NCBI RefSeq assembly: GCF_016026235.1 | Contig: NZ_CP065613.1 | Reading direction: 5' to 3' (one strand) | DNA from: Escherichia coli | Lineage (GTDB): Bacteria; Pseudomonadota; Gammaproteobacteria; Enterobacterales; Enterobacteriaceae | DNA: 64,000 nt | Part shown: piece after piece, positions 1 through 64,000 of the stretch | How the letters are laid out: each line of letters starts with the position of its first letter | Numbering within the stretch: the first letter of the stretch is position 1 | Translations under genes and position numbers: made by a program | The notes under the pieces: model-generated | Told to the model about the DNA's origin: nothing | Seen by the model: only the letters and a program-made list of their open reading frames with translations | Database searches by the model: none

Positions 1-420
1 GCTAACGAAATGGCAGAGTTGCTGTTCGGGCAGTTGGTGATGTTGCTGAATCGCCATCGTTACACCAGTGATTCGTTGCCGCCAACATCCAGCGAAACGT
101 TGCTGGATAAGCTGATTACCCGGTTGGCGGCTAGCCTGAAAAGTCCCTTTGCGCTGGATAAATTTTGTGATGAGGCATCGTGCAGTGAGCGCGTTTTGCG
201 TCAGCAATTTCGCCAGCAGACTGGAATGACCATCAATCAATATCTGCGGCAGGTCAGAGTGTGTCATGCGCAATATCTTCTCCAGCATAGCCGCCTGTTA
301 ATCAGTGATATTTCGACCGAATGTGGCTTTGAAGATAGTAACTATTTTTCGGTGGTGTTTACCCGGGAAACCGGGATGACGCCCAGCCAGTGGCGCCATC
401 TCAATTCGCAGAAAGATTAA
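1..420 (+). CDS. rhaR: AraC-family rhamnose operon activator RhaR, C-terminal part (5' end lies outside the window)
   Basis: In-frame reading from window edge to TAA at 418-420; translation is an AraC-type HTH C-terminus; lies beside rhaT as in E. coli. Confidence 0.85.
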
Positions 421-1451
421 TTCGCCATGCCGATGCCGACGATGTTAGCGGCGACAATAATCACCACACAACCGAGGCTCAACACCGTTACCGGACGGCG
501 TCCTGCATTGTTCCACTCTTTCAGCACCAGCCCGACGATACCGCCGCACAATACATAGAAACTCATATGCAGCATCCAACTGATGTAGTCATACTGCGCC
601 GGAATGCGGGCGTGGCCCCAGGCATAGAAAAAGAATTGCAGATACCACATCAACCCGCCCAGTGCCGAGAGTAACACATTGTGAATGATCAGCGGTTTTG
701 CCAGCGAGAAGTCGGCTTTTAGCGACAAATCCTTCACTTTTGCCAGACGAATAAAACAGAAACCGAGGTTAATGATCGCGCCGCCGCCCATGATGACAAC
801 ATAGCTTGGCAGAGCGACATACAGTGGATCGACGCCTGGTGCGGCAGCGGCTTCATGCATCGGTTTTGCGGCGTTCATCGCAAAGGACATCCCGGCAGAG
901 AAAATGCCGCACATCACCGCCAGCACCAGTCCTTTTTTCAGATTGAACTCTTCGGCTTTAATGCCCATCTTGCGCTCTTTCAACTGCCCGGCTCGAGTTA
1001 CAATCCCTACGCCAATCAGCGCCACCAGAACGCCGAGCAACGTCATGCGTCCGCCTTCGGTGCTAATCAACACATCGAAATTGCCGTTGATAATTGGCGT
1101 CATCAGCGTACCGACAATCAACGTAATGCCAATGGCGATGCCAATTCCCATCGACATGCCGAGATAACGCATGGTCAGGCCGTAGTTGATATTACCGATC
1201 CCCCACATAGCGCCGAACAGAAAAACAGGCAGCAGCGTAGAGAGACTAAACGAGCTGTAATACGCCCAGAAATTCGGTAGTAACAGGGCGCTGATGGCCC
1301 ACGGCAGAATAATCCACGAAACAATCCCACCGACTGACCACATGGTTTCCCATGACCATTTTTTTACTTTTTTGAACGGAGCGTAAAAACAGGCTGCACT
1401 GGCCGCGCCGATCAAATGCCAAAATATCCCCATCGTAATCGCGTTACTCAT
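417..1451 (-). CDS. rhaT: L-rhamnose-proton symporter
   Basis: 344-aa ORF, highly hydrophobic multi-TM protein, length and sequence match RhaT as recalled; position between rhaR and sodA. Confidence 0.93.
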
Positions 1452-1620
1452 CTTCTTATCCTCATCATTTTTCGTCGCGTCACATCTCCGACGAGATGAG
1501 TGTAAAAATCGTGCTGTCGATTAACCTTTCGCCTGTTGCCGCCGTTGTCGATTTACTGGCAATCACGGCATTAAGTGGGTGATTTGCTTCACATCTCGGG
1601 CATTTTCCTGCAAAACCATA
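1452..1620 (-). promoter_or_regulatory. rhaT promoter region (RhaS/CRP-dependent in E. coli)
   Basis: Non-coding stretch immediately upstream of rhaT start; individual sites not resolved by eye. Confidence 0.35.
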
Positions 1621-1642
1621 CCCTTACGAAAAGTACGGCATT

Positions 1643-1665
1643 GATAATCATTTTCAATATCATTT
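1643..1665 (+). promoter_or_regulatory. Fur box in sodA promoter
   Basis: gataatcattttcaatatcattt resembles the GATAATGATAATCATTATC Fur consensus; tataat -10 follows at 1674-1679. Confidence 0.6.
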
Positions 1666-1735
1666 AATTAACTATAATGAACCAACTGCTTACGCGGCAT
1701 TAACAATCGGCCGCCCGACAATACTGGAGATGAAT

Positions 1736-2356
1736 ATGAGCTATACCCTGCCATCCCTGCCGTATGCTTACGATGCCCTGGAACCGCACTTCGATAAGCA
1801 GACCATGGAAATCCACCACACCAAACACCATCAGACCTACGTCAACAACGCCAACGCGGCGTTGGAAAGCCTGCCAGAATTTGCCAACCTGCCGGTTGAA
1901 GAGCTGATCACCAAACTGGACCAGCTGCCAGCAGACAAGAAAACCGTACTGCGCAACAACGCTGGCGGTCACGCTAACCACAGCCTGTTCTGGAAAGGTC
2001 TGAAAAAAGGCACCACCCTGCAGGGTGACCTGAAAGCGGCTATCGAACGTGATTTCGGTTCCGTAGATAACTTCAAAGCAGAATTTGAGAAAGCGGCAGC
2101 TTCCCGCTTTGGTTCCGGCTGGGCATGGCTGGTGCTGAAAGGCGATAAACTGGCGGTGGTTTCTACTGCTAACCAGGACTCCCCGCTGATGGGTGAAGCT
2201 ATTTCTGGCGCATCCGGCTTCCCGATTCTGGGCCTGGATGTGTGGGAACATGCTTACTACCTGAAATTCCAGAACCGCCGCCCGGACTACATCAAAGAGT
2301 TCTGGAACGTGGTGAACTGGGACGAAGCAGCGGCACGTTTCGCGGCGAAAAAATAA
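1736..2356 (+). CDS. sodA: Manganese superoxide dismutase
   Basis: ORF track 1730..2356; start moved to ATG 1736 ([20 protein letters not shown]...) giving 206 aa; Mn/Fe-SOD signature throughout. Confidence 0.96.
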
Positions 2357-2412
2357 TCATTTGCCGTCTGCTGCAATGAGGCGTTTACGCCGCATATCAG
2401 CTTAAAAAATGA

Positions 2413-2440
2413 ACCATCGCCAATGGCGGTGGTTTTTTTT
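2413..2440 (+). terminator. sodA intrinsic terminator
   Basis: Hairpin accatcgcc-aat-ggcggtggt followed by an 8-T run. Confidence 0.75.
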
Positions 2441-2477
2441 GTGATCAATTTCAAAATAAAAACAATGATCCGATAAA

Positions 2478-2497
2478 AATAAAACAGCGTTTCAATT
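2478..2497 (+). promoter_or_regulatory. Putative KdgR operator upstream of kdgT
   Basis: aataaaacagcgtttcaatt is a near-palindrome resembling the KdgR box; kdgT is a known KdgR regulon member. Confidence 0.45.
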
Positions 2498-2616
2498 GAT
2501 GTGGTTTTGATCACTTTTATTGATTAAATGAATGTCTATCTTCGTTTCCATCAACACTGATGCTCCATTGAGGAATTACGCATCAGCCCTTAAAAATATG
2601 CCGACAGGTGATGGAA

Positions 2617-3600
2617 ATGCAGATAAAACGCTCGATTGAGAAAATCCCGGGGGGGATGATGCTCGTCCCGCTATTCCTTGGCGCACTGTGCCACACCTTC
2701 TCGCCGAGGGCGGGGAAATATTTTGGATCATTCACCAACGGGATGATTACCGGTACGGTGCCCATTCTGGCGGTGTGGTTTTTTTGCATGGGGGCGTCAA
2801 TAAAATTAAGCGCGACGGGAACGGTACTGCGTAAATCCGGTACGCTGGTGGTAACTAAAATTGCCGTCGCGTGGGTGGTTGCGGCAATTGCCTCGCGTAT
2901 TATTCCGGAACATGGTGTTGAAGTTGGATTCTTTGCCGGACTTTCAACGCTGGCGCTGGTGGCGGCGATGGATATGACCAACGGCGGACTTTACGCTTCC
3001 ATCATGCAGCAGTACGGCACAAAAGAAGAAGCTGGGGCATTTGTGTTGATGTCGTTGGAGTCCGGGCCGCTCATGACGATGATTATTCTGGGCACTGCAG
3101 GGATTGCCTCGTTTGAACCGCATGTTTTCGTCGGCGCAGTATTACCGTTCCTGGTGGGCTTTGCCCTTGGGAACCTTGACCCTGAATTACGAGAATTTTT
3201 CAGCAAAGCGGTGCAGACGCTGATTCCATTCTTTGCCTTCGCGCTGGGCAATACCATTGATTTGACTGTGATTGCCCAGACTGGTTTGCTGGGGATCCTG
3301 TTGGGTGTGGCAGTAATTATCGTGACCGGTATTCCGTTGATTATCGCCGATAAATTGATTGGCGGTGGCGATGGCACTGCCGGAATTGCCGCTTCCAGTT
3401 CCGCAGGGGCCGCGGTAGCGACACCTGTGCTGATTGCAGAAATGGTGCCTGCGTTTAAACCGATGGCTCCGGCAGCAACTTCGCTGGTAGCGACGGCAGT
3501 CATTGTGACTTCGATTCTGGTGCCAATTCTTACCTCTATCTGGTCACGTAAAGTCAAAGCCAGAGCGGCGAAAATCGAAATTTTAGGTACGGTGAAATAA
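2617..3600 (+). CDS. kdgT: 2-keto-3-deoxygluconate permease
   Basis: ORF track 2608..3600; start set at ATG 2617 ([13 protein letters not shown]...) giving 327 aa; multi-TM transporter. Confidence 0.92.
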
Positions 3601-3748
3601 ACCTGCTTCCTTAATCCCCACCGCCGGATGAACTAACGTTCGTCCGGTTTGCTATTGAGTTCCTGCCTGGATACTTACCGCGAAAACAGCACGCCTGACA
3701 TAAAATAAATATGGTCTAATGGGGAAATTTCTCGTGGAGAGGGAACAG

Positions 3749-4423
3749 ATGCGATATCCGGTTGATGTATACACAGGCAAGATTCAGGCTTATCCCGAAG
3801 GCAAACCCAGCGCAATTGCCAAAATCCAGGTTGATGGTGAGTTGATGCTGACGGAGCTGGGGCTGGAAGGTGACGAGCAGGCGGAGAAAAAGGTTCACGG
3901 CGGACCAGACAGAGCGCTGTGTCATTATCCTCGTGAGCATTATCTCTACTGGGCGCGGGAATTTCCGGAACAGGCGGAGTTGTTTGTGGCGCCTGCGTTT
4001 GGCGAAAATCTCTCAACCGACGGTCTGACGGAAAGTAATGTTTATATGGGCGATATTTTCCGCTGGGGAGAGGCATTAATTCAGGTCAGCCAGCCGCGCT
4101 CGCCTTGCTATAAACTCAATTACCATTTTGATATCAGCGATATAGCGCAGTTGATGCAAAACACGGGTAAAGTGGGATGGTTGTATAGCGTGATAGCGCC
4201 AGGGAAAGTGTCTGCGGACGCGCCGCTGGAGTTGGTTTCCCGTGTCAGCGATGTGACCGTGCAGGAGGCTGCCGCCATCGCATGGCATATGCCGTTTGAT
4301 GACGATCAGTATCACCGTTTACTCTCCGCCGCCGGGTTATCGAAAAGCTGGACGCGGACGATGCAAAAGCGCCGACTGAGCGGCAAGATCGAAGATTTTT
4401 CCCGCCGGTTGTGGGGAAAATAA
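3749..4423 (+). CDS. yiiM: MOSC-domain protein YiiM
   Basis: ORF track 3719..4423; start set at ATG 3749 (MRYPVDVYTGK...) with a GGAG-rich RBS upstream; 224 aa. Confidence 0.9.
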   Translation: MRYPVDVYTGKIQAYPEGKPSAIAKIQVDGELMLTELGLEGDEQAEKKVHGGPDRALCHYPREHYLYWAREFPEQAELFVAPAFGENLSTDGLTESNVYMGDIFRWGEALIQVSQPRSPCYKLNYHFDISDIAQLMQNTGKVGWLYSVIAPGKVSADAPLELVSRVSDVTVQEAAAIAWHMPFDDDQYHRLLSAAGLSKSWTRTMQKRRLSGKIEDFSRRLWGK

Positions 4424-4433
4424 CCCTCGGAGT

Positions 4434-4517
4434 GTAGGCCTGATAAGACGCTATCAGCGTCGCATCAGGCATCCTGCTCAAATGCCGGATGCGGCGTAAA
4501 CGCCTTATCCTGCCTAC
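4434..4517. repeat. BIME: two inverted REP elements
   Basis: gtaggcctgataagacgc...cgcatcaggc and gccggatgcggcgtaaacgccttatcc...ctac. Confidence 0.85.
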
Positions 4518-4528
4518 AAATGCGGAGT

Positions 4529-5902
4529 TTAACTCCGCTTATACAGCGGCAACCAAATCACCAGCCGTAAACCGCCCAGCGGGCTGTCTTCTGCTTTAAC
4601 CCAGCCACGATGCTGCTGAATGGCGGTTTCAACAATCGCCAGCCCCAATCCTGTACCGCCAGATTCACGATCGCGTGCTTCATCGGTCCGATAGAACGGA
4701 CGGAAAATCTGTTCGCGATCTTCCGGGCTAACGCCAGGACCATCGTCGTCCACCGTAATGGTGATACCGTCTTTATCTACCGCAAAGCCCACTTCAATCT
4801 TCGTATGGGAATAACGCAGAGCATTACGAACAATGTTTTCCAGCGCACTTTCCAGGGCGTTCGGATTGCCGTACAGCGGCCACGGCCCAGGCGGGAAGTT
4901 AACTGTCAACGACTTGCCCATTTGCTCGGCTTCGAACGCCGCGTTATCCAGCACTTCACTCCACAACTGGTTGGCTTTGATGGTTTCGCTAACCAGCGCG
5001 TTTTTTTGCTGATTACGTGACATCACCAACAGATCGTTGATCATGCTGTCCAGACGTTGCGCTTCGGTTTCAATACGCTCCAGTTCCTTGCTTTCACCGC
5101 TACGACGGCGCAGTAACGCCGTACCCAGTTGCAGACGCGTCAGCGGGGTGCGCAGCTCGTGAGAGATATCAGAAAGCAGACGCTGCTGAGAGGTCATCAT
5201 GCGCTCCAGCGCGGTGACCATCTGGTTAAAACTGGCACCTGCGGCAAGGAATTCCTGTGGCCCCGCTTCCAGTTCCGGGTGCTGGCGTAAGTTTCCCTGG
5301 GCAACTTCATCGGCAGCGTTTTTCAGCTTACGCGCCGGTTTTGCCAGACTCCAGGCCAACCACAACAGCAGCGGCGTACTGACCAACATGGTGACAATCA
5401 GCAGTAATAGCGGGCGGTCAAACAGTAAGTTAATGAAATCGGATTGAGAACTGCTGGCCGGACGAATCAGATAAAGTTGGTAATTATCTTCGCCATCACG
5501 CACGGAGAACGGACCGACCAGTTCCACGCGGCCATACTTTTTCTTCTGCGGATGATCGGCGTTATCGGCCTGACCAATAAAGTTACGAATGATCTGCATT
5601 TCGCTGCGTTCAGCGCCGATCACGCGGCCTTCGGTGGTCACCAATAACAAACGCTGTCCTGGCGGTGCCCACTTATCAATCGCCCGGAACAGACGCCGCC
5701 ACCACATTAAATCGTTGGGCGGATCGTTCGCCAGCTCCGCTTCAACATGCTGCTCAATCATCAGCCCCTGACGCTGTTCGCTATCCAGAAGCTCGGTCAT
5801 CTGGCGTGAATCGAGCTTGGGTAACATCAAAACCAACATCAACACCAGCGCCAGCGTCAGCCAGAAGATGGCGAAGATGCGCGCGGTTAAGCTGCCTATC
5901 AT
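4529..5902 (-). CDS. cpxA: Envelope-stress sensor histidine kinase CpxA
   Basis: 457-aa ORF; TM segments, HAMP and histidine kinase motifs; overlaps cpxR by 4 bp. Confidence 0.96.
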   Translation of the reverse strand: MIGSLTARIFAIFWLTLALVLMLVLMLPKLDSRQMTELLDSEQRQGLMIEQHVEAELANDPPNDLMWWRRLFRAIDKWAPPGQRLLLVTTEGRVIGAERSEMQIIRNFIGQADNADHPQKKKYGRVELVGPFSVRDGEDNYQLYLIRPASSSQSDFINLLFDRPLLLLIVTMLVSTPLLLWLAWSLAKPARKLKNAADEVAQGNLRQHPELEAGPQEFLAAGASFNQMVTALERMMTSQQRLLSDISHELRTPLTRLQLGTALLRRRSGESKELERIETEAQRLDSMINDLLVMSRNQQKNALVSETIKANQLWSEVLDNAAFEAEQMGKSLTVNFPPGPWPLYGNPNALESALENIVRNALRYSHTKIEVGFAVDKDGITITVDDDGPGVSPEDREQIFRPFYRTDEARDRESGGTGLGLAIVETAIQQHRGWVKAEDSPLGGLRLVIWLPLYKRS

Positions 5903-6597
5903 GAAGCAGAAACCATCAGGTAGCCGCGACCACGCAAGGTTTTAAACCACGGGTGACCATCTTTACGATCCGGCAGTTTACGACGCAGGTTGGAAATGTG
6001 CATATCGATAGCGCGGTCGAAAGGCGTCAGGCGTTTGCCCAGCACTTCCTGGCTTAAATGTTCACGGGAAACCACCTGACCCAGATGCTGTGCCAGCAAA
6101 TAGAGCAGGGTAAACTCAGTACCGGTTAACTCCAGCGTTTGCCCGTCGAAGCTGGCTTCCTGACGGCCTGGATTCAGCACTAAGGCATCAACTTCCAGTG
6201 TCGGTGAACCGTTGTCGTTGTTTTGCTGTTGCTCGCTCCAGTGCGAACGGCGCAGGATCGCGCGAATACGTGCCACCAGCTCACGATCATTAAACGGTTT
6301 CGGGAGATAGTCATCTGCGCCCAGCTCAAGGCCGAGAACGCGATCAAGTTCACTGCCGCGCGCCGTCAACATAATGACAGGCGTCTGGTGTGTCTGGCGA
6401 AGTGCTTTTAATGTGTCGATACCATTTTTCTTCGGCATCATTACGTCAAGCAAAAGTAAATCAATGCTGTCGTCCAGAAGATCAAGCGCCTGTTCCCCAT
6501 CGTGGGCAACAATCACGTTGAAGCCTTCCATCTCGAGCAGCTCCTTTAATAGGGAAGTCAGCTCTCGGTCATCATCAACTAACAGGATTTTATTCAT
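5899..6597 (-). CDS. cpxR: OmpR-family response regulator CpxR
   Basis: 232-aa ORF; receiver domain (MNKILLVDDD...) plus winged-helix C-terminus. Confidence 0.96.
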   Translation of the reverse strand: MNKILLVDDDRELTSLLKELLEMEGFNVIVAHDGEQALDLLDDSIDLLLLDVMMPKKNGIDTLKALRQTHQTPVIMLTARGSELDRVLGLELGADDYLPKPFNDRELVARIRAILRRSHWSEQQQNNDNGSPTLEVDALVLNPGRQEASFDGQTLELTGTEFTLLYLLAQHLGQVVSREHLSQEVLGKRLTPFDRAIDMHISNLRRKLPDRKDGHPWFKTLRGRGYLMVSAS

Positions 6598-6652
6598 TGT
6601 TTAAATACCTCCGAGGCAGAAATTACGTCATCAGACGTCGCTAATCCATGAC

Positions 6653-6667
6653 TTTACGTTGTTTTAC
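6653..6667 (-). promoter_or_regulatory. CpxR box in divergent cpxRA / cpxP promoter region
   Basis: Bottom strand reads gtaaaacaacgtaaa, i.e. GTAAA-N5-GTAAA. Confidence 0.7.
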
Positions 6668-6746
6668 ACCCCCTGACGCATGTTTGCAGCCTGAATCGTA
6701 AACTCTCTATCGTTGAATCGCGACAGAAAGATTTTGGGAGCAAATG

Positions 6747-7247
6747 ATGCGCATAGTTACCGCTGCCGTCATGGCCTCAACGCTGGCAGTCAGTTCATTA
6801 AGCCACGCTGCTGAAGTCGGTTCAGGCGATAACTGGCATCCGGGTGAAGAACTTACGCAGCGCAGTACGCAGAGCCATATGTTCGACGGCATAAGTTTAA
6901 CCGAACATCAGCGTCAGCAGATGCGAGATCTTATGCAACAGGCCCGGCACGAACAGCCTCCTGTTAATGTTAGCGAACTGGAGACAATGCATCGCCTTGT
7001 CACCGCAGAAAATTTTGATGAAAACGCTGTGCGCGCACAGGCAGAAAAAATGGCGAATGAGCAAATTGCTCGTCAGGTTGAGATGGCAAAAGTCCGCAAC
7101 CAAATGTATCGCCTGTTAACGCCGGAGCAGCAAGCGGTTTTAAACGAGAAACATCAACAACGAATGGAGCAGTTGCGCGACGTGACGCAATGGCAAAAAA
7201 GTTCATCGTTGAAGCTATTGAGTAGTAGCAACTCACGTTCCCAGTAG
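6747..7247 (+). CDS. cpxP: Periplasmic Cpx-pathway adaptor/inhibitor CpxP
   Basis: ORF track 6744..7247; start at second ATG ([11 protein letters not shown]...) giving 166 aa; signal peptide plus LTXXQ motifs. Confidence 0.93.
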
Positions 7248-7256
7248 TAAACCCTG

Positions 7257-7314
7257 TTTTCCTTGCCATAGACACCATCCCTGTCTTCCCCCACATGATG
7301 TGGGGGTTTTTTTT
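7257..7314 (+). ncRNA. cpxQ: CpxQ sRNA (processed from cpxP 3' UTR), inferred
   Basis: cpxP 3' UTR ending in strong hairpin cccccacatgatgtggggg (7288-7306) plus T-run; CpxQ is known to derive from this 3' UTR; 5' end not determinable here. Confidence 0.45.
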
Positions 7315-7315
7315 A
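7288..7315 (+). terminator. cpxP intrinsic terminator
   Basis: Perfect 8-bp GC-rich stem with 3-nt loop followed by 8 T. Confidence 0.85.
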
Positions 7316-7395
7316 TCCTCAATTTGCCTGCTGCTTAATGCATTGCGGATGATTTGCTTCCGTTATACTAGCGTCAGTTGATAGCGGGAGTATTT

Positions 7396-8298
7396 ATGAA
7401 TCAATCTTATGGACGGCTGGTCAGTCGGGCGGCGATTGCTGCGACGGCGATGGCTTCGCTGCTATTGCTGATTAAAATTTTTGCATGGTGGTATACCGGG
7501 TCGGTGAGTATTCTCGCCGCGCTGGTGGATTCGCTGGTGGATATCGGCGCGTCGTTGACGAATTTATTGGTAGTGCGATATTCCCTGCAACCTGCCGACG
7601 ATAATCACTCGTTTGGTCACGGTAAAGCTGAGTCCCTCGCGGCGCTGGCGCAAAGTATGTTTATCTCCGGTTCGGCACTATTCCTGTTTTTGACAGGCAT
7701 TCAACATCTGATATCTCCAACACCGATGACAGATCCAGGCGTCGGGGTTATCGTGACAATTGTGGCGCTAATTTGTACGATTATCCTTGTCTCGTTTCAG
7801 CGTTGGGTGGTGCGCCGGACGCAAAGCCAGGCGGTGCGGGCTGATATGCTACATTACCAGTCTGATGTTATGATGAACGGCGCAATTCTGCTGGCGCTGG
7901 GGTTGTCCTGGTACGGCTGGCATCGCGCCGATGCTCTGTTTGCATTGGGAATCGGCATCTATATTTTATATAGCGCGTTACGCATGGGATATGAGGCGGT
8001 ACAGTCATTACTGGATCGCGCATTACCTGATGAGGAACGGCAAGAAATTATTGATATCGTGACTTCCTGGCCGGGTGTTAGCGGCGCTCACGATCTTCGC
8101 ACGCGGCAGTCAGGGCCGACCCGCTTTATTCAGATTCATTTGGAAATGGAAGACTCTCTGCCTTTGGTTCAGGCACATATGGTGGCGGATCAGGTAGAGC
8201 AGGCTATTTTACGGCGTTTTCCGGGATCGGATGTGATTATCCATCAGGACCCCTGTTCCGTCGTACCCAGGGAGGGTAAACGGTCTATGCTTTCATAA
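7396..8298 (+). CDS. fieF: Cation-diffusion facilitator Fe/Zn efflux protein
   Basis: ORF track 7378..8298; start at ATG 7396 ([19 protein letters not shown]...) giving 300 aa. Confidence 0.93.
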
Positions 8299-8478
8299 TC
8301 AGTATAAAAGAGAGCCAGACCCGCATTTTGTGTATAAAATACCGCCATTTGGCCTGACCTGAATCAATTCAGCAGGAAGTGATTGTTATACTATTTGCAC
8401 ATTCGTTGGATCACTTCGATGTGCAAGAAGACTTCCGGCAACAGATTTCATTTTGCATTCCAAAGTTCAGAGGTAGTC

Positions 8479-9441
8479 ATGATTAAGAAAATCGGTGTGT
8501 TGACAAGCGGCGGTGATGCGCCAGGCATGAACGCCGCAATTCGCGGGGTTGTTCGTTCTGCGCTGACAGAAGGTCTGGAAGTAATGGGCATTTATGACGG
8601 CTATCTGGGTCTGTATGAAGACCGTATGGTACAGCTAGACCGTTACAGCGTTTCTGACATGATCAACCGTGGCGGTACGTTCCTCGGTTCTGCGCGTTTC
8701 CCGGAATTCCGCGACGAGAACATCCGCGCCGTGGCTATCGAAAACCTGAAAAAACGTGGGATCGATGCGCTGGTGGTTATCGGCGGTGACGGTTCCTACA
8801 TGGGTGCAATGCGTCTGACCGAAATGGGCTTCCCGTGCATCGGCCTGCCGGGCACTATCGACAACGACATCAAAGGCACTGACTACACTATCGGTTTCTT
8901 CACTGCGCTGAGCACCGTTGTAGAAGCGATCGACCGTCTGCGTGACACCTCTTCTTCTCACCAGCGTATTTCCGTGGTGGAAGTGATGGGCCGTTATTGT
9001 GGCGATCTGACGTTGGCTGCGGCCATTGCTGGTGGCTGTGAATTCGTTGTGGTTCCGGAAGTTGAATTCAGCCGTGAAGACCTGGTAAACGAAATCAAAG
9101 CGGGTATCGCGAAAGGTAAAAAACACGCGATCGTGGCGATTACCGAACATATGTGTGATGTTGACGAACTGGCGCATTTCATCGAGAAAGAAACCGGTCG
9201 TGAAACCCGCGCAACTGTGCTGGGCCATATCCAGCGCGGTGGTTCTCCGGTGCCTTACGACCGTATTCTGGCTTCCCGTATGGGCGCTTACGCTATCGAT
9301 CTGCTGCTGGCAGGTTACGGCGGTCGTTGCGTAGGTATTCAGAACGAACAGCTGGTTCACCACGACATCATCGACGCTATCGAAAACATGAAGCGTCCGT
9401 TCAAAGGCGACTGGCTGGACTGCGCGAAAAAACTGTATTAA
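8479..9441 (+). CDS. pfkA: 6-phosphofructokinase I
   Basis: ORF track 8383..9441 starts too far upstream; ATG 8479 ([23 protein letters not shown]...) gives 320 aa. Confidence 0.96.
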
Positions 9442-9497
9442 TGATTTCGGAAAAAGGCAGATTCCTTTAGCCTGAAACCGATGACAGAAGCAAAAAT

Positions 9498-9595
9498 GCC
9501 TGATGCGCTTCGCTTATCAGGCCTACGTGAATTCTGCAATTTATTGAATTTACAAACTTTTGTAGGCCGGATAAGGCGTTCGCGCCTCATCCGGC
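9498..9595. repeat. BIME: two inverted REP elements
   Basis: gcctgatgcgcttcgcttatcaggcctac ... gtaggccggataaggcgttcgcgcctcatccggc. Confidence 0.85.
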
Positions 9596-9760
9596 ATCGA
9601 TAAAGCGCACTTTGTCAGCAATATGAGGCGGATTTCTTCCGCCTTTTTAACCCCTCAACATATACCCGCAAGTTATAGCCAATCTTTTTTTATTCTTTAA
9701 TGTTTGGTTAACCTTCTGGCACGCTTTGCTCATCACAACACAACATAAGAGAGTCGGGCG

Positions 9761-10750
9761 ATGAACAAGTGGGGCGTAGGGTTAACATTTTTGCTGGCGG
9801 CAACCAGCGTTATGGCAAAGGATATTCAGCTTCTTAACGTTTCATATGATCCAACGCGCGAATTGTACGAACAGTACAACAAGGCATTCAGCGCCCACTG
9901 GAAACAGCAAACTGGCGATAACGTGGTGATTCGTCAGTCACACGGTGGTTCAGGCAAACAAGCGACGTCGGTAATCAACGGTATTGAAGCTGATGTTGTC
10001 ACGCTGGCTCTGGCCTATGACGTGGACGCGATTGCGGAACGCGGGCGGATTGATAAAGAGTGGATCAAACGTCTGCCGGATAACTCCGCACCGTACACTT
10101 CCACCATTGTTTTCCTGGTGCGTAAGGGCAATCCGAAGCAGATCCATGACTGGAACGATCTGATTAAACCGGGTGTTTCAGTGATCACGCCTAATCCGAA
10201 AAGCTCTGGTGGCGCGCGCTGGAATTACCTGGCTGCCTGGGGCTACGCGCTGCATCACAACAACAACGATCAGGCAAAAGCACAGGATTTTGTTCGGGCA
10301 CTGTATAAAAACGTCGAAGTTCTGGATTCTGGCGCGCGCGGCTCCACTAATACCTTTGTCGAGCGCGGGATTGGCGATGTACTGATCGCCTGGGAAAACG
10401 AAGCTCTGCTGGCAGCGAATGAACTGGGGAAAGATAAATTCGAAATCGTCACGCCGAGTGAGTCTATCCTCGCAGAGCCAACCGTGTCGGTGGTCGATAA
10501 AGTGGTCGAGAAAAAAGGCACCAAAGAGGTGGCGGAAGCCTACCTGAAATATCTCTACTCGCCAGAAGGTCAGGAAATTGCCGCGAAAAACTACTACCGT
10601 CCGCGCGACGCTGAAGTAGCGAAAAAGTACGAAAATGCGTTTCCAAAGCTGAAGTTATTCACCATTGATGAAGAGTTCGGCGGCTGGACGAAAGCGCAAA
10701 AAGAGCATTTTGCTAACGGCGGTACGTTCGATCAGATCAGCAAACGCTGA
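9761..10750 (+). CDS. sbp: Periplasmic sulfate-binding protein
   Basis: 329-aa ORF with signal peptide; matches Sbp. Confidence 0.94.
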
Positions 10751-10856
10751 TTTCCCCTGGATAATTATCAAACCCGGTGGTTTCTCGCGACCGGGTTTTT
10801 TATTTGTCACGATTTTGCGTTACCCTTGCATCTCTTTGAGGTACAGGGAAAAAAAG

Positions 10857-11612
10857 ATGAAAAAAGCGGGTCTTCTTTTTTTGGTGATGATAGTTATCGC
10901 CGTTGTGGCTGCCGGTATTGGTTACTGGAAATTAACCGGTGAAGAGTCGGATACATTACGTAAGATTGTCCTTGAGGAATGTTTGCCCAATCAGCAGCAA
11001 AATCAAAATCCTTCGCCATGTGCGGAAGTCAAACCCAATGCCGGATACGTGGTTTTAAAAGATCTTAATGGTCCACTGCAATATCTGTTGATGCCAACGT
11101 ATCGTATTAACGGTACTGAAAGTCCTTTGTTGACCGATCCTTCAACGCCGAACTTCTTTTGGTTGGCCTGGCAGGCGCGTGATTTTATGGGCAAAAAATA
11201 CGGCCAGCCGGTTCCCGATCGCGCGGTTTCTTTGGCGATCAACTCCCGCACCGGGCGTACGCAAAACCATTTTCATATTCATATCTCTTGTATTCGTCCT
11301 GATGTGCGCGAACAACTGGATAAAAATCTGGCGAACATCAGCAGCCGCTGGTTGCCACTGCCAGGTGGTTTGCGCGGGCATGAATACCTGGCGCGTCGGG
11401 TAACGGAAAGCGAACTGGTACAACGCAGCCCATTTATGATGCTTGCAGAAGAAGTGCCTGAAGCGCGGGAACATATGGGAAGCTACGGGCTGGCGATGGT
11501 ACGGCAGAGTGATAATTCGTTTGTGTTGCTGGCGACACAACGAAATCTACTGACGCTGAACCGTGCTTCAGCCGAGGAAATTCAGGATCATCAGTGTGAG
11601 ATTTTGCGTTAA
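10857..11612 (+). CDS. cdh: CDP-diacylglycerol pyrophosphatase
   Basis: ORF track 10665..11612; start at ATG 10857 ([25 protein letters not shown]...) giving 251 aa. Confidence 0.92.
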
Positions 11613-11666
11613 GGCGAAGAGTTAAGGAAAGTAAGTGCCGGATATGAAATCCGGCACCTGTCAGAC

Positions 11667-12434
11667 TTAAGCCTGTTTAGCCGCTTCTGCAGCTTTAACG
11701 ATTACTGCGAAGGCGTCAGCTTTCAGAGAAGCACCACCAACCAGCGCGCCGTCGATATCCGGCTGAGCGAACAGTTCTGCAGCATTAGAAGCATTTACAG
11801 AACCGCCGTACTGAATGATCACTTGTTCAGCGATGTTAGCGTCAACTTTAGCGATGTGGTCACGAATGAATTTGTGAACAGCCTGTGCCTGAGCCGGAGT
11901 TGCAGATTTGCCAGTACCGATTGCCCATACAGGTTCGTAAGCGATAACCGCACCTTCGAATGCCGCAGCACCCTGAGTTTTCAGTACCGCGTCGATCTGA
12001 CGTGCGCAAACTTCTTCAGTTTTGCCCGCTTCGTTTTCAGCTTCGGTTTCACCGATGCACAGAACCGGAGTCAGGCCCTGCTCTTTCAGCACCGCGAATT
12101 TTTTCGCGATCAGTTCGTCAGATTCTTTGTGGTAAGTACGACGTTCAGAGTGACCGATGATGATGTACTGTGCGCCGATGTCTTTCAGCATAGCAGCAGA
12201 GGTTTCACCGGTGAATGCGCCGGACAGGTTCAGGTCCACGTTTTGCGCACCCAGCATGATGTGGCTGCCTTCAGCTTCACGCTTCGCCATATCGATGTAC
12301 ATTTCCGGTGGTGCGATTGCAACCGCACAGCCAGCAACACCTGCCAGCTCTTTACGCAGGTTAGAAACCAGCTCGTGAACCATGTGGCGGCTGCCGTTCA
12401 GTTTCCAGTTACCCATCACTAAAGGATGTCGCAT
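11667..12434 (-). CDS. tpiA: Triosephosphate isomerase
   Basis: 255-aa ORF ([15 protein letters not shown]...). Confidence 0.97.
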
Positions 12435-12541
12435 TTTAATTCTCCACGCTTATAAGCGAATAAAGGAAGATGGCCGCCCCGCAGGGCAGCAGGTCTGTGA
12501 AACAGTATAGAGATTCATCGGCACAAAGGCTTTGCTTTTTG

Positions 12542-13141
12542 TCATTTATTCAAACCTTCAAGCGATTCAGATAGCGCCAGCTTAATCGGTTCAACAGCGA
12601 AGGTCAGCCCCTTTTCGCCGTTGTCCGCGACAACATAACGCAGTGCACCTTCTGTCTCGGTGTAATAACGTTTGTTTTTCCCCGCCGTTAGCAGCGACTG
12701 CAGTTTTTTCTGGCTTTGTGTTTTGGTCATTAATGGGGTGAGTGTGCGGATCACTGCTGCCATGTATTCCTGAGCTTTCGCTTTCGCTGCTTTTTGCTCT
12801 GGCCCCTGGATGGGTAGCCAGGTCATTTGAATGCTTTTGATTTTTAAGGTACCGCGCTCCAGCGCTGTAGAAGCATACAAGTTCTCGTTAATTTTACTTG
12901 CAGCACGAGTGAGATTGGCTTTGTCGGGACTGCTGTCGATGGCACGAAATTCGTTCAGTGGCAGGCTAGGATTCTGGCTGTTAAAGTCTTCTCGAAACTG
13001 GCTGATGGAGAGATCGAAAGTAGGGGCTCCAGCCAGCAGATAAGGCGCGGTCGTTGCCGTATCTGGTGTTTGTGCATGCGCCGTTGTTGTAACGGTTAAT
13101 GCAGAACATAAGAGAAAAAACAGCGTACACCCTGGCTTCAT
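12542..13141 (-). CDS. yiiQ: Secreted DUF1454-family protein YiiQ
   Basis: 199-aa ORF with N-terminal signal peptide. Confidence 0.88.
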   Translation of the reverse strand: MKPGCTLFFLLCSALTVTTTAHAQTPDTATTAPYLLAGAPTFDLSISQFREDFNSQNPSLPLNEFRAIDSSPDKANLTRAASKINENLYASTALERGTLKIKSIQMTWLPIQGPEQKAAKAKAQEYMAAVIRTLTPLMTKTQSQKKLQSLLTAGKNKRYYTETEGALRYVVADNGEKGLTFAVEPIKLALSESLEGLNK

Positions 13142-13241
13142 TGACAGTACCTTTTGTTATGACTGGCTCCGATTAAAACGATATCTGTCGCCCTTGTCAA
13201 AAGGGTAGAATCCTGGAAAAGACAACCATCAAGGAACTTAC

Positions 13242-13682
13242 ATGACCATACAGCAATGGTTATTCTCATTTAAAGGGCGTATTGGACGCCGTGATTTCTG
13301 GATTTGGATAGGCCTGTGGTTAGCAGGCATGCTGGTGCTTTTCTCACTGGCGGGTAAAAATTTACTCGATATTCAGACCGCGGCGTTTTGCCTGGTGTGC
13401 TTGCTTTGGCCAACAGCGGCAGTAACCGTTAAGCGCTTGCATGATCGCGGGCGTTCCGGCGCATGGGCATTTTTGATGATTGTGGCGTGGATGCTGCTGG
13501 CGGGTAACTGGGCGATTTTACCGGGTGTCTGGCAATGGGCGGTGGGGCGTTTTGTCCCGACGTTGATTTTGGTGATGATGCTTATCGATCTTGGTGCGTT
13601 TGTTGGCACACAAGGCGAAAATAAATATGGTAAAGATACCCAGGATGTGAAGTATAAAGCCGACAATAAATCAAGTAATTAA
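13242..13682 (+). CDS. yiiR: DUF805-family inner membrane protein YiiR
   Basis: 146-aa hydrophobic ORF. Confidence 0.88.
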   Translation: MTIQQWLFSFKGRIGRRDFWIWIGLWLAGMLVLFSLAGKNLLDIQTAAFCLVCLLWPTAAVTVKRLHDRGRSGAWAFLMIVAWMLLAGNWAILPGVWQWAVGRFVPTLILVMMLIDLGAFVGTQGENKYGKDTQDVKYKADNKSSN

Positions 13683-13893
13683 CCTTTAATATATCTCTTA
13701 CTGCTATTTTTTTCCGGGATTGTTATTTCCACGATGCAAATGACAATACCCGGAAAATCCTTCTGAACTCTTCACCTTAAGCAATATCAAAAAAAATGGT
13801 AATCCATAAGATCATTACTTGTTTGTTCTTCCCTTAACGGCGCATTATTCTTAAGTCGTAATCGACAGAGAGGCGAATATACAGAGGTGCCCT

Positions 13894-14193
13894 ATGAAAG
13901 ATGTCGTAGATAAATGCAGTACTAAAGGATGTGCGATTGATATCGGTACGGTGATTGATAACGACAACTGTACCAGTAAGTTTTCGCGCTTTTTTGCCAC
14001 CCGCGAAGAAGCAGAGTCTTTTATGACCAAACTGAAAGAGCTTGCCGCCGCTGCATCCTCTGCAGATGAAGGGGCCAGCGTGGCCTATAAGATTAAGGAT
14101 CTGGAGGGGCAAGTTGAGCTTGATGCGGCCTTCACTTTCTCATGCCAGGCCGAGATGATTATTTTTGAGTTATCACTGCGTTCGTTAGCTTGA
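13894..14193 (+). CDS. yiiS: UPF0381 protein YiiS
   Basis: 99-aa ORF with RBS; conserved position before uspD. Confidence 0.85.
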
Positions 14194-14219
14194 TGGAGTT
14201 GCTTTAGAAGGAGTTAAAC

Positions 14220-14648
14220 ATGGCTTATAAACACATTGGCGTGGCAATTTCCGGGAATGAAGAAGATGCCTTACTGGTGAATAAAGCCCTGGAGCTCGCC
14301 AGACATAATGACGCTCACCTGACGTTAATTCATATTGATGATGGCTTAAGCGAGTTGTATCCGGGTATCTACTTCCCTGCAACAGAAGATATTCTTCAAT
14401 TGTTGAAGAATAAGTCGGATAACAAGCTGTATAAACTGACGAAAAATATTCAATGGCCGAAGACAAAACTGCGTATTGAACGCGGAGAAATGCCGGAAAC
14501 ACTGCTGGAAATTATGCAAAAAGAGCAGTGCGACCTCCTTGTCTGTGGTCATCACCACTCATTTATCAACCGTTTGATGCCGGCATATCGCGGGATGATC
14601 AATAAGATGAGTGCGGATTTGCTCATCGTACCGTTTATCGATAAGTAA
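14220..14648 (+). CDS. uspD: Universal stress protein D
   Basis: 142-aa ORF; UspA-family fold features. Confidence 0.92.
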
Positions 14649-14652
14649 CCGC

Positions 14653-15399
14653 TTACCAGTAATGCTCCGCTGTCATATAGCCCGGTCGGCGACGTAAATG
14701 TTTCGTCATCTGCCGGGTCTCTTTTAGCAACTGTTGTGTATCGCGCACCATCTGTGGATTGCCGCACAGCATCACATGGCTGGTTTCTTTATTCATCGGC
14801 AGGCCAACCGCGCTTTCCAGTTCACCACTTTCAATTAACGCTGGTATCCGCCCGGTGAGTGACCCCGCCGCCGTTTCCCGACTGACCACCGTCTGAATGC
14901 GCAGTTTCCCTTCGTAGCGTTTTTCCAGTTCTTGCATCAGTGGCAAATAGCTTAAGTCGGCGGCATAACGTGCGGCGTGAACCAGGACCAGATTTTTGAA
15001 GCGATCTAAATCTTTGCCTAGTTGTAGAATCGATAAATAAGGGCCAATCGCTGTACCGGTTGCCAGCATCCATAGCGTTTCGCAATCTGGTACTTCATCC
15101 AGAACAAAGAAGCCAGCTGCTTCGCTAACCACCTGCACTTCATCGCCCGGTTTCAGTGCCGCCAATCGTGGGCTTAATTTGCCATCGGGGACGGTGACCA
15201 GGTAAAACTCCAGATCAGGATTATCGGGCGAGTTAACATAGGAGTAGGCGCGCTGGACGCGTTCGCCGTCAATTTCAAGGCCAAGTTTAGTAAATTGCCC
15301 GGCGGTAAACGGATGCACAGGGGCGTGAACGGTGAGACTAAACAGGGCGTCGGTCCAGTTCTGCACTTTAGTGACTTTGCCTGTTACCCAATCAGCCAT
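14653..15399 (-). CDS. fpr: Ferredoxin/flavodoxin-NADP+ reductase
   Basis: 248-aa ORF (MADWVTGKVTKVQNWTDALFSL...). Confidence 0.95.
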   Translation of the reverse strand: MADWVTGKVTKVQNWTDALFSLTVHAPVHPFTAGQFTKLGLEIDGERVQRAYSYVNSPDNPDLEFYLVTVPDGKLSPRLAALKPGDEVQVVSEAAGFFVLDEVPDCETLWMLATGTAIGPYLSILQLGKDLDRFKNLVLVHAARYAADLSYLPLMQELEKRYEGKLRIQTVVSRETAAGSLTGRIPALIESGELESAVGLPMNKETSHVMLCGNPQMVRDTQQLLKETRQMTKHLRRRPGYMTAEHYW

Positions 15400-15446
15400 G
15401 TTTTTCTCCTGTTTTGATTGACTTGCCTTATCTTCGTTCTCCGAAC

Positions 15447-15475
15447 AAAAAAATTCCAGTCCCGAAGGACTGGAA
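15447..15475 (-). terminator. glpX intrinsic terminator
   Basis: Hairpin ttccagtcc-cgaa-ggactggaa preceded on the top strand by a 7-A run (U-tract on the minus-strand transcript). Confidence 0.8.
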
Positions 15476-15495
15476 GGCTCAATCGATCAAATCAA

Positions 15496-16506
15496 TCAGA
15501 GGATGTGCACCTGCATTTCCGGGTCTTTGCGATCCAGGTAGTGGATGGACTGAATGCGGCGAATGGTGCGTGACTTGCCGCGGATCAGCAGCGTTTCGGT
15601 AGTCGCGATATTGCCTTTGCGGCTAATGCCTTCCAGCAGATCGCCTTTGGTAATACCGGTGGCAGAGAAGATGACGTTATCGCTGCGCGCCATATCGCCC
15701 AGACGCAATACTTTACCGGCTTCGATGCCCATCGCTTTGCAGCGTGCCAGCTCCTGCTCGCCAATGCGACGATTCTCTTCGTTGTCGCCTTTGACGTCAT
15801 GACGCGCCAGCAGACGACCGTTCATGTCGCCATCTAATGCGCGGATCACCGCCGCAGAAACCACGCCTTCCGGCGCGCCACCAATACCGTACAGCACGTC
15901 AACTTCGCTGTCTGGCATACAGGTGAGAATTGAGGCCGCAACGTCGCCATCCGGAATAGCAAATACGCGTACGCCGAGTTGCTGCATTTCAGCGATAACG
16001 GCATCGTGGCGTGGTTTAGCCAGAATCGTTACCGTCAGTTCGCTCAACGGTTTGCCGAGCGCCGCCGCGACATTGCGCAGGTTATCCGCCAGCGGCAGGT
16101 TCAGATCAATGGTGCCTTTGGCTCCCGGTCCGACGATCAGCTTCTCCATATACATATCTGGCGCGTTGAGGAAACAGCCTTTATCGCCTACTGCCAGCAC
16201 CGCCAGCGCGTTAGCCTGACCCATCGCCGTCATGCGCGTGCCTTCAATCGGATCAACAGCAATATCTACTGCGTCGCCGCGACCGGTACCGACTTTTTCA
16301 CCAATGTAGAGCATCGGTGCTTCGTCGATTTCACCTTCACCAATGACGATGGTGCCGTCAATGTTGACCTGGTTGAGCATAATACGCATGGCGTTTACCG
16401 CCGCGCCGTCCGCGGTGTTTTTATCGCCGCGTCCTAACCATTTGTAGCCAGCCAGCGCCGCTGATTCGGTGACGCGGGAAAATTCGATGGCAAGTTCTCG
16501 TCTCAT
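15496..16506 (-). CDS. glpX: Fructose-1,6-bisphosphatase class II
   Basis: 336-aa ORF (MRRELAIEFSRVTESAALAGYKWLGRGDKN...). Confidence 0.96.
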   Translation of the reverse strand: MRRELAIEFSRVTESAALAGYKWLGRGDKNTADGAAVNAMRIMLNQVNIDGTIVIGEGEIDEAPMLYIGEKVGTGRGDAVDIAVDPIEGTRMTAMGQANALAVLAVGDKGCFLNAPDMYMEKLIVGPGAKGTIDLNLPLADNLRNVAAALGKPLSELTVTILAKPRHDAVIAEMQQLGVRVFAIPDGDVAASILTCMPDSEVDVLYGIGGAPEGVVSAAVIRALDGDMNGRLLARHDVKGDNEENRRIGEQELARCKAMGIEAGKVLRLGDMARSDNVIFSATGITKGDLLEGISRKGNIATTETLLIRGKSRTIRRIQSIHYLDRKDPEMQVHIL

Positions 16507-16612
16507 AGCAAACTCTAAGCAGTAAGGAATGGCGCGAAGTGTAGCACAGGGGAAGGGAGGGATTATTGATGTGTGCGGGGTTGCCCCCGCACGGTTTCAG
16601 AGTCTGCGTGAT

Positions 16613-16700
16613 GCCGGATGCGGCGTGAACGCCTTATCCCGCCTACACAAAATGGCATTGGCTCGTAGGCCTGATAAGACGCGTAAGCGTCGCATCAGGC
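16613..16700. repeat. BIME: two inverted REP elements
   Basis: gccggatgcggcgtgaacgccttatcccgcctac ... gtaggcctgataagacgcgtaagcgtcgcatcaggc. Confidence 0.85.
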
Positions 16701-16735
16701 GAGCAGCATCAGGCAATCGATTCAGGTGCCTGACA

Positions 16736-19112
<2,377 letters not shown>

Positions 19113-19290
19113 AATCGGATCCTGAAGAGTTAATGTTTGTTGTATGCGTGAAAGTCACGGACCTCCACGATGCTTGTAGGCATGCTGTAAACTTATCGTT
19201 AACGAGCAAAAACGAGAAATATCGAACTTAAAATGTGTGTGCTTCGTCATAAAATGAGCGTTATCGCGCCATTTATTCCATCTGATTGTA
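19113..19290 (-). promoter_or_regulatory. glpFK promoter / GlpR-CRP control region
   Basis: Sequence upstream of glpF matches the glpFK control region as recalled (tcgttaacgataagtttacagcatgcctacaagcatcgtgg on the minus strand); individual operators not delimited. Confidence 0.5.
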
Positions 19291-19474
19291 CATGATGCAT
19301 GTTTGTTAGATCATTCGCGCAACAAATTTATTAACATTTTCGATTGATGTGGATTATGTCACCAGGAGAAGGATGAAAAGTGTGGCAAACCGTAATCTGC
19401 AAGGCGTGCCGCTGGACAGCGATGGCGCGGCTTCATACAATCGGAGCTAACTAAAGTGCGCTCGTATTTATTAA

Positions 19475-19783
<309 letters not shown>

Positions 19784-19797
19784 TCTCTTCCATGCAG

Positions 19798-19823
19798 AGG
19801 CGCCGCAAGGCGCCTTATTTTTT
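19798..19823 (+). terminator. zapB intrinsic terminator
   Basis: Hairpin aggcgcc-gcaa-ggcgcct then tattttttac. Confidence 0.85.
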
Positions 19824-20538
19824 ACTTCACTGTATTTTTAGCAGACAACATAATCTCCATCGCCTGTTGGCGATATTTATCTGCCGTATCTGGCTCCATT
19901 AATGCAATGATCCCCACAGCCCTGGGGGTGTCTTCAAGATAAACACTGATGGTTCTTTTCTGCTGACCATCAAAATTTATCAACACATCCTGATACTTAC
20001 AGGTGAAATGTTTGGCATTACAATCATGAAACTGGAAGGTTTCTTCATTGTATTGATCCTTGAGATTGTCTCGCTGCATCTTCTTTAACTCTTCCAGCGA
20101 GTCATCGGCGCTACGTCCTGCGGGCAGGCGGAAAGCAGAAATAAAGACGCTATTATCTTCACTTCTTATATCAATGGTTTTATCAGTACTAATAGAAACC
20201 GTATTCCAGTGTCGGTTTGGGACAGTCACGGAAATAGCTGCCTTCTCAAACGTATAGTGCCACGGGGTGAACAGACGAAACGTATTGCCGACGTTGGATA
20301 AAAGCAGGACTCCCAATACCCAACAGCACCCGCGAGTAAAACTGGCGAAGTTACGCGTTTTTTTAGTGAATGTGCACAGAATACCTGACACAAGCACGGG
20401 AAGTAATAACGGCCCAAGAAGTACTGAACCGATATACTCGCCAACCATCCCAGGATCTCCAGTAAGCAAGTTACTGTGCTGAAGATGACTAAGAAAAATG
20501 GTTATTATCCATAGTATTAATAAGATAACGTATCTCAT
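19822..20538 (-). CDS. Uncharacterised integral membrane protein, islet paralog B (3 predicted TM helices plus ~150-aa C-terminal domain with CX6C pair)
   Basis: 238-aa ORF; hydrophobic segments near residues 3-18, 34-56, 70-84; about one-third identical to the upstream ORF; AT-rich; not part of the K-12 gene order as recalled. Confidence 0.75.
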   Translation of the reverse strand: MRYVILLILWIITIFLSHLQHSNLLTGDPGMVGEYIGSVLLGPLLLPVLVSGILCTFTKKTRNFASFTRGCCWVLGVLLLSNVGNTFRLFTPWHYTFEKAAISVTVPNRHWNTVSISTDKTIDIRSEDNSVFISAFRLPAGRSADDSLEELKKMQRDNLKDQYNEETFQFHDCNAKHFTCKYQDVLINFDGQQKRTISVYLEDTPRAVGIIALMEPDTADKYRQQAMEIMLSAKNTVK

Positions 20539-20570
20539 ATCAATCCATTATTATTAACATGCACATCAGA

Positions 20571-21257
20571 TCATTGACGAGCAGAAAGCATCATTTTCAT
20601 TACTTCTTCTTGATATTCGTCCAAATAATCTGGGTCGATAGCTGCGACCAGTTGTATCAAATTAGTGTTATCCAGTAGAGTCATGAAAATAGCATGTCTT
20701 ACTTTGCCATCACTCATTGTTTGCACTCCTTCCTGATAAGCGCAGGCAAATCCCTGAACATCACAAACATGCATTTCTGCAGTTCCGTTTTGAGTCGCGG
20801 TAAGTTCCTCGATTGAATGCACACCGAGTTCATTTTGTGAGAAGGCAACAATAGCTAAAATAGCATGGGCATCCCGGGTCACCAGGGTTGGTCCTTGTTT
20901 TACTATATTGGCAACCCACTGTTTGCTCGGAACCGTGACGGTGATACCTGGCTCCGGGAAAGTATAATCCCATATGCTGTGTCGTTCCCACACCGTATAG
21001 CTGCTATAGATAAGAAATAATCCCATTAACCAACAAGTGCCGCGAATAAAGCTGCGGCTGCTTCTTTTTTTTATCGTTATACAGATTATTGTGGCGATAA
21101 TAAATGATAAGGCAAGTGGGTTAAAAAATACGTTAGCAAAATATAAAATCATTTCACCCGCGTTGCCAGATAAAAGAAATTTGTAGCGGAAATGGTTAAC
21201 GGCTATAAGTAATAAATATATAAATAAAAGAATAATATTCTGCATGAATACGTCCAT
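20571..21257 (-). CDS. Uncharacterised integral membrane protein, islet paralog A (3 predicted TM helices plus ~150-aa C-terminal domain with CX6C pair)
   Basis: 228-aa ORF; alternative start at ATG 21245 (MQNIILL...) has a slightly better GGA spacer; paralogous to 19822..20538; AT-rich. Confidence 0.75.
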   Translation of the reverse strand: MDVFMQNIILLFIYLLLIAVNHFRYKFLLSGNAGEMILYFANVFFNPLALSFIIATIICITIKKRSSRSFIRGTCWLMGLFLIYSSYTVWERHSIWDYTFPEPGITVTVPSKQWVANIVKQGPTLVTRDAHAILAIVAFSQNELGVHSIEELTATQNGTAEMHVCDVQGFACAYQEGVQTMSDGKVRHAIFMTLLDNTNLIQLVAAIDPDYLDEYQEEVMKMMLSARQ

Positions 21258-21263
21258 GTATAA

Positions 21264-21288
21264 AAAAGGGGAATTTAATTCCCCTTTT
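21264..21288 (-). terminator. rraA intrinsic terminator (bidirectional hairpin)
   Basis: Perfect 11-bp stem aaaaggggaat-tta-attcccctttt; on the minus-strand transcript it is followed by a U-tract. Confidence 0.8.
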
Positions 21289-21304
21289 AACGCATGGCAG
21301 ATAC

Positions 21305-21790
21305 TTATTCAATATCCAGCGGATCTTCTGAAAGAATAATCCCGGTATTGTCGGCATAAAGATGGTCGCCGGAGAAGAAGGTAACACCGCCAAAATTGAC
21401 GCGGACATCGCTTTCGCCAATGCCTTCGCCAGCGGCACCAACCGGAATTGCCGCCATCGCCTGGATGCCGATATCCAACTCTTCCAGGTCATCTACCTGA
21501 CGCACCGCGCCGTAAATGACCAGACCTTCCCATTCATTTTGTACTGCCAGACGCGCCAGTTCAGCATCGACCAGTGCGCGACGAACAGAACCACCGCCAT
21601 CGACGACAAGAACACGACCACGGCCATTCTGTTCGAGCAGATCGTACAGCAACCCGTTGTCCTCGAAACATTTTACCGTGATTATTTGTCCGCCAAACGA
21701 CGCCCGTCCGCCAAAGTTGGAGAACAGCGGTTCCACGACGTTAACATCTTCTTGATAGATGTCACAAAGCTCGGAAGTATCGTATTTCAT
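21305..21790 (-). CDS. rraA: RNase E inhibitor RraA
   Basis: 161-aa ORF ([28 protein letters not shown]...). Confidence 0.95.
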
Positions 21791-21882
21791 AGGCTTAACA
21801 TTCAGTTGCTGCGAGAATTTTCAGTATATCGCGCTATGTGGTCTGTTGGCAAAATCATCAATTGTTAATTGATATTTGTCAG

Positions 21883-22809
21883 TTATGCTGCCCACTGGCT
21901 TAGGAATATCCCTACAACAAACAGCAGGTTAGTCAGTAACGCTCCCTTGACAGTGCGTTCCAGCATCGGTCGCATCGCCACCGGGTCCATTTCCCGCATC
22001 ACATAACGGGCTTGCTTCACCAGCAACGGTGCCGCCAGCAGGAACAGCCAGCCCCACAGGCTATGCAGCGAAAAGAGATTAAACAGCGCCAGACATACCA
22101 GAGAGCCCATCAGCAGGCAGGCATGATAACGACGCGCGTTCACTTCACCTAAGCGCACCACCAGCGTGTTTTTGCCGTTTTCGCGGTCGCTATTGATATC
22201 ACGCAGGTTATTAATGTTCAGTACTGCCGTTGCCAGCAGGCCGCATGCGGTCGCCGGAAGGATCAGTGCCGGAATCAATGTATGAGCCTGTAAATACCAG
22301 CTCCCCATGACGCTTAACCAGCCAAAGAAAACCAGTACGGAAATATCACCCAGACCGATATAACCATAAGGACGATTGCCCACGGTGTAGGTGATAGCGG
22401 CAATGATCGACAACCCGCCAAGAATCAGGAAACCGACAAAATCAGCCAGCGTATGGCATGCCACTGCAACCAGTGCCAGCCCGGAGAGACAGATGAGCAC
22501 GACGGTAATAATGAGCGCCCGTTTCATCTCTTGCTGGGTAATGACCCCTTTTTGCATGCCGCGTAGCGGCCCAATGCGGTCAGGTTTATCGCTGCCTTTT
22601 ACTGCATCGCCGTAATCATTGGCGAGGTTAGAAAGGATCTGTAATAGCCCGGCGGTAATCAGTGCCAGCAGGGCGACCAGCGGATCGAAGTGACCTTGCC
22701 ACCATGCCAGCGCTGTCCCGACGATAATTGCAGCAAAGGCGAGGGGGAGGGTTTTAGGTCGTAAACTTTCCAGCCACGCCTGAGTTCGGCTAATTTGTTG
22801 TTCAGTCAT
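21883..22809 (-). CDS. menA: 1,4-dihydroxy-2-naphthoate octaprenyltransferase
   Basis: ORF track 21883..22821; start at ATG 22809 (MTEQQISRTQAWLESLRPKTLPLAF...) giving 308 aa; UbiA-family polytopic protein. Confidence 0.93.
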   Translation of the reverse strand: MTEQQISRTQAWLESLRPKTLPLAFAAIIVGTALAWWQGHFDPLVALLALITAGLLQILSNLANDYGDAVKGSDKPDRIGPLRGMQKGVITQQEMKRALIITVVLICLSGLALVAVACHTLADFVGFLILGGLSIIAAITYTVGNRPYGYIGLGDISVLVFFGWLSVMGSWYLQAHTLIPALILPATACGLLATAVLNINNLRDINSDRENGKNTLVVRLGEVNARRYHACLLMGSLVCLALFNLFSLHSLWGWLFLLAAPLLVKQARYVMREMDPVAMRPMLERTVKGALLTNLLFVVGIFLSQWAA

Positions 22810-22875
22810 AATACGCGCCAATAAAAATGGGGCCTTTCAGCCCCATCAAACAATGATGAAAATGATTGAACGCGA

Positions 22876-24207
22876 TTATAGGATAAAACGGCTCAGATCT
22901 TCATCTGCCACCAACGCATCCAGATGTTTGCTCACATAATCTGCGTCAATAGTGATATTTTGACCGCTTAAATCGCTGGCGTCGTAGGAAATCTCTTCCA
23001 TTAAACGCTCCAGAACAGTGTGTAAACGACGAGCACCGATGTTTTCGGTAGATTCGTTCACCTGCCATGCCGCTTCCGCGATGCGTTTAATACCGGAGTC
23101 GGTAAACTCGATATTTACGCCTTCAGTCGCCATCAGTGCTTTGTACTGCACGGTGATAGAGGCATTCGGCTCGGTCAGAATACGCTCGAAGTCGCTGGTG
23201 GTCAGCGCCTGCAGTTCAACGCGGATTGGCAGACGACCTTGCAGTTCCGGGATCAGGTCAGACGGTTTCGCAATCTGGAACGCGCCAGAAGCGATAAACA
23301 GAATGTGGTCAGTTTTGACCATCCCGTGTTTGGTGGAAACGGTGCAACCTTCTACCAGCGGCAGCAGGTCACGCTGAACACCTTCACGAGAAACATCCGG
23401 ACCGGAAGACTCGCCGCGCTTACAGATTTTGTCGATTTCGTCGATAAACACGATCCCGTGCTGCTCAACAGCGTCGATAGCGTCTTGCTTCAGCTCTTCC
23501 GGGTTCACCAGTTTCGCCGCTTCTTCTTCAATCAGCAGCTTCATGGCGTCTTTGATTTTCAGCTTACGCGCTTTTTGCTTCTGACCGCCCAGGTTCTGGA
23601 ACATGGACTGCAGCTGGCTGGTCATCTCTTCCATGCCCGGAGGAGCCATAATTTCAACGCCCATCGGTGCTGCGGCAAGATCGATCTCGATTTCTTTGTC
23701 ATCAAGCTGGCCTTCACGCAGTTTTTTGCGGAATGCCTGACGAGCAGCGGACGGTTCCTGCTGCTGTTCGGTCTGTCCCCAGTTGTTTTTAGCCGGTGGG
23801 ATCAGCACGTCGAGAATACGTTCTTCTGCCAGTTCTTCAGCGCGATAACGGTTTTTCTCGATAGCCTGGACGCGTACCATTTTTACGGCGGCATCGGTCA
23901 GATCGCGAATAATAGAATCCACTTCCTTACCGACGTAGCCCACTTCGGTGAATTTGGTCGCTTCAACTTTGATGAACGGCGCATTCGCCAGCTTAGCCAG
24001 ACGACGGGCGATTTCAGTTTTACCGACACCGGTCGGGCCGATCATCAGGATATTTTTCGGGGTCACTTCATGGCGCAGCTCTTCGTTGAGCTGCATGCGA
24101 CGCCAGCGGTTACGCAGAGCAATCGCCACAGAACGCTTGGCGTTGTCCTGGCCGATGATGTGCTTATCCAGTTCGCTGACGATTTCGCGTGGGGTCATTT
24201 CAGACAT
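22876..24207 (-). CDS. hslU: ATP-dependent protease ATPase subunit HslU
   Basis: 443-aa ORF; Walker A GPTGVGKT. Confidence 0.97.
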
Positions 24208-24216
24208 GGGAGATCC

Positions 24217-24747
24217 TTACGCTTTGTAGCTTAATTCTTCGATGGTGTGGAAATGGTTGGTATAGATGCAAATGTCGCCTGCAATATCCAACGCCTTTTC
24301 AGCAATTTCACGGGCGCTAAGTTCAGTGTTTTCTAACAGCGCGCGCGCCGCAGCCTGGGCGTAAGGGCCGCCGGAGCCGATAGCAATAAGATCGTTTTCT
24401 GGCTGCACCACGTCACCGTTACCGGTGATGATAAGCGATGCAGTTTCATCCGCGACTGCCAGCAGTGCTTCAAGTTTGCGCAGCATGCGATCGGTACGCC
24501 AGTCTTTTGCCAGCTCAACGGCGGCTTTAACCAGATGGCCCTGATGCATTTCCAGTTTACGTTCAAACAGTTCGAACAGCGTAAAAGCATCCGCAGTACC
24601 GCCCGCAAAGCCCGCGATGACTTTGTCGTTGTACAGACGGCGGACCTTTTTCACGTTGCCTTTCATTACGGTATTGCCCAACGTGGCCTGACCATCACCA
24701 GCGATGACCACATGGCCGTTACGGCGTACGCTTACTATAGTTGTCAC
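24217..24747 (-). CDS. hslV: ATP-dependent protease subunit HslV
   Basis: 176-aa ORF ([31 protein letters not shown]...). Confidence 0.97.
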
Positions 24748-24816
24748 GAGCTGACCCCTTGGTTACGAATACAGAGTACAAACCCCGTACAAAAGTACGG
24801 GGCATAATGCAATTAT

Positions 24817-24843
24817 AGATGGGGGGGATTTTGAGGGTTTCAA
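24817..24843 (-). promoter_or_regulatory. Sigma-32 heat-shock promoter of hslVU
   Basis: Minus strand reads TTGAAA-ccctcaaaatccc-CCCCATCTA, matching the sigma-32 -35/-10 consensus; the -35 overlaps the ftsN stop codon. Confidence 0.7.
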
Positions 24844-25799
24844 CCCCCGGCGGCGAGCCGAATGCAGTTTGTATGACCCGCCATCTTCAACCGATTGAGG
24901 GTGCTGTCTGCGTTCTCTTTGCCTTTCACCGGGCCAATGACCACACGATTCCAGCCATTGTTGGTGGTAATTTTTGAGTCAAAGCCTTCGAACGCCAGCT
25001 GAGCACGTACCGTCTCTGCCTGTTCCGCGCCTCTGAACGAACCGCACTGCACCATCCAGCGGCGTTCGTCTTTTTTCTCCGCCGTCGGTTTTGGCGCGTC
25101 AGCGGCACGAGTAACCGGCGCAGCTTGCTGCGGCTTCGACTGCGCGGTCGTGTGCGCAGGGGTTTGCAGCAGATCCTGGTACGGCTGCTGAGTAGAAGCC
25201 GGTTTAGACTGGCGCGGTTGCGCTTGTACCGGCGCGGCTTGCGACGTACGCGTCTGCTGCTGCCAGCTTTGTTCAGTCGTACGCGACTGCTGAGCCAGGC
25301 GTTGCTGTTCCGCTAATTGCTGCGCCTGACGTTGGCGCTGTAGCGTTTGCTGACGCTGTTCCGGCGTCTGTTCATTCCACGGAACCTCAACCAGCTGCGT
25401 TGGCTGCTGGCGCATATCAGCCTGCATTTGTTCAAGAAGCTGACGTTGTTCTGGTGTCAGTTGCTCCGGCGTTTTCACTTCACCACCAGCAGAAGGTTCT
25501 GTGGGCGCACGCACACCCGGCTGGCGACTTTCCAGCTCTTTGATGTAGCGCCAGCGTTCTTCTGGTTTTGGTGGTAGTCCGTTTCCGGTCACTTTCTGGC
25601 TTTGCAGCGTCTCGGACTCTTCTTTCTTGTGATGCGTAATGAAGTACAGACCACCGATAAAGGTCACAAGAACGGCGGCAGCAATAGCGACCATAGCGGG
25701 AGAAACCGCAGGCAGATTTCGTTGCTTTTTCCGTGAGGTGCTCTTTTTTCGCCGCGAAGGTGCCGGTTGGCTGCGGCGTACATAATCTCGTTGTGCCAC
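24840..25799 (-). CDS. ftsN: Divisome protein FtsN (SPOR domain)
   Basis: 319-aa ORF; N-terminal TM segment, Gln/Pro-rich linker, C-terminal SPOR domain. Confidence 0.95.
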   Translation of the reverse strand: MAQRDYVRRSQPAPSRRKKSTSRKKQRNLPAVSPAMVAIAAAVLVTFIGGLYFITHHKKEESETLQSQKVTGNGLPPKPEERWRYIKELESRQPGVRAPTEPSAGGEVKTPEQLTPEQRQLLEQMQADMRQQPTQLVEVPWNEQTPEQRQQTLQRQRQAQQLAEQQRLAQQSRTTEQSWQQQTRTSQAAPVQAQPRQSKPASTQQPYQDLLQTPAHTTAQSKPQQAAPVTRAADAPKPTAEKKDERRWMVQCGSFRGAEQAETVRAQLAFEGFDSKITTNNGWNRVVIGPVKGKENADSTLNRLKMAGHTNCIRLAAGG

Positions 25800-25890
25800 T
25801 ATCGTTTCGCTGTATTTATTCGTTCGTCAGCCCGCCATGTTACTTAAGCGGCGGGCCTTTGACCAGTCACGGCAGTCTTAAAGGTTTACT

Positions 25891-26916
25891 TTAAGGTAAC
25901 GCGCGTGTTGATCCCCGGATGATAAGTTCGCAGTCCATTAAACGAGAGCCACTGCCAACGTGTTGCCCCTGCATTTGATCAAGCAATAACAGCATAGCTT
26001 CCCGACCGATTTCGTAACGCGGCTGCGCGATGGTTGTCAGCGGCGGATCACAAAATTGCGTCAGGTCGATGTTATCAAAACCGATTATGGAAAGGTCTTC
26101 CGGGACTTTCAGCCCCTGGCGTTTTGCCTGAGAAAGTGCGCCGAGCGCCATCACATCGCTATGGCAGAAGACAGCAGTAGGCGGTTGTGGAAGATCAAGC
26201 AGCTGCTGCATCGCTTTGCTTCCGGCTTCGAAGGTGAAGTCGCCACGGGCGATGTATTGCGGATCAACCATAATGCCGCAGCGACGCAGCGCCTGAACGT
26301 AACCTTGCAGGCGGTAGTGACACAGCGGCATCTCTTCGGGACCGGCTATACAGCCAATCCGTTTATGCCCTTGCTCATATAAATAATTTACTGCATCAAA
26401 TGCGGCGGTCAGATTGTCGATATGAACGGTAGGCAGCTCCAGTTCCGGTGCAAATTCGTTCGCCATCACCATCGGCGGCAGATTACGCTGTTCCTCAATG
26501 CTGGCATCAAACGGCAGCCTTGAACCCAGCAGCAACATGCCATCAATTTGCTTGGTGATGATCAAATCGATAAAGGTTTTTTCCTGCTGATTTTGATGCG
26601 CACAGTCGCCTATCAGCACCAGATATCCGTGATTTGCCGCCGTAACTTCGATACCGCGAATAATTTCGCTAAAGAAGGGATCGCAGATATCCGGGACAAT
26701 CACCAGAATGGTGCGGGATTCATTACGCTTGACGTTGCGCCCCATAGGCTGCGGTAAATAACCCACTTCCCGGGCCGCTTTTTCAACCCGATTACGGGTG
26801 GCATGGGAGACTTTATCGGGATTCATTAATGCTCGGGAGACAGTCGCTGTAGAGACTTTTGCCTTGAGGGCAACGTCTTTCATGGTCGCGGCAGTTTCCT
26901 GCTTCTTCGCTTTCAC
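25891..26916 (-). CDS. cytR: LacI-family nucleoside regulon repressor CytR
   Basis: ORF track 25891..26922; annotated length 341 aa implies the GTG start at 26914-26916 (VKAKKQETAATMKDVALKAKVSTATVSRAL...). Confidence 0.9.
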   Translation of the reverse strand: MKAKKQETAATMKDVALKAKVSTATVSRALMNPDKVSHATRNRVEKAAREVGYLPQPMGRNVKRNESRTILVIVPDICDPFFSEIIRGIEVTAANHGYLVLIGDCAHQNQQEKTFIDLIITKQIDGMLLLGSRLPFDASIEEQRNLPPMVMANEFAPELELPTVHIDNLTAAFDAVNYLYEQGHKRIGCIAGPEEMPLCHYRLQGYVQALRRCGIMVDPQYIARGDFTFEAGSKAMQQLLDLPQPPTAVFCHSDVMALGALSQAKRQGLKVPEDLSIIGFDNIDLTQFCDPPLTTIAQPRYEIGREAMLLLLDQMQGQHVGSGSRLMDCELIIRGSTRALP

Positions 26917-27071
26917 ACTCACTCCTCGCCTGGCACGTCAGGCGTACTACATCCATGTTTACTTCACATCGGCAACATTTTTAGCAGATAGCGCGTGAAA
27001 ACGGTTACAGAATTTTCATGAAAAGTGTGATGAATATTGAATTTTTCGATCCGCCTCGCATCGTGAGCGGT

Positions 27072-29429
<2,358 letters not shown>

Positions 29430-29433
29430 TTAG

Positions 29434-29685
<252 letters not shown>

Positions 29686-29695
29686 GACCGGATTT

Positions 29696-29725
29696 CCGAA
29701 AAAAGCGCCGCACGGCGCTTTTTTT
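29696..29725. terminator. Bidirectional intrinsic terminator between rpmE and yiiX
   Basis: Hairpin aaagcgccg-ca-cggcgcttt flanked by an A-run on the left and T-run on the right. Confidence 0.8.
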
Positions 29726-29745
29726 GTGCCTGAATTTTGGTCGTA

Positions 29746-30354
29746 TCACCACGAAAACAGCGGCCATTCTTTGGCGACAGTGGTGAGTTGTGGCGCATCG
29801 AAAACGGCTTGTGGTGAGACCACCGTTTCCTCAAGCGGGATATTTTTGCCGTAGCGTTCTTTGAGCTTTGCCTGAACCAGCGGGTTGCTGAGATCGAACT
29901 CTTTCAACTTCTGCTGCTCGCCCACGCGCATTCCCAGCGCGTTCTGGTAAACCTTCCACACCACTTCCGAACAGTACTGGCGATCGTCGCTCCATGAGAA
30001 GCTGAAATCATACGGTTTACCGAGATAACGTTTTGTCGTTTGCGCCAGTTTTTGCTGTTGTTCAACACTCAGTCCGCCTTCAACGCGGCGAACGACGTAT
30101 TTGCCCTTTTCACCATGGGCGATCCACTGCTTGAGCGGGGTGTATTTCACCGGGCCGACCGCTTCAAAAACGTAGGGCTTTTTGTTGCGTATCACCAGCA
30201 TACCGGTGTGGCTGTAATCGGAATGGGTCGCCAGTTGGATCGCTTTACTTTGCGATGAGCGAGAGATTTGAAAGATGATGTCGCCGGTTTGCGGCTGCCA
30301 GGCAAAGGCAGGTACAGAAACCAGCAGGCTGAGGATCAGCAGCCTGTTTTTCAT
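29746..30354 (-). CDS. yiiX: Putative lipid-binding hydrolase YiiX
   Basis: 202-aa ORF with signal peptide. Confidence 0.88.
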   Translation of the reverse strand: MKNRLLILSLLVSVPAFAWQPQTGDIIFQISRSSQSKAIQLATHSDYSHTGMLVIRNKKPYVFEAVGPVKYTPLKQWIAHGEKGKYVVRRVEGGLSVEQQQKLAQTTKRYLGKPYDFSFSWSDDRQYCSEVVWKVYQNALGMRVGEQQKLKEFDLSNPLVQAKLKERYGKNIPLEETVVSPQAVFDAPQLTTVAKEWPLFSW

Positions 30355-30411
30355 AGTTAAACGTCCATGTATAAAAAGCGGTGGGTCGCAGACAACGTGC
30401 TCGTTGTTTAT

Positions 30412-30508
30412 GCCGGATGCGGCGTGAACGCCTTATCCGGCCTACAAGTTCGTGCAAATTCAATAAATTGCAATATGACGTAGGCCTGATAAGCGTAGCG
30501 CATCAGGC
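30412..30508. repeat. BIME: two inverted REP elements with AT-rich spacer
   Basis: gccggatgcggcgtgaacgccttatccggcctac ... gtaggcctgataagcgtagcgcatcaggc. Confidence 0.85.
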
Positions 30509-30537
30509 GATTCCACTCCGCGCCGCTCATTTCCGCT

Positions 30538-30855
30538 TTAGTATTCCCACGTCTCCGGGTTAATCCCCATCTCACGCATGATCTCTTTTGCCGCTTCCGG
30601 GATTTCGTCGCTGCGCTCTTTACGCAGATCGGCATCATCCGGCAAAGGTTGCCCGGTAAAGGCATGCAGAAACGCTTCGCACAGCAGCTCGCTGTTGGTA
30701 GCGTGACGCAGGTTGTTCACCTGACGACGCGTGCGTTCATCGGTGAGGATTTTTAACACCTTAAGAGGAATGGAAACCGTAATCTTTTTGACTTGTTCAC
30801 TCTTCTTGCCGTGCTCAGCGTATGGGCTGATATATTCGCCGCTCCATTCAGCCAT
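30538..30855 (-). CDS. metJ: Methionine repressor MetJ
   Basis: ORF track 30538..30993; start at ATG 30855 ([35 protein letters not shown]...) giving 105 aa. Confidence 0.95.
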
Positions 30856-31044
30856 GAGATACTTAATCCTCTTCGTCAATAAATTGAGATCAGACCACAC
30901 AATTAATGTAGGTACTGACCGTAAACCCGCATAGTTTACCGTACAGGCGTTACCGTGACATCGTGTAATGCACCTGTCGGCGTGATAATGCATATAATTT
31001 TAACGGCTATTTGGGATTTGCTCAATCTATACGCAAAGAAGTTT

Positions 31045-31068
31045 AGATGTCCAGATGTATTGACGTCC
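31045..31068. promoter_or_regulatory. Tandem met boxes (MetJ operator) in metJ-metB divergent region
   Basis: agatgtcc agatgtat tgacgtcc: tandem 8-bp repeats close to AGACGTCT. Confidence 0.7.
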
Positions 31069-31131
31069 ATTAACACAATGTTTACTCTGGTGCCTGACAT
31101 TTCACCGACAAAGCCCAGGGAACTTCATCAC

Positions 31132-32292
31132 ATGACGCGTAAACAGGCCACCATCGCAGTGCGTAGCGGGTTAAATGACGACGAACAGTATGGTTGCGTT
31201 GTCCCACCGATCCATCTTTCCAGCACCTATAACTTTACCGGATTTAATGAACCGCGCGCGCATGATTACTCGCGTCGCGGCAACCCAACGCGCGATGTGG
31301 TTCAGCGTGCGCTGGCAGAACTGGAAGGCGGTGCTGGTGCAGTACTTACTAATACCGGCATGTCCGCGATTCACCTGGTAACGACCGTCTTTTTGAAACC
31401 TGGCGATCTGCTGGTTGCGCCGCACGACTGCTACGGCGGTAGCTATCGCCTGTTCGACAGTCTGGCGAAACGCGGTTGCTATCGCGTGTTGTTTGTTGAT
31501 CAAGGCGATGAACAGGCATTACGGGCAGCGCTGGCAGAAAAACCCAAACTGGTATTGGTAGAAAGCCCAAGTAATCCATTGTTACGCGTCGTGGATATTG
31601 CGAAAATCTGCCATCTGGCAAGGGAAGTCGGGGCGGTGAGCGTGGTGGATAACACCTTCTTAAGCCCGGCATTACAAAATCCGCTGGCATTAGGTGCCGA
31701 TCTGGTGTTGCATTCATGCACGAAATATCTGAACGGTCACTCTGACGTGGTGGCTGGCGTGGTGATTGCTAAAGAACCGGACGTTGTCACTGAACTTGCC
31801 TGGTGGGCAAACAATATTGGCGTGACGGGCGGCGCGTTTGACAGCTATCTGCTGCTACGCGGGTTGCGAACGCTGGTGCCGCGTATGGAGCTGGCGCAGC
31901 GCAACGCGCAGGCGATTGTGAAATATCTGCAAACCCAGCCGTTGGTGAAAAAACTGTATCACCCGTCGCTGCCGGAAAATCAGGGGCATGAAATTGCCGC
32001 GCGTCAGCAAAAAGGCTTTGGCGCAATGTTGAGTTTTGAACTGGATGGCGATGAGCAGACGCTGCGTCGTTTCCTGGGCGGGCTGTCGTTGTTTACGCTG
32101 GCGGAATCATTAGGGGGAGTGGAAAGTTTAATCTCTCACGCCGCAACCATGACACATGCAGGCATGGCACCAGAAGCGCGTGCTGCCGCCGGGATTTCCG
32201 AGACGCTGCTGCGTATCTCCACCGGTATTGAAGATGGCGAAGATTTAATTGCCGACCTGGAAAATGGCTTCTGGGCTGCAAACAAGGGGTAA
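31132..32292 (+). CDS. metB: Cystathionine gamma-synthase
   Basis: ORF track 30955..32292; start at ATG 31132 (MTRKQATIAVRSGLNDDEQYG...) giving 386 aa; PLP-enzyme motifs. Confidence 0.96.
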   Translation: MTRKQATIAVRSGLNDDEQYGCVVPPIHLSSTYNFTGFNEPRAHDYSRRGNPTRDVVQRALAELEGGAGAVLTNTGMSAIHLVTTVFLKPGDLLVAPHDCYGGSYRLFDSLAKRGCYRVLFVDQGDEQALRAALAEKPKLVLVESPSNPLLRVVDIAKICHLAREVGAVSVVDNTFLSPALQNPLALGADLVLHSCTKYLNGHSDVVAGVVIAKEPDVVTELAWWANNIGVTGGAFDSYLLLRGLRTLVPRMELAQRNAQAIVKYLQTQPLVKKLYHPSLPENQGHEIAARQQKGFGAMLSFELDGDEQTLRRFLGGLSLFTLAESLGGVESLISHAATMTHAGMAPEARAAAGISETLLRISTGIEDGEDLIADLENGFWAANKG

Positions 32293-32294
32293 AA

Positions 32295-34727
32295 ATGAGT
32301 GTGATTGCGCAGGCAGGGGCGAAAGGTCGTCAGCTGCATAAATTTGGTGGCAGTAGTCTGGCTGATGTGAAGTGTTATTTGCGTGTCGCGGGCATTATGG
32401 CGGAGTACTCTCAGCCTGACGATATGATGGTGGTTTCTGCCGCCGGTAGCACCACTAACCAGTTGATTAACTGGTTGAAACTAAGCCAGACCGATCGTCT
32501 CTCTGCGCATCAGGTTCAACAAACGCTGCGTCGCTATCAGTGCGATCTGATTAGCGGTCTGCTACCCGCTGAAGAAGCCGATAGCCTCATTAGCGCTTTT
32601 GTCAGCGACCTTGAGCGCCTGGCGGCGCTGCTCGACAGCGGTATTAACGACGCAGTGTATGCGGAAGTGGTGGGCCACGGGGAAGTATGGTCGGCACGCC
32701 TGATGTCTGCGGTACTTAATCAACAAGGGCTGCCAGCGGCCTGGCTTGATGCCCGCGAGTTTTTACGCGCTGAACGCGCCGCACAACCGCAGGTTGATGA
32801 AGGGCTTTCTTACCCGTTGCTGCAACAGCTGCTGGTGCAACATCCGGGCAAACGTCTGGTGGTGACCGGATTTATCAGCCGCAACAACGCCGGTGAAACG
32901 GTGCTGCTGGGGCGTAACGGTTCCGACTATTCCGCGACACAAATCGGTGCGCTGGCGGGTGTTTCTCGCGTAACCATCTGGAGCGACGTCGCCGGGGTAT
33001 ACAGTGCCGACCCGCGTAAAGTGAAAGATGCCTGCCTGCTGCCGTTGCTGCGTCTGGATGAGGCCAGCGAACTGGCGCGCCTGGCGGCTCCCGTTCTTCA
33101 CGCCCGTACTTTACAGCCGGTTTCTGGCAGCGAAATCGACCTGCAACTGCGCTGTAGCTACACGCCGGATCAAGGTTCCACGCGCATTGAACGCGTGCTG
33201 GCCTCCGGTACTGGTGCGCGTATTGTCACCAGCCACGATGATGTCTGTTTGATTGAGTTTCAGGTGCCCGCCAGTCAGGATTTCAAACTGGCGCATAAAG
33301 AGATCGACCAAATCCTGAAACGCGCGCAGGTACGCCCGCTGGCGGTTGGCGTACATAACGATCGCCAGTTGCTGCAATTTTGCTACACCTCAGAAGTGGC
33401 CGACAGTGCGCTGAAAATCCTCGACGAAGCGGGATTACCTGGCGAACTGCGCCTGCGTCAGGGGCTGGCGCTGGTGGCGATGGTCGGTGCAGGCGTCACC
33501 CGTAACCCGCTGCATTGCCACCGCTTCTGGCAGCAACTGAAAGGCCAGCCGGTCGAATTTACCTGGCAGTCCGATGACGGCATCAGCCTGGTGGCAGTAC
33601 TGCGCACCGGCCCGACCGAAAGCCTGATTCAGGGGCTGCATCAGTCCGTCTTCCGCGCAGAAAAACGCATCGGCCTGGTATTGTTCGGTAAGGGCAATAT
33701 CGGTTCCCGTTGGCTGGAACTGTTCGCCCGTGAGCAGAGCACGCTTTCGGCACGTACCGGCTTTGAGTTTGTGCTGGCAGGTGTGGTGGACAGCCGCCGC
33801 AGCCTGTTGAGCTATGACGGGCTGGACGCCAGCCGCGCGTTAGCCTTCTTCAACGATGAAGCGGTTGAGCAGGATGAAGAGTCGTTGTTCCTGTGGATGC
33901 GCGCCCATCCGTATGATGATTTAGTGGTGCTGGACGTTACCGCCAGCCAGCAGCTTGCTGATCAGTATCTTGATTTCGCCAGCCACGGTTTCCACGTTAT
34001 CAGCGCCAACAAACTGGCGGGAGCCAGCGACAGCAATAAATATCGCCAGATCCACGACGCCTTCGAAAAAACCGGGCGTCACTGGCTGTACAATGCCACC
34101 GTCGGTGCGGGCTTGCCGATCAACCACACCGTGCGCGATCTGATCGACAGCGGCGATACTATTTTGTCGATCAGCGGGATCTTCTCCGGCACGCTCTCCT
34201 GGCTGTTCCTGCAATTCGACGGTAGCGTGCCGTTTACCGAGCTGGTGGATCAGGCGTGGCAGCAGGGCTTAACCGAGCCTGATCCGCGTGACGACCTCTC
34301 CGGCAAAGACGTAATGCGCAAGCTGGTAATTCTGGCGCGTGAAGCGGGTTACAACATTGAACCGGACCAGGTACGTGTGGAATCGCTGGTGCCTGCTCAT
34401 TGCGAAGGCGGCAGCATCGACCATTTCTTTGAAAATGGCGATGAACTTAACGAGCAGATGGTGCAACGGCTGGAAGCGGCCCGCGAAATGGGGCTGGTGC
34501 TGCGCTACGTGGCGCGTTTCGATGCCAACGGCAAAGCGCGTGTGGGCGTGGAGGCGGTGCGTGAAGACCATCCGCTGGCATCACTGCTGCCGTGCGATAA
34601 CGTCTTTGCCATCGAAAGCCGCTGGTATCGCGACAACCCGCTGGTGATCCGTGGGCCTGGCGCGGGGCGCGACGTCACCGCCGGGGCGATTCAGTCGGAT
34701 ATCAACCGGCTGGCACAGTTGTTGTAA
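32295..34727 (+). CDS. metL: Bifunctional aspartokinase II / homoserine dehydrogenase II
   Basis: 810-aa ORF starting 2 bp after the metB stop. Confidence 0.96.
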   Translation: MSVIAQAGAKGRQLHKFGGSSLADVKCYLRVAGIMAEYSQPDDMMVVSAAGSTTNQLINWLKLSQTDRLSAHQVQQTLRRYQCDLISGLLPAEEADSLISAFVSDLERLAALLDSGINDAVYAEVVGHGEVWSARLMSAVLNQQGLPAAWLDAREFLRAERAAQPQVDEGLSYPLLQQLLVQHPGKRLVVTGFISRNNAGETVLLGRNGSDYSATQIGALAGVSRVTIWSDVAGVYSADPRKVKDACLLPLLRLDEASELARLAAPVLHARTLQPVSGSEIDLQLRCSYTPDQGSTRIERVLASGTGARIVTSHDDVCLIEFQVPASQDFKLAHKEIDQILKRAQVRPLAVGVHNDRQLLQFCYTSEVADSALKILDEAGLPGELRLRQGLALVAMVGAGVTRNPLHCHRFWQQLKGQPVEFTWQSDDGISLVAVLRTGPTESLIQGLHQSVFRAEKRIGLVLFGKGNIGSRWLELFAREQSTLSARTGFEFVLAGVVDSRRSLLSYDGLDASRALAFFNDEAVEQDEESLFLWMRAHPYDDLVVLDVTASQQLADQYLDFASHGFHVISANKLAGASDSNKYRQIHDAFEKTGRHWLYNATVGAGLPINHTVRDLIDSGDTILSISGIFSGTLSWLFLQFDGSVPFTELVDQAWQQGLTEPDPRDDLSGKDVMRKLVILAREAGYNIEPDQVRVESLVPAHCEGGSIDHFFENGDELNEQMVQRLEAAREMGLVLRYVARFDANGKARVGVEAVREDHPLASLLPCDNVFAIESRWYRDNPLVIRGPGAGRDVTAGAIQSDINRLAQLL

Positions 34728-34808
34728 TTTCAGAAATTTAATAATGCCCGGTACTCATGTTTTCGGGTTTATGGTTTCTAATGAAATATATTGAATTATC
34801 ATAGGATT

Positions 34809-34838
34809 AGGCCGGATTAAGCGTTTACGACGAATCCG
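34809..34838. repeat. REP-like palindromic remnant downstream of metL
   Basis: gccggatt...aatccggc 8-bp stem with 14-nt loop; partial resemblance to REP; no T-run. Confidence 0.3.
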
Positions 34839-35004
34839 GCAAGAAGCAATAAGTACATGGTTAGTTTATATTTGCAGTCCGGTTTGCTTTGCATACCGGA
34901 TTTTCTTTTTCTTACCATCCTGAAGTTTTTTCATCTTCCCTGATTTTTCCTCACCATCATTGGTCATTTTTCGGTTGACGCCCTTCGGCTTTTCCTTCAT
35001 CTTT

Positions 35005-35036
35005 ACATCTGGACGTCTAAACGGATAGATGTGCAC
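35005..35036 (+). promoter_or_regulatory. Tandem met boxes (MetJ operator) upstream of metF
   Basis: acatctgg acgtctaa acggatag atgtgcac: four tandem 8-bp met-box-like repeats. Confidence 0.7.
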
Positions 35037-35072
35037 AACACAACATATAACTACAAGCGATTGATGAGGTAA

Positions 35073-35966
<894 letters not shown>

Positions 35967-36179
35967 ATAGTGTGGCTTTTGTGAAAATCACACAGTGATC
36001 ACAAATTTTAAACAGAGCACAAAATGCTGCCTCGAAATGAGGGCGGGAAAATAAGGTTATCAGCCTTGTTTTCTCCCTCATTACTTGAAGGATATGAACC
36101 TAAAACCCTTTTTTATAAAGCATTTGTCCGAATTCGGACATAATCAAAAAGCTTAATTACGATCAATTTGATCTACATC

Positions 36180-38474
<2,295 letters not shown>

Positions 38475-38483
38475 TCTGACCTT

Positions 38484-38520
38484 CTTCAGCGACTGCCTTT
38501 CAGGCAGTCGCTGAAGTTTC
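38484..38520 (+). terminator. katG intrinsic terminator
   Basis: Perfect 14-bp stem cttcagcgactgcc-ttt-caggcagtcgctgaag followed by tttcttt. Confidence 0.85.
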
Positions 38521-38567
38521 TTTACCGGCGTATAGTGTCCACAGGAAAACTACACACTGGATCTCTC

Positions 38568-39473
38568 ATGTCTGCCGCAGGAAAGAGCAACCCACTGGCA
38601 ATCAGTGGCCTGGTTGTGCTCACACTTATCTGGAGTTATAGCTGGATTTTCATGAAGCAAGTCACCAGCTACATCGGTGCCTTCGACTTTACCGCCTTAC
38701 GCTGCATTTTCGGCGCTCTCGTTTTATTCATCGTCCTTTTATTACGTGGTCGCGGAATGCGCCCGACACCGTTTAAATACACCTTAGCCATTGCCCTGTT
38801 ACAAACCTGCGGGATGGTTGGCCTGGCGCAGTGGGCGCTGGTCAGCGGCGGAGCGGGGAAGGTGGCGATCCTAAGCTATACCATGCCGTTCTGGGTGGTG
38901 ATTTTCGCCGCGTTGTTTCTCGGTGAACGCCTGCGACGTGGGCAATATTTCGCGATACTGATTGCCGCTTTCGGCTTATTTTTGGTGTTGCAGCCGTGGC
39001 AACTCGATTTCTCTTCGATGAAAAGTGCCATGCTGGCAATCCTCTCCGGCGTCAGTTGGGGGGCGAGCGCGATTGTTGCTAAACGTCTGTATGCCCGTCA
39101 TCCGCGCGTGGATTTATTGTCGTTAACATCCTGGCAGATGCTCTATGCGGCGCTGGTGATGAGTGTGGTCGCTTTACTGGTGCCGCAACGTGAAATTGAC
39201 TGGCAGCCCACCGTGTTCTGGGCGCTGGCCTACAGTGCGATTCTGGCGACGGCACTGGCGTGGAGCTTATGGTTGTTTGTATTGAAAAACTTGCCTGCCA
39301 GTATTGCCAGCTTAAGCACACTGGCCGTTCCCGTTTGCGGCGTACTCTTTTCCTGGTGGCTGCTCGGCGAGAATCCGGGGGCCGTTGAAGGTAGCGGTAT
39401 TGTGCTGATTGTGATGGCACTGGCGCTGGTGAGCCGTAAGAAAAAAGAAGCCGTTAGTGTAAAAAGGATCTGA
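38568..39473 (+). CDS. yijE: EamA/DMT-family transporter YijE
   Basis: ORF track 38535..39473; start at ATG 38568 ([26 protein letters not shown]...) giving 301 aa. Confidence 0.9.
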
Positions 39474-39499
39474 ATTTTTTCTTCATGTGGGGCGATCGC

Positions 39500-40117
39500 T
39501 TATTTAACAAAATAACGATAATGCCCCACCATCCGCCAGCTAAACAGCACATCTTCTTCCTGCGCACCTGCGCCAATGTTATGTATCACCAGCGGCGTAC
39601 CGTCGCGGGCGAAGCCATCTGAAACCACCCCAATATGTGCCAGCCCGTTATCTAATCGCCAGGAGACAATATCGCCCGCTTGATAGTCACTGGGGTTCTT
39701 GCTGATGGGGCGTGTTTTATCGTGGCGGGTAAACCAGGTTTCCAGATTAGGCACCCGACGGTGATCGATGTTGCTGTCCGGGCGCTTTAACTGCCATTTT
39801 TGCGGGTACTCGGCAAAATTCTTCGCCATATCTTCGTGCACCAGTTTCTGCAAATCGACCTTCTGGCTGCGCAATGCACGGATCACCACATCGGAACATA
39901 CCCCGCGTTCTTGCGGGACATCACCGCCAGGATAGGTAAGCTGCATATACGCCGGATCGTAAAATAGCGTGCTGCCGATTTGCTGTCTGGCACCGTCTGC
40001 GATGGCAAGGTTGGTATTGGCCTGGATTTGTACCACGGTTGGTGGAACGGCGGGAGATTTTAAGGAGTGGCTGGTAAATGCCGTTAGCAGGCTGAGCAGC
40101 GCCAGTGAAGCTTTCAT
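39500..40117 (-). CDS. yijF: DUF1287-family protein YijF
   Basis: 205-aa ORF with signal peptide. Confidence 0.88.
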   Translation of the reverse strand: MKASLALLSLLTAFTSHSLKSPAVPPTVVQIQANTNLAIADGARQQIGSTLFYDPAYMQLTYPGGDVPQERGVCSDVVIRALRSQKVDLQKLVHEDMAKNFAEYPQKWQLKRPDSNIDHRRVPNLETWFTRHDKTRPISKNPSDYQAGDIVSWRLDNGLAHIGVVSDGFARDGTPLVIHNIGAGAQEEDVLFSWRMVGHYRYFVK

Positions 40118-40248
40118 CTGGTTCGTCCGTGAAAATAAGAGTCACAGATTCGACCTTCCGGGCTAACGATTGTTCTGTGGAGAAAATGTCCAGAAGCGGA
40201 TAAAAAACTCCTGAACAACGTGGGAGTTTCAGATTACTGGCACAGAGT

Positions 40249-40346
40249 GCCGGATGCGGAGTGAACGCCTTATCCGGCCTACAAAAGCACGCAAATTCAA
40301 TATATTGCAGAGATTGCGTAGGCCTGATAAGCGTAGCGCATCAGGC
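40249..40346. repeat. BIME: two inverted REP elements with AT-rich spacer
   Basis: gccggatgcggagtgaacgccttatccggcctac ... gtaggcctgataagcgtagcgcatcaggc; near-copy of the BIME at 30412-30508. Confidence 0.85.
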
Positions 40347-40391
40347 AATTTTGCGTTCAAACTCCCGGACAAGCCGGGAGTTTGGAGTAGG

Positions 40392-41495
40392 TTATTCCCA
40401 CTCTTGCAGGAAACGCTGACCGTACTGGTCAGCTACCAGCAGTGCGGCGTAAACCTGATCTGGCGTCGCGCCGCCAGGCATGTTGTGGATGGTTTCACCT
40501 TCTGCACAAGATGCTTTTGCAACAATGCGCATTTTCGCCGGGACATCTTCTTTAATATCCAGTTGAGCGAGAGTTATTGGCAAACCTACCGCATGGCTAA
40601 GTGCAGCTACGGTTTCGATTTCCTCCACCGGCGCGTTTTCCAGTACCAGCTGCGTCAGCGTACCAAATGCCACTTTTTCACCGTGATAATAGTGATGCGC
40701 GTCCGGGATAGCGGTCAGGCCGTTATGCACCGCGTGAGCCGCCGCCAGCCCGCCGCTTTCAAAACCAACGCCGCTCAAATAGGTGTTCGCTTCAATCACG
40801 CGCTCCAGCGCCGGGGTTACTACATGCTGTTCGGCGGCAAGCATCGCTTTTTCGCCTTCTTCCAGCAGGGTGTTGTAGCACAGTTCAGCCAGTGCCAGCG
40901 CCGCCTGGGTGCACTTGCCGCCCGCCATGGTGGTCGCGCCGCTACGAGAGCAAGCACGCGCTTCAAACCAGGTTGCCAGCGCATCGCCGATACCCGCTGC
41001 TAACAGACGTGCAGGTGCGCCCGCGACGATTTTGGTGTCGACAATGACCATATTCGGGTTATTTGGCAACAGCAGATAGCGGTCAAACTCACCCTCATCG
41101 GTGTAGATAACAGACAATGCGCTGCACGGTGCATCGGTAGAGGCGATAGTCGGTGCGATCGCTACCGGAACACCCATGAAATGTGCCAGTGCTTTGGCAG
41201 TATCGAGGGTTTTTCCGCCACCGATACCGAGAATTGCGCCACACTGCGCAGTCTCCGCGATGCCACGCAGACGGTCGATCTCATTTTGCGAACATTCACC
41301 GCCAAACGGCGCAATTTCTACTACCAGTCCAGCATCTTTAAAGCTTTTCTCGACAGTGGATTGAGCAAAACCTAAAACAAATTTGTCACCTACCACTAAC
41401 CAGCGTTCTGCCAGCGGCTTCAGGTATTCGCCCAGACGATTAATCACATCAGCGCCCTGGATGTATTTACCCGGTGATTGAATAATGCGGTCCAT
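40392..41495 (-). CDS. gldA: Glycerol dehydrogenase
   Basis: ORF track 40392..41534; start at ATG 41495 ([28 protein letters not shown]...) giving 367 aa. Confidence 0.95.
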
Positions 41496-41505
41496 AATTG
41501 CTCCT

Positions 41506-42168
41506 TTAGAGATGAGTAGTGCCAAATGCGGCATTCCAGTCGTGTTCGAACTTCTCTATAGCTGACTCTACCGCAGGGGTGTTGAGCATTTGTTGCGCTA
41601 CATCTAAGGGCAGGGTGATGGATTCACATCCTGCCAGTAAACAGTCCAGCGCCTGACGCGGCGTTTTAAAGCTGGCTGCCAGCACCATGCTTTCTGGCGC
41701 GTGCATTTCTAACAGCGCTTGCAGCTCCTGAACCGTACGAATGCCGTCTCCGCCCTGGGCATCTACGCGGTTAACATACGGAGCAACGTATTTTGCCCCT
41801 GCCAGCGCGGCCAGTAACCCTTGTGCAGCACTGTACACTGCGGTGCCAAGCGTAGTAATACCCTCTTTTTTCAGCATCTTAATGGCGGCCAGACCTTCGG
41901 AAGTCACCGGGATTTTCACCACAATGCCCAGAATGGCATCACGCAGACGCTTCGCTTCTTCCACCATCCCCTGCGCGTCGCGGCTCATAGTCTGAGCAAA
42001 CAGAATGCCCTCATCACCAATCGTTTTTTGCAGACGCGGCAGCACTTCCCAGATGGACTCCTTGCTGGCAGCGATAATGCTCGGGTTAGTTGTCACCCCG
42101 GCAATCGGGAATATGCGTGCCAGACGTTCGACTTCTGCGACGTTAGCGGTGTCCAGATACAGTTCCAT
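41506..42168 (-). CDS. fsaB: Fructose-6-phosphate aldolase 2
   Basis: 220-aa ORF ([31 protein letters not shown]...). Confidence 0.95.
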
Positions 42169-42179
42169 GATGTTTCCTT

Positions 42180-44681
42180 TTACAGTTCCAGTTCATGTTG
42201 CAGCAGGCTGGCGATAGCGTCGGCAGAGGCGGCGTTAACCAGCGCGTTACGGAATTCTTCGTGCATGATGCGACGAGCGAGGCGCGAGAAAATGCGCATA
42301 TGCTGATCGCCCGCAGCGTGTTTGTTCAGGGTTAACATAATGATGAATTGCGCTTCATCATCGCCCCAGCGCACTGGCGCTTGCAGGCGCGCTACACTGA
42401 TGGTGGATTGCTCAATGTGTTCTGATTTGCTGTGTGGAATGGCAAAACTAAAGCCCAGACCGGTAGAGAAAACGGCCTCGCGCGCCCACAAGTCGGCTTC
42501 CAGTTTACGCGGATAGCGGCAGCGCCCTGCCAGCAGCAGGTTATCGGTCATGCCTTTGAGCACTTCTTCTTTGCTGCGCCAGTCGCTTTCCAGCGTGATG
42601 CACTCGGCGGTGACCAGTGGTGCGTCCTGTTGGGTCATGCGGAATTGCGCCAGCAGGTGTTCCACTTCCAGCGAAGTACGGCAGGCCATTGCCTGGTTGA
42701 GCAACTTGCGGCACTCACGGCTATCAAGTTGCGCCATCCGCGCTTTCGCCGCCGGAATTGATGGTGCGCTCATGCTGAGTTCATCCAGCCCTAAGCCGAC
42801 CAGCAACGGCAGCACGGAACCTTTCGCTCCCAGCTCACCGCACAGACCAATCCATTTGCCTTGGCGATGCACCGCTTGCACGGCGTAATCGAGCGCCCGC
42901 AAGAATGCCGGATTCAGGCTGTTGTAGTGACGAGTAACCTTAGCGTTATCGCGATCCACTGCCAGCAGATATTGCGTCAGGTCATTACTACCAATACTAA
43001 AGAAATCAATCTCTTCGCAGCATTGATCGATGATGAACATCACCGACGGCACTTCCAGCATGATGCCGAGCTGGATCTTCTCATCAAACGGAATGTGTTC
43101 GTTACGTAGTTGCTGTTTGGCTTCCGCCAGTTTTTCTTTCACCCATAAGATCTCTTCCATTGAAGAGATCATCGGGATCATGATTTTCAGGCTGCCGTGA
43201 GCGGAGGCACGGAGGATCGACCGTAGTTGTGTGGTAAATAACGACGCGTACTCTTCATAAATACGCACAGCGCGATAACCGAGGAACGGGTTAGCTTCTG
43301 CCGGAATGTTCAGATAATCAACGGGTTTGTCGCCGCCAATGTCCATAGTGCGCACAATAATGCTGCGTCCGTTGGCAGACTCCAGCGCCTGACAAAAAAT
43401 GTTGTACAGCTCGCTTTCGCCCGGTGCACTGGTGCGATCCATATAGAGCATTTCAGTGCGGAACAAACCAACGCCTTCCGCACCGTTGCCGAATGCGGCC
43501 TGCGCTTCCACGGAGTGAGCGATGTTAGCGGCAATTTCAATGCGGATACCGTCAGCGGTACGGGCTTGTTGGGTCAGCCAGACACGCTGTTGCTCACGCA
43601 GGGCGTCCTGTACGCGGGCTTCTTGCTGATAATAACGAGCTACGGCTTCTCCTGGCTCAACCACAATCGCCCCGGCGTTGCCGTCGATATAAATCGTTTG
43701 ATGCTGCCACGGAGTAAGGGCATCAATATCTACACCAACCAGTGTCGGAATGTTGAACGAACGGGCAAGAATTACGGTATGTGAGGTGGTGCCGCCACTT
43801 TTCAGTAACAGACCTTTGAGGTGATTTTTATCCAGTTCGAGGAACTGGCTGGGGGTTAGTTCATCAGCCATACAAATGGCGGGCTGCGTCAGTTTGCCCG
43901 GTGCCGGGAAGCGTTGCTCACCGTAGATTTGCTGAAGCAGCTGGAAGCAGACATCGCGTACGTCCAGGGCACGTTCTTGCAGGTAGCTGCTGCTGGAACG
44001 GGAAAACTCTTCACAAAAGTGATTCGCACTGGCGACAATCGCTTCGGCGCAGCTTAATCCGGCGCTGACGCCTGCCAGTAAATGTTCGTGCAGGGAAGTA
44101 TCGCCAGCCAGGGATCGGTGCGCTTCCAGAATCGCGCTGGTGGCACCGTCGCTATCCAGCAGACGAAACTCAATGTTTTTCAGTACCAGCGTCAGGCCGT
44201 TTTCCAGTGCGGATTGCTCGGCGTCAACGTCTTTGGCTGCGGGAAGATTACCCAGCGCATTGAGATCTAAAGAAGAGATCGGCGTCAGAATGCCACCTGC
44301 GCTACCGCTGCACACGGTGCGGGCGCGAATAATGCGCGGATTCAAATTAGTGAGTGAAACCGGTAGCGGCTCCAGTTCGTCAGATTTTACTTCCGCCAGC
44401 GGTGCGTCGCAGTGGGGAAATTCATCGCGCAGCCATTGGCTTAAACGCTGGTGCGCTTCCTGTTCGTCGGCCCCGGAAATCAGTAACTGGCAGTTATCGC
44501 CCGCCAGCGTGTCGGTGCCAATCAGCGCAAGGGCGCTTTTGGCGTTGCCCTTGCGGTCAGTGCGCAGGTTATGCCACTCAATTTGTGATGAAAAAGTATT
44601 ACACAGCGTTTCAACGTGGCTTGCCGGACGTGCATGTACGCCGTTAGGTAGCTCACAAATAAATTCCACAATCAGGGCCAT
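42180..44681 (-). CDS. ptsA: Multiphosphoryl transfer protein (EI-HPr-EIIA fusion) of the frw PTS
   Basis: 833-aa ORF with HPr-like N-terminus and Enzyme I-like PEP-utilising domain. Confidence 0.92.
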
Positions 44682-44989
44682 TGCCTCTCTCCCGGTACGG
44701 TTTTCTGTTTACAGGATAAGAGCGCACGGCAACGGCCTGCCATGTGACAAATCTGCCAAAAGCTGGACAAATGTAATGTAACCGTCAATTTGCGACGCGT
44801 CTCACAAGACGCCGTTTTGCGGCATGCTTCCGGATTATCGCAAGTTATGAGGCGGATCGCATTTTTGTACTGATATTACAAAAGTCCAGTAAATGGCCTT
44901 TTTATCCACTGTTTGCTCCGCCTGCGATTGCCTATTGTTTCCTCCATCAAAAATATGGACATGGGCTTTCGCAAGCCCGGGAGCAGCTT

Positions 44990-46069
44990 ATGAATGAGTT
45001 GGTGCAGATCCTGAAAAATACCCGTCAGCATTTAATGACGGGCGTTTCACACATGATTCCCTTCGTGGTATCGGGCGGTATTTTGCTGGCGGTTTCCGTC
45101 ATGTTGTATGGCAAAGGCGCAGTGCCGGATGCCGTCGCCGATCCGAATCTGAAAAAACTGTTTGATATCGGCGTTGCAGGTTTGACGCTGATGGTGCCTT
45201 TCCTCGCCGCTTACATCGGTTACTCCATTGCAGAGCGTTCTGCGCTGGCCCCGTGCGCTATCGGTGCCTGGGTTGGTAACAGCTTTGGTGCGGGCTTCTT
45301 TGGTGCGCTGATCGCCGGGATTATTGGCGGCATCGTGGTGCATTACCTGAAGAAAATTCCGGTGCATAAAGTTCTGCGCTCGGTGATGCCTATCTTCATC
45401 ATTCCTATCATCGGCACACTGATTACCGCAGGCATCATGATGTGGGGCTTGGGCGAGCCTGTAGGGGCGTTGACCAACAGCCTGACTCAGTGGCTTCAGG
45501 GGATGCAGCAGGGCAGCATTGTTATGCTGGCGGTGATCATGGGTCTGATGCTGGCGTTCGATATGGGCGGTCCGGTTAACAAAGTGGCCTATGCCTTCAT
45601 GCTGATTTGCGTTGCTCAGGGTGTTTATACCGTGGTGGCCATTGCTGCCGTGGGTATTTGTATCCCGCCGCTGGGGATGGGGCTGGCGACGCTGATTGGT
45701 CGTAAAAATTTCTCCGCAGAAGAGCGCGAAACCGGTAAAGCGGCGCTGGTGATGGGGTGCGTTGGGGTTACTGAAGGGGCGATTCCTTTCGCCGCTGCCG
45801 ATCCGTTACGTGTAATTCCTTCCATCATGGTTGGTTCAGTTTGTGGTGCAGTAACTGCGGCGCTGGTCGGTGCGCAGTGCTATGCAGGCTGGGGTGGTCT
45901 GATTGTGCTGCCGGTGGTTGAAGGTAAGTTGGGTTATATCGCAGCAGTGGCTGTCGGGGCGGTTGTGACGGCAGTCTGCGTGAACGTGCTGAAAAGTCTG
46001 GCGCGTAAAAATGGGTCTTCGACTGATGAGAAGGAAGACGACCTGGATCTGGATTTTGAAATTAATTAA
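44990..46069 (+). CDS. frwC: Fructose-like PTS EIIC component
   Basis: 359-aa polytopic ORF. Confidence 0.92.
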   Translation: MNELVQILKNTRQHLMTGVSHMIPFVVSGGILLAVSVMLYGKGAVPDAVADPNLKKLFDIGVAGLTLMVPFLAAYIGYSIAERSALAPCAIGAWVGNSFGAGFFGALIAGIIGGIVVHYLKKIPVHKVLRSVMPIFIIPIIGTLITAGIMMWGLGEPVGALTNSLTQWLQGMQQGSIVMLAVIMGLMLAFDMGGPVNKVAYAFMLICVAQGVYTVVAIAAVGICIPPLGMGLATLIGRKNFSAEERETGKAALVMGCVGVTEGAIPFAAADPLRVIPSIMVGSVCGAVTAALVGAQCYAGWGGLIVLPVVEGKLGYIAAVAVGAVVTAVCVNVLKSLARKNGSSTDEKEDDLDLDFEIN

Positions 46070-46083
46070 TTGAGGAACGAGCC

Positions 46084-46404
46084 ATGACGAAAATTATTGC
46101 AGTAACCGCATGTCCATCTGGTGTTGCCCATACCTATATGGCGGCAGAGGCGCTGGAAAGTGCCGCAAAAGCGAAAGGCTGGGAAGTGGAAGTAGAAACC
46201 CAGGGCTCGATTGGTCTGGAAAACGAACTGACTGCGGAAGATGTGGCGAGCGCCGATATGGTGATTCTGACCAAAGATATCGGCATCAAGTTTGAAGAGC
46301 GTTTTGCTGGCAAGACCATTGTGCGCGTCAACATCAGCGACGCGGTAAAACGCGCTGACGCCATTATGAGCAAAATTGAAGCTCACCTGGCGCAAACCGC
46401 TTAA
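46084..46404 (+). CDS. frwB: Fructose-like PTS EIIB component
   Basis: 106-aa ORF (MTKIIAVTACPSGVAHTYMAAEALE...). Confidence 0.92.
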   Translation: MTKIIAVTACPSGVAHTYMAAEALESAAKAKGWEVEVETQGSIGLENELTAEDVASADMVILTKDIGIKFEERFAGKTIVRVNISDAVKRADAIMSKIEAHLAQTA

Positions 46405-46454
46405 GTTCTTCTCCCGCTCGCAAGGGCGGGTTCGCTTTCCCACAGGAGTTCCTC

Positions 46455-48306
46455 ATGACGAATCGTATCTCTCGCCTCAAAACTGCACTGTTTGCCAATA
46501 CCCGTGAAATCTCGCTGGAGCGGGCGCTGCTTTATACCGCCAGCCATCGGCAAACCGAAGGCGAACCGGTGATATTGCGCCGGGCGAAAGCAACAGCGTA
46601 TATCCTTGAACATGTTGAAATTTCGATTCGTGATGAAGAACTGATTGCCGGTAACCGCACCGTAAAACCGCGCGCCGGGATTATGTCGCCGGAAATGGAC
46701 CCTTACTGGCTGCTGAAAGAGCTGGATCAATTCCCGACGCGTCCGCAGGACCGCTTTGCTATCAGCGAAGAAGATAAACGTATCTACCGTGAAGAGTTGT
46801 TCCCGTACTGGGAAAAACGTTCGATGAAAGATTTCATCAACGGGCAGATGACAGATGAAGTAAAAGCCGCGACCAACACGCAGATTTTCAGCATCAACCA
46901 GACGGATAAAGGCCAGGGGCACATTATTATTGATTACCCACGCCTGTTGAATCACGGTCTGGGTGAGCTGGTGGCACAGATGCAGCAACATTGTCAGCAA
47001 CAGCCGGAGAATCACTTTTATCAGGCCGCGTTGTTACTGCTGGAAGCCTCGCAGAAACACATTTTGCGTTACGCCGAACTGGCGGAAACGATGGCGGCAA
47101 ACTGCACAGATGCCCAGCGTCGCGAAGAACTGCTGACTATTGCGGAGATCTCTCGCCATAACGCCGAACATAAGCCGCAGACGTTCTGGCAGGCGTGCCA
47201 GTTATTCTGGTACATGAACATCATTCTGCAATACGAATCCAACGCCAGTTCGCTATCGCTGGGGCGCTTCGACCAGTATATGTTGCCGTTCTATCAGGCA
47301 TCATTAACCCAGGGCGAAGATCCGGCGTTCCTGAAAGAACTGCTCGAATCTTTATGGGTGAAATGCAACGACATCGTGCTGTTGCGCTCCACCAGCAGCG
47401 CGCGTTATTTCGCAGGTTTCCCGACCGGCTATACCGCACTGCTCGGCGGGTTAACCGAGAACGGACGTAGCGCGGTGAACGTGCTTTCGTTCCTTTGCCT
47501 TGATTATCAGCGATTGTCTGGAAAAAGGTCGCGATATTACCGATGGCGGCGCGCGTTATAACTTCTCCGGCGTACAGGGGATCGGTATCGCCAACCTGAG
47601 CGATTCTCTCCATGCGTTGAAAGGGATGGTTTTTGAGCAACAGCGTTTAAGTTTTGACGAATTGCTGTCGGTATTAAAAGCCAACTTTGCAACGCCAGAA
47701 GGCGAAAAAGTCCGTGCTCGCTTAATTAACCGCTTCGAGAAATACGGTAACGATATCGACGAGGTGGATAACATCAGCGCCGAACTGTTACGCCACTACT
47801 GCAAAGAAGTGGAAAAATACCAGAACCCGCGCGGCGGTTACTTCACGCCGGGATCGTATACCGTTTCTGCTCACGTCCCGTTGGGATCGGTGGTTGGCGC
47901 GACGCCAGACGGTCGTTTTGCCGGGGAACAACTGGCAGACGGCGGCTTGTCACCTATGCTGGGCCAGGACGCACAAGGGCCAACAGCGGTACTGAAGTCA
48001 GTCAGTAAGCTCGATAATACGCTGCTGTCTAACGGTACGTTGCTGAACGTGAAATTCACTCCGGCGACCCTGGAAGGTGAAGCGGGATTACGCAAACTGG
48101 CCGACTTCTTACGGGCGTTTACCCAGCTTAAGTTGCAGCATATTCAGTTTAACGTGGTGAACGCCGACACGTTGCGGGAAGCGCAACAGCGCCCACAAGA
48201 TTATGCCGGGCTGGTGGTGCGCGTTGCCGGATACAGCGCCTTCTTTGTCGAACTGTCGAAGGAGATCCAGGATGACATCATCCGCCGGACAGCGCATCAG
48301 CTGTAA
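46455..48306 (+). pseudogene. pflD: pflD (glycyl-radical formate acetyltransferase 2 homologue) disrupted by an internal deletion and frameshift
   Basis: N-terminal 350 aa read in frame 0 to ...NVLSFLCLD, then switch to frame +1 at about 47505 (ISDCLEKGRD...) through the glycyl-radical motif RVAGYSAFF to the normal stop; total 1852 bp versus about 2298 bp expected for the 765-aa protein. Confidence 0.75.
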
Positions 48307-49150
48307 CGTTGTGGAAACGCGCCGCGATGATGTGGCGCGCATTTTCAACATTCAGCGTTATTCACTGAATGACGGCGAGGGCATTCGTACGGTGGTCTTT
48401 TTTAAAGGCTGTCCGCATCTTTGCCCGTGGTGTGCTAATCCGGAGTCGATCTCCGGCAAAATCCAGACGGTACGCAGAGAGGCGAAATGTCTGCACTGTG
48501 CGAAATGTTTGCGTGATGCGGATGAATGCCCCTCCGGGGCGTTTGAACGGATTGGTCGCGATATCAGCCTTGACGCGCTGGAACGGGAAGTGATGAAAGA
48601 TGACATTTTCTTTCGCACGTCCGGCGGCGGCGTCACGCTTTCTGGCGGCGAAGTGTTAATGCAGGCGGAGTTTGCTACCCGTTTTTTACAGCGACTGCGG
48701 CTGTGGGATGTCTCATGTGCCATTGAAACTGCCGGAGACGCACCAGCCAGCAAGCTGTTACCGCTGGCGAAATTGTGCGATGAAGTGTTGTTCGATTTAA
48801 AAATTATGGACGCGACTCAGGCGCGGGATGTGGTGAAGATGAACCTGCCACGCGTACTGGAGAACCTGCGTTTGCTGGTGAGTGAGGGTGTCAACGTGAT
48901 CCCGCGTTTGCCGCTGATCCCCGGTTTCACACTCAGCCGGGAGAATATGCAGCAGGCGCTGGACGTGCTGATCCCGCTGAATATCAGGCAGATCCATCTG
49001 TTGCCGTTTCATCAGTACGGCGAGCCGAAATACCGCCTGCTGGGGAAAACATGGTCGATGAAAGAGGTGCCTGCGCCGTCGTCAGCCGATGTGACAACGA
49101 TGCGCGAAATGGCAGAACGGGCCGGATTTCAGGTTACCGTGGGAGGTTAA
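48272..49150 (+). CDS. pflC: Glycyl-radical enzyme activating protein (radical SAM)
   Basis: ORF track 48203..49150; start at ATG 48272 (MTSSAGQRISCNVVETRR...) giving 292 aa; CxxxCxxC cluster motif; overlaps pflD 3' end by 35 bp. Confidence 0.93.
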   Translation: MTSSAGQRISCNVVETRRDDVARIFNIQRYSLNDGEGIRTVVFFKGCPHLCPWCANPESISGKIQTVRREAKCLHCAKCLRDADECPSGAFERIGRDISLDALEREVMKDDIFFRTSGGGVTLSGGEVLMQAEFATRFLQRLRLWDVSCAIETAGDAPASKLLPLAKLCDEVLFDLKIMDATQARDVVKMNLPRVLENLRLLVSEGVNVIPRLPLIPGFTLSRENMQQALDVLIPLNIRQIHLLPFHQYGEPKYRLLGKTWSMKEVPAPSSADVTTMREMAERAGFQVTVGG

Positions 49151-49151
49151 A

Positions 49152-49493
49152 ATGGCATACCTGGTGGCAGTAACCGCCTGCGTAAGCGGCGTGGCGCATA
49201 CTTATATGGCGGCGGAACGGCTGGAAAAGTTGTGCCAGTTAGAGAAGTGGGGCGTCAGCATTGAAACTCAGGGCGCGCTGGGAACGGAGAATCGTTTAGC
49301 GGACGAGGATATCCGTCGGGCGGATGTTGCTCTGTTGATTACGGATATCGAGCTTGCCGGTGCCGAGCGATTTGAACATTGCCGCTATGTGCAATGCAGC
49401 ATCTACGCATTCCTGCGTGAGCCGCAGCGGGTAATGAGCGCGGTGCGCAAAGTGCTTTCTGCGCCGCAGCAAACCCATCTTATTCTGGAGTAG
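49152..49493 (+). CDS. frwD: Fructose-like PTS EIIB component 2
   Basis: 113-aa ORF paralogous to frwB. Confidence 0.9.
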   Translation: MAYLVAVTACVSGVAHTYMAAERLEKLCQLEKWGVSIETQGALGTENRLADEDIRRADVALLITDIELAGAERFEHCRYVQCSIYAFLREPQRVMSAVRKVLSAPQQTHLILE

Positions 49494-50331
49494 TCGGTTT
49501 TTCTGTCAGTTGGCTGTGGTACTGCCGGCGATATTCCGACGGCGAGCGTTCGGTGTTTTTACGAAACAGACGGCAGAAGTAGTTGCTGTCGACAAAGCCG
49601 CAGGCGTGCGCCACTTCTTTTACCTTCAGGTCATAGCCTTTCAATAACGTCTTAGCGTGCTCCAGTCGCGTGTGATTCAGGTATTCGTTAAAACCAATGG
49701 CCCCCGTTTTTTGAAACAGGTGCGAGAGATAGTTTGGTGAAATATAGAATGCCTGTGCGACAGATTCGCGGGTAAGCGCGGAGGCATAGCGTTCGTCGAT
49801 ATAATCGCGAATAGCTTCAAATAGTGCCTGGCTGCGTGAGGCGGTCTGGATTTGGCTGCCGAGCAAATCGCGGCAGTGGCTAATCAGGCTGGCTACGATA
49901 AGCCTTGCCGTTTGCTGCTCCTGCGGCTGCATTTGCATTTCATTGAGCGTTTGTAGCAGAAAAGAACCTATACGTGGGCCGCGTCGGGCGACGTGTTGCT
50001 TCGCCAGATTTTGATATTGTTTGCCATCCCATTGCACGACGCTGAAGCCGAGTTGCTGTTTGCCAAACAGCACGCTAAAGGTGGTAGCGGGTGTTTTCCA
50101 TTGTGGGAAATTCCAGCCACCAGCGGCAACGTACAGCACATCGCCGGGAACTAACGTTGCTCCAGCGCCGGTATCAACAAACTCACCTTCCAGCACAATT
50201 TCCAGCCGTGGAAAATCGACCTGATACGCAAGATCGGGCACCGGGCCGTTACTGCTGGCAAAGTAAATCTGGCGCAGGGACAGCGGGCCGTTGATCAGGC
50301 GGGAGAGCAGATAGCTGACGTCGTGATACAT
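49480..50331 (-). CDS. yijO: AraC-family transcriptional regulator YijO
   Basis: 283-aa ORF with C-terminal AraC HTH. Confidence 0.9.
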   Translation of the reverse strand: MYHDVSYLLSRLINGPLSLRQIYFASSNGPVPDLAYQVDFPRLEIVLEGEFVDTGAGATLVPGDVLYVAAGGWNFPQWKTPATTFSVLFGKQQLGFSVVQWDGKQYQNLAKQHVARRGPRIGSFLLQTLNEMQMQPQEQQTARLIVASLISHCRDLLGSQIQTASRSQALFEAIRDYIDERYASALTRESVAQAFYISPNYLSHLFQKTGAIGFNEYLNHTRLEHAKTLLKGYDLKVKEVAHACGFVDSNYFCRLFRKNTERSPSEYRRQYHSQLTEKPTTPE

Positions 50332-50443
50332 GTTATTCCCTTAGGTATGTAGACGGGAAAACAGTAACTGGCATTATTAAAAAAGGCCACCTGAAAAGTG
50401 TGGCCTGAGGGGAGTTCGATGTAAACATTGCGGCAGTTGTATT

Positions 50444-50525
50444 GCCGGATGTGGCGTAAACGCCTTATCCAGTCTACCGCCGCGATCTGTAGGCCGGATA
50501 AGACGCGTCAAGCGTCGCATCCGGC
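50444..50525. repeat. BIME: two inverted REP elements
   Basis: gccggatgtggcgtaaacgccttatccagtctac ... gtaggccggataagacgcgtcaagcgtcgcatccggc. Confidence 0.85.
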
Positions 50526-50545
50526 AAATAGCGCCTGGCTGATAA

Positions 50546-52279
50546 TTACTGATTACCTACCTGGTCGCCATACGGCAGTGTGTCGTAATCGATCAGCGCG
50601 TTTTTCTTGTACGGGTTACCAATCCAGCGGGTAGTTTCTTTGAACTGCGGATTCACCACTGAACGGGTTGGATCGTAACCGTCGTAAGATAAGCCTGCTA
50701 AATCTGACCAGGTGTGGATCAGTTCCGCAAGGCTGTATTTACGATCAACATCCTGCGAGAAATCACGCGGATGAGTCGCTTGCCATTTTTCTGACGTCCA
50801 CAGCAGGAACGGAATGGTGTACATATGACGCGTCGGGTTGTCCTCATTACGCCCCTGGGTTTTATGAGGCGGCGTGTCGTAAACCTCTTCACCGTGGTCA
50901 GAGAAGTAAACCAGGAAACCGTTCGGGTCTGCTGCTTTAAAGTCTTTAATCAGGCTGGCAACCACATGATCGTTATACAGGTTAGCGTTGTCATAATCGT
51001 TATATGACTCCAGCTCTTCCGCGTTTAATCCCGGCGGAACATGATCGGTATTGCCATCAAACTTGCCCTGATTTTCCGGGTAGCGGTATTTGTATTTGAT
51101 ATGCGTACCCAGCAGATGAACAATGATCAGTTTCTTCGGCGCAGGGTCCTTCAGCACTTCCTGGAACGGCTTCAGCACGTTAGTGTCGTATTCACGCGCA
51201 CTCTGCGTACGTTGCTGGTTCATGTAGTACTGCTTGTCGGTCTGGCGCGAAAATACCGTCAGCATGGTATTGCGGGCGGTCATCGTCTGCTGGTTGGTGA
51301 TCCAGAAGGTTTTATAACCCGCCTGTTTCATCATGTTCATCAGCGACGGCTGCGTCAGATACAGATCTGGGTTCTTTTCATTGGCAAAGGTCAGCGCCTG
51401 TTGCAGGATTTCAATGGTGTACGGACGAGACGTAACTACGTTATTAAACACGGTTAGATTCGGATCGGTTTTATGCAGCGCATCCAGCTCCGGCGTGGTT
51501 TCACGCGGATAACCGTACAGACTCATGCGTCCACGCTGGGTTGACTCGCCAATCACCAGCACTAAGGTGCGCGGTTCGTTACCCGATTCATCTTTGAAAT
51601 TAGCCAGCGGCGGCAAGGCATTATTTTCATTCAGTAGCTTTGTTAGCGAGTTTAGTTGCTGACGATACTGATAATAGCCGGTCAGGAATTGCCACGGTGC
51701 GGCAGGCTCCATACGCGAGGCCAGGTTATCCAACGTTTTCTCAAACGGCTTGTTTTTGATAAACGTATTCATGGCGATCGGATGCAGAATCAAGCCATAA
51801 AGCAGGGCAAAAGAGACAACATAACGCCACGGCTTTGGAATATAGACCGGGCGCAGGCGTGTCCACAGCAGAACTGCCACCGCCGTATAGGCCAGCGCGA
51901 TAAGCACAATTTTCAGGCTGAAATACTGGCTTAAATACTCGCTGGCTTCGTTGGTGTTGGTTTCGAACATCACAAACAGAACGCTCTGCGAGAACTCCTG
52001 ACCGTAGATGACGTAGTAGCACAGCGCCGCCAGAGAGGCCGCCCATAGCACCACGCCGATCACTGCGGCAATAATTTTGATCCGCTTCGGAAAGAGGAAT
52101 ACCGGAATTAACCACAGCGAGCTGAATAACAGCGAGTCGCGAATGCCGTTGGTGCCACTATAACCACTGATGTAAATAATGGCCTGTAGCAGAGTAGAGA
52201 AAAACCAAAAGTAGAGCAGTGCCCAACCCAGGGCTTTCCAGCTAAAAAGAGGTTTAGCCTGGACTTCTGTGGAATGCAT
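50546..52279 (-). CDS. eptC: Phosphoethanolamine transferase (LPS core modification)
   Basis: ORF track 50546..52324; start at ATG 52279 (MHSTEVQAKPLFSWKALGW...) giving 577 aa; TM N-terminus plus sulfatase-like domain. Confidence 0.93.
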   Translation of the reverse strand: MHSTEVQAKPLFSWKALGWALLYFWFFSTLLQAIIYISGYSGTNGIRDSLLFSSLWLIPVFLFPKRIKIIAAVIGVVLWAASLAALCYYVIYGQEFSQSVLFVMFETNTNEASEYLSQYFSLKIVLIALAYTAVAVLLWTRLRPVYIPKPWRYVVSFALLYGLILHPIAMNTFIKNKPFEKTLDNLASRMEPAAPWQFLTGYYQYRQQLNSLTKLLNENNALPPLANFKDESGNEPRTLVLVIGESTQRGRMSLYGYPRETTPELDALHKTDPNLTVFNNVVTSRPYTIEILQQALTFANEKNPDLYLTQPSLMNMMKQAGYKTFWITNQQTMTARNTMLTVFSRQTDKQYYMNQQRTQSAREYDTNVLKPFQEVLKDPAPKKLIIVHLLGTHIKYKYRYPENQGKFDGNTDHVPPGLNAEELESYNDYDNANLYNDHVVASLIKDFKAADPNGFLVYFSDHGEEVYDTPPHKTQGRNEDNPTRHMYTIPFLLWTSEKWQATHPRDFSQDVDRKYSLAELIHTWSDLAGLSYDGYDPTRSVVNPQFKETTRWIGNPYKKNALIDYDTLPYGDQVGNQ

Positions 52280-52461
52280 AGTAAGAACCTGTCTTGAAAA
52301 AAATATCGCCGAATGTACCGACAATTCCTTAAGGATATCTGAAGGGATATCCAGAATTTGAATAAAATGCAGACAGAAATATATTGAAAACGAGGGTGTT
52401 AGAACAGAAGTATTTCAGAAAACCCTCGCGCAAAAGCACGAGGGTTTGCAGGAGAGGAAGA

Positions 52462-55113
52462 TTAGCCGGTATTACGCATACCTGCCGCAATCCCGGCAAT
52501 AGTGACCATTAACGCCTGCTCGACGCGAGGATCCGGTTCCTGGCCTTCTTTTTCTGCCTGGCGGGAGCGGTGCAGCAACTCGGCTTGCAATACGTTCAGC
52601 GGGTCGGTGTAAATATTCCGTAGCTGAATAGACTCTGCAATCCACGGCAGATCGGCCATCAGATGGGAATCGTTGGCAATCGCCAGCACCACTTTGATGT
52701 CTTCTTCTTGCAGATTGCGTAACTCTTTACCTAACGGCCACAGTGCTTTGTCTACCAGGCGTTGGTCATAGTATTCCGCCAGCCACAGGTCTGCTTTGGC
52801 GAAGACCATCTCCAGCATGCCGAGACGCGTCGAGAAGAATGGCCAATCGCGGCACATAGCCTCCAGCTCGCTCTGTTTGCCATCTTCGACCACTTTTTGC
52901 AGCGCCGTACCTGCACCCAGCCAGGCGGGGAGCATCAGACGGTTTTGCGTCCAGGCGAAGATCCACGGAATGGCGCGTAGTGACTCGACGCCGCCGGTTG
53001 GGCGACGTTTCGCCGGACGTGAACCCAACGGCAGTTTGCCCAGTTCTTGTTCCGGCGTAGCGGAGCGGAAGTAAGGCACAAAATCTTTGTTTTCACGTAC
53101 GTAGCCACGGTAGAGATCGCAGGAGATGACTGATAGTTCATCCATAATGCGACGCCAGCTCTCTTTCGGCTCAGGTGGTGGCAGCAGGTTGGCTTCCAGA
53201 ATCGCCCCGGTGTAAAGCGACAGGCTGCTGACGGTGATTTCTGGCAGACCATATTTAAAGCGGATCATCTCGCCCTGTTCAGTCACGCGCAGGCCACCTT
53301 TCAGGCTTCCTGGCGGTTGTGACAGCAGCGCCGCATGAGCAGGTGCGCCGCCGCGACCAATGGAACCGCCGCGACCGTGGAACAACGTCAGCTCAATACC
53401 CGCTTTTTCGCAGGTTTTGATTAATGCATCCTGTGCCTGATATTGCGCCCAGGAAGCTGCCATCACGCCCGCATCTTTTGCTGAGTCGGAATAGCCAATC
53501 ATCACCATCTGTTTGCCCTGAATCAGGCCGCGATACCAGTCGATATTGAGCAGCTGGGTCATGACATCGTTGGCGTTGTTCAGGTCATCGAGAGTTTCAA
53601 ACAGCGGAGCAACCGGCATCGCAAACCCGATACCCGCTTCTTTCAGCAGCAGGTGGACAGCCAGTACGTCGGACGGCGTTTTCGCCATCGAGATCACGTA
53701 GGCGGCAATGGAGCCTTGCGGCGCTTCGGCAATCACCTGGCAGGTATCGAGCACTTCGCGCGTTTCGGCGCTTGGTTGCCAGTTGCGCGGCAGAAGCGGA
53801 CGTTTGGAGTTCAGTTCGCGGATCAGGAACGCCTGTTTGTCGGCCTCTGACCAGCTTTCGTAGTCGCCGATACCGAGGTAGCGGGTCAGCTCGCCCAGCG
53901 CTTCGGTATGGCGGGTGCTCTCCTGACGGATATCAATACGGACCAGCGGTACGCCGAAACATTTCACGCGGCGCAGGGTGTCGAGCAGATCGCCGTTGGC
54001 GATAATACCCATGCCACACGCCTGAAGTGACTGGTAGCAAGCGTAGAGCGGTTCCCACAGTTCTTCGTTTTGTGTCAGCAGGCCTTCTGGTTTTGGCAGT
54101 TCTTCGCCTTTCAGGCGCGCTTCCAGCCATGCCTGTGTCGCCATCAGGCGAGAACGCAGGTTTTTCATCAGATAGCGATACGGTTCTGCGGCACCTTCTT
54201 CGCCAACCAGCGCCAGCAGTTCAGGGGTCGCTTCAACCATCGACAGTTCAGAAACCAGAACCTGAATATCTTTCAGGAACAGATCGGTGGCTTTCCAGCG
54301 GCTGAGCAGCAGGACGTGGCGGGTGATATCGGCAGTGACGTTCGGGTTGCCGTCGCGGTCACCGCCCATCCACGAGGTAAAACGTACCGGAACAAATTCG
54401 ACGGGCAGTTTGTAGCCGAGGTTCTCTTCCAGTTGTTCGTTCAGTTCGCGCAGGTAATTCGGTACGCCTTGCCACAGGCTGTTTTCTACTACGGCAAAGC
54501 CCCATTTGGCTTCATCTACCGGGCTTGGACGCAGCTTACGGATTTCATCGGTATGCCATGACTGGGCGATCAACTGGCGCAGGCGGCGCATCAGCTGGTT
54601 GTGTTCGTAGTCAGCGATATCTTTGTTATCGAGCTGTTTTAAGCAGGCGTTCACTTCCACCATTTTGTGGATCAGTGTACGACGGGTAATTTCGGTTGGG
54701 TGAGCCGTGAGGACCAGTTCCAGCGACAGCGATTCCACTGCTTTTTTGATGGTGTCTTCGCTCAGTTCCGGCTGGTTTTTCAGTTTACGCAGGGTGCGGG
54801 CGATCACTTCCGGGTTGCTGGCAGCTTCGCCTTTCGGCGAAATGCTGTGGTATTGCTCGGCGGTGTTGGCCAGGTTCAGGAACTGACTAAACGCACGCGC
54901 AACGGGCAGCAGCTCGTCGTTCGACAAATTTTGTAAGGTGGTGAGTAACTCCTGGCGGTTAGCATCATTGCCAGCGCGTGAAGATTTGGACAACTTACGG
55001 ATAGTTTCTACGCGTTCAAGAATGTGTTCTCCCAACGCATCCTTGATGGTTTCTCCCAGCACTTTGCCGAGCATACTGACATTACTACGCAATGCGGAAT
55101 ATTGTTCGTTCAT
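52462..55113 (-). CDS. ppc: Phosphoenolpyruvate carboxylase
   Basis: 883-aa ORF ([28 protein letters not shown]...). Confidence 0.97.
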
Positions 55114-55361
55114 ATTACCCCAGACACCCCATCTTATCGTTTGATAGCCCTGTATCCTTCACGTCGCATTGGCGCGAATATGCTCGGGCTTTGCTTTTCA
55201 TCGTCTTTTATAAAGCCACGTAAAAGCGATGACGTCAAATGCTGCGAAATCGCTTCAGCAAACGAATAAATAGCAGGAATTTACGTCATTAAATTCACGA
55301 CGCTTTAAATAAGCGTAACTTATGGGAATGTTAAAAAATCGCCTCAAGTAACACCAAAGGT

Positions 55362-55461
55362 GTAGGTCGGATAAGATGCGCAAGTATCGCATCCGACATT
55401 ATTGCGGCACTGGAGTTTGGCAACAGTGCCGGATGCGGCGCAAGCGCCTTATTCGGCCTAC
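55362..55461. repeat. BIME: two inverted REP elements
   Basis: gtaggtcggataagatgcgcaagtatcgcatccgac ... gccggatgcggcgcaagcgccttattcggcctac. Confidence 0.85.
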
Positions 55462-55464
55462 GTT

Positions 55465-56616
55465 TTAATGCCAGCAAAAATGATGAATGACCTGGGTTAT
55501 CAGTTCGCGGGTGGGCTTGATAAACCGTGTTTCCAGATATTCATCAGGCTGATGAGCCTGATTAATTGAGCCAGGCCCCAGAACCAGCGTCGGGCATAAC
55601 GTTTGAATAAACGGCGCTTCGGTACAGTAATTCACCACTTCGGTCTTTGCTCCGAGCAATTTCTCAACCACTTCAACCAGTTGATGATTCGGTGGGCATT
55701 CATAGCCAGGGATCGGCGGATGCAGCTCGTCGACCGTCAGACGACCCGGCCAGCGTTCGCTCACCGGAGCCAATGCATCGTTGAGCAAACCATTAAGTTC
55801 ATTGAGTGTCATGCCAGGCAGCGGACGAATATCCATATGCAACTCACAGCAAGCGCAAATACGGTTAGAAGCGTCGCCACCGTGAATATGCCCGAGGTTG
55901 AGCGTAGGGTATGGCACGGTAAACGCGTCGTAGTGATAACGTTCTTTCAGGTTATCGCGCAATTGCAAAATATGCCCGATAGCGTCGTGCATTAGTTCGA
56001 TAGCGTTAACTCCGCGTGCTGGATCGCTGGAGTGCCCCGACTGGCCCTGAATACGGATGGCGTTAGAGATATGACCTTTATGTGCGCGTACCGGTTGTAG
56101 TGACGTCGGTTCGCCAATGATGGCGCAATCCGGGCGCAGGGCAGTAGTTTCGGCAAAATAACGCGCTCCGGCCATACTGGTTTCTTCATCAGCAGTCGCC
56201 AGAATGTAGAGCGGTTTTTTCAGTTTCGTGACGTCGACATCGCGTAGCGCATCAAGGATAAATGCAAAAAAGCCTTTCATGTCGGCGGTGCCTAAGCCGT
56301 AAAGCTTGCCGTCATGCTCCGTCAGTGTAAACGGATCGCGCGTCCAGCGACCGTCATCAAATGGCACCGTATCGGTATGCCCCGCCAGCAACAAGCCGCC
56401 AGCCCCTTGTCCGGTACTTGCCAGCATATTGAATTTGTTGCGAGTTCCTGGCACAGGCTGCACTTCCACATTGAAGCCTAAATCTTTAAACCAGTCCGCC
56501 AGCAGAGTGATTAAATCTGCATTGCTTTGATCGAGTGCCTCTTCCGTGGCGCTTATTGAAGGTGTGGCAATCAGAGCACGATAAATCTCGATAAATGGCG
56601 GTAATTTGTTTTTCAT
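55465..56616 (-). CDS. argE: Acetylornithine deacetylase
   Basis: ORF track 55465..56655; start at ATG 56616 ([22 protein letters not shown]...) giving 383 aa. Confidence 0.95.
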
Positions 56617-56642
56617 TGTTGACACACCTCTGGTCATGATAG

Positions 56643-56682
56643 TATCAATATTCATGCAGTATTTATGAATAAAAATACACTA
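56643..56682. promoter_or_regulatory. ARG boxes (ArgR operator) in divergent argE / argCBH control region
   Basis: tatcaatattcatgcagtatttatgaataaaaatacac contains two adjacent TGAAT-AT-rich-ATTCA-like boxes. Confidence 0.65.
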
Positions 56683-56769
56683 ACGTTGAGCGTAATAAAA
56701 CCCACCAGCCGTAAGGTGAATGTTTTACGTTTAACCTGGCAACCAGACATAAGAAGGTGAATAGCCCCG

Positions 56770-57774
56770 ATGTTGAATACGCTGATTGTGGGTGCCAGCG
56801 GCTACGCTGGCGCAGAGCTAGTGACCTATGTAAATCGCCATCCGCATATGAACATAACCGCTTTGACTGTTTCAGCGCAAAGCAATGATGCGGGAAAGTT
56901 AATCTCCGATTTGCATCCGCAGCTAAAAGGCATCGTTGAGCTGCCGTTGCAGCCGATGTCGGATATCAGCGAGTTTAGCCCAGGGGTGGACGTAGTGTTT
57001 CTCGCCACCGCCCATGAAGTTAGCCACGATTTAGCGCCGCAGTTTCTTGAAGCGGGCTGCGTGGTGTTCGACCTTTCCGGCGCGTTTCGTGTTAACGACG
57101 CCACCTTCTATGAAAAATATTACGGCTTTACCCATCAATACCCGGAACTGCTGGAACAGGCAGCCTACGGTCTGGCGGAGTGGTGCGGTAATAAATTAAA
57201 AGAAGCGAATTTGATTGCGGTGCCAGGCTGTTATCCGACGGCGGCACAGCTGGCGCTGAAACCGTTGATTGATGCCGATCTTCTTGACCTCAATCAGTGG
57301 CCGGTGATCAACGCCACCAGCGGCGTGAGCGGTGCAGGACGTAAGGCAGCGATTTCAAATAGTTTTTGTGAAGTTAGCCTGCAACCGTATGGCGTCTTTA
57401 CTCATCGCCATCAACCAGAGATCGCCACACACCTCGGTGCTGACGTTATCTTCACCCCACATCTGGGCAATTTCCCGCGCGGCATTCTCGAAACCATTAC
57501 CTGCCGCCTGAAATCGGGTGTGACCCAGGCGCAAGTCGCGCAAGTGTTACAGCAGGCGTATGCCCATAAACCGCTGGTGCGGCTGTATGACAAAGGCGTT
57601 CCGGCGCTGAAAAATGTCGTTGGGCTGCCATTTTTCGATATCGGGTTTGCCGTTCAGGGCGAGCATCTGATTATTGTGGCGACCGAAGACAACTTACTGA
57701 AAGGCGCGGCGGCACAAGCGGTACAGTGCGCCAATATTCGTTTCGGCTATGCGGAAACGCAGTCTCTTATTTAA
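56770..57774 (+). CDS. argC: N-acetyl-gamma-glutamyl-phosphate reductase
   Basis: 334-aa ORF ([26 protein letters not shown]...). Confidence 0.96.
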
Positions 57775-57781
57775 GGGTGCA

Positions 57782-58558
57782 ATGATGAATCCATTAATTA
57801 TCAAACTGGGCGGCGTACTGCTGGATAGTGAAGAGGCGCTGGAACGTCTGTTTAGCGCACTGGTGAATTATCGTGAGTCACATCAGCGTCCGCTGGTGAT
57901 TGTGCACGGCGGCGGTTGCGTGGTGGATGAGCTGATGAAAGGGCTGAATCTGCCGGTGAAAAAGAAAAACGGCCTGCGGGTGACGCCTGCTGATCAGATA
58001 GACATTATCACCGGAGCACTGGCGGGAACGGCAAATAAAACCCTGTTGGCATGGGCGAAGAAACATCAGATTGCGGCCGTAGGTTTGTTTCTCGGTGACG
58101 GCGACAGCGTCAAAGTGACCCAGCTTGATGAAGAGTTAGGTCATGTTGGACTGGCGCAGCCAGGTTCGCCTAAGCTTATCAACTCCTTGCTGGAGAACGG
58201 TTATCTGCCGGTGGTCAGCTCCATTGGCGTAACAGACGAAGGGCAACTGATGAACGTCAATGCCGACCAGGCGGCAACGGCGCTGGCGGCAACGCTGGGC
58301 GCGGATCTGATTTTGCTCTCCGACGTCAGCGGCATTCTCGACGGCAAAGGGCAACGCATTGCCGAAATGACCGCCGCGAAAGCAGAACAACTGATTGAGC
58401 AGGGCATTATTACTGACGGCATGATAGTGAAAGTGAACGCGGCGCTGGATGCGGCCCGCACGCTGGGCCGTCCGGTAGATATCGCCTCCTGGCGTCATGC
58501 GGAGCAGCTTCCGGCACTGTTTAACGGTATGCCGATGGGTACGCGGATTTTAGCTTAA
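57782..58558 (+). CDS. argB: Acetylglutamate kinase
   Basis: ORF track 57749..58558; start at ATG 57782 ([24 protein letters not shown]...) giving 258 aa. Confidence 0.95.
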
Positions 58559-58618
58559 GTTTTGTTGGCCGGAGGCGCAGCTTTCCGGCATTGAATTTCA
58601 AAATAAGGAAACAGAGTT

Positions 58619-59992
58619 ATGGCACTTTGGGGCGGGCGTTTTACCCAGGCAGCAGATCAACGGTTCAAACAATTCAACGACTCACTGCGCTTTGATTACC
58701 GTCTGGCGGAGCAGGATATTGTTGGCTCTGTGGCCTGGTCCAAAGCCCTGGTCACGGTAGGCGTGTTAACCGCAGAAGAGCAGGCGCAACTGGAAGAGGC
58801 GCTGAACGTGCTGCTGGAAGATGTTCGCGCCAGGCCACAACAAATCCTTGAAAGCGACGCCGAAGATATCCATAGCTGGGTGGAAGGCAAACTGATCGAC
58901 AAAGTGGGCCAGTTAGGCAAAAAGCTGCATACCGGGCGTAGTCGTAACGATCAGGTAGCGACTGACCTGAAACTGTGGTGCAAAGATACCGTTAGCGAGT
59001 TACTGACGGCTAACCGACAGCTGCAATCGGCGCTGGTGGAAACCGCACAAAACAATCAGGACGCGGTCATGCCAGGTTACACTCACCTGCAACGCGCCCA
59101 GCCGGTGACGTTCGCGCACTGGTGCCTGGCCTATGTTGAGATGCTGGCGCGTGATGAAAGCCGTTTGCAGGATGCGCTTAAGCGTCTGGATGTCAGCCCA
59201 TTAGGCTGTGGCGCGCTGGCGGGAACGGCCTATGAAATCGACCGTGAACAGTTAGCGGGCTGGCTGGGATTTGCTTCAGCAACCCGTAACAGTCTCGACA
59301 GCGTTTCTGACCGTGACCACGTGCTGGAACTGCTTTCTGCTGCCGCTATCGGCATGGTGCATCTGTCGCGTTTTGCTGAAGATCTGATTTTCTTTAACAC
59401 CGGCGAAGCGGGGTTTGTGGAGCTTTCGGACCGCGTGACTTCCGGTTCATCATTAATGCCGCAGAAGAAAAACCCGGATGCGCTGGAGCTGATTCGCGGT
59501 AAATGCGGTCGGGTGCAGGGGGCGTTAACCGGCATGATGATGACGCTGAAAGGTTTGCCGCTGGCTTACAACAAAGATATGCAGGAAGACAAAGAAGGTC
59601 TGTTCGACGCGCTCGATACCTGGCTGGACTGCCTGCATATGGCGGCGCTGGTGCTGGACGGCATTCAGGTGAAACGTCCACGTTGCCAGGAAGCGGCTCA
59701 GCAGGGTTACGCCAACGCCACCGAACTGGCGGATTACCTGGTGGCGAAAGGCGTACCGTTCCGCGAGGCGCACCATATTGTTGGTGAAGCGGTGGTGGAA
59801 GCCATTCGTCAGGGCAAACCGCTGGAAGATCTGCCACTCAGTGAGTTGCAGAAATTCAGCCCGGTGATTGGCGAAGATGTCTATCCGATTCTGTCGCTGC
59901 AATCGTGCCTCGACAAGCGTGCGGCAAAAGGCGGCGTCTCACCGCAGCAGGTGGCGCAGGCGATTGCTTTTGCAAGGGCGCGGTTGGGGTAA
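58619..59992 (+). CDS. argH: Argininosuccinate lyase
   Basis: 457-aa ORF ([33 protein letters not shown]...). Confidence 0.97.
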
Positions 59993-60015
59993 GAACATTT
60001 ATATGTACAAATTTG

Positions 60016-60041
60016 AGCCTGGCTTATCGCCGGGCTTTTTT
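60016..60041 (+). terminator. argH intrinsic terminator
   Basis: Hairpin agcctggc-ttatc-gccgggct followed by tttttt. Confidence 0.75.
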
Positions 60042-60045
60042 ATGG

Positions 60046-60163
60046 CAAAAAAAAGCGGATCCTGGAGATCCGCAAAAGTTCACGTTGGCTTTAGTTATTC
60101 GAGTTGAGAAACTCTCGAAACGGGCAGTGACTTCAAGGGTTAAAAGAGGTGCCGCTCCGTTTC
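60046..60163 (-). ncRNA. oxyS: OxyS oxidative-stress small RNA
   Basis: Minus strand reads gaaacggagcggcacctcttttaacccttgaagtcactgcccgtttcgagag..., matching oxyS as recalled; ends in hairpin gcggatc-ctgga-gatccgc plus U-tract. Confidence 0.85.
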
Positions 60164-60258
60164 TGTGAGCAATTATCAGTCAGAATGCTTGATAGGGATA
60201 ATCGTTCATTGCTATTCTACCTATCGCCATGAACTATCGTGGAGATGGAGGATGGATA
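60164..60258. promoter_or_regulatory. Divergent oxyS / oxyR promoter region with OxyR autoregulatory site
   Basis: Intergenic segment between oxyS 5' end and oxyR start; individual sites not resolved. Confidence 0.5.
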
Positions 60259-61176
60259 ATGAATATTCGTGATCTTGAGTACCTGGTGGCATTGGCTGAA
60301 CACCGCCATTTTCGGCGTGCGGCAGATTCCTGCCACGTTAGCCAGCCGACGCTTAGCGGGCAAATTCGTAAGCTGGAAGATGAGCTGGGCGTGATGTTGC
60401 TGGAGCGGACCAGCCGTAAAGTGTTGTTCACCCAGGCGGGAATGCTGCTGGTGGATCAGGCGCGTACCGTGCTGCGTGAGGTGAAAGTCCTTAAAGAGAT
60501 GGCAAGCCAGCAGGGCGAGACGATGTCCGGACCGCTGCATATTGGTTTGATTCCCACGGTTGGACCGTACCTGCTACCGCATATTATCCCGATGCTGCAC
60601 CAGACCTTTCCAAAGCTGGAAATGTATCTGCATGAAGCACAGACCCACCAGTTACTGGCGCAACTGGACAGCGGCAAACTCGATTGCGTGATCCTCGCGC
60701 TGGTGAAAGAGAGCGAAGCATTCATTGAAGTGCCGTTGTTTGATGAGCCAATGTTGCTGGCTATCTATGAAGACCACCCGTGGGCGAACCGCGAATGCGT
60801 ACCGATGGCCGATCTGGCTGGGGAAAAACTGCTGATGCTGGAAGATGGTCACTGTTTGCGCGATCAGGCAATGGGTTTCTGTTTTGAAGCCGGGGCGGAT
60901 GAAGATACACACTTCCGCGCGACCAGCCTGGAAACTCTGCGCAACATGGTGGCGGCAGGTAGCGGGATCACTTTACTGCCTGCGCTGGCTGTGCCGCCGG
61001 AGCGCAAACGCGATGGGGTTGTTTATCTGCCGTGCATTAAGCCGGAACCACGCCGCACTATTGGCCTGGTTTATCGTCCTGGCTCACCGCTGCGCAGCCG
61101 CTATGAGCAGCTGGCAGAGGCCATCCGCGCAAGAATGGATGGCCATTTCGATAAAGTGTTAAAACAGGCGGTTTAA
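60259..61176 (+). CDS. oxyR: LysR-family hydrogen peroxide sensor OxyR
   Basis: ORF track 60229..61176; start at ATG 60259 ([40 protein letters not shown]...) giving 305 aa. Confidence 0.97.
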
Positions 61177-62559
61177 ACCGTTTAACGCAGCTACCCGATA
61201 GGCTTCCGCCATCGTCGGGTAGTTAAAGGTGGTGTTGACGAAGTACTCAATAGTGTTGCCGCCACCTTTCTGTTCCATAATCGCCTGACCGATATGAATA
61301 ATCTCGGCAGCGCGCTCGCCAAAGCAGTGAATGCCCAGAATCTCTTTTGTTTCCCGATGGAACAAAATTTTCAGCGTGCCCACGTTCATGCCGACGATTT
61401 GTGCACGTGCCAGATGTTTGAACTGGGCGCGGCCCACTTCATATGGCACTTTCATCGCGGTCAGCTGCTGTTCGGTTTTGCCCACAGAGCTGATTTCCGG
61501 GATGGTGTAAATGCCTGTAGGGATATCTTCAATCAGATGCGCGGTGGCTTCGCCTTTTACCAGCGCCTGCGCGGCAATGCGCCCCTGGTCATAGGCCGCT
61601 GATGCCAGGCTCGGATAACCAATCACGTCGCCCACCGCGTAAACGTGCGGCTGTGCGGTCTGATACATGCTGTTGACCTTCAGCTGTCCGCGACTGTCAG
61701 TTTCCAGCCCAATGTTCTGTAACGCCAGCGAATCGGTATTACCGGTACGACCGTTGGCATAGAGCAGGCAGTCAGCTTTCAGTTTTTTACCCGACTTCAG
61801 ATGCATGATCACACCGTCGTCACAGCCTTCGATCTTCTCGTACTCTTCGTTGTGACGAATCACTACGCCACTGTTCCAGAAGTGATAGGAGAGAGAATCT
61901 GACATCTCTTGATCGAGAAATGCCAGCAGGCGATCGCGGGTGTTGATCAGATCCACTTTTACATCCATACCGCGGAAGATCGACGCATATTCACAGCCGA
62001 TCACTCCAGCACCATAGATAAGTACATGGCGCGGTTCGTGGTGCATGCTGAGAATTGAGTCGCTGTCGTAAATGCGTGGATGGGTGAAATCAACATCTGT
62101 TGGATGATATGGACGAGAGCCGCAGGCAATAACAAATTTTTCAGCGGTTAGTGTTTCAACGCTGCCGTCCGGGCAATCCAGCGCCAACGTATGCTCGTCA
62201 ACAAAGCGAGCGTTCCCCTGCAATATTTCACAGTGATTACGTTCGTAAAATCCCTGACGCATGCGCGTTTGTTGATTAATCACGTTATCGGCATGGTTAA
62301 GGATATCGGCAAAAGAAGAGCGGAGCAGTCGGGAATGGTCGCTGTATAGTGGGTTTTGATTGAATTCTATAATGCGGCTGACGGCGTGACGGAGAGCTTT
62401 CGACGGGATGGTGCCCCAGTGGGTGCAACCGCCGCCAACATTTTGATAACGCTCGATAACTGCGACGCGCGCACCTTGCTTAACTAGGCCCATTGCAGCG
62501 CCTTCGCCGCCGGGGCCGGAACCTATTACTATGGCATCGTAATCGTAGGAATGTGGCAT
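61159..62559 (-). CDS. sthA: Soluble pyridine nucleotide transhydrogenase
   Basis: 466-aa ORF ([24 protein letters not shown]...); 3' end overlaps oxyR convergently by 18 bp. Confidence 0.96.
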
Positions 62560-62809
62560 GGTAGGGCTTACCTGTTCTTATACATAAAAGCAACAGAATG
62601 GTAACATTTTATCGCGGGTAAGCCAATTGATCCCCGTCATTAATCTGGCTATAGCGTGAGCGGCCTTTGCTTTGTCTGCCTCCTTCTTAACCCATTTATT
62701 CACTATTAATCGCTTTTTATTATGGCTGATAGTTTTATCTTGCCGAAGCGTGCTTTTTTGTTATTGTCTTTATGAAATCTTCTTATAAAACAAACATATA
62801 AATATTTTA

Positions 62810-62843
62810 TATTGATGGGTTATTTGTATTTATACCATCAATA
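62810..62843. promoter_or_regulatory. Candidate operator: 9-bp perfect inverted repeat upstream of the M20D hydrolase gene
   Basis: tattgatgg-N16-ccatcaata in an AT-rich region, 46 bp upstream of ATG 62889. Confidence 0.35.
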
Positions 62844-62888
62844 AAATCCGTTAATTAGCCTGTTTATAAGTGAATAAAGGAATAGCCG

Positions 62889-64000
62889 ATGATCGAACAC
62901 TATATTCGAGGGTTTGAGGAAGAACTGCGTGAGATCCGCCATCAGATCCACGAAAACCCGGAGCTGGGATTACAAGAATTTAAAACCAGTGCTTTGGTTG
63001 CGGAAAAGCTGCGTCAGTGGGGCTATGAAGTAGAGCAAGGACTGGCGACGACGGGGATAGTGGCCACGTTAAAAGTGGGCGACGGAGAGAAAAGTATTGG
63101 CCTGCGGGCGGATATGGATGCGCTGCCGATTTATGAAAATAGTGGCAAGCCCTGGGCCAGTAAACATCCTGGTTTAATGCACGCCTGCGGGCATGACGGG
63201 CATACCACCATACTGCTGGGGGCCGCGCGTTATTTTGCCGAAACCCGCCGTTTTAACGGCACGTTACGTCTTATCTTCCAGCCTGCGGAAGAGATGATTA
63301 ATGGCGGTGAGATCATGGTTAAAGAGGGGCTTTTTGATCATTTCCCCTGCGATGTCATTTTCGGCATGCATAACATGCCCGGTCTGCCGGTGGGTAAGTT
63401 TTATTTCCAGCCAGGGGCACTGATGGCGTCAATGGATCAGTTCCATATTACAGTTCGTGGTTGTGGCGGACACGGTGCGATCCCGCACAAAGCCATCGAT
63501 CCGGTGCTAGTTGCCGCACATATCACCACCGCATTACAAAGCATTGTGTCACGCAATGTCGATCCGCTGGAAGCGGCGGTAATTACCGTCGGCAGCATTG
63601 TTGCGGGTGAGGCGGCTAACGTCATTCCTGACAGTGCTGAGATGAAAATCAGCGTCCGCTCTCTTAGCCGCGATACCCGACAACTTCTTCTGACCCGTAT
63701 TCCTGCTCTGGCACAAGCCCAGGCTGCCAGCTTTGGCGCTACGGCTGAGGTTACGCATGTTAACGGTACACCAGTATTAGTAAATGACGAGGAGATGGCG
63801 CGCTTCGCCTGGCAGGTGGCGTGTAAAACGTTTGGTGAAGATCGGGCCGAGTTTGGCATCAAGCCTCTGATGGGCAGTGAAGATTTCTCTTTCATGCTGG
63901 AAGCCCAACCCAAAGGCGGTTTCCTGTTATTCGGTAATGGCGATGTCGGGGAAGGTTCCTGCATGGTGCATAACCCGGGTTACGACTTCAACGATGCAAG
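62889..64000 (+). CDS. M20D-family amidohydrolase (aminoacylase / hippurate-hydrolase-like), 3' end outside window
   Basis: ATG 62889 with aagga RBS; no stop before window end; translation MIEHYIRGFEEELREIRHQIHENPELG...MHACGHDGHTTILLGAARYF... carries the metal-binding signature typical of peptidase M20D; missed by the ORF track because it is open-ended. Confidence 0.8.
   Translation, partial: MIEHYIRGFEEELREIRHQIHENPELGLQEFKTSALVAEKLRQWGYEVEQGLATTGIVATLKVGDGEKSIGLRADMDALPIYENSGKPWASKHPGLMHACGHDGHTTILLGAARYFAETRRFNGTLRLIFQPAEEMINGGEIMVKEGLFDHFPCDVIFGMHNMPGLPVGKFYFQPGALMASMDQFHITVRGCGGHGAIPHKAIDPVLVAAHITTALQSIVSRNVDPLEAAVITVGSIVAGEAANVIPDSAEMKISVRSLSRDTRQLLLTRIPALAQAQAASFGATAEVTHVNGTPVLVNDEEMARFAWQVACKTFGEDRAEFGIKPLMGSEDFSFMLEAQPKGGFLLFGNGDVGEGSCMVHNPGYDFNDA

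Follow-up and report, generated by a model that had tools for sequence, protein, structure and literature searches.

In the literature the binding site of the response regulator CpxR is described as a direct repeat with the consensus GTAAA-N5(-6)-GTAAA, and two known sites, cpxR/cpxP1 (GTAAAACAACGTAAA) and cpxR/cpxP2 (GCAAACATGCGTCAG), are listed in Table S1 of PMC9600279. Both cpxP and cpxR were found among the direct CpxR targets by ChIP-exo, and NlpE was shown to induce cpxP 60-fold, an induction which is lost in a cpxR deletion. The 3' untranslated region (UTR) of cpxP furthermore gives rise to the small RNA (sRNA) CpxQ, the mature form of which has a length of 58 nt and carries its functional seed at the 5' end. 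Its biogenesis and its targets are supported by published work on RNase E processing, the 5'-monophosphate end and Hfq. Within the seed, U7 pairs with nhaB and C11 pairs with cfa, the latter having been checked by compensatory mutants. In Erwinia amylovora, the Hfq-regulated sRNA 1 (Hrs1) has been described in the cpxP-fieF intergenic region, with the orientation of the two flanking genes and with a Rho-independent terminator.

The same intergenic region is known as an integration site of P2-like phages. The attB site of WPhi and L-413C was mapped at the MG1655 coordinate 4104392 in a paper of 2011, in which the P2-type sites were described as lying mostly between genes. Prophages have been reported between cpxP and fieF in E. 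coli W (Wphi1) as well as in an O157:H7 strain and in Salmonella Infantis, with a size of about 31 kb in the latter two.

Gene content and identity of the Cpx locus

The analysed window is a stretch of 64,000 nucleotides of chromosomal E. coli DNA, to which all positions refer unless stated otherwise. It contains the genes kdgT-yiiM-cpxA-cpxR-cpxP-cpxQ-fieF-pfkA in the same order as the K-12 genome. The protein-coding genes of the Cpx locus and its downstream bound are the following:

4529-5902, minus strand: cpxA, sensor histidine kinase of 457 aa (ORF; Pfam domains CpxA_peri, HAMP, HisKA and HATPase_c; aligned position annotated as cpxA in K-12 and in strain FDAARGOS_943)
5899-6597, minus strand: cpxR, OmpR-type response regulator of 232 aa (ORF; Pfam domains Response_reg and Trans_reg_C; annotation)
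6747-7247, plus strand: cpxP coding sequence, 166 aa plus stop codon, periplasmic stress modulator of the LTXXQ family (ORF with start at 6744 or 6747; alignment to K-12 b4484)
7396-8298, plus strand: fieF, CDF cation exporter, downstream bound of the locus (Pfam domains Cation_efflux and ZT_dimer; annotation)

The divergent orientation of cpxRA at 4529-6597 on the minus strand was confirmed by the ORFs, the Pfam domains and the K-12 annotation. The two genes overlap by 4 nt and are separated from cpxP by a divergent control region of 149 bp, while a spacer of 148 bp lies between cpxP and fieF.

According to a megablast search the region from 6560 to 7400 is present in 5,425 of 5,426 complete E. 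coli genomes and shares 100% identity with the strains FDAARGOS_943 and YZMc3-1. In FDAARGOS_943 the matching region is annotated with cpxR, cpxP and fieF, and RefSeq places cpxP at the same position. The alignment with K-12 MG1655 revealed 838 identical bases out of 841, the three differences being located in cpxP (7178), at nucleotide 42 of CpxQ (7298) and in the spacer before fieF (7347). The single difference in cpxP affects a third codon position (CGC/CGT) and is synonymous. The deduced protein matches the LTXXQ family (Pfam PF07813) with 78.3 bits at a cut-off of 24.3 and is thus assigned to this family. The open reading frame of cpxP, which the preliminary description had counted among the intact elements, extends to 7247.

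Based on these comparisons the locus almost certainly represents the canonical Cpx envelope-stress module of E. coli, so that the strain would possess an intact Cpx stress circuit. The preliminary description had regarded the regulatory hub as intact and had seen nothing novel in it. We agree on both points as far as the Cpx elements are concerned: all of them match the characterised K-12 locus, CpxA, CpxR and CpxP contain the expected domains, and the CpxR boxes, cpxP and CpxQ correspond to published K-12 elements, which are already known and hold no new biology in themselves. The locus rather serves as a reliable landmark, by which the DNA is assigned to E. coli and placed on the map at about 88 min (about 4.10 Mb in K-12 coordinates).

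CpxR boxes in the divergent control region

Two CpxR boxes were detected between cpxR and cpxP:

6653-6667, minus strand: CpxR box 1, GTAAAACAACGTAAA, a perfect GTAAA-N5-GTAAA (sequence; identical to the published cpxR/cpxP1)
6673-6687, minus strand: CpxR box 2, GCAAACATGCGTCAG, degenerate (exact match to cpxR/cpxP2 in PMC9600279)

Box 1, which had been pointed out before as a canonical CpxR box, reads TTTACGTTGTTTTAC on the plus strand and GTAAAACAACGTAAA on the minus strand, and it is thus on the minus strand that the GTAAA repeat is read. It is the only exact GTAAA-N5-GTAAA within the 64-kb window. In dinucleotide shuffles of the window exact matches occurred with a mean of 0.09 per window and at least once in 7 of 100 shuffles, so that one exact box by itself is only mildly unlikely by chance and chance is not overwhelmingly excluded. 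Since this rarity is mild, the meaning of box 1 derives from its position and from its identity to the published site. It precedes the ATG of cpxR by 56 nt and that of cpxP by 80 nt, the former spacing being in agreement with the homologous CpxR site of Yersinia, which was reported about 55 nt upstream of cpxR. Box 2, a known degenerate CpxR site which the preliminary description did not contain, follows after a gap of 5 bp. Both 15-mers are the same as the published cpxR/cpxP1 and cpxR/cpxP2 boxes with no difference detected, and the alignment of the entire cpxRA-cpxP intergenic region showed no difference from K-12.

A scan of the region from 6400 to 7500 for sigma-70 promoters did not reveal any promoter-like site. 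The missing sigma-70-like site fits an activator-dependent promoter, and the promoters of cpxP and cpxRA are thus not placed by the scan.

The sRNA CpxQ in the cpxP 3' UTR

In K-12 MG1655 cpxQ (b4716) is a curated ncRNA gene at 4106330-4106387. Its alignment to the window and the predicted fold of the RNA yielded the following features:

7256/7257, plus strand: putative RNase E processing site generating the 5' end of CpxQ (aligned 5' end of K-12 cpxQ; RNase E from the literature)
7257-7314, plus strand: CpxQ sRNA, 58 nt (K-12 b4716 mapped by alignment, 57 of 58 nt identical)
approximately 7257-7269, plus strand: single-stranded 5' seed of CpxQ (predicted fold)
7270-7274 paired with 7282-7286, plus strand: small hairpin of CpxQ (predicted fold)
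7288-7295 paired with 7299-7306, plus strand: terminator stem of CpxQ with the loop 7296-7298 (predicted fold)
7307-7314, plus strand: U8 tract of CpxQ (sequence)

CpxQ is encoded on the same strand as cpxP, begins 9 nt past the stop codon of cpxP and has the U tract of the cpxP terminator at its 3' end. This supports the earlier suggestion that the 3' UTR is the source of CpxQ. The sRNA resembles K-12 cpxQ and the CpxQ of Salmonella in position, in its length of 58 nt and in the predicted fold. The only difference from K-12 concerns nucleotide 42 (7298), which lies in the terminator loop of 3 nt and is an A in the window and a C in K-12. Nucleotides 1-41, including the 5' seed with U7 and C11, are the same as in K-12, and hence there is no divergence of the kind that would disrupt the seed and speak against a CpxQ of the known type.

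The stable hairpin followed by a U-tract, which had been noted at the end of the 3' UTR, was also found in our analysis. The hairpin at 7288-7306 consists of 8 bp, six of them G-C, and a 3-nt loop and is followed by T8. For the 58-nt RNA a fold energy of -17.4 kcal/mol was calculated (z = -2.74 in comparison to shuffled sequences). With its 8-bp stem and U8 tract CpxQ possesses a Rho-independent terminator, that is, the Hfq-binding 3' module.

The stretch of 78 nt around CpxQ with the A allele is the same in 4,100 of 5,426 E. coli records, and the 58-nt CpxQ of the window is identical in at least 21 loci of other species among the matches listed. A at position 7298 is therefore the commoner allele and the C of K-12 the less common variant. 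The idea that a phage integration had left the loop difference behind as a scar was considered and rejected, A being the majority allele in E. coli as well as in other genera.

It is highly unlikely that CpxQ is transcribed from a promoter of its own inside cpxP instead of being processed from the cpxP mRNA. Such an origin would be compatible with the sequence alone, and internal promoters exist in some 3' UTR-derived sRNAs. However, the scan mentioned above found no sigma-70-like site in the region from 6400 to 7500, and according to the literature CpxQ is processed with the help of RNase E, carries a 5' monophosphate and is lost upon mutation of the cleavage site. The release of CpxQ from the cpxP mRNA is thus the preferred reading.

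The phage attachment site within cpxQ

Two aspects of CpxQ were missing from the preliminary description: the exact 5' end of the sRNA and the fact that its 3' two-thirds represent an attachment site of P2-type phages.

7271-7317, no strand assigned: 47-nt attB core of WPhi-type P2-like phages, not occupied here (100% identity to WPhi, NC_005056)

A segment of the WPhi genome (NC_005056) between ogr and int is identical to this sequence in 47 of 47 nt. The core comprises nucleotides 15-58 of CpxQ and three additional nucleotides. When the 78-nt stretch around CpxQ was used as query, 673 more match places than records were obtained. One of the extra places was a 45/45-nt match on a circular 32.3-kb record designated as a plasmid, which proved to be the genome of a P2-like phage and in which the integrase gene ends at a distance of about 110 bp from the match. 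Furthermore, 62 phage records match the attP region, mostly at the core; they belong mostly to Peduovirus and include L-413C, SEN4/5 and phiT5282H.

Complete P2-like prophages flanked by the core as direct repeats were identified between cpxP and fieF in E. coli ECONIH5 and in the O145:NM strain FWSEC0002, where the repeats are spaced by 32.4 and 33.7 kb, respectively. CpxQ is preserved over its full 58 nt at the cpxP-side junction (attL) of both lysogens. Among 5,425 complete E. coli genomes, 4,590 matched the query for the empty site without interruption, whereas the site is split in the remaining 835 (15%), of which two were checked by annotation, both carrying a P2-like prophage.

The site in the window thus resembles the WPhi/L-413C attB in its 47-nt identity to the attP core of WPhi and in the cpxP-fieF prophages found in other E. 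coli strains, and differs from these occupied loci in being empty. Judging by its sequence and by the prophages flanked by it in other genomes, it is the attB of WPhi-type P2-like phages; as regards the recombination by the integrase itself, we refer to the published mapping of WPhi. Our literature search, the coverage of which was incomplete, found no paper connecting CpxQ with attB, the two matches obtained being unrelated. The attachment site is long known and was mapped before CpxQ; its position inside the cpxQ gene is not stated in the literature searched. In practical terms, a long-known site of WPhi and L-413C lies inside an sRNA gene, and insertion splits it in about 15% of the complete E. 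coli genomes.

Conservation of CpxQ in the Enterobacterales

For the comparison across species one genome per species was scanned with a pattern internal to CpxQ, in which 18 nt were fixed and 8 nt free. At least 120 loci matched. Among those listed, 102 were genuine cpxP 3' UTR sites and 18 were chance matches in unrelated taxa. The 102 listed loci span Photorhabdus, Proteus, Morganella, Yersinia, Serratia, Dickeya, Erwinia, Pantoea, Enterobacter and Citrobacter. Nucleotides 1-30 of CpxQ, including the 8 nt left free in the pattern, are almost invariant in these listed loci of the Enterobacterales, with the reservation that retrieval by a CpxQ-internal pattern over-represents conserved copies. 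Regarding the positions outside the fixed part, the 4 nt before the pattern and the 8 free nucleotides are almost invariant as well, and TAGACACC was found in 57 of 61 unique variants among the matches listed.

The terminator hairpin, on the other hand, occurs with 31 different versions of the stem arms among the listed loci. When the sequences were folded individually, all 61 unique variants among the matches listed adopted the fold of seed, small hairpin and terminator with U tract. RNAalifold applied to a MAFFT alignment of the 61 variants called only the small invariant hairpin, from which no covariation information can be drawn, and missed the terminator owing to differences in the length and register of the stem.

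These data bear on the question whether the cpxP 3' UTR is a terminator only, its conservation resulting from termination or from the use as phage attachment site, with no sRNA involved. The 3' UTR does contain a strong intrinsic terminator, and the positions 7271-7317 do represent the core of a phage attB. Nevertheless, the invariant part is the unstructured region of nucleotides 1-30, whereas the stem is free to vary (31 versions among the matches listed), and the invariant nucleotides 1-14 are located outside the attB core. In a base-pairing sRNA an invariant unstructured 5' part is expected together with a freely co-varying terminator, and in a mere terminator the opposite. Taking furthermore into account that the E. 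coli sRNA and its seed mutants (C11G) are documented by experiment, with published Northern blots and compensatory mutants contradicting an absence of the sRNA, a mere terminator appears very improbable, and we regard the region as an sRNA gene that at the same time harbours the attachment site.

A gene or gene fragment of a WPhi/P2-type integrase was detected right after CpxQ in 12 of the 102 listed species loci (L009, L016, L019, L023, L029, L047, L053, L075, L078, L084, L096 and L108). These integrases are encoded on the opposite strand, about 140-155 nt past the conserved CpxQ block, and their hosts belong to Photorhabdus, Acerihabitans, Rosenbergiella, Serratia and Erwinia and include one soil MAG. 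Their location after CpxQ in these hosts indicates that the attachment site is used across the Enterobacterales, beside terminator hairpins that are specific for the respective host.

Possible exchange of CpxQ 3' modules

The position of the core raises the idea that WPhi-type P2 integrases may use the almost invariant nucleotides 15-30 of CpxQ as a landing site throughout the order and that the phage copies could move 3' modules between species, which we regard as rather doubtful. Each phage carries a CpxQ 3' module of its own, consisting of small hairpin, terminator and U tract, and its integration, its decay or a recombination between the core repeats could swap the CpxQ 3' modules across species.

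Edwardsiella hoshinae (L070) and Pantoea sp. 1.19 (L045) possess exactly the terminator hairpin of the E. coli/WPhi type, unlike their close relatives. In both loci CpxQ and fieF are also separated by 1.5-1.9 kb of extra DNA, compared to about 50 nt in their relatives. A search of this extra DNA in the two loci revealed neither a second copy of the core nor an integrase, and a phage-mediated replacement therefore stays a hint. The exchange is based on such thin hints, namely the hairpins and the extra DNA of the two loci and the integrases in 12 of the 102 listed loci. A further idea is that a second copy lacking the seed, located at attR or attP and putatively expressed, might compete for Hfq.

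Hrs1 in Rfam and the missing annotation of CpxQ

Rfam 15 does not contain a CpxQ family, and no match to CpxQ or Hrs1 was obtained at the gathering level when the whole window was compared with Rfam. The only related match was Hrs1 (RF02628) at 7242-7314 on the minus strand, which with 44.5 bits stays below the gathering score of 56.4 and does not qualify as a member of this family.

In Erwinia persicina (locus L046) the Hrs1 model matches at 5697-5771 with 82.7 bits, not on the strand that carries cpxP and fieF but on the other one. RF02628 is stored in the wrong orientation, since its consensus corresponds to a reversed terminator and since the strand does not agree with that of the genes in Erwinia persicina. 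Based on its location between cpxP and fieF, the shared strand and the terminator described in the source paper, we consider Hrs1 to be the Erwinia orthologue of CpxQ. RF02628 and the CpxQ of E. coli thus have in common the cpxP-fieF locus and homologous sequence, while the model differs in its strand, which is opposite to cpxP, and the E. coli sequence falls below its threshold.

Read literally, the Hrs1 match with its E-value of 4.3e-07 would place the true RNA gene on the minus strand. This is, however, exceedingly improbable given the low score and the following observations. The consensus of the model opens with A7 followed by a G+C-rich hairpin, which is a reverse-complemented terminator, and in the window no U tract is found past the hairpin on the minus strand. 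According to the source paper, hrs1 has the same orientation as its flanking genes cpxP and fieF and possesses a Rho-independent terminator. In Erwinia persicina the model match is on the plus strand, whereas cpxP, fieF and the CpxQ-like sequence are all on the minus strand. We therefore retain the plus strand as the coding strand of CpxQ.

No ncRNA is annotated at the position of CpxQ in FDAARGOS_943 or in the other PGAP-annotated genomes examined, and the orientation and the threshold of Hrs1 may be the reason for it. Rfam-based annotation misses CpxQ, as there is no family for it and the Hrs1 model has the wrong strand and is too narrow.

Proposed mechanism

In the following scheme the identity, the fold and the conservation of the parts were computed here, while what is said on the binding of CpxR, on the cleavage by RNase E, on Hfq and on the targets follows the literature. 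Upon envelope stress CpxA would become active and CpxR would be phosphorylated. Phosphorylated CpxR is supposed to bind the tandem boxes at 6653-6667 and 6673-6687 and thereby to activate cpxP rightward and autoregulate cpxRA leftward. The monocistronic cpxP mRNA would give rise to two products, the periplasmic CpxP protein and the sRNA CpxQ. The latter is presumably released by an RNase E cut 9 nt past the stop codon, its 3' end being the intrinsic terminator of cpxP, and is probably stabilised by Hfq. With its single-stranded 5' end and together with Hfq it would repress nhaB, skp, cfa, agp, fimA and ydjN. In the strain analysed here CpxQ would be transcribed, processed and bound by Hfq in the same way.

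Further elements and differences from K-12 in the window

The comparison of the window with Rfam yielded, as is to be expected for this region of the E. coli chromosome, the following matches at the gathering level:

4437-4514: naRNA4, a REP-type element between yiiM and cpxA
9519-9560 and 30446-30487: two ES036 elements
24745-24802: ClpQY (hslVU) promoter element
29414-29466: L31 leader
60054-60163: OxyS

Apart from the Cpx locus the window deviates from K-12 at several places. About 1.4 kb between zapB and rraA (19780-21306) are absent from K-12 and contain two paralogous genes on the minus strand predicted to encode hypothetical membrane proteins of 238 and 228 aa; 657 of 5,425 E. coli genomes contain this stretch in full. 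In pflD (46455-48306), 446 bp of the K-12 gene are missing at 47503/47504. The gene is split into two ORFs of 368 and 268 aa and for this reason looks like a pseudogene in the strain. The sequence past sthA (62679-64000) has no counterpart in K-12, in which fabR is located there. According to the annotation of other E. coli genomes it encodes a protein of the M20 aminoacylase family, and it was found with a coverage of at least 80% in 1,506 of 5,426 genomes. Two further differences concern intergenic repeats: the one near glpX-glpK (16599-16732) comprises 134 nt compared to 40 nt in K-12, and the copy number of a repeat unit of about 100 nt between ppc and argE (55361-55464) differs from that in K-12.

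What the first reader, a model, noticed from the sequence alone, without database searches (positions are those of the whole stretch)
19822..21257. Tandem paralogous 3-TM membrane proteins with a conserved C-terminal CX6C domain: candidate immunity or envelope-defence pair
The two islet ORFs (228 and 238 aa) are clearly paralogous, roughly one-third identical by eye. Shared blocks include RG(C/T)CW, WxYTF, (I/A)(S/T)VTVP, a CX6C pair (FHDCNAKHFTCKYQ versus HVCDVQGFACAYQ) and a C-terminal PDxxDxYxxxxMxxMLSA(K/R). Each has three N-terminal hydrophobic helices with a basic loop (KKTR / KKRSSR) between TM2 and TM3, which by the positive-inside rule puts the ~150-aa C-terminal domain in the periplasm, where the cysteine pair could form a disulfide. 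I do not recognise the family. Small tandem arrays of diverged membrane-anchored paralogs in AT-rich islets are characteristic of orphan immunity genes for polymorphic toxins (CDI, T6SS, colicin-like) or superinfection-exclusion functions; that assignment is a hypothesis only.
Basis: inference. Interest (0 to 1): 0.75.

Follow-up and report, generated by a model that had tools for sequence, protein, structure and literature searches.

The report
Membrane-anchored periplasmic PsbP/DcrB-fold paralog pair
Two real, uncharacterised E. coli genes (ECs4854/ECs4855 in O157:H7) encode inner-membrane proteins that display a disulfide-stapled PsbP/DcrB-type binding domain in the periplasm. They are old chromosomal residents next to rraA rather than a mobile toxin-immunity islet, so they are a modest new family, not a defence system.

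Summary

The family is very small (19 representatives among 1.84 billion proteins) and confined to a few Enterobacteriaceae. In every locus recovered it lies just downstream of rraA, even where the zapB side is rearranged. It occurs in 679 of 5426 complete E. coli genomes, always chromosomal, and never in phages or true plasmids. dS equals that of the flanking genes and omega is 0.1-0.34, so the genes are vertically inherited and under purifying selection. No toxin, Rhs, CDI, T6SS or phage gene is adjacent in any lineage.

The predicted topology and disulfide are supported. The orphan-immunity or exclusion reading is not supported, though the shared fold does not exclude it. My best reading is a non-catalytic, membrane-tethered periplasmic binding module, DcrB-like in logic, with an unknown partner. 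Interest is modest.

The parts
19822..20538 (-). Gene A (238 aa; ECs4854 in Sakai; RefSeq WP_000232687.1 is an N-truncated 208-aa model). It has 3 TM helices plus a PsbP/DcrB-fold domain.
   Evidence: ORF; annotation; AlphaFold pLDDT 83.9, pTM 0.70; omega 0.11-0.23 against Escherichia orthologues, including codons 1-30.
20269..20538 (-). Gene A membrane region (residues 1-90): TM1, an acidic periplasmic loop, TM2, the basic cytoplasmic loop KKTRNFASFTR, and TM3.
   Evidence: Hydropathy; helices 2-25, 29-57, 64-90; charge counts.
19825..20268 (-). Gene A C-terminal domain (residues 91-238), Mog1/PsbP/DUF1795-type fold, predicted to be periplasmic.
19999..20022 (-). Gene A CX6C (C173...C180), facing each other across a beta-hairpin; a candidate cross-strand disulfide.
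   Evidence: Invariant in 12/12 sequences; strands 171-175 and 178-189 with a 2-residue turn.
20539..20570 (-). 32-bp spacer between B and A with a weak GGA Shine-Dalgarno motif; implies co-transcription.
   Evidence: Sequence; no promoter-like site there.
20571..21245 (-). Gene B (224 aa from the conserved start; ECs4855, WP_001301616.1). The maximal ORF extends to 21257. Same architecture as A.
   Evidence: AlphaFold pLDDT 84.3; omega 0.34 (C-domain 0.63).
20742..20765 (-). Gene B CX6C (C161...C168 in 224-aa numbering).
21260..21284 (-). rraA intrinsic terminator (GGGGAATTAAATTCCCC plus a T-run) immediately upstream of gene B; conserved in E. albertii and Kluyvera.
19797..19816 (.). GC-rich hairpin between the gene A stop and the zapB stop. 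It scores as a terminator for zapB on the + strand; on the minus strand it lacks a T-run.

Best explanation
A and B are paralogous inner-membrane proteins with an N-in/C-out topology. Three TM helices lead, almost without a linker, into a ~145-residue periplasmic domain of the Mog1/PsbP/DUF1795 (DcrB-like) fold, stapled by a cross-strand disulfide. This fold has no known catalytic members. Its extracytoplasmic members act as docking or binding modules on membrane complexes: DcrB on the enterobacterial inner membrane, LpqN in mycobacteria, PsbP/CyanoP on photosystem II. I therefore propose that A and B are non-catalytic, membrane-tethered periplasmic binding or adaptor modules. In this view they engage an envelope partner (protein or lipid) at the outer face of the inner membrane, possibly as an A/B hetero-oligomer formed through their conserved TM helices. 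Genetically they are an old, dispensable, slowly decaying accessory pair inherited vertically next to rraA and lost from most E. coli, not a mobile toxin-linked module. Shown: gene reality, paralogy, fold, purifying selection, synteny and distribution. Inferred: topology, the disulfide, the binding function and oligomerisation. The partner is unknown.
Against: There is no sequence-level link to any characterised family, so the function rests on fold analogy alone. The fold also houses immunity proteins and chaperones. No partner, expression data or phenotype is available, and no paper mentions the genes. No recognisable promoter precedes gene B, whose start lies about 15-25 nt after the rraA terminator. 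AT-richness, patchy distribution, the higher omega of B's periplasmic domain (0.63, from 16 nonsynonymous and 7 synonymous changes) and truncated or IS-disrupted copies fit a conflict-type or dispensable gene at least as well as a housekeeping accessory.
Confidence: 0.5

Rival explanations
1. Orphan immunity proteins. The periplasmic domain (and/or the TM bundle) binds and neutralises an incoming periplasm- or membrane-acting toxin, such as a T6SS amidase, muramidase or lipase effector or a pore-forming colicin. The genes are retained without a cognate toxin gene.
Against: No toxin, Rhs, CdiA, T6SS or colicin gene is adjacent in any lineage. The genes are never on plasmids or phages. They have been inherited vertically at one locus across genera. 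There is no PADLOC hit. Overall omega is below 1. Closer structural neighbours are not immunity proteins. Known Tsi/Tli proteins are signal-peptide or lipoprotein-anchored, not 3-TM proteins.
Confidence: 0.2
2. A function coupled to the menA-rraA unit. The proteins would be made by read-through of rraA transcription and act on a membrane process linked to menaquinone or redox (the cross-strand disulfide serving as a redox-sensitive element) or to stationary-phase physiology.
For: The gene has been linked to menA-rraA in the same orientation across at least five genera and through a rearrangement of the other flank. In E. coli and L003 gene B starts about 60 nt after the rraA stop with no promoter-like site. 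The cross-strand Cys pair is invariant, and a conserved Cys cluster lies at the cytoplasmic face of TM2/TM3.
Against: A strong conserved intrinsic terminator separates rraA from the gene. In Atlantibacter an opposite-strand lipoprotein gene intervenes. In E. albertii and Kluyvera a ~230-bp AT-rich spacer suggests an independent promoter. Most enterobacteria with menA-rraA lack the family. Synteny can be explained by vertical descent alone.
Confidence: 0.1
3. Phage-related function: superinfection exclusion, or masking or acting as an inner-membrane entry factor, by analogy with DcrB's old link to phage C1 adsorption.
For: The proteins are small membrane proteins with a periplasmic domain. Four weak BFVD matches hit phage 'lipoprotein' or 'host cell surface-exposed lipoprotein' models (E about 1e-5, TM-score at most 0.41). 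The distribution is patchy.
Against: There is no PHROG hit, no tblastn hit in 50,697 phage genomes and no prophage context in the window or in any homologous locus adjacent to the gene. The gene is inherited vertically.
Confidence: 0.07
4. Non-functional relics: decaying ORFs with no current role.
For: No promoter was found. GC3 is low in all lineages. Truncated or IS-interrupted copies exist in some E. coli and Shigella. The genes have been lost from about 87% of E. coli genomes.
Against: omega is 0.11-0.34 with intact frames across species separated by dS of 0.12-0.35. Cys, Pro and Trp residues stay invariant at 25-50% identity across three clades. Both proteins give confident AlphaFold folds.
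Confidence: 0.03

Closest known systems
DcrB (enterobacterial inner-membrane lipoprotein, DUF1795/PF08786, PDB 6e8a)
   Different: DcrB is anchored by a lipidated N-terminal Cys on a flexible tether, whereas A and B are anchored by three conserved TM helices with almost no linker. There is no detectable sequence similarity (Pfam PF08786 not matched). DcrB lacks the CX6C hairpin motif. DcrB is core in E. coli, while A and B are accessory.
PsbP / CyanoP and PsbP-like (PPL, PNSL) lumenal proteins
   Different: They belong to photosynthetic systems and are soluble or lipid-anchored rather than polytopic. There is no sequence match to Pfam PsbP.
T6SS periplasmic immunity proteins Tsi3, TplEi and the Tli4_C-domain protein PA3488
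   Different: Those are encoded next to their effector within T6SS/vgrG clusters and carry signal peptides or lipoboxes. A and B have neither an adjacent effector nor that targeting, and there is no significant sequence similarity (best E=1.1).
Eag (DUF1795) T6SS chaperones EagT6/PA0094 and SciW
   Different: Eag proteins are soluble, cytoplasmic and encoded upstream of prePAAR/Rhs effectors. A and B are membrane proteins with a predicted periplasmic domain and no effector neighbour.
Polytopic TM plus PsbP-like domain proteins of Firmicutes and others (e.g. 'RDD family protein' entries in AFDB)
   Same: Whole-length Foldseek alignments (about 230-240 columns, TM-score about 0.5, E about 1e-8 to 1e-9) show the same overall design of N-terminal TM helices followed by an extracytoplasmic PsbP-like domain.
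   Different: They share only 10-16% identity, have different TM families (the RDD motif is absent here; Pfam finds nothing) and are themselves uncharacterised.

Membership tests
Mog1/PsbP/DUF1795 fold superfamily | Antiparallel beta-sheet flanked by helices, superposable on known members | tested here: met
Pfam DUF1795 (PF08786) / PsbP (PF01789) sequence families | Significant HMM match | tested here: not met
   No such hit for A, B or any of 10 family members. Profile searches against PDB sequences gave nothing significant. A UniRef label 'DUF1795 domain-containing' exists for two members but could not be reproduced with Pfam here.
DcrB | Signal peptide with a lipobox Cys (lipoprotein anchor) | tested here: not met
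   The N-terminus is MRYVILL... followed by three TM helices, with no lipobox.
DcrB | Domain located at the periplasmic face of the inner membrane | tested here: inconclusive
   This is prediction only. It rests on the positive-inside rule across 12 sequences and an invariant Cys pair positioned for a disulfide. Fusion or alkylation experiments are needed.
T6SS/CDI/colicin immunity proteins | Encoded adjacent to, or in an array with, a cognate toxin or toxin C-terminal fragment | tested here: not met
   The window and about ten homologous loci have only housekeeping neighbours. The Sakai Rhs element about 8 kb away is absent from the window.
T6SS/CDI/colicin immunity proteins | Binds and neutralises a toxin | not testable with these tools
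   Requires competition or binding assays.
Pore-forming colicin immunity proteins (3-4 TM) | Pfam colicin-immunity match, plasmid-borne next to a colicin gene | tested here: not met
   No Pfam hit. The only PLSDB hit is a 4.9-Mb record, i.e. a chromosome.
Eag T6SS chaperones | Soluble cytoplasmic protein encoded upstream of a prePAAR/Rhs/VgrG effector | tested here: not met
   Three TM helices are present and there is no effector neighbour.
Known anti-phage defence systems / phage proteins | Match to PADLOC or PHROG models, or presence in phage genomes | tested here: not met
   PADLOC gave none. The best PHROG hit has E=0.15. tblastn against phages found no match. BFVD gave only four weak matches.
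Horizontally acquired genomic islet | Divergence decoupled from the flanks, mobility genes or repeats at the borders, variable location | tested here: not met
   dS of A and B (0.12-0.35) is about equal to the flanks (0.12-0.31). There are no flanking repeats. The location is the same in all 679 E. coli genomes and in other genera. Low GC3 is the only islet-like trait.

The most novel reading that the evidence does not exclude
The periplasm-facing, Eag-like (DUF1795-fold) domain sits directly on the inner membrane and could act as a trap for foreign transmembrane helices. It would capture the N-terminal TM domains of incoming prePAAR/Rhs-type T6SS effectors, or the hydrophobic hairpins of pore-forming colicins, as they try to insert from the periplasmic side. 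That would give toxin-domain-independent immunity that needs no linked toxin gene. The strained cross-strand disulfide could make this capture redox-gated.
Probability: 0.05. Interest if true: 0.8.

Novelty: new variant of a known kind. Interest (0 to 1): 0.3.

Why it matters
The pair is among the chromosomal genes that separate O157:H7/O55:H7/O145, Shigella, E. albertii and some other E. coli lineages from K-12. It has no annotation and no literature. Assigning it to the PsbP/DcrB fold with a new three-helix anchor gives a concrete, testable starting point: topology, disulfide, partner search, dcrB/yciB genetics, and competition and phage assays. It also corrects a RefSeq start-codon error that removes a transmembrane helix and would invert the predicted topology. 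Finally, it is a cautionary example: an AT-rich, patchy, tandem-paralog 'islet' can be an ancient, vertically inherited locus undergoing repeated loss rather than a mobile defence or immunity cassette.

Tried and rejected
- **Sequence libraries:** Pfam, NCBIfam, PADLOC and PHROGs gave nothing significant on either protein or on all family members.
- **PDB profile searches:** Full-length and C-domain profiles found only noise: MrpD TM bias at E=0.024, MxiH at E=0.5, Tli4_C at E=1.1.
- **Bridging to DUF1795:** A profile search of 5.8 billion proteins with the C-domain alignment recovered only the same family.
- **Species-representative genome scan:** The first attempt failed because no conserved block was available. 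The second, limited by its peptide patterns, found only Escherichia species.
- **Deletion scar:** Aligning the K-12-type empty-site spacer to either end of the occupied allele scored no better than shuffles, so the direction of the event cannot be read from the junctions.
- **Other features:** No flanking repeats, no Rfam RNA, and no sigma-70-like promoter for gene B.
- **Rhs link:** A link to the Sakai Rhs element was considered and rejected because the window lacks that element.
- **Literature:** Searches on locus tags and accessions found nothing.
- **Model coordinates:** The disulfide geometry is inferred from the strand register only.

Full report
**Locus.** The window is an Escherichia coli chromosome segment, 100% identical over the tested 2.5 kb to strain FDAARGOS_943 and 99.7% to O157:H7. 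The finding lies between the convergent genes zapB (+ strand) and rraA (- strand). The gene order is glpK-glpF-zapB-[A][B]-rraA-menA-hslU-hslV. In O157:H7 Sakai the genes are ECs_4854 and ECs_4855, both annotated 'hypothetical protein'. No paper in the searchable library mentions them.

**Observation check.**
- Gene A (19822-20538, minus strand, 238 aa) and gene B (20571-21257 as the maximal ORF) are present.
- BLASTP between them gives 30% identity and E=4e-32.
- The family alignment shows every homologue starting M(R/K)(Y/F)(I/V)(I/L). Gene B therefore begins at its fifth codon (21245, 224 aa, as PGAP calls it), and gene A begins at 20538.
- PGAP's 208-aa model of A starts at M31 and deletes TM1. 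The paralog alignment extends upstream of M31, and codons 1-30 show omega of 0.08-0.17, so the long form is the real one.

**Architecture.**
- AlphaFold2 on a 10-12 sequence alignment gives confident models: A has pLDDT 83.9 and pTM 0.70; B has pLDDT 84.3 and pTM 0.65.
- Both have three long helices followed, after a 2-3 residue turn, by a beta-sheet domain with two helices.
- Across 12 family members the TM2-TM3 loop averages 3.9 Lys+Arg and no acidic residue. The TM1-TM2 loop averages 0.2 basic and 1.8 acidic residues. This predicts N-in/C-out with the C-domain in the periplasm.
- The two invariant cysteines (A: C173 and C180; B: C161 and C168) lie on adjacent strands of a hairpin with a two-residue turn, directly opposite each other. 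That geometry fits a cross-strand disulfide.
- Conserved TM residues (P43, W73, G76, L79 and a TM2 Cys in 10/12) suggest the helices do more than anchor the protein.

**Fold.**
- Beyond self and family members, Foldseek on AFDB50 returns hundreds of 'PsbP C-terminal' or 'DUF1795' proteins. Some of these have N-terminal TM regions or RDD domains aligned over the whole length.
- At the sequence level nothing links the family to these: Pfam, NCBIfam, PADLOC, PHROGs and PDB profile searches were all negative.
- A profile search of 5.8 billion proteins found no bridging sequences.

**Family size and spread.**
- An exhaustive phmmer search over 1.84 billion cluster representatives found 19 hits, about eight of them full length.
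- Named sources are E. coli, Shigella, E. albertii, E. whittamii, cryptic Escherichia clades, Atlantibacter subterraneus, Kluyvera ascorbata, Pseudocitrobacter cyperus and Klebsiella oxytoca.
- A neighbour-joining tree separates an A-type clade, a B-type clade and a third Kluyvera-type clade.
- The A/B tandem also exists in an unnamed enterobacterium (L003, housekeeping proteins 94-97.5% identical to E. coli). The duplication is therefore old.
- E. albertii, E. whittamii and one cryptic clade carry only A.

**Context and evolution.**
- In every locus with upstream sequence, the gene follows rraA in the same orientation. Atlantibacter has one opposite-strand lipoprotein gene in between.
- In Kluyvera and the P0041 lineage the other flank is pfkA-fieF-cpxP instead of zapB-glp. 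The linkage is therefore to hslVU-menA-rraA and has survived a rearrangement.
- No toxin, Rhs, CdiA, T6SS or phage gene neighbours the gene in any of these loci. A P2-like prophage in L026 lies beyond pfkA-fieF and is not adjacent.
- The Rhs element that Sakai carries between rpmE and yiiX is absent from this window, so it is not linked.
- Within E. coli the pair occurs in 679 of 5426 complete genomes, always chromosomal and at one place. There are 415 alleles at 99% identity or more (the O157:H7/O55:H7/O145 lineage), 245 at 95-99% and 19 at 90-95%.
- Neither protein has a tblastn hit in 50,697 phage records. The only 'plasmid' hit is a 4.9-Mb record.
- Nei-Gojobori estimates against three other Escherichia species give omega of 0.11-0.23 for A and 0.34 for B (0.63 in B's C-domain, from small counts). 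Flanking genes give 0.006-0.04.
- dS for A and B (0.12-0.35) matches the flanks (0.12-0.31). The genes are therefore functional, evolve 5-40 times faster than their neighbours at the protein level, and have co-diverged with the locus.
- With that rate ratio, the 30-50% identity between genera (against 90-97% for RraA and HslU) needs no horizontal transfer.
- GC3 is low in every lineage (0.25-0.50 against 0.51-0.68 for the flanks). This is the one islet-like property. It may reflect weak expression or AT-biased drift, but it remains unexplained.
- There are no border repeats. The empty-site spacer cannot be aligned to the occupied allele.

**Expression.** The conserved rraA intrinsic terminator (21284-21260) ends about 15-25 nt before gene B's start. 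No sigma-70-like site was found. In E. albertii and Kluyvera a ~230-bp AT-rich spacer precedes the single gene. How B and A are transcribed in E. coli is open.

**Interpretation.**
- The most economical reading is a membrane-tethered, non-catalytic periplasmic binding module. It is analogous in logic to DcrB, a periplasmic inner-membrane Mog1p/PsbP-family protein that acts with YciB in membrane homeostasis (PMC7716261, PMC9487459). Here the anchor is a novel three-helix bundle and the domain carries a disulfide staple. The partner is unknown (confidence about 0.5).
It survives only through the shared fold and the relatively fast evolution (about 0.2 for immunity, about 0.07 for a phage-related role).
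- A functional tie to menA-rraA is possible (about 0.1).
- Relic status is unlikely given the purifying selection (about 0.03).

**Verdict.** The feature is real and the anatomy was correctly described. The family is a new, narrowly distributed variant within a known fold superfamily. The defence or immunity label is unsupported. Interest is modest at 0.3.

Noticed in passing
window 20449-20538 (codons 1-30 of gene A): RefSeq/PGAP annotates gene A as 208 aa (WP_000232687.1), starting at M31 and omitting TM1. Homologue and paralog alignments and an omega of 0.08-0.17 for codons 1-30 support the 238-aa form. The truncated model would invert the predicted topology.
   Followed up: yes
window 21245-21284: Gene B's conserved ATG lies only about 15-25 nt downstream of the rraA intrinsic terminator, and no sigma-70-like promoter was detected. 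The same terminator is conserved in E. albertii and Kluyvera, where a ~230-bp AT-rich spacer follows instead.
   Followed up: partly
window 19767-19795: A 14-nt inverted repeat (13/14 complementary) spans the zapB stop codon (GCATGGAAGAGGTT / AATCTCTTCCATGC), next to the GC-rich hairpin at 19797-19816. The occupied allele also changes the stop codons of both zapB (TAA instead of TGA) and rraA (TAA instead of TGA) relative to the empty site.
   Followed up: partly
gene A residues C55, C71, C72 (window about 20323-20376); gene B C55, C71 in 224-aa numbering: A Cys near the cytoplasmic end of TM2 is conserved in 10/12 homologues, and one or two Cys at the cytoplasmic start of TM3 in 6-7/12. This cytoplasmic-face cysteine cluster has no explanation.
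   Followed up: no
L024 29004-34331 (E. coli O157:H7 Sakai): Sakai carries an Rhs element (ECs_4864 plus small ORFs and IS1) between rpmE and yiiX, about 8 kb from the pair. The window and FDAARGOS_943 have rpmE directly followed by yiiX, so the two features are independent.
   Followed up: yes
L003 8748-9500 and 9761-10072: The A-type copy in this unnamed enterobacterium has an SQLSQLSQLSQ repeat insertion at the TM3/domain junction. A REP-associated tyrosine transposase (Y1_Tnp) gene lies between the pair and zapB.
   Followed up: no
L010 8001-8717 (Atlantibacter subterraneus): This copy has 33% GC and GC3 of 0.25, next to flanking genes with GC3 of 0.64-0.68. It is separated from rraA by an opposite-strand Lipoprotein_9 (NlpA/MetQ-like) gene. 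It is the most foreign-looking member of the family.
   Followed up: no
P0017 (Shigella dysenteriae), P0012/P0015 clusters (E. coli): Some lineages carry truncated copies or a copy fused to or interrupted by an IS transposase, which indicates ongoing decay and dispensability.
   Followed up: no
L026 11084-16720: P2-like prophage tail genes (Ogr/Delta, gpD, gpU, tape measure, tube, sheath) are inserted next to fieF in one metagenomic relative. They lie three genes away from the family member and are absent from the sister contig L027.
   Followed up: no

Follow-up and report, generated by a model that had tools for sequence, protein, structure and literature searches.

The window, a stretch of 64,000 nucleotides of Escherichia coli DNA, carries between zapB and rraA an interval (19784–21304) that harbours two paralogous ORFs, both on the minus strand, and has two hairpin terminators as its borders. 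All remaining ORFs of the interval are of 72 aa or less. Alleles with this two-gene module are referred to below as occupied and those without it as empty. The features of the locus are as follows, with coordinates in the window.

19538–19783, plus strand: zapB, ending GTT-TAA in occupied alleles and GTC-TGA in empty alleles
19767–19795, plus strand: near-perfect palindrome of 13–14 bp, centred on the zapB stop codon (−24.1 kcal/mol, z −5.4)
19797–19825, plus strand: H1, predicted zapB intrinsic terminator (hairpin 19797–19816 and T-run), AGGCGCC-GCAA-GGCGCC-TTATTTTTT
19822–20538, minus strand: ORF-A, A-type family member of 238 aa, with three transmembrane (TM) helices and a periplasmic PsbP/DcrB-like domain, all predicted
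20539–20570, minus strand: ORF-B/ORF-A spacer of 32 nt with GGA-N7-ATG, kept even in alleles that have ORF-A only
20571–21245, minus strand: ORF-B, B-type family member of 224 aa, with an alternative upstream ATG at 21257
21246–21263, minus strand: TGGAC/AAGGA Shine–Dalgarno-like stretch
21264–21288, minus strand: H2, predicted rraA intrinsic terminator, AAAAGGGGAATT-A-AATTCCCCTTTT, then U6
21305–21790, minus strand: rraA; occupied alleles stop at TAA, empty alleles of E. coli at TGA

A preliminary description of this DNA had claimed an AT-rich islet of two same-strand ORFs between two intrinsic terminators, free of any integrase, IS, tRNA or direct-repeat scar, and each of these observations was borne out. 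The segment 19824–21263 has a GC content of 41.0 % vs 52.3 % for the 64-kb window; a GC content this low occurs in only 0.2 % of windows of 1440 nt, and this is the sole such region. No integrase, transposase or IS ORF occurs within the zapB–rraA interval, no tRNA is found within ±5 kb (15000–26000), and a search for flanking direct repeats or a target-site duplication yielded nothing above chance-size 10–14-mers. An Rfam search (E ≤ 1) gave sub-threshold sRNA look-alikes over the H2 hairpin only. In strain Sakai the locus tags, anchored from one paper, place glpK at ECs4851 and glpF at ECs4852; our literature search found no papers on the two ORFs under Sakai or EDL933 locus tags or WP accessions.

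With regard to the borders, both hairpins are GC-rich, are followed by a U-tract and are more stable in silico than shuffled sequence (H1, −16.4 kcal/mol, z = −4.2; H2, −20.3 kcal/mol, z = −5.0), as expected of intrinsic terminators. The 12 nt that follow zapB repeat its last codons in inverted form, and the stop codon of ORF-A sits within the T-run of H1. On the opposite side, the Shine–Dalgarno-like stretch of ORF-B follows immediately upon the U-tract of H2 and leaves no space for a promoter. Because H2 abuts this ribosome-binding site, the pair would most likely be transcribed at a low level, with RNA polymerase either reading through from rraA or starting inside rraA/H2; the strength of H2 as a terminator may keep read-through very low. 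The spacer between the two ORFs, with its GGA-N7-ATG, probably permits co-transcription of ORF-B and then ORF-A.

The products of ORF-A and ORF-B are paralogues (30 % identity, E = 4e-32), and both are predicted to be inner-membrane proteins with three N-terminal TM helices and no Cys among the first 50 residues. For ORF-B, the AF2 model places helices at residues 3–30, 33–62 and 68–93, followed by a beta-rich domain. This C-terminal domain of ~140 residues has an invariant Trp, a conserved C-x6-C pair and a predicted PsbP/Mog1/DcrB-like fold, the predicted structure displaying the superimposable alpha/beta sandwich of the PsbP/Mog1-like superfamily. As the TM2–TM3 loop is positively charged, the domain would be placed in the periplasm. 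The RefSeq version of ORF-A, at 209 aa, begins only at 20448, a systematic start-codon error that costs the protein its first TM helix.

Judged from its sequences, the family is very small and fast-evolving, with 34 cluster representatives among 1.84 billion, and belongs to Enterobacteriaceae wherever the source organism can be identified; the tandem of ORF-B and ORF-A is an ancient duplication. No significant match was obtained in NCBIfam, Pfam (single proteins and all 23 family members), PADLOC or PHROGs, so that this tiny family has thus far gone without annotation, and a PDB sequence profile search returned noise only. The PsbP HMM (PF01789) reached a best i-Evalue of 3.4e-3 in 1 of 23 members, with the window proteins unmatched, and the DcrB/DUF1795 HMM (PF08786) gave no match at E ≤ 10. 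Most likely the proteins would serve the envelope in a binding or scaffold role, facing the periplasm and being dispensable.

The segment is present in 657–679 of 5,426 complete E. coli genomes (~12 %) and absent from K-12, and is thus not core sequence common to K-12 and nearly all E. coli. Carriers include O157:H7/O55:H7-type and UMN026-type E. coli, E. albertii and a few other genera, and the occupied alleles of E. coli fall into discrete classes of ~99.7, 96.9, 95.3 and 93.5 % identity. The zapB–rraA gap of K-12-type strains measures 84 bp, in keeping with the ~80 bp claimed in the preliminary description, but it does not consist of the two terminators back to back, as had also been supposed: H2 is absent, the stop codons of zapB and rraA are both different, and 55 of the 84 nt bear no relation to the occupied allele. 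Only an H1-like hairpin is common to the two forms (20/23 nt, with the loop flipped); in empty alleles this homologue is a single bidirectional terminator that abuts rraA. The difference between occupied and empty alleles begins at the stop codons of zapB and rraA and runs inward from there.

Each border recurs in all of the occupied alleles inspected that extend over the junction. H1 and the zapB TAA are common to the three E. coli classes, E. albertii and E. whittamii, and H2 with the rraA TAA to these same groups and Escherichia sp. MOD1. H2 is restricted to module-bearing haplotypes, and, since K-12 lacks it, no terminator–terminator junction was available there for the insertion that had been proposed. 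The empty junction, in turn, is common to K-12 and ordinary Salmonella (31/36 nt), which indicates that the empty form is not simply the site as it stood before any insertion. An inversion of H1 between haplotypes was considered and dropped, as the GGCGCC stem, being a palindrome, reads the same in either orientation, and among Salmonella strains it is only the loop that flips. Neither simple deletion nor simple insertion accounts for the two forms: when the 84-bp gap was compared with five occupied alleles, in anchored and in local alignment, the H1 hairpin was the one part that aligned, and the occupied junctions do not add up to the empty gap. Direct repeats of 8–9 nt (CATGCAGA / CATGGCAGA) were rejected as deletion endpoints, as recombination between them would delete H1 and not yield the observed empty allele. 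Alleles with ORF-A only keep H2 and a 5′ remnant of ORF-B in which the ATG has become ATA, and look like intermediates of decay.

At least six lineages have members of the family within the rraA–zapB/pfkA interval, usually immediately 3′ of rraA; they include Escherichia species including E. albertii and E. whittamii, one Salmonella, Kluyvera and other Enterobacteriaceae. In all enterobacterial contexts recovered that extend upstream, rraA is the core gene closest to the family gene on that side, and the position is unchanged even where pfkA, and not zapB, lies downstream. With X as the family gene, the order is rraA-X-pfkA in L027 and L028 (the short contigs L014 and L015 carry the rraA-X and X-pfkA halves separately), rraA-X-esterase-MFS-AraC-pfkA in Kluyvera, menA-rraA-X-zapB for the remote member P0049 and rraA-(nlpA-like gene)-X-zapB in L037–39. 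A DUF4225 gene adjoins another remote member, P0045. On the Salmonella enterica contig the order is rraA-B-A-zapB, and RraA, GlpF and MenA are exact Salmonella proteins. The Shine–Dalgarno-like stretch is also kept in Salmonella (L005) and in L026; the window, L005 and L026 jointly retain H2 and the SD/ATG junction of the first gene, and L027 has a remnant of it. The scan of genome contigs, which used narrow N-terminal peptide patterns, returned Escherichia only and says nothing on absence elsewhere, E. fergusonii, Citrobacter and Klebsiella included. Amongst 72,556 plasmid and 50,697 phage records no copy of the module was found, the sole ‘plasmid’ match being a mis-filed chromosome of 4.9 Mb.

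These observations bear directly on the idea of an AT-rich foreign cassette of two genes, recently inserted in some E. coli lineages by a mechanism not visible in the sequence. The lowest GC of the window, the small proportion of E. coli that are carriers and an empty site lacking homology across the junction all speak for it, and the very AT-rich allele of L037 (GC3 only 25 %), together with the single Salmonella occurrence, hints at allele mobility. A recent arrival is nonetheless unlikely given the recurrent position of the family at one locus, with a divergence that scales with that of the hosts, the conservation of H2 and the ribosome-binding site across genera, and the lack of plasmid or phage copies, integrase, tRNA and target duplication. 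Divergence from E. albertii argues likewise, as the dS of ORF-A (0.345) matches that of its flanks (rraA, 0.26; zapB, 0.24; glpF, 0.30; menA, 0.67); across loci, family-gene identity tracks rraA identity (Spearman 0.64). Thus, of the horizontally acquired islet previously proposed, the accessory, AT-rich and patchy character and the absence of mobility genes stand, and the recent foreign insertion is not supported.

Within E. coli a further layer is apparent. Module dS (0.05–0.16) exceeds flank dS (0–0.08), whilst the flanks of occupied and empty strains are near-identical (rraA dS, 0.009; glpF, 0.005) around cores that cannot be aligned. Alleles are also mosaic: between the window and L021, the TM half of ORF-A has a dS of 0.17 and the periplasmic half of 0.012. 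The elevated module dS and the mosaic alleles indicate that recombination and import also contribute. One could go further and ascribe the patchiness of old haplotypes mainly to repeated import via the conserved flanks, also across species and genera, rather than to independent deletions. Such exchange would account for near-identical flanks around unalignable cores with different stop codons, for the mosaics, for the presence of both haplotypes in Escherichia and in Salmonella, and for a Salmonella module set in typical Salmonella flanks. However, closely related alleles are not common to different genera, the closest being only 51–54 % identical at the aa level, and the discrete classes of E. 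coli alleles are what clonal descent predicts. We regard exchange as the main cause as doubtful, although it is partly compatible with loss from an old haplotype and does not exclude that reading.

Selection on the module is purifying but relaxed, with dN/dS of 0.11–0.55 compared with 0–0.05 in the flanks. Although dS is saturated, both frames remain intact over their whole length in Escherichia and Salmonella alike. This, along with the dN/dS values, the invariant Trp, the conserved Cys pair and the confident fold prediction, makes it very improbable that the ORFs are non-functional relics, i.e. decaying pseudogenes kept by chance, even though loss is frequent, remnants with ORF-A only exist, constraint is relaxed relative to the flanks and among the database members there are truncated forms and, in Shigella dysenteriae, a copy fused to an IS.

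The tandem paralogues and their rapid protein evolution might also suggest an orphan immunity or defence pair, whose targets might be, for example, phage or interbacterial toxins, among them T6SS toxins that act in the periplasm, and in which conflict would drive both sequence change and presence/absence; a link to phage adsorption exists for DcrB, a protein of the same fold. However, none of the enterobacterial contexts recovered showed a toxin, T6SS, Rhs or CDI gene, the rraA-linked neighbours being rraA, zapB, pfkA, the esterase-MFS-AraC cluster or the nlpA-like gene, and immunity genes do not typically keep so constant a place beside a housekeeping gene. The dN/dS is < 1, neither domain-specific positive selection nor an enrichment of changes was seen in the periplasmic domain, the PADLOC and PHROG searches were without match, and the fold is a generic one, occurring also in PsbP, Mog1, LpqN and kinase sensor domains. 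An immunity or defence function for the pair therefore has little to recommend it.

Taken together, we consider 19784–21304 to be one of two old zapB–rraA haplotypes, its presence/absence polymorphism being dominated by loss rather than by recent foreign insertion, with a probability of about 0.62. The position just 3′ of rraA would be the home of the family, and the occupied haplotype carries ORF-B and then ORF-A in tandem, in the orientation of rraA. In the empty haplotype, that of most E. coli including K-12 and of ordinary Salmonella, the module and H2 are missing and the single bidirectional H1 homologue sits beside rraA; recombination in the conserved flanks would reshuffle the two forms within species. 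Certain observations sit uneasily with this. The module is far below its host in GC in every genus (33–44 % vs 52–56 % for rraA), which is unexpected for a long-term resident, and no simple deletion or insertion converts either E. coli haplotype into the other, which counts against loss. In addition, as the module was seen on a single Salmonella contig, its retention in that genus would be extremely rare. A bolder version, which appears improbable, is that the two haplotypes form an ancient trans-species polymorphism under balancing selection in Escherichia and Salmonella, with the family gene functionally coupled to rraA and expressed only via read-through of the conserved rraA terminator; if true, a periplasm-facing, PsbP-like membrane protein would be linked to the operon of an RNase E regulator.

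The old-haplotype reading corrects a natural misreading, as AT-rich DNA that is absent from K-12 need not be foreign. The abutment of terminator and ribosome-binding site 3′ of rraA also offers a testable case of a gene that is possibly dependent on read-through. Until a function comes to light, none of this alters present understanding of E. coli biology.

The family stands apart from the known systems closest to it. The periplasmic DcrB/DUF1795 proteins of Enterobacteriaceae have a lipobox lipid anchor, whereas the family proteins have three predicted TM helices, a conserved C-x6-C of their own and an rraA-linked locus, and lack a significant match to PF08786. Similarity in sequence to PsbP (PF01789) and to bacterial ‘PsbP C-terminal domain’ proteins is sub-threshold; the hosts of the family have no photosynthetic context, and the 3-TM anchor is an addition. 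The periplasmic T6SS immunity proteins TplEi/Tli4 and Tsi3 have no sequence similarity to the family, which displays conserved rraA synteny with no cognate effector or T6SS neighbourhood at the loci examined. The nearest likeness at the level of the segment is to the O-islands of E. coli O157:H7, the small K-12-absent segments of EDL933 and Sakai comparisons: the module is likewise absent from K-12, AT-rich, composed of hypothetical proteins and present in O157:H7 and O55:H7. It differs in being syntenic in other Escherichia species and in other genera, which points to differential loss or an old haplotype, and not to lineage-specific gain.

The zapB–rraA interval of the window holds two genes, ORF-A and ORF-B, between a terminator hairpin on the zapB side (H1) and another on the rraA side (H2).

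Features of the zapB–rraA region
18267-19112, minus strand, glpF
19538-19783, plus strand, zapB
19767-19795, near-perfect palindrome (13-14 bp, z -5.4) centred on the zapB stop codon, GCATGGAAGAGGTT/AATCTCTTCCATGC
19797-19825, plus strand, H1, AGGCGCC-GCAA-GGCGCC then TTATTTTTT, -16.4 kcal/mol
19822-20538, minus strand, ORF-A
20571-21245, minus strand, ORF-B
21264-21288, H2, AAAAGGGGAATT/AATTCCCCTTTT with U6 next on the rraA strand, -20.3 kcal/mol
21305-21790, minus strand, rraA
from 21883, minus strand, menA

The interval has a GC content of 41.0 %, against 52.3 % for the window, and no other 1.44-kb stretch across the 64 kb is as GC-poor. The stability of both hairpins is far above that of shuffled sequence; no tRNA, IS ORF, integrase ORF or repeat scar was found around the islet, and an Rfam search returned no match above noise. 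Given both hairpins, the low GC and the missing mobility marks, the physical observation of the preliminary description, an AT-rich islet between two terminators, is therefore confirmed.

With regard to distribution, a 2.1-kb query spanning the junction (19500-21600) detects flanking sequence in 5,425 of the 5,426 complete E. coli genomes and the whole segment in just 658; E. coli FDAARGOS_943 is 100 % identical to the window over this query. With the islet alone as query, 679 genomes gave a match, which was full-length in 657. Matches sort into discrete identity classes of at least 99 % (O157:H7, O55:H7, O145 and relatives), ~96.9 %, ~95.3 % and ~93.5 %, the last comprising only the ORF-A half in about 20 genomes. 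The protein resembling ORF-B (B-type) in strain UMN026 is UniProt B7NFM7; UMN026 belongs to phylogroup D and O157:H7 to phylogroup E. Presence and absence at the junction had been proposed as a check, and the site is indeed empty in a K-12-sized (4.63 Mb) laboratory strain, as it is in NC101 and O111:H8; the empty gap, put at about 80 bp in the preliminary description, measures 84 bp.

When empty and occupied alleles are anchored on their flanking genes, homology ends at the stop codons of those genes, with zapB finishing in GTC-TGA in empty and GTT-TAA in occupied alleles, and rraA in TGA and TAA, respectively. No counterpart exists in any occupied allele for 55 of the 84 nt of the empty gap; what is left is a single bidirectional hairpin, AAAAAAGGCACC-TTGC-GGTGCC-TTTCTT, identical to H1 at 20 of 23 positions but with the loop reversed; this alignment scores 31, whereas 200 shuffles reached at most 28. 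H2 is not present in this gap, which is not the pair of back-to-back terminators once supposed, and no simple insertion or deletion converts one allele into the other. The zapB-stop palindrome is restricted to occupied alleles, where the 12 nt 3′ of zapB are an inverted copy of its last codons, and a 13-bp hairpin (-24.1 kcal/mol) surrounds the stop codon; this suggests a fold-back or template-switch origin of the occupied junction.

In the ordinary Salmonella empty site, ERIC-like and REP-like elements precede AACGCATAAAAAAGGCGCC-TTAC-GGCGCCTTTTTT, which abuts rraA, and 31 of the 36 rraA-proximal nt are identical to the K-12 empty allele; a module-bearing Salmonella contig has K-12-type sequence directly 3′ of zapB. 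Both haplotypes therefore exist in both Escherichia and Salmonella. Amongst the Salmonella enterica loci L029-L036, the hairpin GGCGCC-NNNN-GGCGCC has the loop TTAC in most strains and its reverse complement, GTAA, in L031 and L036, inside a perfect palindromic stem. Inversion of H1 by rearrangement between haplotypes was rejected, because GGCGCC is a palindromic stem in its own right and, among Salmonella strains, nothing but the loop flips.

ORF-A and ORF-B are paralogues (30 % identity, E = 4e-32). Indexed searches gave 11 clusters for ORF-B and 17 for ORF-A, nearly all from Escherichia, and a profile search found 34 family representatives among 1.84 billion proteins.

Arrangement of family loci (A and B, A-type and B-type genes; X, single family gene; L numbers, loci from other genomes)
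Escherichia sp. MOD1-EC7003: rraA-B-A
E. albertii type strain, E. whittamii: rraA-(260 bp)-A-zapB
Escherichia sp. E1V33: order like E. albertii, locus ending inside A
Salmonella enterica contig (L005): menA-rraA-B(51 % aa)-A(39 % aa)-...-zapB-glpF
L010: A-type gene adjoining zapB-glpFKX
Kluyvera ascorbata type: rraA-X-esterase-MFS-AraC-pfkA
L027/L028: priA-cytR-ftsN-hslVU-menA-rraA-X-pfkA
L026 (remote member P0049, profile E = 3e-8): menA-rraA-X-zapB
L037-L039: rraA-(nlpA-like gene)-X-zapB

Two very distant members, P0045 and P0052, are located elsewhere. An H2-type terminator followed by AAGGA/TGGAC-N7-ATG is kept in the window, L005 and L026, and L027 harbours a remnant of this junction. Single family genes in different genera are either A-type or B-type; the duplication therefore predates these genera, and differential loss came afterwards. 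Alleles with ORF-A alone (L007, L008, L023), from E. albertii, E. whittamii and about 20 E. coli, still have H2, the ribosome-binding site of ORF-A and ~25 nt from the 5′ end of ORF-B, with the ORF-B start changed from ATG to ATA and ~200 nt of AT-rich filler after the remnant, and look like decay intermediates.

Several loci display further elements. Between zapB and the module, L005 (ERR9539427, ~9500-10400) contains an ERIC-like element together with a gene for a Y1 (IS200/RAYT-type) transposase; the A-type gene of this contig has a GGGATAGTT tandem repeat, which inserts (SQL)n into the protein after TM3. In L037-L039 (4796-5614 and 6001-6717) an opposite-strand NlpA/MetQ-family lipoprotein gene separates rraA (56 % GC) from the family gene (33 % GC, GC3 25 %). 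In L027 (11084-16720) the tail module of a P2-like prophage (Ogr/Delta, gpD, gpU, tape measure, tube, sheath) has inserted beside fieF; at this position the otherwise syntenic L028 (rraA-X-pfkA) has cpxP-cpxRA.

Nei–Gojobori dS between the window and E. albertii is 0.345 for ORF-A, alongside 0.26 for rraA, 0.24 for zapB, 0.30 for glpF and 0.67 for menA; against Salmonella it is 1.47 for ORF-B and 0.58-1.23 for flanking genes. RraA, GlpF and MenA of the module-bearing Salmonella contig are exact Salmonella proteins; across the whole collection, its module-bearing protein was seen on this one contig only. Family-gene and rraA identities correlate across loci (Spearman 0.64; pairs are non-independent, making significance only indicative), and no module copy occurs among 72,556 plasmid and 50,697 phage records. 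The sole 'plasmid' match for both proteins, PLSDB NZ_CP141089.1, is a mis-filed 4.94-Mb E. coli KE47 chromosome. Divergence, correlation and the plasmid and phage null favour long residence with loss; tested as the horizontally acquired islet originally proposed, the segment passes only on atypical composition and patchiness. The residence reading is complicated by the occurrence of both haplotypes in Escherichia and Salmonella, by recombination and by base composition. Within E. coli, occupied and empty flanks are near-identical (dS 0.009 for rraA, 0.005 for glpF), whereas module alleles differ by dS 0.05-0.16 and are mosaic; the two cores have evidently been reshuffled through recombination in flanking sequence. 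The family gene lies 8-22 GC points under the adjoining rraA in every genus, with GC3 of 25 % in one allele, which may reflect drift towards AT where selection is weak, a selective advantage of silencing, or the replacement of alleles from time to time. The main lesson is that the segment is old, not foreign: an ordinary, modestly interesting part of the accessory genome of E. coli.

In RefSeq, both genes are listed as coding for hypothetical proteins, and ORF-A begins 29 codons late, at an internal Met (RefSeq/PGAP, 209 aa, MVGEY...). The first TM helix is encoded by the upstream codons (MRYVILLILW..., 20449-20538, minus strand), which are conserved in every orthologue, even the Salmonella one at 39 % identity; hundreds of genomes therefore seem to carry a wrong start annotation. 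As the TM2-TM3 loop is rich in Lys/Arg, the positive-inside rule predicts a periplasmic C-terminal domain, with which a conserved Cys pair is compatible: in 23 diverse members the first-strand Trp (VPxxxW) and the second Cys of C-x6-C are invariant, and the first Cys is kept in at least 90 %. With dN/dS of 0.11-0.55 (flanks, 0-0.05) and no clustering of changes in the periplasmic domain, the module genes are functional, weakly constrained and dispensable.

The ORF-B ribosome-binding site and ATG lie 4-12 nt past the H2 U-tract, ORF-A follows a 32-nt spacer with its own GGA-N7-ATG, and no sigma-70-like promoter is predicted on the minus strand from the rraA coding region to ORF-B. The pair would be transcribed by H2 read-through from rraA or menA-rraA transcripts, or its transcript might start inside rraA or H2; either way, expression would be low compared with RraA. 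Both proteins would be embedded in the inner membrane, with a PsbP/DcrB-like binding module facing the periplasm, and may act as an A:B pair. Immunity or defence is a possible role, although the enterobacterial contexts recovered showed no toxin neighbour and stable synteny with rraA speaks against it.

Pfam, NCBIfam, PADLOC and PHROG hold no match to the family, and a PDB sequence profile search gave only noise. The AlphaFold2 model of ORF-B (pLDDT 77.7; C-terminal domain about 80-91) has helices at 3-30, 33-62 and 68-93, then a beta-rich domain with a C-terminal helix. Its comparison list comprises cyanobacterial PsbP (12.9), LpqN (11.2), TplEi (10.2), Mog1 (9.6), PA0094 (9.5), Tsi3 (8.8), DcrB (8.2) and SciW (7.4). 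Foldseek against AFDB returned the family itself (E. coli UMN026, Klebsiella oxytoca, Shigella fragments) and, outside it, 'PsbP C-terminal' and 'DUF1795' proteins and kinase sensor domains. At the fold level ORF-A and ORF-B group with the PsbP/Mog1/DcrB(DUF1795) proteins, yet family proteins fail the HMM tests for PsbP (PF01789) and DcrB (PF08786), and do not possess the lipobox of DcrB; they are a small undescribed family inside a known fold class.

Follow-up and report, generated by a model that had tools for sequence, protein, structure and literature searches.

The terminator that follows rraA in Escherichia coli K-12 (AAAGGCACCGCAAGGTGCCTTTTTT) lies directly 3' of the gene, joins a hairpin to an A-tract and a U-tract and ends rraA transcripts, facing the convergent zapB gene in a K-12-type zapB-rraA spacer of 84 bp. 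A second point of comparison is offered by the AT-rich accessory genes of E. coli, in which H-NS suppresses intragenic transcription. Finally, read-through has been described in the immediate vicinity, an hslV-hslU-menA-rraA transcript having been measured in K-12 by SMRT-Cappable-seq (bioRxiv 10.1101/262964).

The window analyzed here, a stretch of 64,000 nucleotides of E. coli contig NZ_CP065613.1, covers the glpK-glpF / zapB / rraA-menA-hslUV-ftsN region and holds, between zapB (plus strand) and rraA (minus strand; ECs_4856 in O157:H7 Sakai), an islet with two minus-strand open reading frames, A and B, which are paralogs (30% identity, E = 7e-31). The GC content is 30-49% in the islet (30-35% at 21000-21300) vs ~52% in the flanks. 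As in K-12, a hairpin with an A-tract and a U-tract is found directly 3' of rraA, where it would end rraA transcripts; it is nevertheless unrelated in sequence to the K-12 terminator, has a weaker stem and, instead of facing zapB, leads to a same-direction gene 18 nt further on, with no intervening promoter in our sequence scan. With the K-12 read-through transcript, the islet shares the neighborhood and the proposed mechanism, but read-through was measured there at another terminator (hslVU), whereas we infer it for rraA in the islet. Regarding the genes suppressed by H-NS, the islet resembles them in being AT-rich, in carrying promoter-like sites inside a gene and in having one mapped sense internal start, and differs from them by the purifying selection acting on A and B and by an internal start well placed for the downstream paralog. 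We favor, with moderate confidence, a reading in which the mRNA of A stems mainly from transcripts that begin at the rraA and menA promoters and read through a modest terminator, B being expressed also from a promoter inside A. EDL933 positions were converted to window positions by subtracting 4986658.

Table 1. Features of the zapB-rraA islet and its flanks, in window coordinates
Feature	Position	Strand	Remark
zapB	19538-19783	+	gene flanking the islet
Segment unlike K-12-type strains	19780..21306		last zapB codon to rraA stop codon
zapB terminator of the islet haplotype	19797..19826	+	T-tract overlaps the B stop codon
Gene B (238 aa, paralog of A; EDL933_RS32875)	19822..20538	-	PGAP: 19822-20448 only
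A-B spacer, 32 nt	20539..20570	-	degenerate SD TGGA 20547-20544
Gene-A-specific segment	20558..21258		B-only alleles: ~195 nt of unrelated AT-rich spacer instead
Gene A (224 aa; ECs_4855 in Sakai, EDL933_RS25985)	20571..21245	-	
Cappable-seq start site inside A (EDL933 position 5007791)	21133	-	published table
Predicted promoter inside gene A, CTGGCA-18-TATATT	21140..21169	-	promoter scan
A/U-rich leader of gene A	21246..21263	-	degenerate SD GGA 21255-21253 and non-start ATG 21257
Predicted intrinsic terminator hairpin of the islet haplotype, AAAAGGGGAAT-TAA-ATTCCCCTTTT	21264..21288	-	scan and folding
rraA coding sequence (core gene)	21305..21790	-	stop codon TAA here, TGA in K-12
rraA promoter, TTGCCA-18-TATACT	21823..21852	-	published start at 21816, 7 nt past the -10 hexamer

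The terminator of the islet haplotype

The rraA stop codon TAA (21307-21305) is followed, on the minus strand, by GTATCTGCCATGCGTT, by the hairpin AAAAGGGGAAT-TAA-ATTCCCCTTTT, by TT and ATAC, and then by ATG 21257, GACGTATTC and ATG 21245. The hairpin begins 16 nt 3' of the stop codon and its core stem (21284-21278 / 21274-21268, loop 21277-21275) comprises 7 bp including four G-C pairs; A/U pairing lengthens the stem to 11 bp, the T6 tract (21267-21262) overlapping this extended stem, and UUUUUUAU immediately 3' of the stem constitutes the U-tract. A consensus scan returns the hairpin as a terminator-like site, its folding surpasses that of shuffled sequence (z = -4.8; 0 of 200 shuffles as good) and the palindrome occurs once in the window, for a chance expectation of 0 matches. 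With an approximate d'Aubenton-Carafa-type score of +13.7 and a core stem of -8.4 kcal/mol, as compared to +33.3 and -11.0 kcal/mol obtained for the K-12 rraA terminator allele by the same calculation, it is predicted to be a working intrinsic terminator of modest strength, although the perfect U6 tract together with the A-tract could allow efficient termination. In a read-through RNA, the GG of the Shine-Dalgarno sequence (SD) of A can pair within an outer helix, CCAUG/CAUGG. A known RNA family was considered for the hairpin region and rejected since the Rfam matches over it stay below threshold (sraA, 24.5 bits for a cut-off of 56; SraG, 23.3 bits for a cut-off of 50).

Across Escherichia, the zapB-rraA spacer exists as three structural alleles, namely the K-12 type with its unrelated terminator, B-only and A+B. 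Among 5426 complete E. coli genomes, 657 possess A+B and 19 B-only, and the islet hairpin, present in 676, never occurs together with the K-12 arrangement. The variable segment extends into both flanking stop codons, zapB and rraA each ending with TAA here and with TGA in K-12. The B-only allele, carried by E. albertii NBRC 107761, E. whittamii and some E. coli, matches the islet from rraA through TTTTTTATA (down to 21259), at which point homology breaks, to return ~19 nt upstream of the B ATG after the unrelated spacer of ~195 nt. This structural breakpoint falls exactly at the end of the T-tract, which explains why a start codon abuts the terminator. The preliminary description of the locus had spoken of the rraA terminator, and a terminator hairpin does follow rraA; judged from the distribution of the alleles, it is not the K-12 rraA terminator but a part of the islet haplotype that B-only alleles have in common with A+B alleles.

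The possibility that the B-only spacer is a remnant of gene A was discarded, no similarity being found past the shared ends. These B-only alleles (L012 2741-3000, L013 and L014) contain a perfect TATAAT 12 nt upstream of the B ATG, overlapping the SD region (TATATAATAAGGGATTGATATG), from which a B mRNA with almost no leader would result; at this place, the A+B allele reads TAATAATAATGGA. At the opposite end of the islet, the B stop codon (19822-19824) lies within the T-tract of the zapB terminator, a hairpin which on the minus strand is devoid of a U-tract (score about -30), so that islet transcripts lack an obvious intrinsic terminator and may run antisense into zapB.

Conservation beyond Escherichia points to the junction between rraA and A as a unit. 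In a syntenic relative from another genus (L005), whose hslU-menA-rraA genes are 86% identical to those of E. coli, identity to the window is 89% over the rraA coding sequence, drops to 42% over the 16-18 nt from the rraA stop codon to the hairpin, rises to 84% from the hairpin to the A ATG and falls again over the A coding sequence (65%), the A-B spacer (50%) and the B coding sequence (58%). In L021, a third lineage, the A-type protein is 39% identical to A and the sequence reads rraA-TAA-...AAAGGGGAAA-TTTA-TTTCCCCTTTTTT-ATATATGGATGTATAT-ATG. The order rraA, hairpin, leader and A-type gene is thus found in three lineages, with A proteins 39-54% identical. The stem is nearly invariant in nine alleles and its pairing is kept, the innermost U-A being replaced by A-U in L021 while L005 and L012 gain one G and one C on opposite arms; RNAalifold counted no double substitutions in the eight-sequence alignment. 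As segment identity peaks over the terminator and the leader and as stem changes are matched, both appear to be selected as one unit, and in these alignments the 60-bp rraA-A junction is compact and under selection. Conservation of the leader could moreover mean a function beyond those of terminator and ribosome-binding site.

In the L021 contig (1-4314), the genes found 3' of the A-type gene encode a carboxylesterase, an MFS transporter and an AraC-type protein, with no B paralog or zapB there; the rraA-hairpin-A unit thus exists in more than one genomic arrangement. Between the B-like gene and zapB, L005 has a gene (6761-7072; 103 aa) coding for a Y1 (HUH) transposase domain (PF01797), which is of the IS200 or REP-associated kind and absent from the window. 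Y1 (HUH) enzymes of this kind act on DNA hairpins.

Start codons and ribosome-binding sites of A and B

Two in-frame ATG codons can be considered for A. The first start codon of the open reading frame, ATG 21257, stands 6 nt 3' of the extended stem and is deprived of anti-SD complementarity (+1.9 kcal/mol). ATG 21245 is preceded by GGACG (21255-21251) in a GGA-n7-ATG arrangement, the GGA plus GU giving -4.0 kcal/mol. Regarding B, TGGA-TTGAT-ATG leads to ATG 20538 (-3.1 kcal/mol) after the stop codon of A (20573-20571). Starts at 21245 and 20538 bring A and B into register from M1 onward, and the same column is where each of the 21 full-length family members begins, with M-[RKQH] followed by hydrophobic residues; the four-residue extension that a start at 21257 implies is absent from every member of the family. 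At the position of ATG 21257, L005 has AAG. Opening a ribosome-sized site would cost 21.0 kcal/mol at 21257 vs 9.8 kcal/mol at 21245, meaning that a ribosome footprint at the former would have to melt the terminator, at whose base the outer helix CCAUG/CAUGG buries this ATG. PGAP places the start of A at 21245, and gene calling in L005 and L021 likewise selects the downstream ATG. The comparisons identify 21245, and not 21257, as the real start of A.

Translation from ATG 21257, which would produce an N-terminus MDVFM from a codon directly following the terminator, can nonetheless call on several observations in addition to its first place in the frame: no close allele has lost this ATG, L021 has an in-frame ATG at the same position (ATGGATGTATATATG) and, of the few leader substitutions, two affect third codon positions in that frame. 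Set against the AAG codon of L005, the missing SD, the cost of opening, the outer stem, the family members that are never extended and the choice of the gene callers, these make it a highly improbable start for A. Owing to the in-frame ATG of L021, a minor start at 21257 is still conceivable, though unlikely. A coding role of the leader in the 21257 frame was not retained: the substitutions at third codon positions comprise too few independent changes to settle the matter, and L005 lacks a start codon there.

For B, PGAP calls a start at 20448, and in O157:H7, E. albertii and others the RefSeq protein beginning there has 208 aa. This call leaves out 30 codons (20449-20538) that encode the first transmembrane helix and are kept as protein in five Escherichia lineages (dN/dS 0.05-0.17 at dS ~0.3), while the site at 20448 is strongly structured, with an opening energy of 23.0 kcal/mol. 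Since the upstream codons are conserved as protein, B probably starts at 20538, the annotated start lying 30 codons (90 nt) too far downstream.

How weak these ribosome-binding sites are can be appreciated from their surroundings. The median anti-SD energy is -6.0 kcal/mol for 33 neighboring Sakai genes and -2.5 kcal/mol for random 20-mers; 12-21% of these 33 genes possess an SD as weak as those of A and B or weaker. The SDs of rraA (-0.6 kcal/mol), menA (-2.3 kcal/mol) and ftsN (-2.4 kcal/mol) are weaker still. The SDs of A and B are weak yet not exceptional. At the same positions, orthologs carry AAGGA in L005 (-6.1 and -5.9 kcal/mol for the two genes) and AAGGGA in most B alleles (-5.3 kcal/mol), a comparison which indicates that both SD positions are real and that a single substitution to T, giving ATGGA, has degraded each of them in this lineage.

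The statements that the preliminary description had read from the DNA, namely the hairpin at 21264-21288, the ATG 6 nt beyond it and the 32-nt gap between A and B, all hold on direct reading. Its view that 21257 has no SD, that 21245 with GGACG is the better start and that only a weak TGGA precedes the B ATG is borne out by the energies and, for 21245, by the family alignment, the AAG codon of L005, the opening energies and PGAP. Its remark on the lack of a strong ribosome-binding site has to be nuanced: both sites are weak indeed, but in a neighborhood where rraA and menA have weaker ones this is not unusual.

Promoters and the proposed transcription of the islet

In a consensus scan of the minus strand, no sigma-70-like site with at least 9 of 12 matches was found at 21258-21822, and the gap of 18 nt between the hairpin and ATG 21245 leaves no room for a promoter. 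In a position-weight scan, the top-ranked minus-strand site is the rraA promoter (score 12.6), and the best matches near the hairpin reach 8 of 12, namely CTGCCA-17-TAAATT (21300-21272) and TTGAAT-17-TAAAAG (21312-21284). Neither is kept in L005 or L021, and the -35 element of the former falls in a non-conserved stretch.

Transcription start sites have been mapped by Cappable-seq in EDL933, in LB, M9, acid and salt and in exponential and stationary phase, i.e., eight conditions in triplicate (PMC10469882). In this study, 250 nt upstream of each start codon were searched and, separately, a downstream stretch. The rraA start site is placed 26 nt upstream of the ATG in EDL933 and 28 nt upstream in K-12 (PMC10469882, Table S5). 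Among the entries listed in Table S5, gene A (EDL933_RS25985) appears only under the genes lacking any start site in the 250 nt upstream; as none of the 14 genes is shared among the entries listed in the upstream-start and downstream-start sheets (sheets 1 and 2), we infer from its membership of sheet 2 that A has no reproducible upstream start. With the filters applied (a cut-off on the relative read score and detection in each of the three replicates), a promoter that is weak or active only under certain conditions would be missed. The single start listed for A is 21133, 112 nt inside the gene and seen solely in stationary-phase M9 (one of the eight conditions); it had escaped the preliminary description and is located exactly 7 nt past the -10 element of the predicted promoter CTGGCA-18-TATATT (21169-21140). 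By recovering the published rraA and 21133 starts with the exact -10 to +1 geometry, the promoter scan is validated. Regarding other data from EDL933 and Sakai, the A and B locus tags are absent from the supplement entries of three RNA-seq and Ribo-seq papers (PMC4048457, PMC4765031 and PMC5597208).

Alternatively, A could be served by a promoter of its own, weak or condition-specific, that overlaps both the hairpin and the 3' end of rraA, for instance CTGCCA-17-TAAATT (with a start near 21265) or TTGAAT-17-TAAAAG. If transcription began within the 3' arm of the hairpin or beyond it, the RNA could not fold into the terminator, and its leader of ~20 nt would be opened more readily (5.7 kcal/mol for a leader from 21265, vs 9.8 kcal/mol). 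Both matches lie above the 99.97th percentile of all window positions, and L005 has TGGATA-18-TAAAAT just 5' of its hairpin. Scores this high occur nonetheless about once per kb per strand in the window, both matches stop at 8 of 12, TAAAAG lacks the key final T and the candidates differ in kind and in position among the three lineages, none being thus conserved; the Cappable-seq entries moreover place A only among the genes without a start within 250 nt upstream. We therefore consider a dedicated promoter of A unlikely. The preliminary description, which had seen no canonical promoter in 21258-21300, is supported by the scan, with its best match of 8 of 12 and a non-conserved -35, and by the start sites listed for EDL933, none of which lies upstream of A; its suggestion of a promoter embedded in the hairpin region is disfavored because no candidate is kept in L005 or L021. 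Its other suggestion, read-through from menA-rraA, is plausible.

As the junction contains no promoter of its own, A would owe its transcription mainly to the extension of rraA transcripts at their 3' end. In the read-through model that we favor, transcripts would begin at the rraA promoter (21816, stationary-phase-induced) or at those of menA and hslVU, which lie further upstream, and a fraction of the rraA transcripts would escape the terminator and reach A. B would be translated from ATG 20538 on the same read-through RNA and on a transcript starting inside A at 21133, and weak SDs combined with partial termination would hold both membrane proteins at a low level. The rraA promoter is sigma-S-dependent. 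A review that cites Zhao et al., 2006 reports that rraA is induced as cells enter stationary phase (PMC3997798).

The start at 21133 could supply B; alternatively, the intragenic promoter behind it may be spurious, given the AT-rich DNA. Another strong promoter-like site is found inside A (21097-21124, minus strand; TTAACC-16-TATTAT, score 10.2), for which the Cappable-seq entries listed include no start site.

Were 21133 spurious, the islet might be essentially silent AT-rich accessory DNA, silenced for example by H-NS, and its weak signals would then be marks of decay. The low GC content as compared to the flanks, the several promoter-like sites inside A with a start observed in one of eight conditions only, and the substitutions to T by which both SDs depart from other alleles are all consistent with this. 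Some lineage-specific decay has taken place: in E. coli LR-28, a deletion of 1 nt in the T-rich stretch at A codons 4-6 (L003 ~2950-2965) is annotated as a frameshift, B of MFDS1022581 (a B-only allele; L002 1543-2169) contains an internal stop, and truncated A variants occur. However, A has a dN/dS of 0.20-0.34 and B one of 0.11-0.27, i.e., purifying selection at 0.1-0.3 for both genes, the first 30 codons of B included, and such low values imply that both must be expressed. In addition, both reading frames are intact in most of the 657 A+B genomes and the hairpin and leader are conserved across genera. Silence of the islet hence appears quite doubtful to us, and read-through from rraA is preferred.

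The A/B protein family and the meaning of the arrangement

The AlphaFold2 model of A (pLDDT 90.4) displays three transmembrane helices followed by a C-terminal alpha/beta domain. Residues ~90-224 form an alpha/beta sandwich superposing on PsbP, DcrB and Mog1, i.e., a PsbP/Mog1-like fold, which is probably periplasmic according to the positive-inside rule and a cysteine pair. Identity to envelope proteins of this fold, including the cyanobacterial PsbP (2xb3), DcrB (6e8a), LpqN (6e5d) and the T6SS immunity protein TplEi (5h7y), is only 6-15%, and a membrane anchor of three helices and an invariant cysteine pair, both specific to the A/B family, set it apart from them. Neither A nor B has a match in Pfam (above threshold), NCBIfam or PADLOC. 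The family counts 34 representatives among 1.84 billion clusters and, in 100,044 species genomes, is restricted to Escherichia apart from two metagenomic relatives; contigs of the more distant members are mostly too short to show the gene context.

A more elaborate role can be imagined for the junction. The hairpin and leader might form a regulated gate, acting by conditional termination or antitermination or by the CCAUG/CAUGG helix burying the SD, that would tie inner-membrane proteins with a PsbP fold to the stationary-phase transcription of rraA and would have been kept as a unit across enterobacterial genera. We regard such a gate as speculative and very unlikely, and retain simple read-through of the terminator as the preferred reading.

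The arrangement of the islet is an ordinary route to low-level expression of add-on genes and does not challenge current understanding. It provides one more case of accessory genes placed behind the terminator of a core gene without a promoter of their own. For annotation, its study points to corrected start codons for two genes in O157:H7 and relatives, at 21245 for A and, probably, 30 codons upstream of the RefSeq start for B. Moreover, the terminator following rraA varies by strain, the islet type being found in ~12% (about one in eight) of complete E. coli genomes. The proteins themselves form a small enterobacterial membrane-protein family, with three transmembrane helices and a PsbP-like domain, that has no described function. 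If read-through from rraA is the main source of their mRNA, expression of A and B would be predicted to follow that of rraA and thus to be induced in stationary phase.

Follow-up and report, generated by a model that had tools for sequence, protein, structure and literature searches.

Sigma-32 promoters of E. coli reportedly follow the consensus TTGAAA - 13-15 nt - CCCCATNT (Nonaka et al. 2006, cited in PMC10044804), and classical 5'-terminal stabilisers of mRNA are said to tolerate about 2-4 unpaired nt. At the hslVU (clpQY) operon a promoter of this type is followed by a hairpin in the leader. Expression of a clpQ::lacZ fusion and the level of clpQY mRNA drop in rpoH mutants and not in rpoS mutants, hslVU expression goes up at 42 °C, and a C-to-T exchange in the -10 element (giving CCTCATCT) lowers expression 1.7-fold and abolishes most of the heat induction (Lien 2009, PMC2681174). 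The same study deleted 40 bp of the leader, the hairpin within it or the leader, and each deletion lowered mRNA and protein; the message devoid of the hairpin decayed faster after addition of rifampicin. A variant in which the 3' arm was changed to T residues (S-IR) mimicked the hairpin deletion, while an unrelated complementary stem (R-IR) restored function, and it is thus the structure and not the sequence that stabilises hslV mRNA. An RNase E or RNase III motif, an effect of Hfq or thermosensitivity were looked for by these authors and none was found. The 20-nt inverted repeat they quote, CCCCGTACTTTTGTACGGGG, is identical in sequence to the hairpin described below. Promoter, sigma factor, start site and hairpin function have all been published before, and the RNA element is already in Rfam.

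What we add is the relation of this element to the preceding gene, ftsN. The words ftsN and terminator occur zero times in the paper that defined the hairpin (Lien 2009, PMC2681174), and the ftsN 3' end is not discussed there. The dual use of the hairpin proposed here is a small synthesis of public data and not a discovery. Our reading of the ftsN-hslVU junction, to which we give a probability of roughly 0.85, is that it combines a sigma-32 promoter, a transcription start at position 24808 and a stabilising leader hairpin, and that this hairpin doubles as the ftsN 3' end. All positions refer to the window, i.e., the whole stretch of 64,000 nt of E. coli DNA that was analyzed; published genome positions were converted by way of the genes of strain MG1655, a window position being the NC_000913.3 position minus 4,097,540. 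In MG1655 the gene order is menA-hslU-hslV-ftsN-cytR. A query of 401 nt spanning the ftsN/hslV junction had matches in 5425 of 5426 complete E. coli genomes, with 100% identity in the top hits, and ftsN is annotated at the junction in 5425 of the 5426 as well as in MG1655. The genes and promoter elements are the following:

24840-25799, minus strand: ftsN coding sequence from the list of open reading frames, 319 aa, C-terminus ...RLAAGG*, ending GGG GGT TGA with the TGA at 24842-24840
24843-24838, minus strand: sigma-32 -35 hexamer TTGAAA, bases 2-4 of which are the ftsN stop codon TGA
24824-24817, minus strand: sigma-32 -10 element CCCCATCT, 13 nt past the -35 hexamer
24821-24827, minus strand: run of seven C reaching from the end of the spacer into the start of the -10 element, a mutational hotspot
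24817-24812, minus strand: TATAAT, a perfect hexamer of the sigma-70/sigma-S type that overlaps the last T of the sigma-32 -10 element
24808, minus strand: main hslVU transcription start, an A, giving a 5' UTR of 61 nt (SMRT-Cappable-seq and dRNA-seq)
24760-24755, minus strand: hslV Shine-Dalgarno sequence AAGGGG, recognized from the sequence and near-invariant in an alignment of 47 sequences
24217-24747, minus strand: hslV (clpQ) coding sequence with its GTG start codon at 24747-24745
22876-24207, minus strand: hslU (clpY) coding sequence, the second gene of the operon, from the MG1655 annotation

Read along the minus strand, the ftsN stop codon and TTGAAA are followed by the 13-nt spacer that ends in the C run, by CCCCATCT and ATAATTGCATTATG, by the hairpin CCCCGTAC-TTTT-GTACGGGG at 24802-24783, and then by TTTGTACTCTGTATTCGTAACC, the Shine-Dalgarno sequence and the hslV GTG. 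The hslVU transcript ends at 4120362 (SMRT-Cappable-seq, PMC6131387). Two plus-strand open reading frames, 24819-24977 (52 aa) and 24535-24807 (90 aa), lie opposite ftsN and hslV and were taken to be spurious.

The earlier note on this DNA had assigned a sigma-32 hslVU promoter to the interval 24817-24845 at a known locus and had proposed that its -35 hexamer overlaps the ftsN stop codon. Both statements hold: the interval covers the promoter exactly, and the hexamer shares its bases 2-4 (24842-24840) with the TGA. A search for TTGAAA-N12-15-CCCCATNT returned a single match in the 64-kb window, as compared to an average of 0.02 in dinucleotide-shuffled sequences, of which 2 in 100 contained any match. 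Two genome-wide maps agree on where transcription begins, and neither moves it away from this promoter, the outcome that the earlier note had named as refuting its view. SMRT-Cappable-seq (Yan et al. 2018, PMC6131387) has the hslV-hslU unit starting on the reverse strand at NC_000913.3 position 4122348, a start backed by 143 reads in M9 and 76 in rich medium. For the dRNA-seq of Thomason 2015, Supplementary Data 4 of PMC10687069 repeats two starts, 4122348 and 4122353, which correspond to 24808 and 24813 in the window. Position 24808 lies 8 nt past the -10 element CCCCATCT and thus within the roughly 6-9 nt expected for sigma-32. Together with the published rpoH dependence, these data support the identification of the promoter as the known E. 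coli hslVU sigma-32 heat-shock promoter. A different start, 71 nt upstream of the GTG (24818 in the window), was given in the defining paper, with primer F5 beginning CATCTATAATT (Lien 2009, PMC2681174). It falls inside the -10 element and disagrees with both genome-wide maps, and for annotation it is of value to set the 71-nt leader of the defining paper against the 61 nt of the two maps.

An overlapping putative -10 element for RpoS has been mentioned, though an effect of rpoS was not found (Lien 2009, PMC2681174). The TATAAT hexamer was also considered as part of a sigma-70 promoter and was rejected: it is located 20 bp from TTGAAA, which is too distant for good use by sigma-70, a sigma-70 scan found no promoter at this site, and the hexamer lies only 3 nt ahead of the main start at 24808. 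The C run of the sigma-32 promoter is a repeated target in heat-adaptation experiments. A 1-bp deletion described as -74/+19 (window position 24821) became fixed in two heat-rescued populations (PMC7750951), and a 2-bp deletion within the run was reported for heat-evolved BM28 strains (PMC10044804).

Downstream of the start resides the hairpin, and the following elements are needed to discuss it:

24802-24783, minus strand: leader hairpin CCCCGUAC-UUUU-GUACGGGG, +7 to +26 of the hslVU mRNA; the stem can be lengthened to +6/+27 by a G-U pair
24802-24745, minus strand: full-length match (1-57/57) to the Rfam family RF02401 'ClpQY_promoter' with 63.6 bits, the gathering score being 42; it takes in the hairpin and the leader down to the GTG

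The inverted repeat CCCCGTAC/GTACGGGG occupies 24783-24790 and 24795-24802, its arms are 100% complementary in an 8-4-8 arrangement with a loop of 4 nt, and six of the eight pairs of the stem are G-C. Lying between the start at 24808 and the GTG, the hairpin is part of the hslV leader, just as the earlier note had stated for 24783-24802. That note had further suggested that the hairpin could affect the structure of the leader. This is right, and the published experiments on mRNA stabilisation had already answered it; the element is the Rfam family given above. As RNA, the hairpin folds at -17 kcal/mol with z = -4.2, which none of 200 shuffled sequences equalled. Weak Rfam matches elsewhere between 24000 and 26000 (mir-1205, isrG, snoZ185, CRISPR-DR56 and anti-hemB) are far under their thresholds and were dismissed as chance. 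An upstream open reading frame starting from an AUG at +4 to +6 (24805-24803) was likewise discarded, since this AUG is not conserved and relatives carry AUUCUG, AUUCAG or AUUACG.

How does the hairpin stabilise the message? From the start at 24808, five nucleotides (counting the G-U pair as paired) or six precede the stem unpaired, and from the minor start at 24813 it is 10-11. The hairpin thus lies beyond the limit of about 2-4 unpaired nt at the 5' end that applies to stabilisers of the ompA/papA type, and the median in relatives is 5. In the pBAD33 constructs, the insert of which begins at 24818 behind a KpnI site, the hairpin is preceded by 16 nt of native and by vector-derived sequence, and the message is still stabilised (Lien 2009, PMC2681174). 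Stabilisation in spite of this extra upstream sequence means that simple capping of the 5' end is not established as the mechanism. A hairpin that acts as an obstacle to the movement of a nuclease from the 5' end may fit the data better than a strict 5'-end cap.

The position of the hairpin in the leader of a heat-shock gene also brings to mind an RNA thermometer or another form of translational control, acting on the accessibility of the hslV ribosome binding site. One of the folds obtained for the 61-nt leader has a second, weak helix between CUCU and GGGG of the Shine-Dalgarno sequence. We consider such a function highly improbable. In the RNA fold the Shine-Dalgarno sequence is free of the hairpin, which ends about 23 nt upstream and is not paired with it, a stem of -17 kcal/mol would not melt at 42 °C, and the published effects are exerted at the level of mRNA, with Lien 2009 stating that there is no thermosensitive segment.

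For a wider comparison, hslV upstream regions were collected from 80 species-representative genomes, most of them from Enterobacterales, some from Vibrionaceae and one from Alteromonadales. The overlap of stop codon and -35 element (GGGGGTTGAAA or a near variant, with the TGA closing a long ftsN frame that ends Gly-Gly) is present in the window and in 67 of the 80 genomes, and in those genomes the spacing from the overlap to CCCCATNT is constant. The overlap is hence conserved in about 68 Enterobacterales. Columns without any variation in a MAFFT alignment of 47 sequences are limited to GGGTTGAAA, to three C and the A belonging to the -10 region, and to a few positions close to the start codon. 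The stems vary in sequence and in length. Enterobacter has CCCUGAGC, Tatumella and Rosenbergiella have CUCCGCGC, and stems of about 15-20 bp occur in Serratia, Yersinia, Rahnella and Photorhabdus. The place of the hairpin is kept, its onset lying 4-7 nt away from the predicted start in 62 of 79 sequences, and its pairing is kept as well: at the eight pairs of the E. coli stem, 86% of the cells in the MAFFT alignment, which was not fitted to structure, are paired, as opposed to 37-54% when the partners are slid by 1-3 columns. Seven of the eight pairs exhibit compensatory changes on both sides, and the observed covariation score was matched in 0 of 500 shuffles. RF02401 scored above its threshold in 11 of 20 further genera tested.

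These comparisons also speak to the idea that the palindrome is a DNA operator, bound by a dimeric protein close behind the start site. The perfect 8-4-8 symmetry of the DNA from +7 to +26 would suit such a protein, but it is the pairing that is conserved and not the sequence, with stems as different as CCCCGUAC, CCCUGAGC, CUCCGCGC and the 15-20-bp versions, and function was rescued by restoring an unrelated stem. An operator is the least probable of all the explanations we weighed.

A mapped 3' end links the hairpin to ftsN, and two further features come into play:

24773-24782, minus strand: tail UUUGUACUCU after the hairpin, ending at 24773, the mapped primary ftsN 3' terminus
24807, plus strand: 3' terminus of an antisense transcript, located 5 nt beyond the palindrome as it folds in this plus-strand RNA

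TRS data from two E. coli datasets contain a minus-strand 3' terminus at 4122313 (peak 4122307-4122321), classified as 'Primary' for ftsN with a 3' UTR of 68 nt (PMC10687069). This is position 24773 of the window, 10 nt beyond the last G of the stem (GGGG-UUUGUACUCU). With the main ftsN end at this position, the whole hslVU promoter, its start and the hairpin lie inside the ftsN 3' UTR. Moreover, the promoter starts right at the ftsN stop codon and thereby leaves no space for a separate ftsN terminator ahead of it. The terminus is significant in all three libraries of the two datasets, and its R values, for which 1 means no read-through, are 0.64 and 0.88, compared to 0.985 and 1 for the terminus just past hslU at 4120358/4120359 (PMC10687069). 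Among the units reported by SMRT-Cappable-seq in PMC6131387 are a cytR-ftsN unit and also a read-through unit ftsN-hslV-hslU. On the opposite strand, Term-seq recorded the antisense 3' end at 4122347 (+) with an average of 1381 reads; the same data, covering three conditions, list no minus-strand 3' end here (Adams 2021, PMC7815308).

The sequence following the hairpin differs between lineages. Tails were scored by a TransTermHP-style formula. The E. coli tail UUUGUACU reaches -4.06 and ranks in the top 0.8% of the 15-mers on the minus strand of the window, yet a terminator scan of the window did not call the hairpin. Most Enterobacteriaceae are without a U-rich tail, and scores amount to -1.8 to -2.6 in Citrobacter, Enterobacter, Serratia and Yersinia, whereas Pantoea, Tatumella and Rosenbergiella carry U5-U7 behind the homologous hairpin, the tails scored, with runs of U6-U7, reaching -4.2 to -5.7. 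In three Photobacterium genomes the arrangement is another one: the ftsN homologue is followed by a canonical terminator (GGATGC...GCATCC-TTTTCTTTT), then by the sigma-32 promoter and then by a small leader hairpin.

Taken together, the hairpin is probably also a leaky intrinsic terminator of ftsN, with some transcripts reading through into hslVU. Since downstream mRNA is higher with the wild-type leader than with the hairpin deletion (Lien 2009), termination can only be partial. We infer that the 3' end at 24773 arises by termination rather than by trimming; it could also stem from short sigma-32-initiated transcripts or from an exonuclease that trims back to the hairpin.

Short transcripts of this kind would be expected if the hairpin were an attenuator of hslVU, where a fraction of the sigma-32-initiated transcripts stops at +36, in a proportion that temperature or other conditions would change. 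Counted from the start at 24808, the 3' end at 24773 comes after 36 nt and could belong to such leader RNAs, strong U-tracts follow the hairpin in some genera, and the density of read starts is slightly higher in the ftsN 3' UTR than in the coding region (0.71-0.81 vs 0.56-0.59; PMC10687069). Nevertheless, ftsN is not an outlier for the ratio of 3' UTR to coding-region signal in any of the three libraries (PMC10687069), the fold of the 61-nt leader shows no evident alternative pairing of the antiterminator type, and Lien 2009 reported no thermosensitive behaviour of the message and a positive net effect of the hairpin. Attenuation therefore appears quite unlikely to us, even if less so than a thermometer.

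More weight is due to the proposal that the hairpin is primarily the intrinsic terminator and insulator of ftsN, which shields the heat-shock operon from constitutive ftsN/cytR transcription, and that its effect on the stability of hslV mRNA is incidental. A primary ftsN 3' terminus mapped 10 nt behind the stem fits this proposal, as does the fact that neither the sequence nor the terminator scan offers another terminator between the ftsN stop codon and hslV. The canonical U5-U7 tails of several Erwiniaceae point in the same direction, and so does the need for a separate terminator at the junction in Vibrionaceae. However, Vibrionaceae keep a small leader hairpin besides that terminator, and what is conserved across Enterobacterales is a hairpin near the start and not a U-tract, the tails of Citrobacter, Enterobacter, Serratia and Yersinia being non-U. 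In addition, ftsN-hslV-hslU read-through transcripts are known, and deletion of the hairpin lowers downstream mRNA instead of raising it. We thus regard a primary role in insulation as unlikely, although it is the strongest of the competing explanations. The leader hairpin is the conserved feature, and in Enterobacterales it has probably come to form the ftsN 3' end as well, more so in some lineages than in others.

In E. coli, then, RNA polymerase with sigma-32 recognises TTGAAA and CCCCATCT and the hslVU mRNA begins at 24808. The hairpin at +7 to +26, within the first 36 nt, raises the level and half-life of hslV mRNA by virtue of its structure, likely by obstructing 5'-end-dependent attack or scanning by RNase E. 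In transcripts arriving from ftsN, the same hairpin together with UUUGU marks the main 3' end at 24773, probably as a leaky intrinsic terminator. A more far-reaching version, which we put forward tentatively and at slightly less than even odds, is that one hairpin serves three transcripts, as leaky terminator for ftsN, as stabiliser for the hslVU mRNA and as 3'-end structure for the antisense RNA. It would have originated when the promoter moved onto the ftsN stop codon in Enterobacterales and the separate terminator that is still present in Vibrionaceae was lost, and the strength of the U-tract, and hence the insulation of hslVU, would depend on the lineage.

The arrangement has consequences for work on either gene. 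Edits to the end of ftsN such as tags, deletions or changes of the stop codon will touch the -35 element, and edits to the hairpin will alter the stability of hslVU mRNA and probably ftsN 3'-end formation too.

Compared with the described systems, the hairpin is the same element as RF02401, matched over its full length, in the identical position before hslV and without structural difference; the Rfam name and Lien 2009 treat this element as an hslVU leader only and do not refer to the 3' end of ftsN. The promoter resembles other E. coli sigma-32 promoters in that both elements are exact, the spacing is typical, the start follows 8 nt after the -10 element and dependence on rpoH is published. 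It differs from them in having its -35 element built over an upstream stop codon and in lying wholly within the 3' UTR of the upstream gene. With the ompA and papA stabilisers (Emory, Bouvet and Belasco 1992; Bricker and Belasco 1999; both cited in Lien 2009) the leader shares a stable hairpin near the 5' end and a structure-based longer life of the mRNA; unlike these, which reportedly have at most 2-4 unpaired nt, the hslVU stem comes after 5-6 nt and works behind vector-derived sequence. Finally, a GC-rich stem of 8-9 bp and a loop of 4 nt are shared with intrinsic terminators. The tail starting with UUU and the TRS 3' end 10 nt past the stem resemble them too, though the terminator scan does not report the hairpin and the Term-seq list has no minus-strand end here. 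In contrast to typical representatives, the U-tract UUUGUACU is short and interrupted, termination would be leaky, and the element is situated downstream of another operon's promoter, so that it is transcribed within the first 36 nt of that operon's mRNA.

Published positions for the start of hslVU, which is transcribed from the minus strand, disagree. Lien et al. (2009; PMC2681174) placed it at window position 24818, inside the -10 element, and the '71 bp' leader found in the literature stems from this assignment. SMRT-Cappable-seq (PMC6131387) and dRNA-seq (starts as reproduced in PMC10687069) both give 24808, corresponding to a leader of 61 nt, and dRNA-seq adds a second start at 24813. As far as the legend of a supplementary figure tells, SMRT-Cappable-seq also revealed an hslU-only transcript originating from an internal promoter not known before and a read-through transcript, hslV-hslU-menA-rraA, that extends beyond the hslU terminator.

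Sites of further transcripts of the operon
hslU region, window 22876-24207 and downstream: sites of the hslU-only and read-through transcripts (SMRT-Cappable-seq, according to the same legend)

On the opposite strand, Term-seq (Adams et al., 2021; PMC7815308) recorded a 3' end at NC_000913.3 position 4122347, equivalent to window position 24807, that lies antisense to the hslV leader and is supported by 1381 reads on average. This end is located 5 nt beyond the hairpin palindrome at 24783-24802 (…GTACGGGGCATAA|TGCAATTATA). As the plus-strand tail following the palindrome is not U-rich (tail score -1.88), the antisense end looks like a hairpin-protected end rather than a classical terminator.

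Seven consecutive C residues at 24821-24827 in the hslVU promoter form a recurrent mutation target in heat-adaptation experiments. A 1-bp deletion in this run was fixed in two populations after rescue at 43 °C (PMC7750951), and BM28 strains carry a 2-bp deletion in it (PMC10044804). A perfect TATAAT is present at 24812-24817, separated from TTGAAA by 20 bp. Each of the deletions shortens this gap towards sigma-70 spacing and likewise disturbs the sigma-32 spacing of the hslVU promoter.

The overlap of the ftsN stop codon with the -35 element is not universal among Enterobacterales, since in Budvicia (hslV upstream regions L044 and L048) the FtsN homologue stops approximately 100 nt upstream of the promoter and the TGA within GGGTTGAAA ends merely a 25-codon frame. 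The leader of Pectobacterium zantedeschiae (L047) measures approximately 173 nt and its hairpin is split by an insertion of about 120 nt. Both hairpin arms, GCCCCG and CGGGGG, are retained and are predicted to pair around the large structured insert, possibly a small mobile element or a repeat lying in the hairpin loop.

In Vibrio sp. Hep-1b-8 (L078), more than 20 tandem copies of the 7-nt unit CTCGCCT directly precede the hslV promoter region on its 5' side. The order in Vibrionaceae is ftsN homologue, separate canonical terminator, sigma-32 promoter (CCTTGAAA...CCCCAGAT) and small leader hairpin.

Features upstream of hslV in Vibrionaceae
Photobacterium (L070, L073, L076), ~60-130 nt upstream of hslV: separate terminator before the promoter
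Vibrio sp. Hep-1b-8 (L078), ~70-220 nt upstream of hslV: CTCGCCT array

Given the separate terminator in Vibrionaceae, compaction of the E. coli type is therefore specific to Enterobacterales.

Follow-up and report, generated by a model that had tools for sequence, protein, structure and literature searches.

What is the 97-nt palindromic sequence that occupies positions 30412–30508 in the spacer between metJ and yiiX, and does it have a function there? The question arose in a 64,000-nt stretch of Escherichia coli DNA, referred to here as the window, where a first-pass annotation had marked the sequence as one of seven REP/BIME clusters. We identify it as a BIME-1, the element also named RIB (reiterative IHF BIME) or RIP (repetitive IHF-binding palindromic element), that is, a non-coding, non-autonomous repeat of ~100–140 bp. 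Its Y and Z1 REPs lie tail-to-tail around a conserved AT-rich linker, L, that contains an IHF-consensus site. We place the probability of this explanation at about 96%.

By BLAST, positions 1–62678 of the window were colinear with K-12 MG1655 4,099,075–4,160,909 (rhaR to sthA) at 98–99% identity, and the nearest complete genome was that of E. coli FDAARGOS_943 (99.9–100% identity over the segments compared). Both results agree with the earlier remark that this is a typical E. coli strain, in which such clusters are ordinary. OxyS, the clpQY promoter, and the L31 leader were found with Rfam at their expected positions. Two other loci differed from K-12. Between zapB and rraA lies an AT-rich islet of ~1.5 kb (19784–21304), absent from K-12 and carried by 657 of the 5426 E. 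coli genomes, with two minus-strand paralogous ORFs, 19822–20538 (238 aa) and 20571–21257 (228 aa), that are 30% identical to each other. Each has a hydrophobic N-terminal region, membrane-spanning in appearance; both are annotated only as "hypothetical protein," and neither had a match in Pfam, NCBIfam, or PADLOC. The gene pflD (46455–48306) lacks 446 bp of the K-12 sequence (4145044–4145489; junction at 47503/47504) and is split into two ORFs, 46455–47561 and 47500–48306, and is thus probably a pseudogene in this strain.

When all seven intervals were read, the REP/BIME clusters proved to be real and their coordinates exact to the base. Each interval is bounded by a REP head (GCCKGATG) or tail (CTAC/GTAG), and the GCCGGATG...CTAC cores were recovered in every cluster on realignment. 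Together they hold 14 REPs, one Y-type and one Z-type per cluster in inverted arrangement, where chance would give none. The Y-REP consensus GCCGGATGCGGCGTRAACGCCTTATCCGGCCTAC (34 nt, up to three mismatches allowed) occurred at seven sites, one in each cluster, against 0.00 expected from 100 shuffles. Scanning the 64-kb window for REP tails revealed no further REPs, except for one match with a single mismatch at 1829–1840, presumed to be due to chance.

Since REP and RIP features are not given in the K-12 RefSeq annotation tables, their classification rests on sequence. PMC3333891 describes BIME-1 as z1 plus y, single copy and well conserved, with a long linker L that frequently includes an IHF site; BIME-2 as z2 plus y, with short linkers and in tandem arrays; and atypical BIMEs as chimeras of the two. 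According to the same paper, z REPs contain TGCC|TGAT sites and y REPs have none, and y was therefore equated with GCCGGATG and z with GCCTGATG. The assignment of Z1 and Z2 was deduced from these published text definitions together with naRNA4, a 77-nt Y-l-Z2 unit according to PMC4550694; because the naRNA4 model fits the long-loop REP at 4437–4514, long-loop REPs were taken as Z2 and the short-loop REPs beside L as Z1. Set against the published Y/Z1/Z2 and BIME-1/BIME-2 definitions, the clusters comprise three BIME-1, two BIME-2-type, and two atypical units, with three short-loop Z1, two long-loop Z2, and two atypical REPs as the partners of Y:

4434–4517, minus strand: BIME-2-type unit, head-to-head; long-loop Z2 4434–4470, 13-nt linker, Y 4484–4517; between the convergent genes yiiM and cpxA
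9473–9611, minus strand: third BIME-1 (cluster 9498–9595), inverted relative to the other two; short-loop Z1 9498–9526, L 9527–9561, Y 9562–9595; tandem genes, after pfkA and before sbp
16613–16700, plus strand: BIME-2-type unit, tail-to-tail; Y 16613–16646, 18-nt linker, long-loop Z2 16665–16700; tandem genes, in the glpK-glpX spacer inside glpFKX
30412–30508: the focal BIME-1, detailed below; tandem genes, after metJ and before yiiX
40249–40346, plus strand: second BIME-1; Y 40249–40282, L 40283–40317, short-loop Z1 40318–40346; tandem genes, after gldA and before yijF
50444–50525, plus strand: atypical BIME; diverged Y 50444–50477, 11-nt linker, hybrid REP 50489–50525; tandem genes, after eptC and before yijO
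55362–55461, plus strand: atypical BIME unit, head-to-head; diverged REP 55362–55397, 30-nt linker, Y 55428–55461; tandem genes, after argE and before ppc

All seven clusters are intergenic and located at gene 3′ ends. After the K-12 annotation was mapped onto the window, one was found between convergent and six between tandem genes, with none between divergent genes, as the first-pass annotation had proposed. The gap from stop codon to REP, read from the sequence, is 3 nt for argE, 10 nt for yiiM, 11 nt for cpxA, 20 nt for eptC, 30 nt for metJ, 35 nt for glpK, 45 nt for gldA, and about 56 nt for pfkA. REPs, or palindromic units (PUs), are by definition imperfect palindromes of 30–40 nt that can fold into a hairpin with an internal mismatch. 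In the alignment of all 14, 96.9% of the cells were paired, compared with 30–45% when the partner was slid by one to three columns as a control, and compensatory changes were observed at four stem pairs (for example, G-C in Y versus U-A in Z). The stem includes a conserved G-U/mismatch region, the CTAC foot is invariant in 14 of 14, and the z-scores of the RNA folds ranged from −4.2 to −5.4.

The focal BIME-1 is in the 3′ untranslated region of metJ, upstream of yiiX, and has the following parts:

30385–30514: stretch of the yiiX-metJ spacer that distinguishes "filled" alleles from "empty" ones, which have TTA instead (pairwise alignment with strain WP4-S17-ESBL-08)
30396–30411: left flank motif of the BIME-1 family (from the 27-copy alignment described below)
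30412–30445, plus strand: Y-type REP GCCGGATGCGGCGTGAACGCCTTATCCGGCCTAC, with 0 mismatches to the Y consensus; folds as a hairpin
30446–30479, plus strand: AT-rich L linker of 34 nt, with the core CAAATTCAATAAATTGCA at 30455–30472
30480–30508, minus strand: Z1-type REP with a short loop, GCCTGATGCGCTACGCTTATCAGGCCTAC on the minus strand

The Z1 REP is of the short-loop GCCTGATGCG-CTACG-CTTATCAGGCCTAC type, as found beside L linkers. The binding consensus of IHF is WATCAANNNNTTR, and the ATTCAATAAATTG of the focal linker, which fits it at 8 of the 9 specified positions, is a putative IHF site. In K-12 coordinates, the L linkers of the pfkA/sbp, focal, and gldA/yijF copies lie within 4108572–4108669, 4127952–4128048, and 4137789–4137886, respectively.

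The focal cluster and the one at 40249–40346 had been singled out as two near-copies with a shared spacer and a common subtype. The pair stands, as the two are 89% identical over their full length, and the subtype can now be named as BIME-1 (Y, an L linker of 34–35 nt, and a short Z1). The count of two does not: a third copy, at 9498–9595, is 88% identical to both when reverse-complemented, and was overlooked because it lies in the opposite orientation. When all seven clusters were set in the orientation of their Y REPs and compared two by two, the remaining pairs were all 50–78% identical. The spacer core CAAATTCAATAWATTGCA occurs three times, at 9535–9552 (minus strand), 30455–30472, and 40292–40309, against 0.01 occurrences expected by chance, and fits the IHF consensus at 8 of 9 positions. 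Judged by these sequence comparisons, 40249–40346 and 9498–9595 are sister copies of the focal BIME-1. Each of the three loci has one BIME-1 unit, not arranged in tandem, and at each, Z1, L, and inverted Y follow in this order in the transcript of the gene upstream, an agreement that with n = 3 is not significant. The second copy sits between the gldA stop codon (40392–40394) and the yijF start. Nothing found argues against the BIME-1 identification, and the REP arms aligned with Y and Z1 REPs of other loci.

The four other clusters can be read from their REPs as BIME-2-like or atypical relatives, in which the same Y REP is joined to Z2 or hybrid partners. Those at 4434–4517 and 16613–16700 resemble BIME-2, of which REP325 (the source of naRNA1-6), sucC-sucB, and tldD-yhdP are examples, in pairing Y with a long-loop Z2 across a short linker; the former includes a full-length match to the Rfam naRNA4 family, the Y-l-Z2 unit (4437–4514, 78.6 bits). 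Classical BIME-2s are tandem arrays of 2–12 REPs and gyrase targets, whereas those of the window are single units, and the focal BIME-1s differ from BIME-2 in their Z1 partner and L/IHF-consensus linker. The clusters at 50444–50525 and 55362–55461 are like the atypical BIMEs, not the focal subtype, as they join Y to hybrid or diverged REPs through non-canonical linkers: in the REP at 50489–50525, the upper stem and loop resemble those of Z2 and the foot, GCCGGATG, is Y-like, and the REP at 55362–55397 is diverged and begins with GTCGGATGCGATAC. Directly past the glpK-glpX BIME, part of the Z2 head is duplicated at 16701–16735 (GAGCAGCATCAGGCAATCGATTCAGGTGCCTGAC), which suggests an earlier rearrangement or the remnant of a further REP.

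The short stop-codon gaps were a separate observation. In the ppc-argE BIME, just 3 nt separate the end of the Y REP from the argE stop codon (the interval 55462–55467), and the REPs at yiiM and cpxA are 10–11 nt away from theirs. A REP no more than about 15 nt from a stop codon can reportedly stall ribosomes and lower expression, a result attributed to Liang, Rudd, and Deutscher in 2015. At the distances measured, argE, yiiM, and cpxA might be subject to such stalling; metJ and gldA would not be.

The clusters had also been proposed as potential recombination hotspots, and strong presence/absence and copy-number polymorphism was indeed observed at four of the seven loci. Among 5426 complete E. 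coli genomes, the metJ-yiiX BIME-1 was present in 2713 (50%) and the gldA-yijF BIME-1 in 4588 (85%). The empty metJ-yiiX allele has a spacer of 59 bp, in which TTA replaces window positions 30385–30514, a clean insertion/deletion of ~127 bp. The glpK-glpX BIME was found in 447 of the 5426 genomes (8%) and is absent from K-12 (40 bp versus 134 bp); among other alleles of this spacer, that of UM146 holds a truncated Y with Z2, and that of 2011C-4315 a single degenerate hairpin resembling Y. At ppc-argE, K-12 has 2.8 units in tandem with a period of 123, and the window has one. These loci follow an already known pattern, in which BIME-1s are either present or absent, and BIME-2s and atypical BIMEs vary in length (PMC1187871, PMC3333891). 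The family is also abundant: a 337-nt query that included the metJ-yiiX BIME had a median of at least 40 matches per genome, with at least 40 in 4083 records.

Some of the alleles carried other sequences as well. In strain 2021CK-01784, the gldA-yijF slot (equivalent to window 40234–40356) holds, instead of the BIME-1, an unrelated GC-rich inverted-repeat element of ~155 bp, CCCCTCTCCCCTTTGGGGAGAGGGTTAGGGTGAGGGG..., at 205–385 of the extracted yijF-gldA spacer and with the same boundaries as the BIME-1; the slot is bracketed by the inverted repeats GGGAGTTT and AAACTCCC. This description of the minority allele comes from that one strain, and two others listed gave the same match pattern. The replacement element matched no Rfam family and may belong to the "Box C" class. 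Near the empty metJ-yiiX alleles, in the two strains compared (WP4-S17-ESBL-08, over region 1–8211 upstream of yiiX, and FCI51), yiiX has Rhs-element genes and an IS1 with a frameshift next to it, neither of which is in the window. WP4-S17-ESBL-08 also has an ISAs1 pseudogene beside yiiX and two extra genes between metL and metF, and an Rhs insertion of at least 5.5 kb was observed in several close matches to window 29000–42000.

A scan of genome contigs with the 17-nt L core pattern, which is short and AT-rich and gave about 95 singleton chance matches in unrelated taxa among the matches listed, recovered at least 25 further copies with the L core between REPs. At least eight were in E. coli E69, at least 15 in Pseudocitrobacter (at least five in Pseudocitrobacter vendiensis and at least 10 in a Pseudocitrobacter MAG), and at least two in likely contaminated assemblies. 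The last were perfect E. coli-type Y-L-Z1 elements on a contig labelled as an uncultured Bacteroides sp. MAG and on a 262-nt contig of Desulfosporosinus sp. OT, most likely as a result of enterobacterial contamination or mis-binning; among the matches listed, genuine copies came only from E. coli and Pseudocitrobacter. Of the 24 outside copies aligned, 22 were Y-L-Z1 with conserved flanks, and two from E69 had a Z2-type or long-loop REP in place of Z1. Aligned with the three of the window, they gave a 27-copy, 139-nt consensus with the flanks AGTGCGCTTTGTTCnT (left) and AATnTTGCGTTTGTCATCAGTCTCA (right). The L core was identical or near-identical in all 27, an invariance that holds by construction, as the outside copies were retrieved with that pattern. 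The repeated unit thus runs past both REPs into conserved flanks, and its ~139 nt agree with the published BIME-1 unit of 140 bp (PMC1187871). The pfkA/sbp copy has both flank motifs complete, the focal copy has the left one but not the right, and the 40249 copy has no left motif and a partial right one.

How such an element would act can be proposed by analogy with published work. When metJ is transcribed through its 3′ end, the REP hairpins would form in the mRNA, where they may impede 3′-to-5′ exonucleases and partly attenuate read-through into yiiX. In the DNA, IHF would bind and bend the L linker between two potential cruciforms. PMC3333891 reports that the hairpins formed by REPs in read-through transcripts shield the 3′ ends of mRNAs and attenuate transcription, and that IHF binds the L linker; PMC4550694 adds that HU and naRNA may bridge REP cruciforms. 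Gyrase prefers the Y REPs of BIME-2, and published work reports gyrase cleavage for the family. The family itself may have been spread and rearranged by the REP-associated Y1 (HUH) transposase TnpA-REP (RAYT), acting on single-stranded, GTAG-footed REP hairpins. According to PMC3333891, TnpA-REP binds the GTAG-footed hairpin in ssDNA and cleaves or recombines BIMEs, which would account for their spread and variability; the GTAG foot and stem mismatch, which that paper gives as needed in vitro, are both seen in the REP sequences of the window. An imperfect hairpin with a GTAG foot, the ssDNA target of a Y1 HUH transposase, is likewise the feature that REPs share with the subterminal hairpins of IS200/IS605 and with REPtrons (PMC3333891). 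Unlike those systems (TnpA-REP/RAYT), the elements of the window have no transposase gene inside or nearby, the tnpA-REP gene being outside the window, and they are therefore non-autonomous.

Whether the BIME-1 does anything for its host at this locus is a different matter. It might be a selfish or neutral repeat, left over from the proliferation of REPs and BIMEs and tolerated between metJ and yiiX, and we regard this as a genuine possibility, if a somewhat less than even one. The survey speaks in its favour: the copies are present in only 50% (metJ-yiiX), 85% (gldA-yijF), and 8% (glpK-glpX) of genomes, and the minority gldA-yijF allele fills the same slot with an unrelated element. Only one of the three BIME-1 copies, moreover, has its flank motifs complete. 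Since half of the strains have no metJ-yiiX copy and 15% no gldA-yijF copy, any function must be dispensable. However, the parts of the element that were not fixed by the search pattern, namely the REPs and flanks, are strongly conserved among 27 copies from two genera, the compensatory changes keep the REP stems paired, and IHF binding, effects on mRNA, and gyrase cleavage have all been published for the family. The neutral reading disputes local function only, and is compatible with the identification as BIME-1.

The opposite possibility is that the variation in BIME presence is not neutral but regulatory, a natural polymorphism that tunes metJ/yiiX, glpX, and ArgE; we consider it unlikely. 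The metJ BIME-1, present in 50% of strains, could alter the stability of the MetJ repressor mRNA or the read-through into yiiX; the glpK-glpX BIME inside glpFKX, present in 8%, could uncouple glpX expression from that of glpK; and stalling of ribosomes by the REP 3 nt past the argE stop codon could reduce the output of ArgE. If true, a mobile repeat would give strain-specific tuning of core metabolism.

We also considered an independent sRNA like ES036/CssrF, with a promoter and a terminator of its own, and find it very improbable. Two of the three BIME-1s exceed the gathering score of 37.6 bits for the Rfam family RF02751, ES036 (CssrF), at 30446–30487 (39.6 bits) and 9519–9560 (44.6 bits), Northern blotting has shown transcripts of CssrE and CssrF in Shigella (PMC3071730), and PMC4550694 reports about 80% of REP elements to be transcribed. 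Against this, the 40249 copy remained below the gathering score (40283–40325, 34.8 bits), and the Rfam model spans just the L linker and the REP edges, so that in effect it detects the repeat. We accordingly read ES036/CssrF as in effect a model of the BIME-1 linker, with which passing the score points to likeness of sequence and structure, not to an independent sRNA. Like naRNA4, this model derives from BIME transcripts. Consensus scans found no sigma-70-like promoter or intrinsic terminator inside or adjoining either of the BIMEs at 30412 and 40249, and any transcript would most simply come from processing of the metJ or gldA mRNA at its 3′ end.

Hardly any weight can be given, either, to the element being the Rho-independent terminator of metJ (or, at 40249, of gldA). 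Its position 30 nt (metJ) or 45 nt (gldA) past the stop codon and its stable GC-rich hairpins would suit such a role, and REPs can act as terminators or attenuators, as stated in PMC3333891. Yet on the transcribed strand neither hairpin is followed by a U-run, the terminator scan of the BIME was blank, the 97-nt sequence recurs at many unrelated loci, and empty-allele strains lack a BIME downstream of metJ altogether. Chance palindromes in GC-rich intergenic DNA can be dismissed outright, given seven and three observed matches against 0.00 and 0.01 in shuffles and 88–89% identity over 97–98 nt among the BIME-1 copies. All three of these readings (independent sRNA, dedicated terminator, and chance) were rejected.

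The BIME-1 identification is left with nothing substantive that sets the focal element apart from BIME-1/RIB/RIP of E. coli. It shares with them the tail-to-tail Y and Z1, the 34–35-nt L linker with an IHF-consensus core, the single copy, the extragenic position at the 3′ end of a transcription unit, the ~140-bp unit with its flanks, and the presence or absence among strains; only flank motifs are missing, on the right at the focal copy and on the left at 40249. The BIMEs of the window are textbook E. coli intergenic repeats, and their biology is already known. Naming them correctly keeps these repeats from being taken for sRNA genes, terminators, or novel palindromes. With four of the seven loci polymorphic in the survey of 5,426 genomes, they are useful strain markers and plausible sources of small differences in metJ, glpX, and argE expression.

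Follow-up and report, generated by a model that had tools for sequence, protein, structure and literature searches.

In a 64-kb window of Escherichia coli DNA (i.e., the whole stretch that was analysed), the glycyl-radical enzyme gene pflD has lost an internal segment of 446 bp, and the remaining sequence is split over two reading frames. This is very probably a genuine and vertically inherited null allele, whose carriers would have lost the step that PflD catalyses in the anaerobic breakdown of 1,5-anhydromannitol. The allele turned up in a rare clade, in which the dedicated activase gene pflC and the surrounding PTS genes are still encoded in full. All coordinates are positions within this window, and gene nucleotides and residue numbers are those of intact pflD. 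The pflD of FDAARGOS_943 (NZ_CP065615.1), the nearest complete genome, served as reference, and the K-12 MG1655 sequence was fetched as well. The locus and its surroundings are composed as follows:

40392–41495, minus strand: gldA, glycerol/1,2-propanediol dehydrogenase; intact, 367 aa
41506–42168, minus strand: fsaB, fructose-6-phosphate aldolase family; intact, 220 aa, with P80L relative to FDAARGOS_943
42180–44681, minus strand: ptsA/frwA (ptsP in RefSeq), multidomain HPr-EI-EIIA PTS protein; intact, 833 aa
44990–46069, plus strand: frwC, PTS EIIC; intact, 359 aa
46084–46404, plus strand: frwB, PTS EIIB; intact, 106 aa, with K36E relative to FDAARGOS_943 and K-12
46455–47503, plus strand: pflD 5′ remnant (gene nt 1–1049, codons 1–350) in its native frame; the product matches PF02901 (PFL-like)
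47503/47504, no strand: deletion junction, with residues 351–499 missing; blunt, microhomology of 0
47504–47561, plus strand: out-of-frame tail of the 5′ ORF, YQRLSGKRSRYYRWRRAL; 18 residues, premature TAA at 47559–47561
47504–48306, plus strand: pflD 3′ remnant (residues 500–765) in a different frame; native stop kept
48272–49150, plus strand: pflC, dedicated radical-SAM activase; intact, 292 aa
49152–49493, plus strand: frwD, second PTS EIIB; intact, 113 aa
49480–50331, minus strand: yijO, adjacent AraC-family regulator; intact, 283 aa

Structure and origin of the pflD deletion

The intact pflD of FDAARGOS_943 is a CDS of 2298 bp encoding 765 aa (3156..5453 of the fetched reference locus, L001). 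When compared to it base by base, the window gene was found to be without exactly 446 bp (gene nt 1050–1495), and the 1852 nt still present consist of the first 1049 nt and the last 803 nt of the reference gene, each without a mismatch, so that everything that was kept is 100% identical to the reference. This identity, together with the conserved frwCB-pflDC-frwD gene order, establishes the locus as the orthologue of pflD. The initial annotation, made from the letters only, had read pflD as a pseudogene with a frameshift and about 446 bp deleted from its interior, next to intact pflC and frw genes, and the gap relative to FDAARGOS_943 matches that reading to the base pair.

Instead of a continuous ORF of ca. 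765 aa spanning both PF02901 and PF01228, the window holds two overlapping plus-strand ORFs (46455..47561, 368 aa; and 47500..48306, 268 aa), with 149 residues absent from between them. The first contributes 350 native residues, ending in ...NVLSFLCLD, before running into the 18-residue tail, and residue mapping agrees here with the boundary and the TAA at 47561 as they were originally read. The second was likewise correctly described as a C-terminal piece in another frame that carries the RVAGYS motif and whose native end reaches 35 nt into pflC (annotated start at 48272). Together the pieces amount to 616 aa (350 + 266) of the 765 aa of the intact protein, a length that the initial annotation had given and that FDAARGOS_943 confirms.

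Intact PflD consists of a PFL-like domain (PF02901, residues 1–626) and a Gly_radical domain (PF01228, residues 645–747). The 268-aa product of the 3′ remnant matches both PF02901 and PF01228, and its Gly_radical domain holds RVAGYS with Gly741; the RVxG glycyl-radical motif is therefore present at the sequence level, yet out of frame with the 5′ part. The catalytic loop G418-C419-V420-E421, on the other hand, falls inside the deleted residues 351–499, and a search for GCVE in both pflD fragments found none left. In this family, the substrate is attacked by a thiyl radical on the loop Cys, and the finger loop lies centrally in a ten-stranded barrel, facing the Gly loop. The deleted block aligns with the corresponding region in other glycyl radical enzymes of solved structure, and with residues 368–524 in the B12-independent glycerol dehydratase from Clostridium butyricum (1r8w). 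This dehydratase is the closest long-characterised structural relative (E = 6e-195), and its Cys433/Glu435 loop (..IIGC433VE435..) aligns with Cys419/Glu421 of PflD within the deleted block; it differs from PflD in substrate and organism, and was used only to locate the catalytic loop.

The absence of an active-site loop had originally been argued from the lack of either a Cys-Cys pair or a GCVE-type loop. The latter argument stands, GCVE (residues 418–421) being deleted, but the former is no criterion, as intact PflD has no Cys-Cys pair itself and instead has a single-Cys GCVE loop, as in dehydratase-type glycyl radical enzymes. The Cys-Cys pair is a trait of PflB. Since 149 barrel residues and the Cys loop are gone, and the frame is shifted in addition, there should be no route to an active enzyme. 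Judged by its missing active site, the window allele is predicted to give no active PflD, and the loss of catalytic residues combined with the frameshift indicates that window pflD would be without a functional product.

With regard to the origin of the deletion, flanking direct repeats at the junction, which the initial annotation had proposed to look for, were not found. A repeat-mediated event (i.e., slipped-strand or RecA-independent short-homology deletion) was rejected on these grounds, the breakpoints having no direct repeat and a microhomology of 0. The nearest word common to both breakpoints is TTATCA, offset by 3 nt from one of them; it is no better than chance, given that among 5000 randomly placed breakpoint pairs with equal spacing, 327 (6.5%) equalled or beat this match. 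The longest inverted word at the breakpoints measures 4 nt. An IS- or transposon-mediated deletion was rejected as well, since native pflD is joined to native pflD without an inserted base or IS remnant. Because there is neither a repeat nor a foreign base at the junction, we infer, by exclusion, that illegitimate, microhomology-independent joining removed codons 351–499 and shifted the frame. The mechanism is thereby defined negatively, as homology-independent joining, for which double-strand break repair or a topoisomerase-type error would be candidate routes.

Carriers of the allele and other pflD null alleles

The pflD locus was matched in 5,417 of the 5,426 complete E. coli genomes, and the 446-bp segment is whole in 5,397 of them. 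Among the matches listed, each came in two pieces, covering 2547 bp in the subject versus 2101 bp in the query. pflD is thus a near-core gene that is normally maintained, and it is intact in the closest relative of the window. The window lineage itself is poorly represented among the complete genomes: over positions 36000–58000, FDAARGOS_943 alone (1/5,426) reaches at least 99% identity, and the next best genome ca. 98.8%. Across the entire 64 kb, window and FDAARGOS_943 differ by 26 scattered SNPs (14 synonymous, 7 nonsynonymous, and 5 intergenic; mostly transitions) and one indel, and no difference other than the pflD deletion disrupts any gene. The decay had been called recent in the initial annotation, and in a relative sense this holds: the nearest intact relative is only those 26 SNPs away, the remnants have no secondary mutations, the neighbouring genes are intact, and the clade is shallow.

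Carriers of the allele were found only via exact-protein look-ups with the 368-aa product and the 268-aa fragment. In the complete genomes, a 121-nt junction query was uninformative, as both halves were rejoined as one place, and a 40-nt query centred on the junction was therefore used. This junction 40-mer occurs in none of the 5,426 complete E. coli genomes, and the junction had no match in the GTDB species representatives or in the JGI metagenome contigs. Nevertheless, the same junction is present in at least 19–20 contigs from independent assemblies and sequencing runs, among which are the NCBI draft GCA_002466675.1 (its contig being common to 6 samples), the Logan assemblies of SRR8186592, SRR30892832, SRR11606891, and ERR9828666, and a 4.56-Mb contig in which the fragment has been deposited as STM02817.1 ("formate acetyltransferase 2"). 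The allele is rare.

Every fetched carrier locus (L005–L011) has the identical junction 40-mer, and the carriers fall into at least three flanking haplotypes. Position 42861, for example, is T in the window and in GCA_002466675.1, and C in SRR11606891, ERR9828666, and FDAARGOS_943; ERR9828666 additionally has private SNPs at 44920 and 45945. Because of these haplotypes, the carriers are not copies of one assembly, and their independence is indicated by differing accessions and haplotypes. A junction common to so many independent accessions marks the lesion as real and heritable. The deletion postdates the split from the FDAARGOS_943 lineage, and has been kept since then while a rare clade diversified to some extent.

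pflD has been disrupted elsewhere in the species too. A Q356* allele (CAA>TAA) was found in 45 blocks of the collection and in many samples, a metagenome scaffold among them (L012–L014), a Q286* allele (CAG>TAG) is a further null allele in public assemblies (L015–L017), and a truncated PflD with a non-native tail (P0002) looks like the product of a frameshift near residue 316. All three lie in divergent pflD backgrounds (47–55 nt differences), with pflC and frwD called intact. Moreover, strain 2017.03.02CC (NZ_AP027769.1, 4424547–4432381; human faeces, Viet Nam) has a deletion running from ptsA to pflD (locus 1623–4241, L018), by which a 5′-truncated ptsA is fused to a 5′-truncated pflD and frwC and frwB are gone; RefSeq marks both the ptsA and the pflD remnant as pseudogenes. 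Like the window allele, these alleles (Q286*, Q356*, the probable frameshift, and the ptsA′-pflD′ deletion) are lineage-restricted, keep pflC and frwD, and occur in multiple public assemblies. The window allele differs from them in being an internal 446-bp deletion, neither a nonsense point mutation nor a loss of several genes, and in lying in a different background.

The existence of at least four further independent pflD-disrupting alleles, and the persistence of the 446-bp allele through the diversification of its clade, could be taken to mean that pflD loss was selected, for instance when a niche made it advantageous to be spared an unfavourable flux or the expense of making an oxygen-labile enzyme; several independent null alleles next to intact flanking genes would be explained in this way. 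We consider such adaptive loss unlikely, given that the segment is intact in 5,397 of the 5,426 complete genomes, that a few null alleles are expected by drift in any non-essential gene when hundreds of thousands of E. coli have been sequenced, and that the substitutions are too few for any test of selection. Somewhat more doubtful still is the stronger proposal that several E. coli lineages converged on selected loss of PflD with retention of the PTS, the activase, and the downstream genes. If it were true, it would point to a cost that the radical pathway carries in certain niches, or to a remaining role of the Frw PTS and PflC without PflD, and 1,5-anhydromannitol-6-phosphate might build up in carriers and make them sensitive to the sugar analogue. 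As it is, a handful of pflD null alleles is no more than drift would be expected to produce in a dispensable gene and provides no evidence of selection, and the loss may be neutral.

An assembly artefact had been named in the initial annotation as the alternative to decay, in which case the genome would have an intact pflD and the gap would be a collapse or misjoin in a single assembly. The intact pflD of the closest complete genome, and the absence of the junction from the complete genomes, the GTDB representatives, and the JGI metagenome contigs, would fit with this. However, it would also require that one NCBI draft, a 4.56-Mb contig, and at least four SRA/ENA runs, each with its own assembly, arrived at the same error in at least three flanking haplotypes, at breakpoints without any repeat that could make an assembler collapse, and in a window that otherwise shows one homopolymer difference in 64 kb. 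An artefact is accordingly highly improbable. Poor assembly quality as its cause was ruled out by that single homopolymer indel and by the SNPs being mostly transitions.

That the two ORFs remain functional, either as a split two-chain enzyme or with the 3′ ORF as a GrcA-like "spare part" activated by PflC, has a negligible chance of being correct: the 3′ ORF does hold a complete Gly_radical domain (PF01228), the activase is intact, and a glycyl-radical domain that stands alone is known from E. coli GrcA/YfiD, but the 149 absent residues include the thiyl-radical Cys419 and Glu421, no combination of fragments rebuilds the active site, the 3′ frame has no Shine-Dalgarno sequence at TTG 47500 (where the mechanical ORF starts) or at the next in-frame starts, and the genome region offers no intact PflD core for rescue. 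Reinitiation at the 3′ ORF was rejected as a candidate for the same want of a Shine-Dalgarno sequence at TTG 47500, and at ATG 47626 in the same frame the sequence AAGGG abuts the start codon directly.

The remaining operon and the predicted phenotype

The genes flanking the null allele are well preserved. pflC is full length, as initially stated, and PflC has no amino-acid differences from FDAARGOS_943; the only amino-acid changes in the neighbouring proteins relative to that genome are FsaB P80L (window 41930) and FrwB K36E (window 46189). The latter is common to all carrier loci covering the site (L005–L011), and the SNP at 45945 mentioned above corresponds to a FrwC A319V substitution private to ERR9828666 (L006/L011). 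The substitutions in the cluster are too few to separate relaxed constraint from chance.

Both genes downstream of the lesion have their own Shine-Dalgarno sequences (AAGGAG with a 7-nt spacing for pflC, and GGGAGG for frwD). Between the premature stop at 47561 and pflC, 710 nt are now untranslated. In principle, such a gap may invite Rho-dependent polarity on pflC and frwD; its C>G bubble reaches a maximum of +7 versus an operon-wide maximum of 13, i.e., there is no marked C-over-G bias. A promoter scan of the operon returned nothing above shuffled expectation. Between frwB and pflD (window 46413–46430), a G+C-rich hairpin is followed by a T-rich tail (CCCGCTCGCAAGGGCGGG TTCGCTTTCC), which looks like an intra-operon terminator or attenuator and is present in the intact reference too.

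The affected gene is the orthologue of E. coli PflD (b3951; PDB 8yjo, "Probable dehydratase PflD"). The gldA-fsaB-ptsA / frwC-frwB-pflD-pflC-frwD / yijO synteny is identical, and the K-12 locus shows ca. 98.7% identity to the window across the region; compared to this gene, the window allele is a pseudogene that is without nt 1050–1495 (including the GCVE loop) and is frameshifted. Crystal structures have been deposited for PflD (8yjo) and for YbiW (8id7 and 8yjn), an E. coli paralogue of the same family and reaction type with full-length homology to PflD (E = 1e-142), although its locus lies outside the window and it acts on a different epimer (1,5-anhydroglucitol-6-phosphate).

The reaction reported for PflD is the cleavage of 1,5-anhydromannitol-6-phosphate, which gives 1-deoxyfructose-6-phosphate (Ma et al., JACS 2024, 146:26187, as cited in PMC12441222). 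According to section 5.1 of PMC12441222, 1,5-anhydroglucitol and 1,5-anhydromannitol are phosphorylated via the PTS in E. coli, and the same source describes the cleavage of the respective 6-phosphates by YbiW and PflD, with 1-deoxyfructose-6-phosphate as product in both cases, as a glycyl-radical, strictly anaerobic reaction. The label "cryptic", which the initial annotation had attached to the operon, is outdated in light of the substrate reported in 2024 (as given in PMC12441222) and of structure 8yjo.

In the carrier clade, fermentation of 1,5-anhydromannitol via PflD is predicted to have been lost. Uptake and phosphorylation may have been kept, because frwC and frwB are located upstream of the lesion. 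The lineage still encodes the Frw/PtsA system, the PflC activase, fsaB, and gldA. By gene neighbourhood, FsaB and GldA are candidates for the downstream steps (aldol cleavage, followed by reduction of hydroxyacetone).

The window allele is an ordinary lineage-specific pseudogene of a known, characterised gene, and not a new kind of system. Lineage-specific pseudogenes with small deletions are commonplace in E. coli, and with the gene, enzyme family, and structure already known, and the substrate since 2024, the importance of the allele is mainly one of strain-level annotation: pipelines split pflD into two "formate acetyltransferase" CDSs (e.g., STM02817.1), and a pseudogene flag is warranted. 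Beyond annotation, the carrier clade constitutes a natural knockout for testing the 1,5-anhydromannitol pathway reported in 2024, and its members can conveniently be recognised by the unique junction 40-mer.

Finally, two minor features of the window lie outside the operon. In the katG-metF spacer (window 36145–36150), a run of A5 versus A6 distinguishes the window from FDAARGOS_943, which is either a real polymorphism or a homopolymer error in either assembly. Furthermore, a direct repeat of ca. 103 bp with 88% identity occurs at window 30411–30512 (between metJ and yiiX) and 40248–40350 (between yijF and gldA); both copies are intergenic, and the repeat probably belongs to one of the families of intergenic repeats in E. 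coli.
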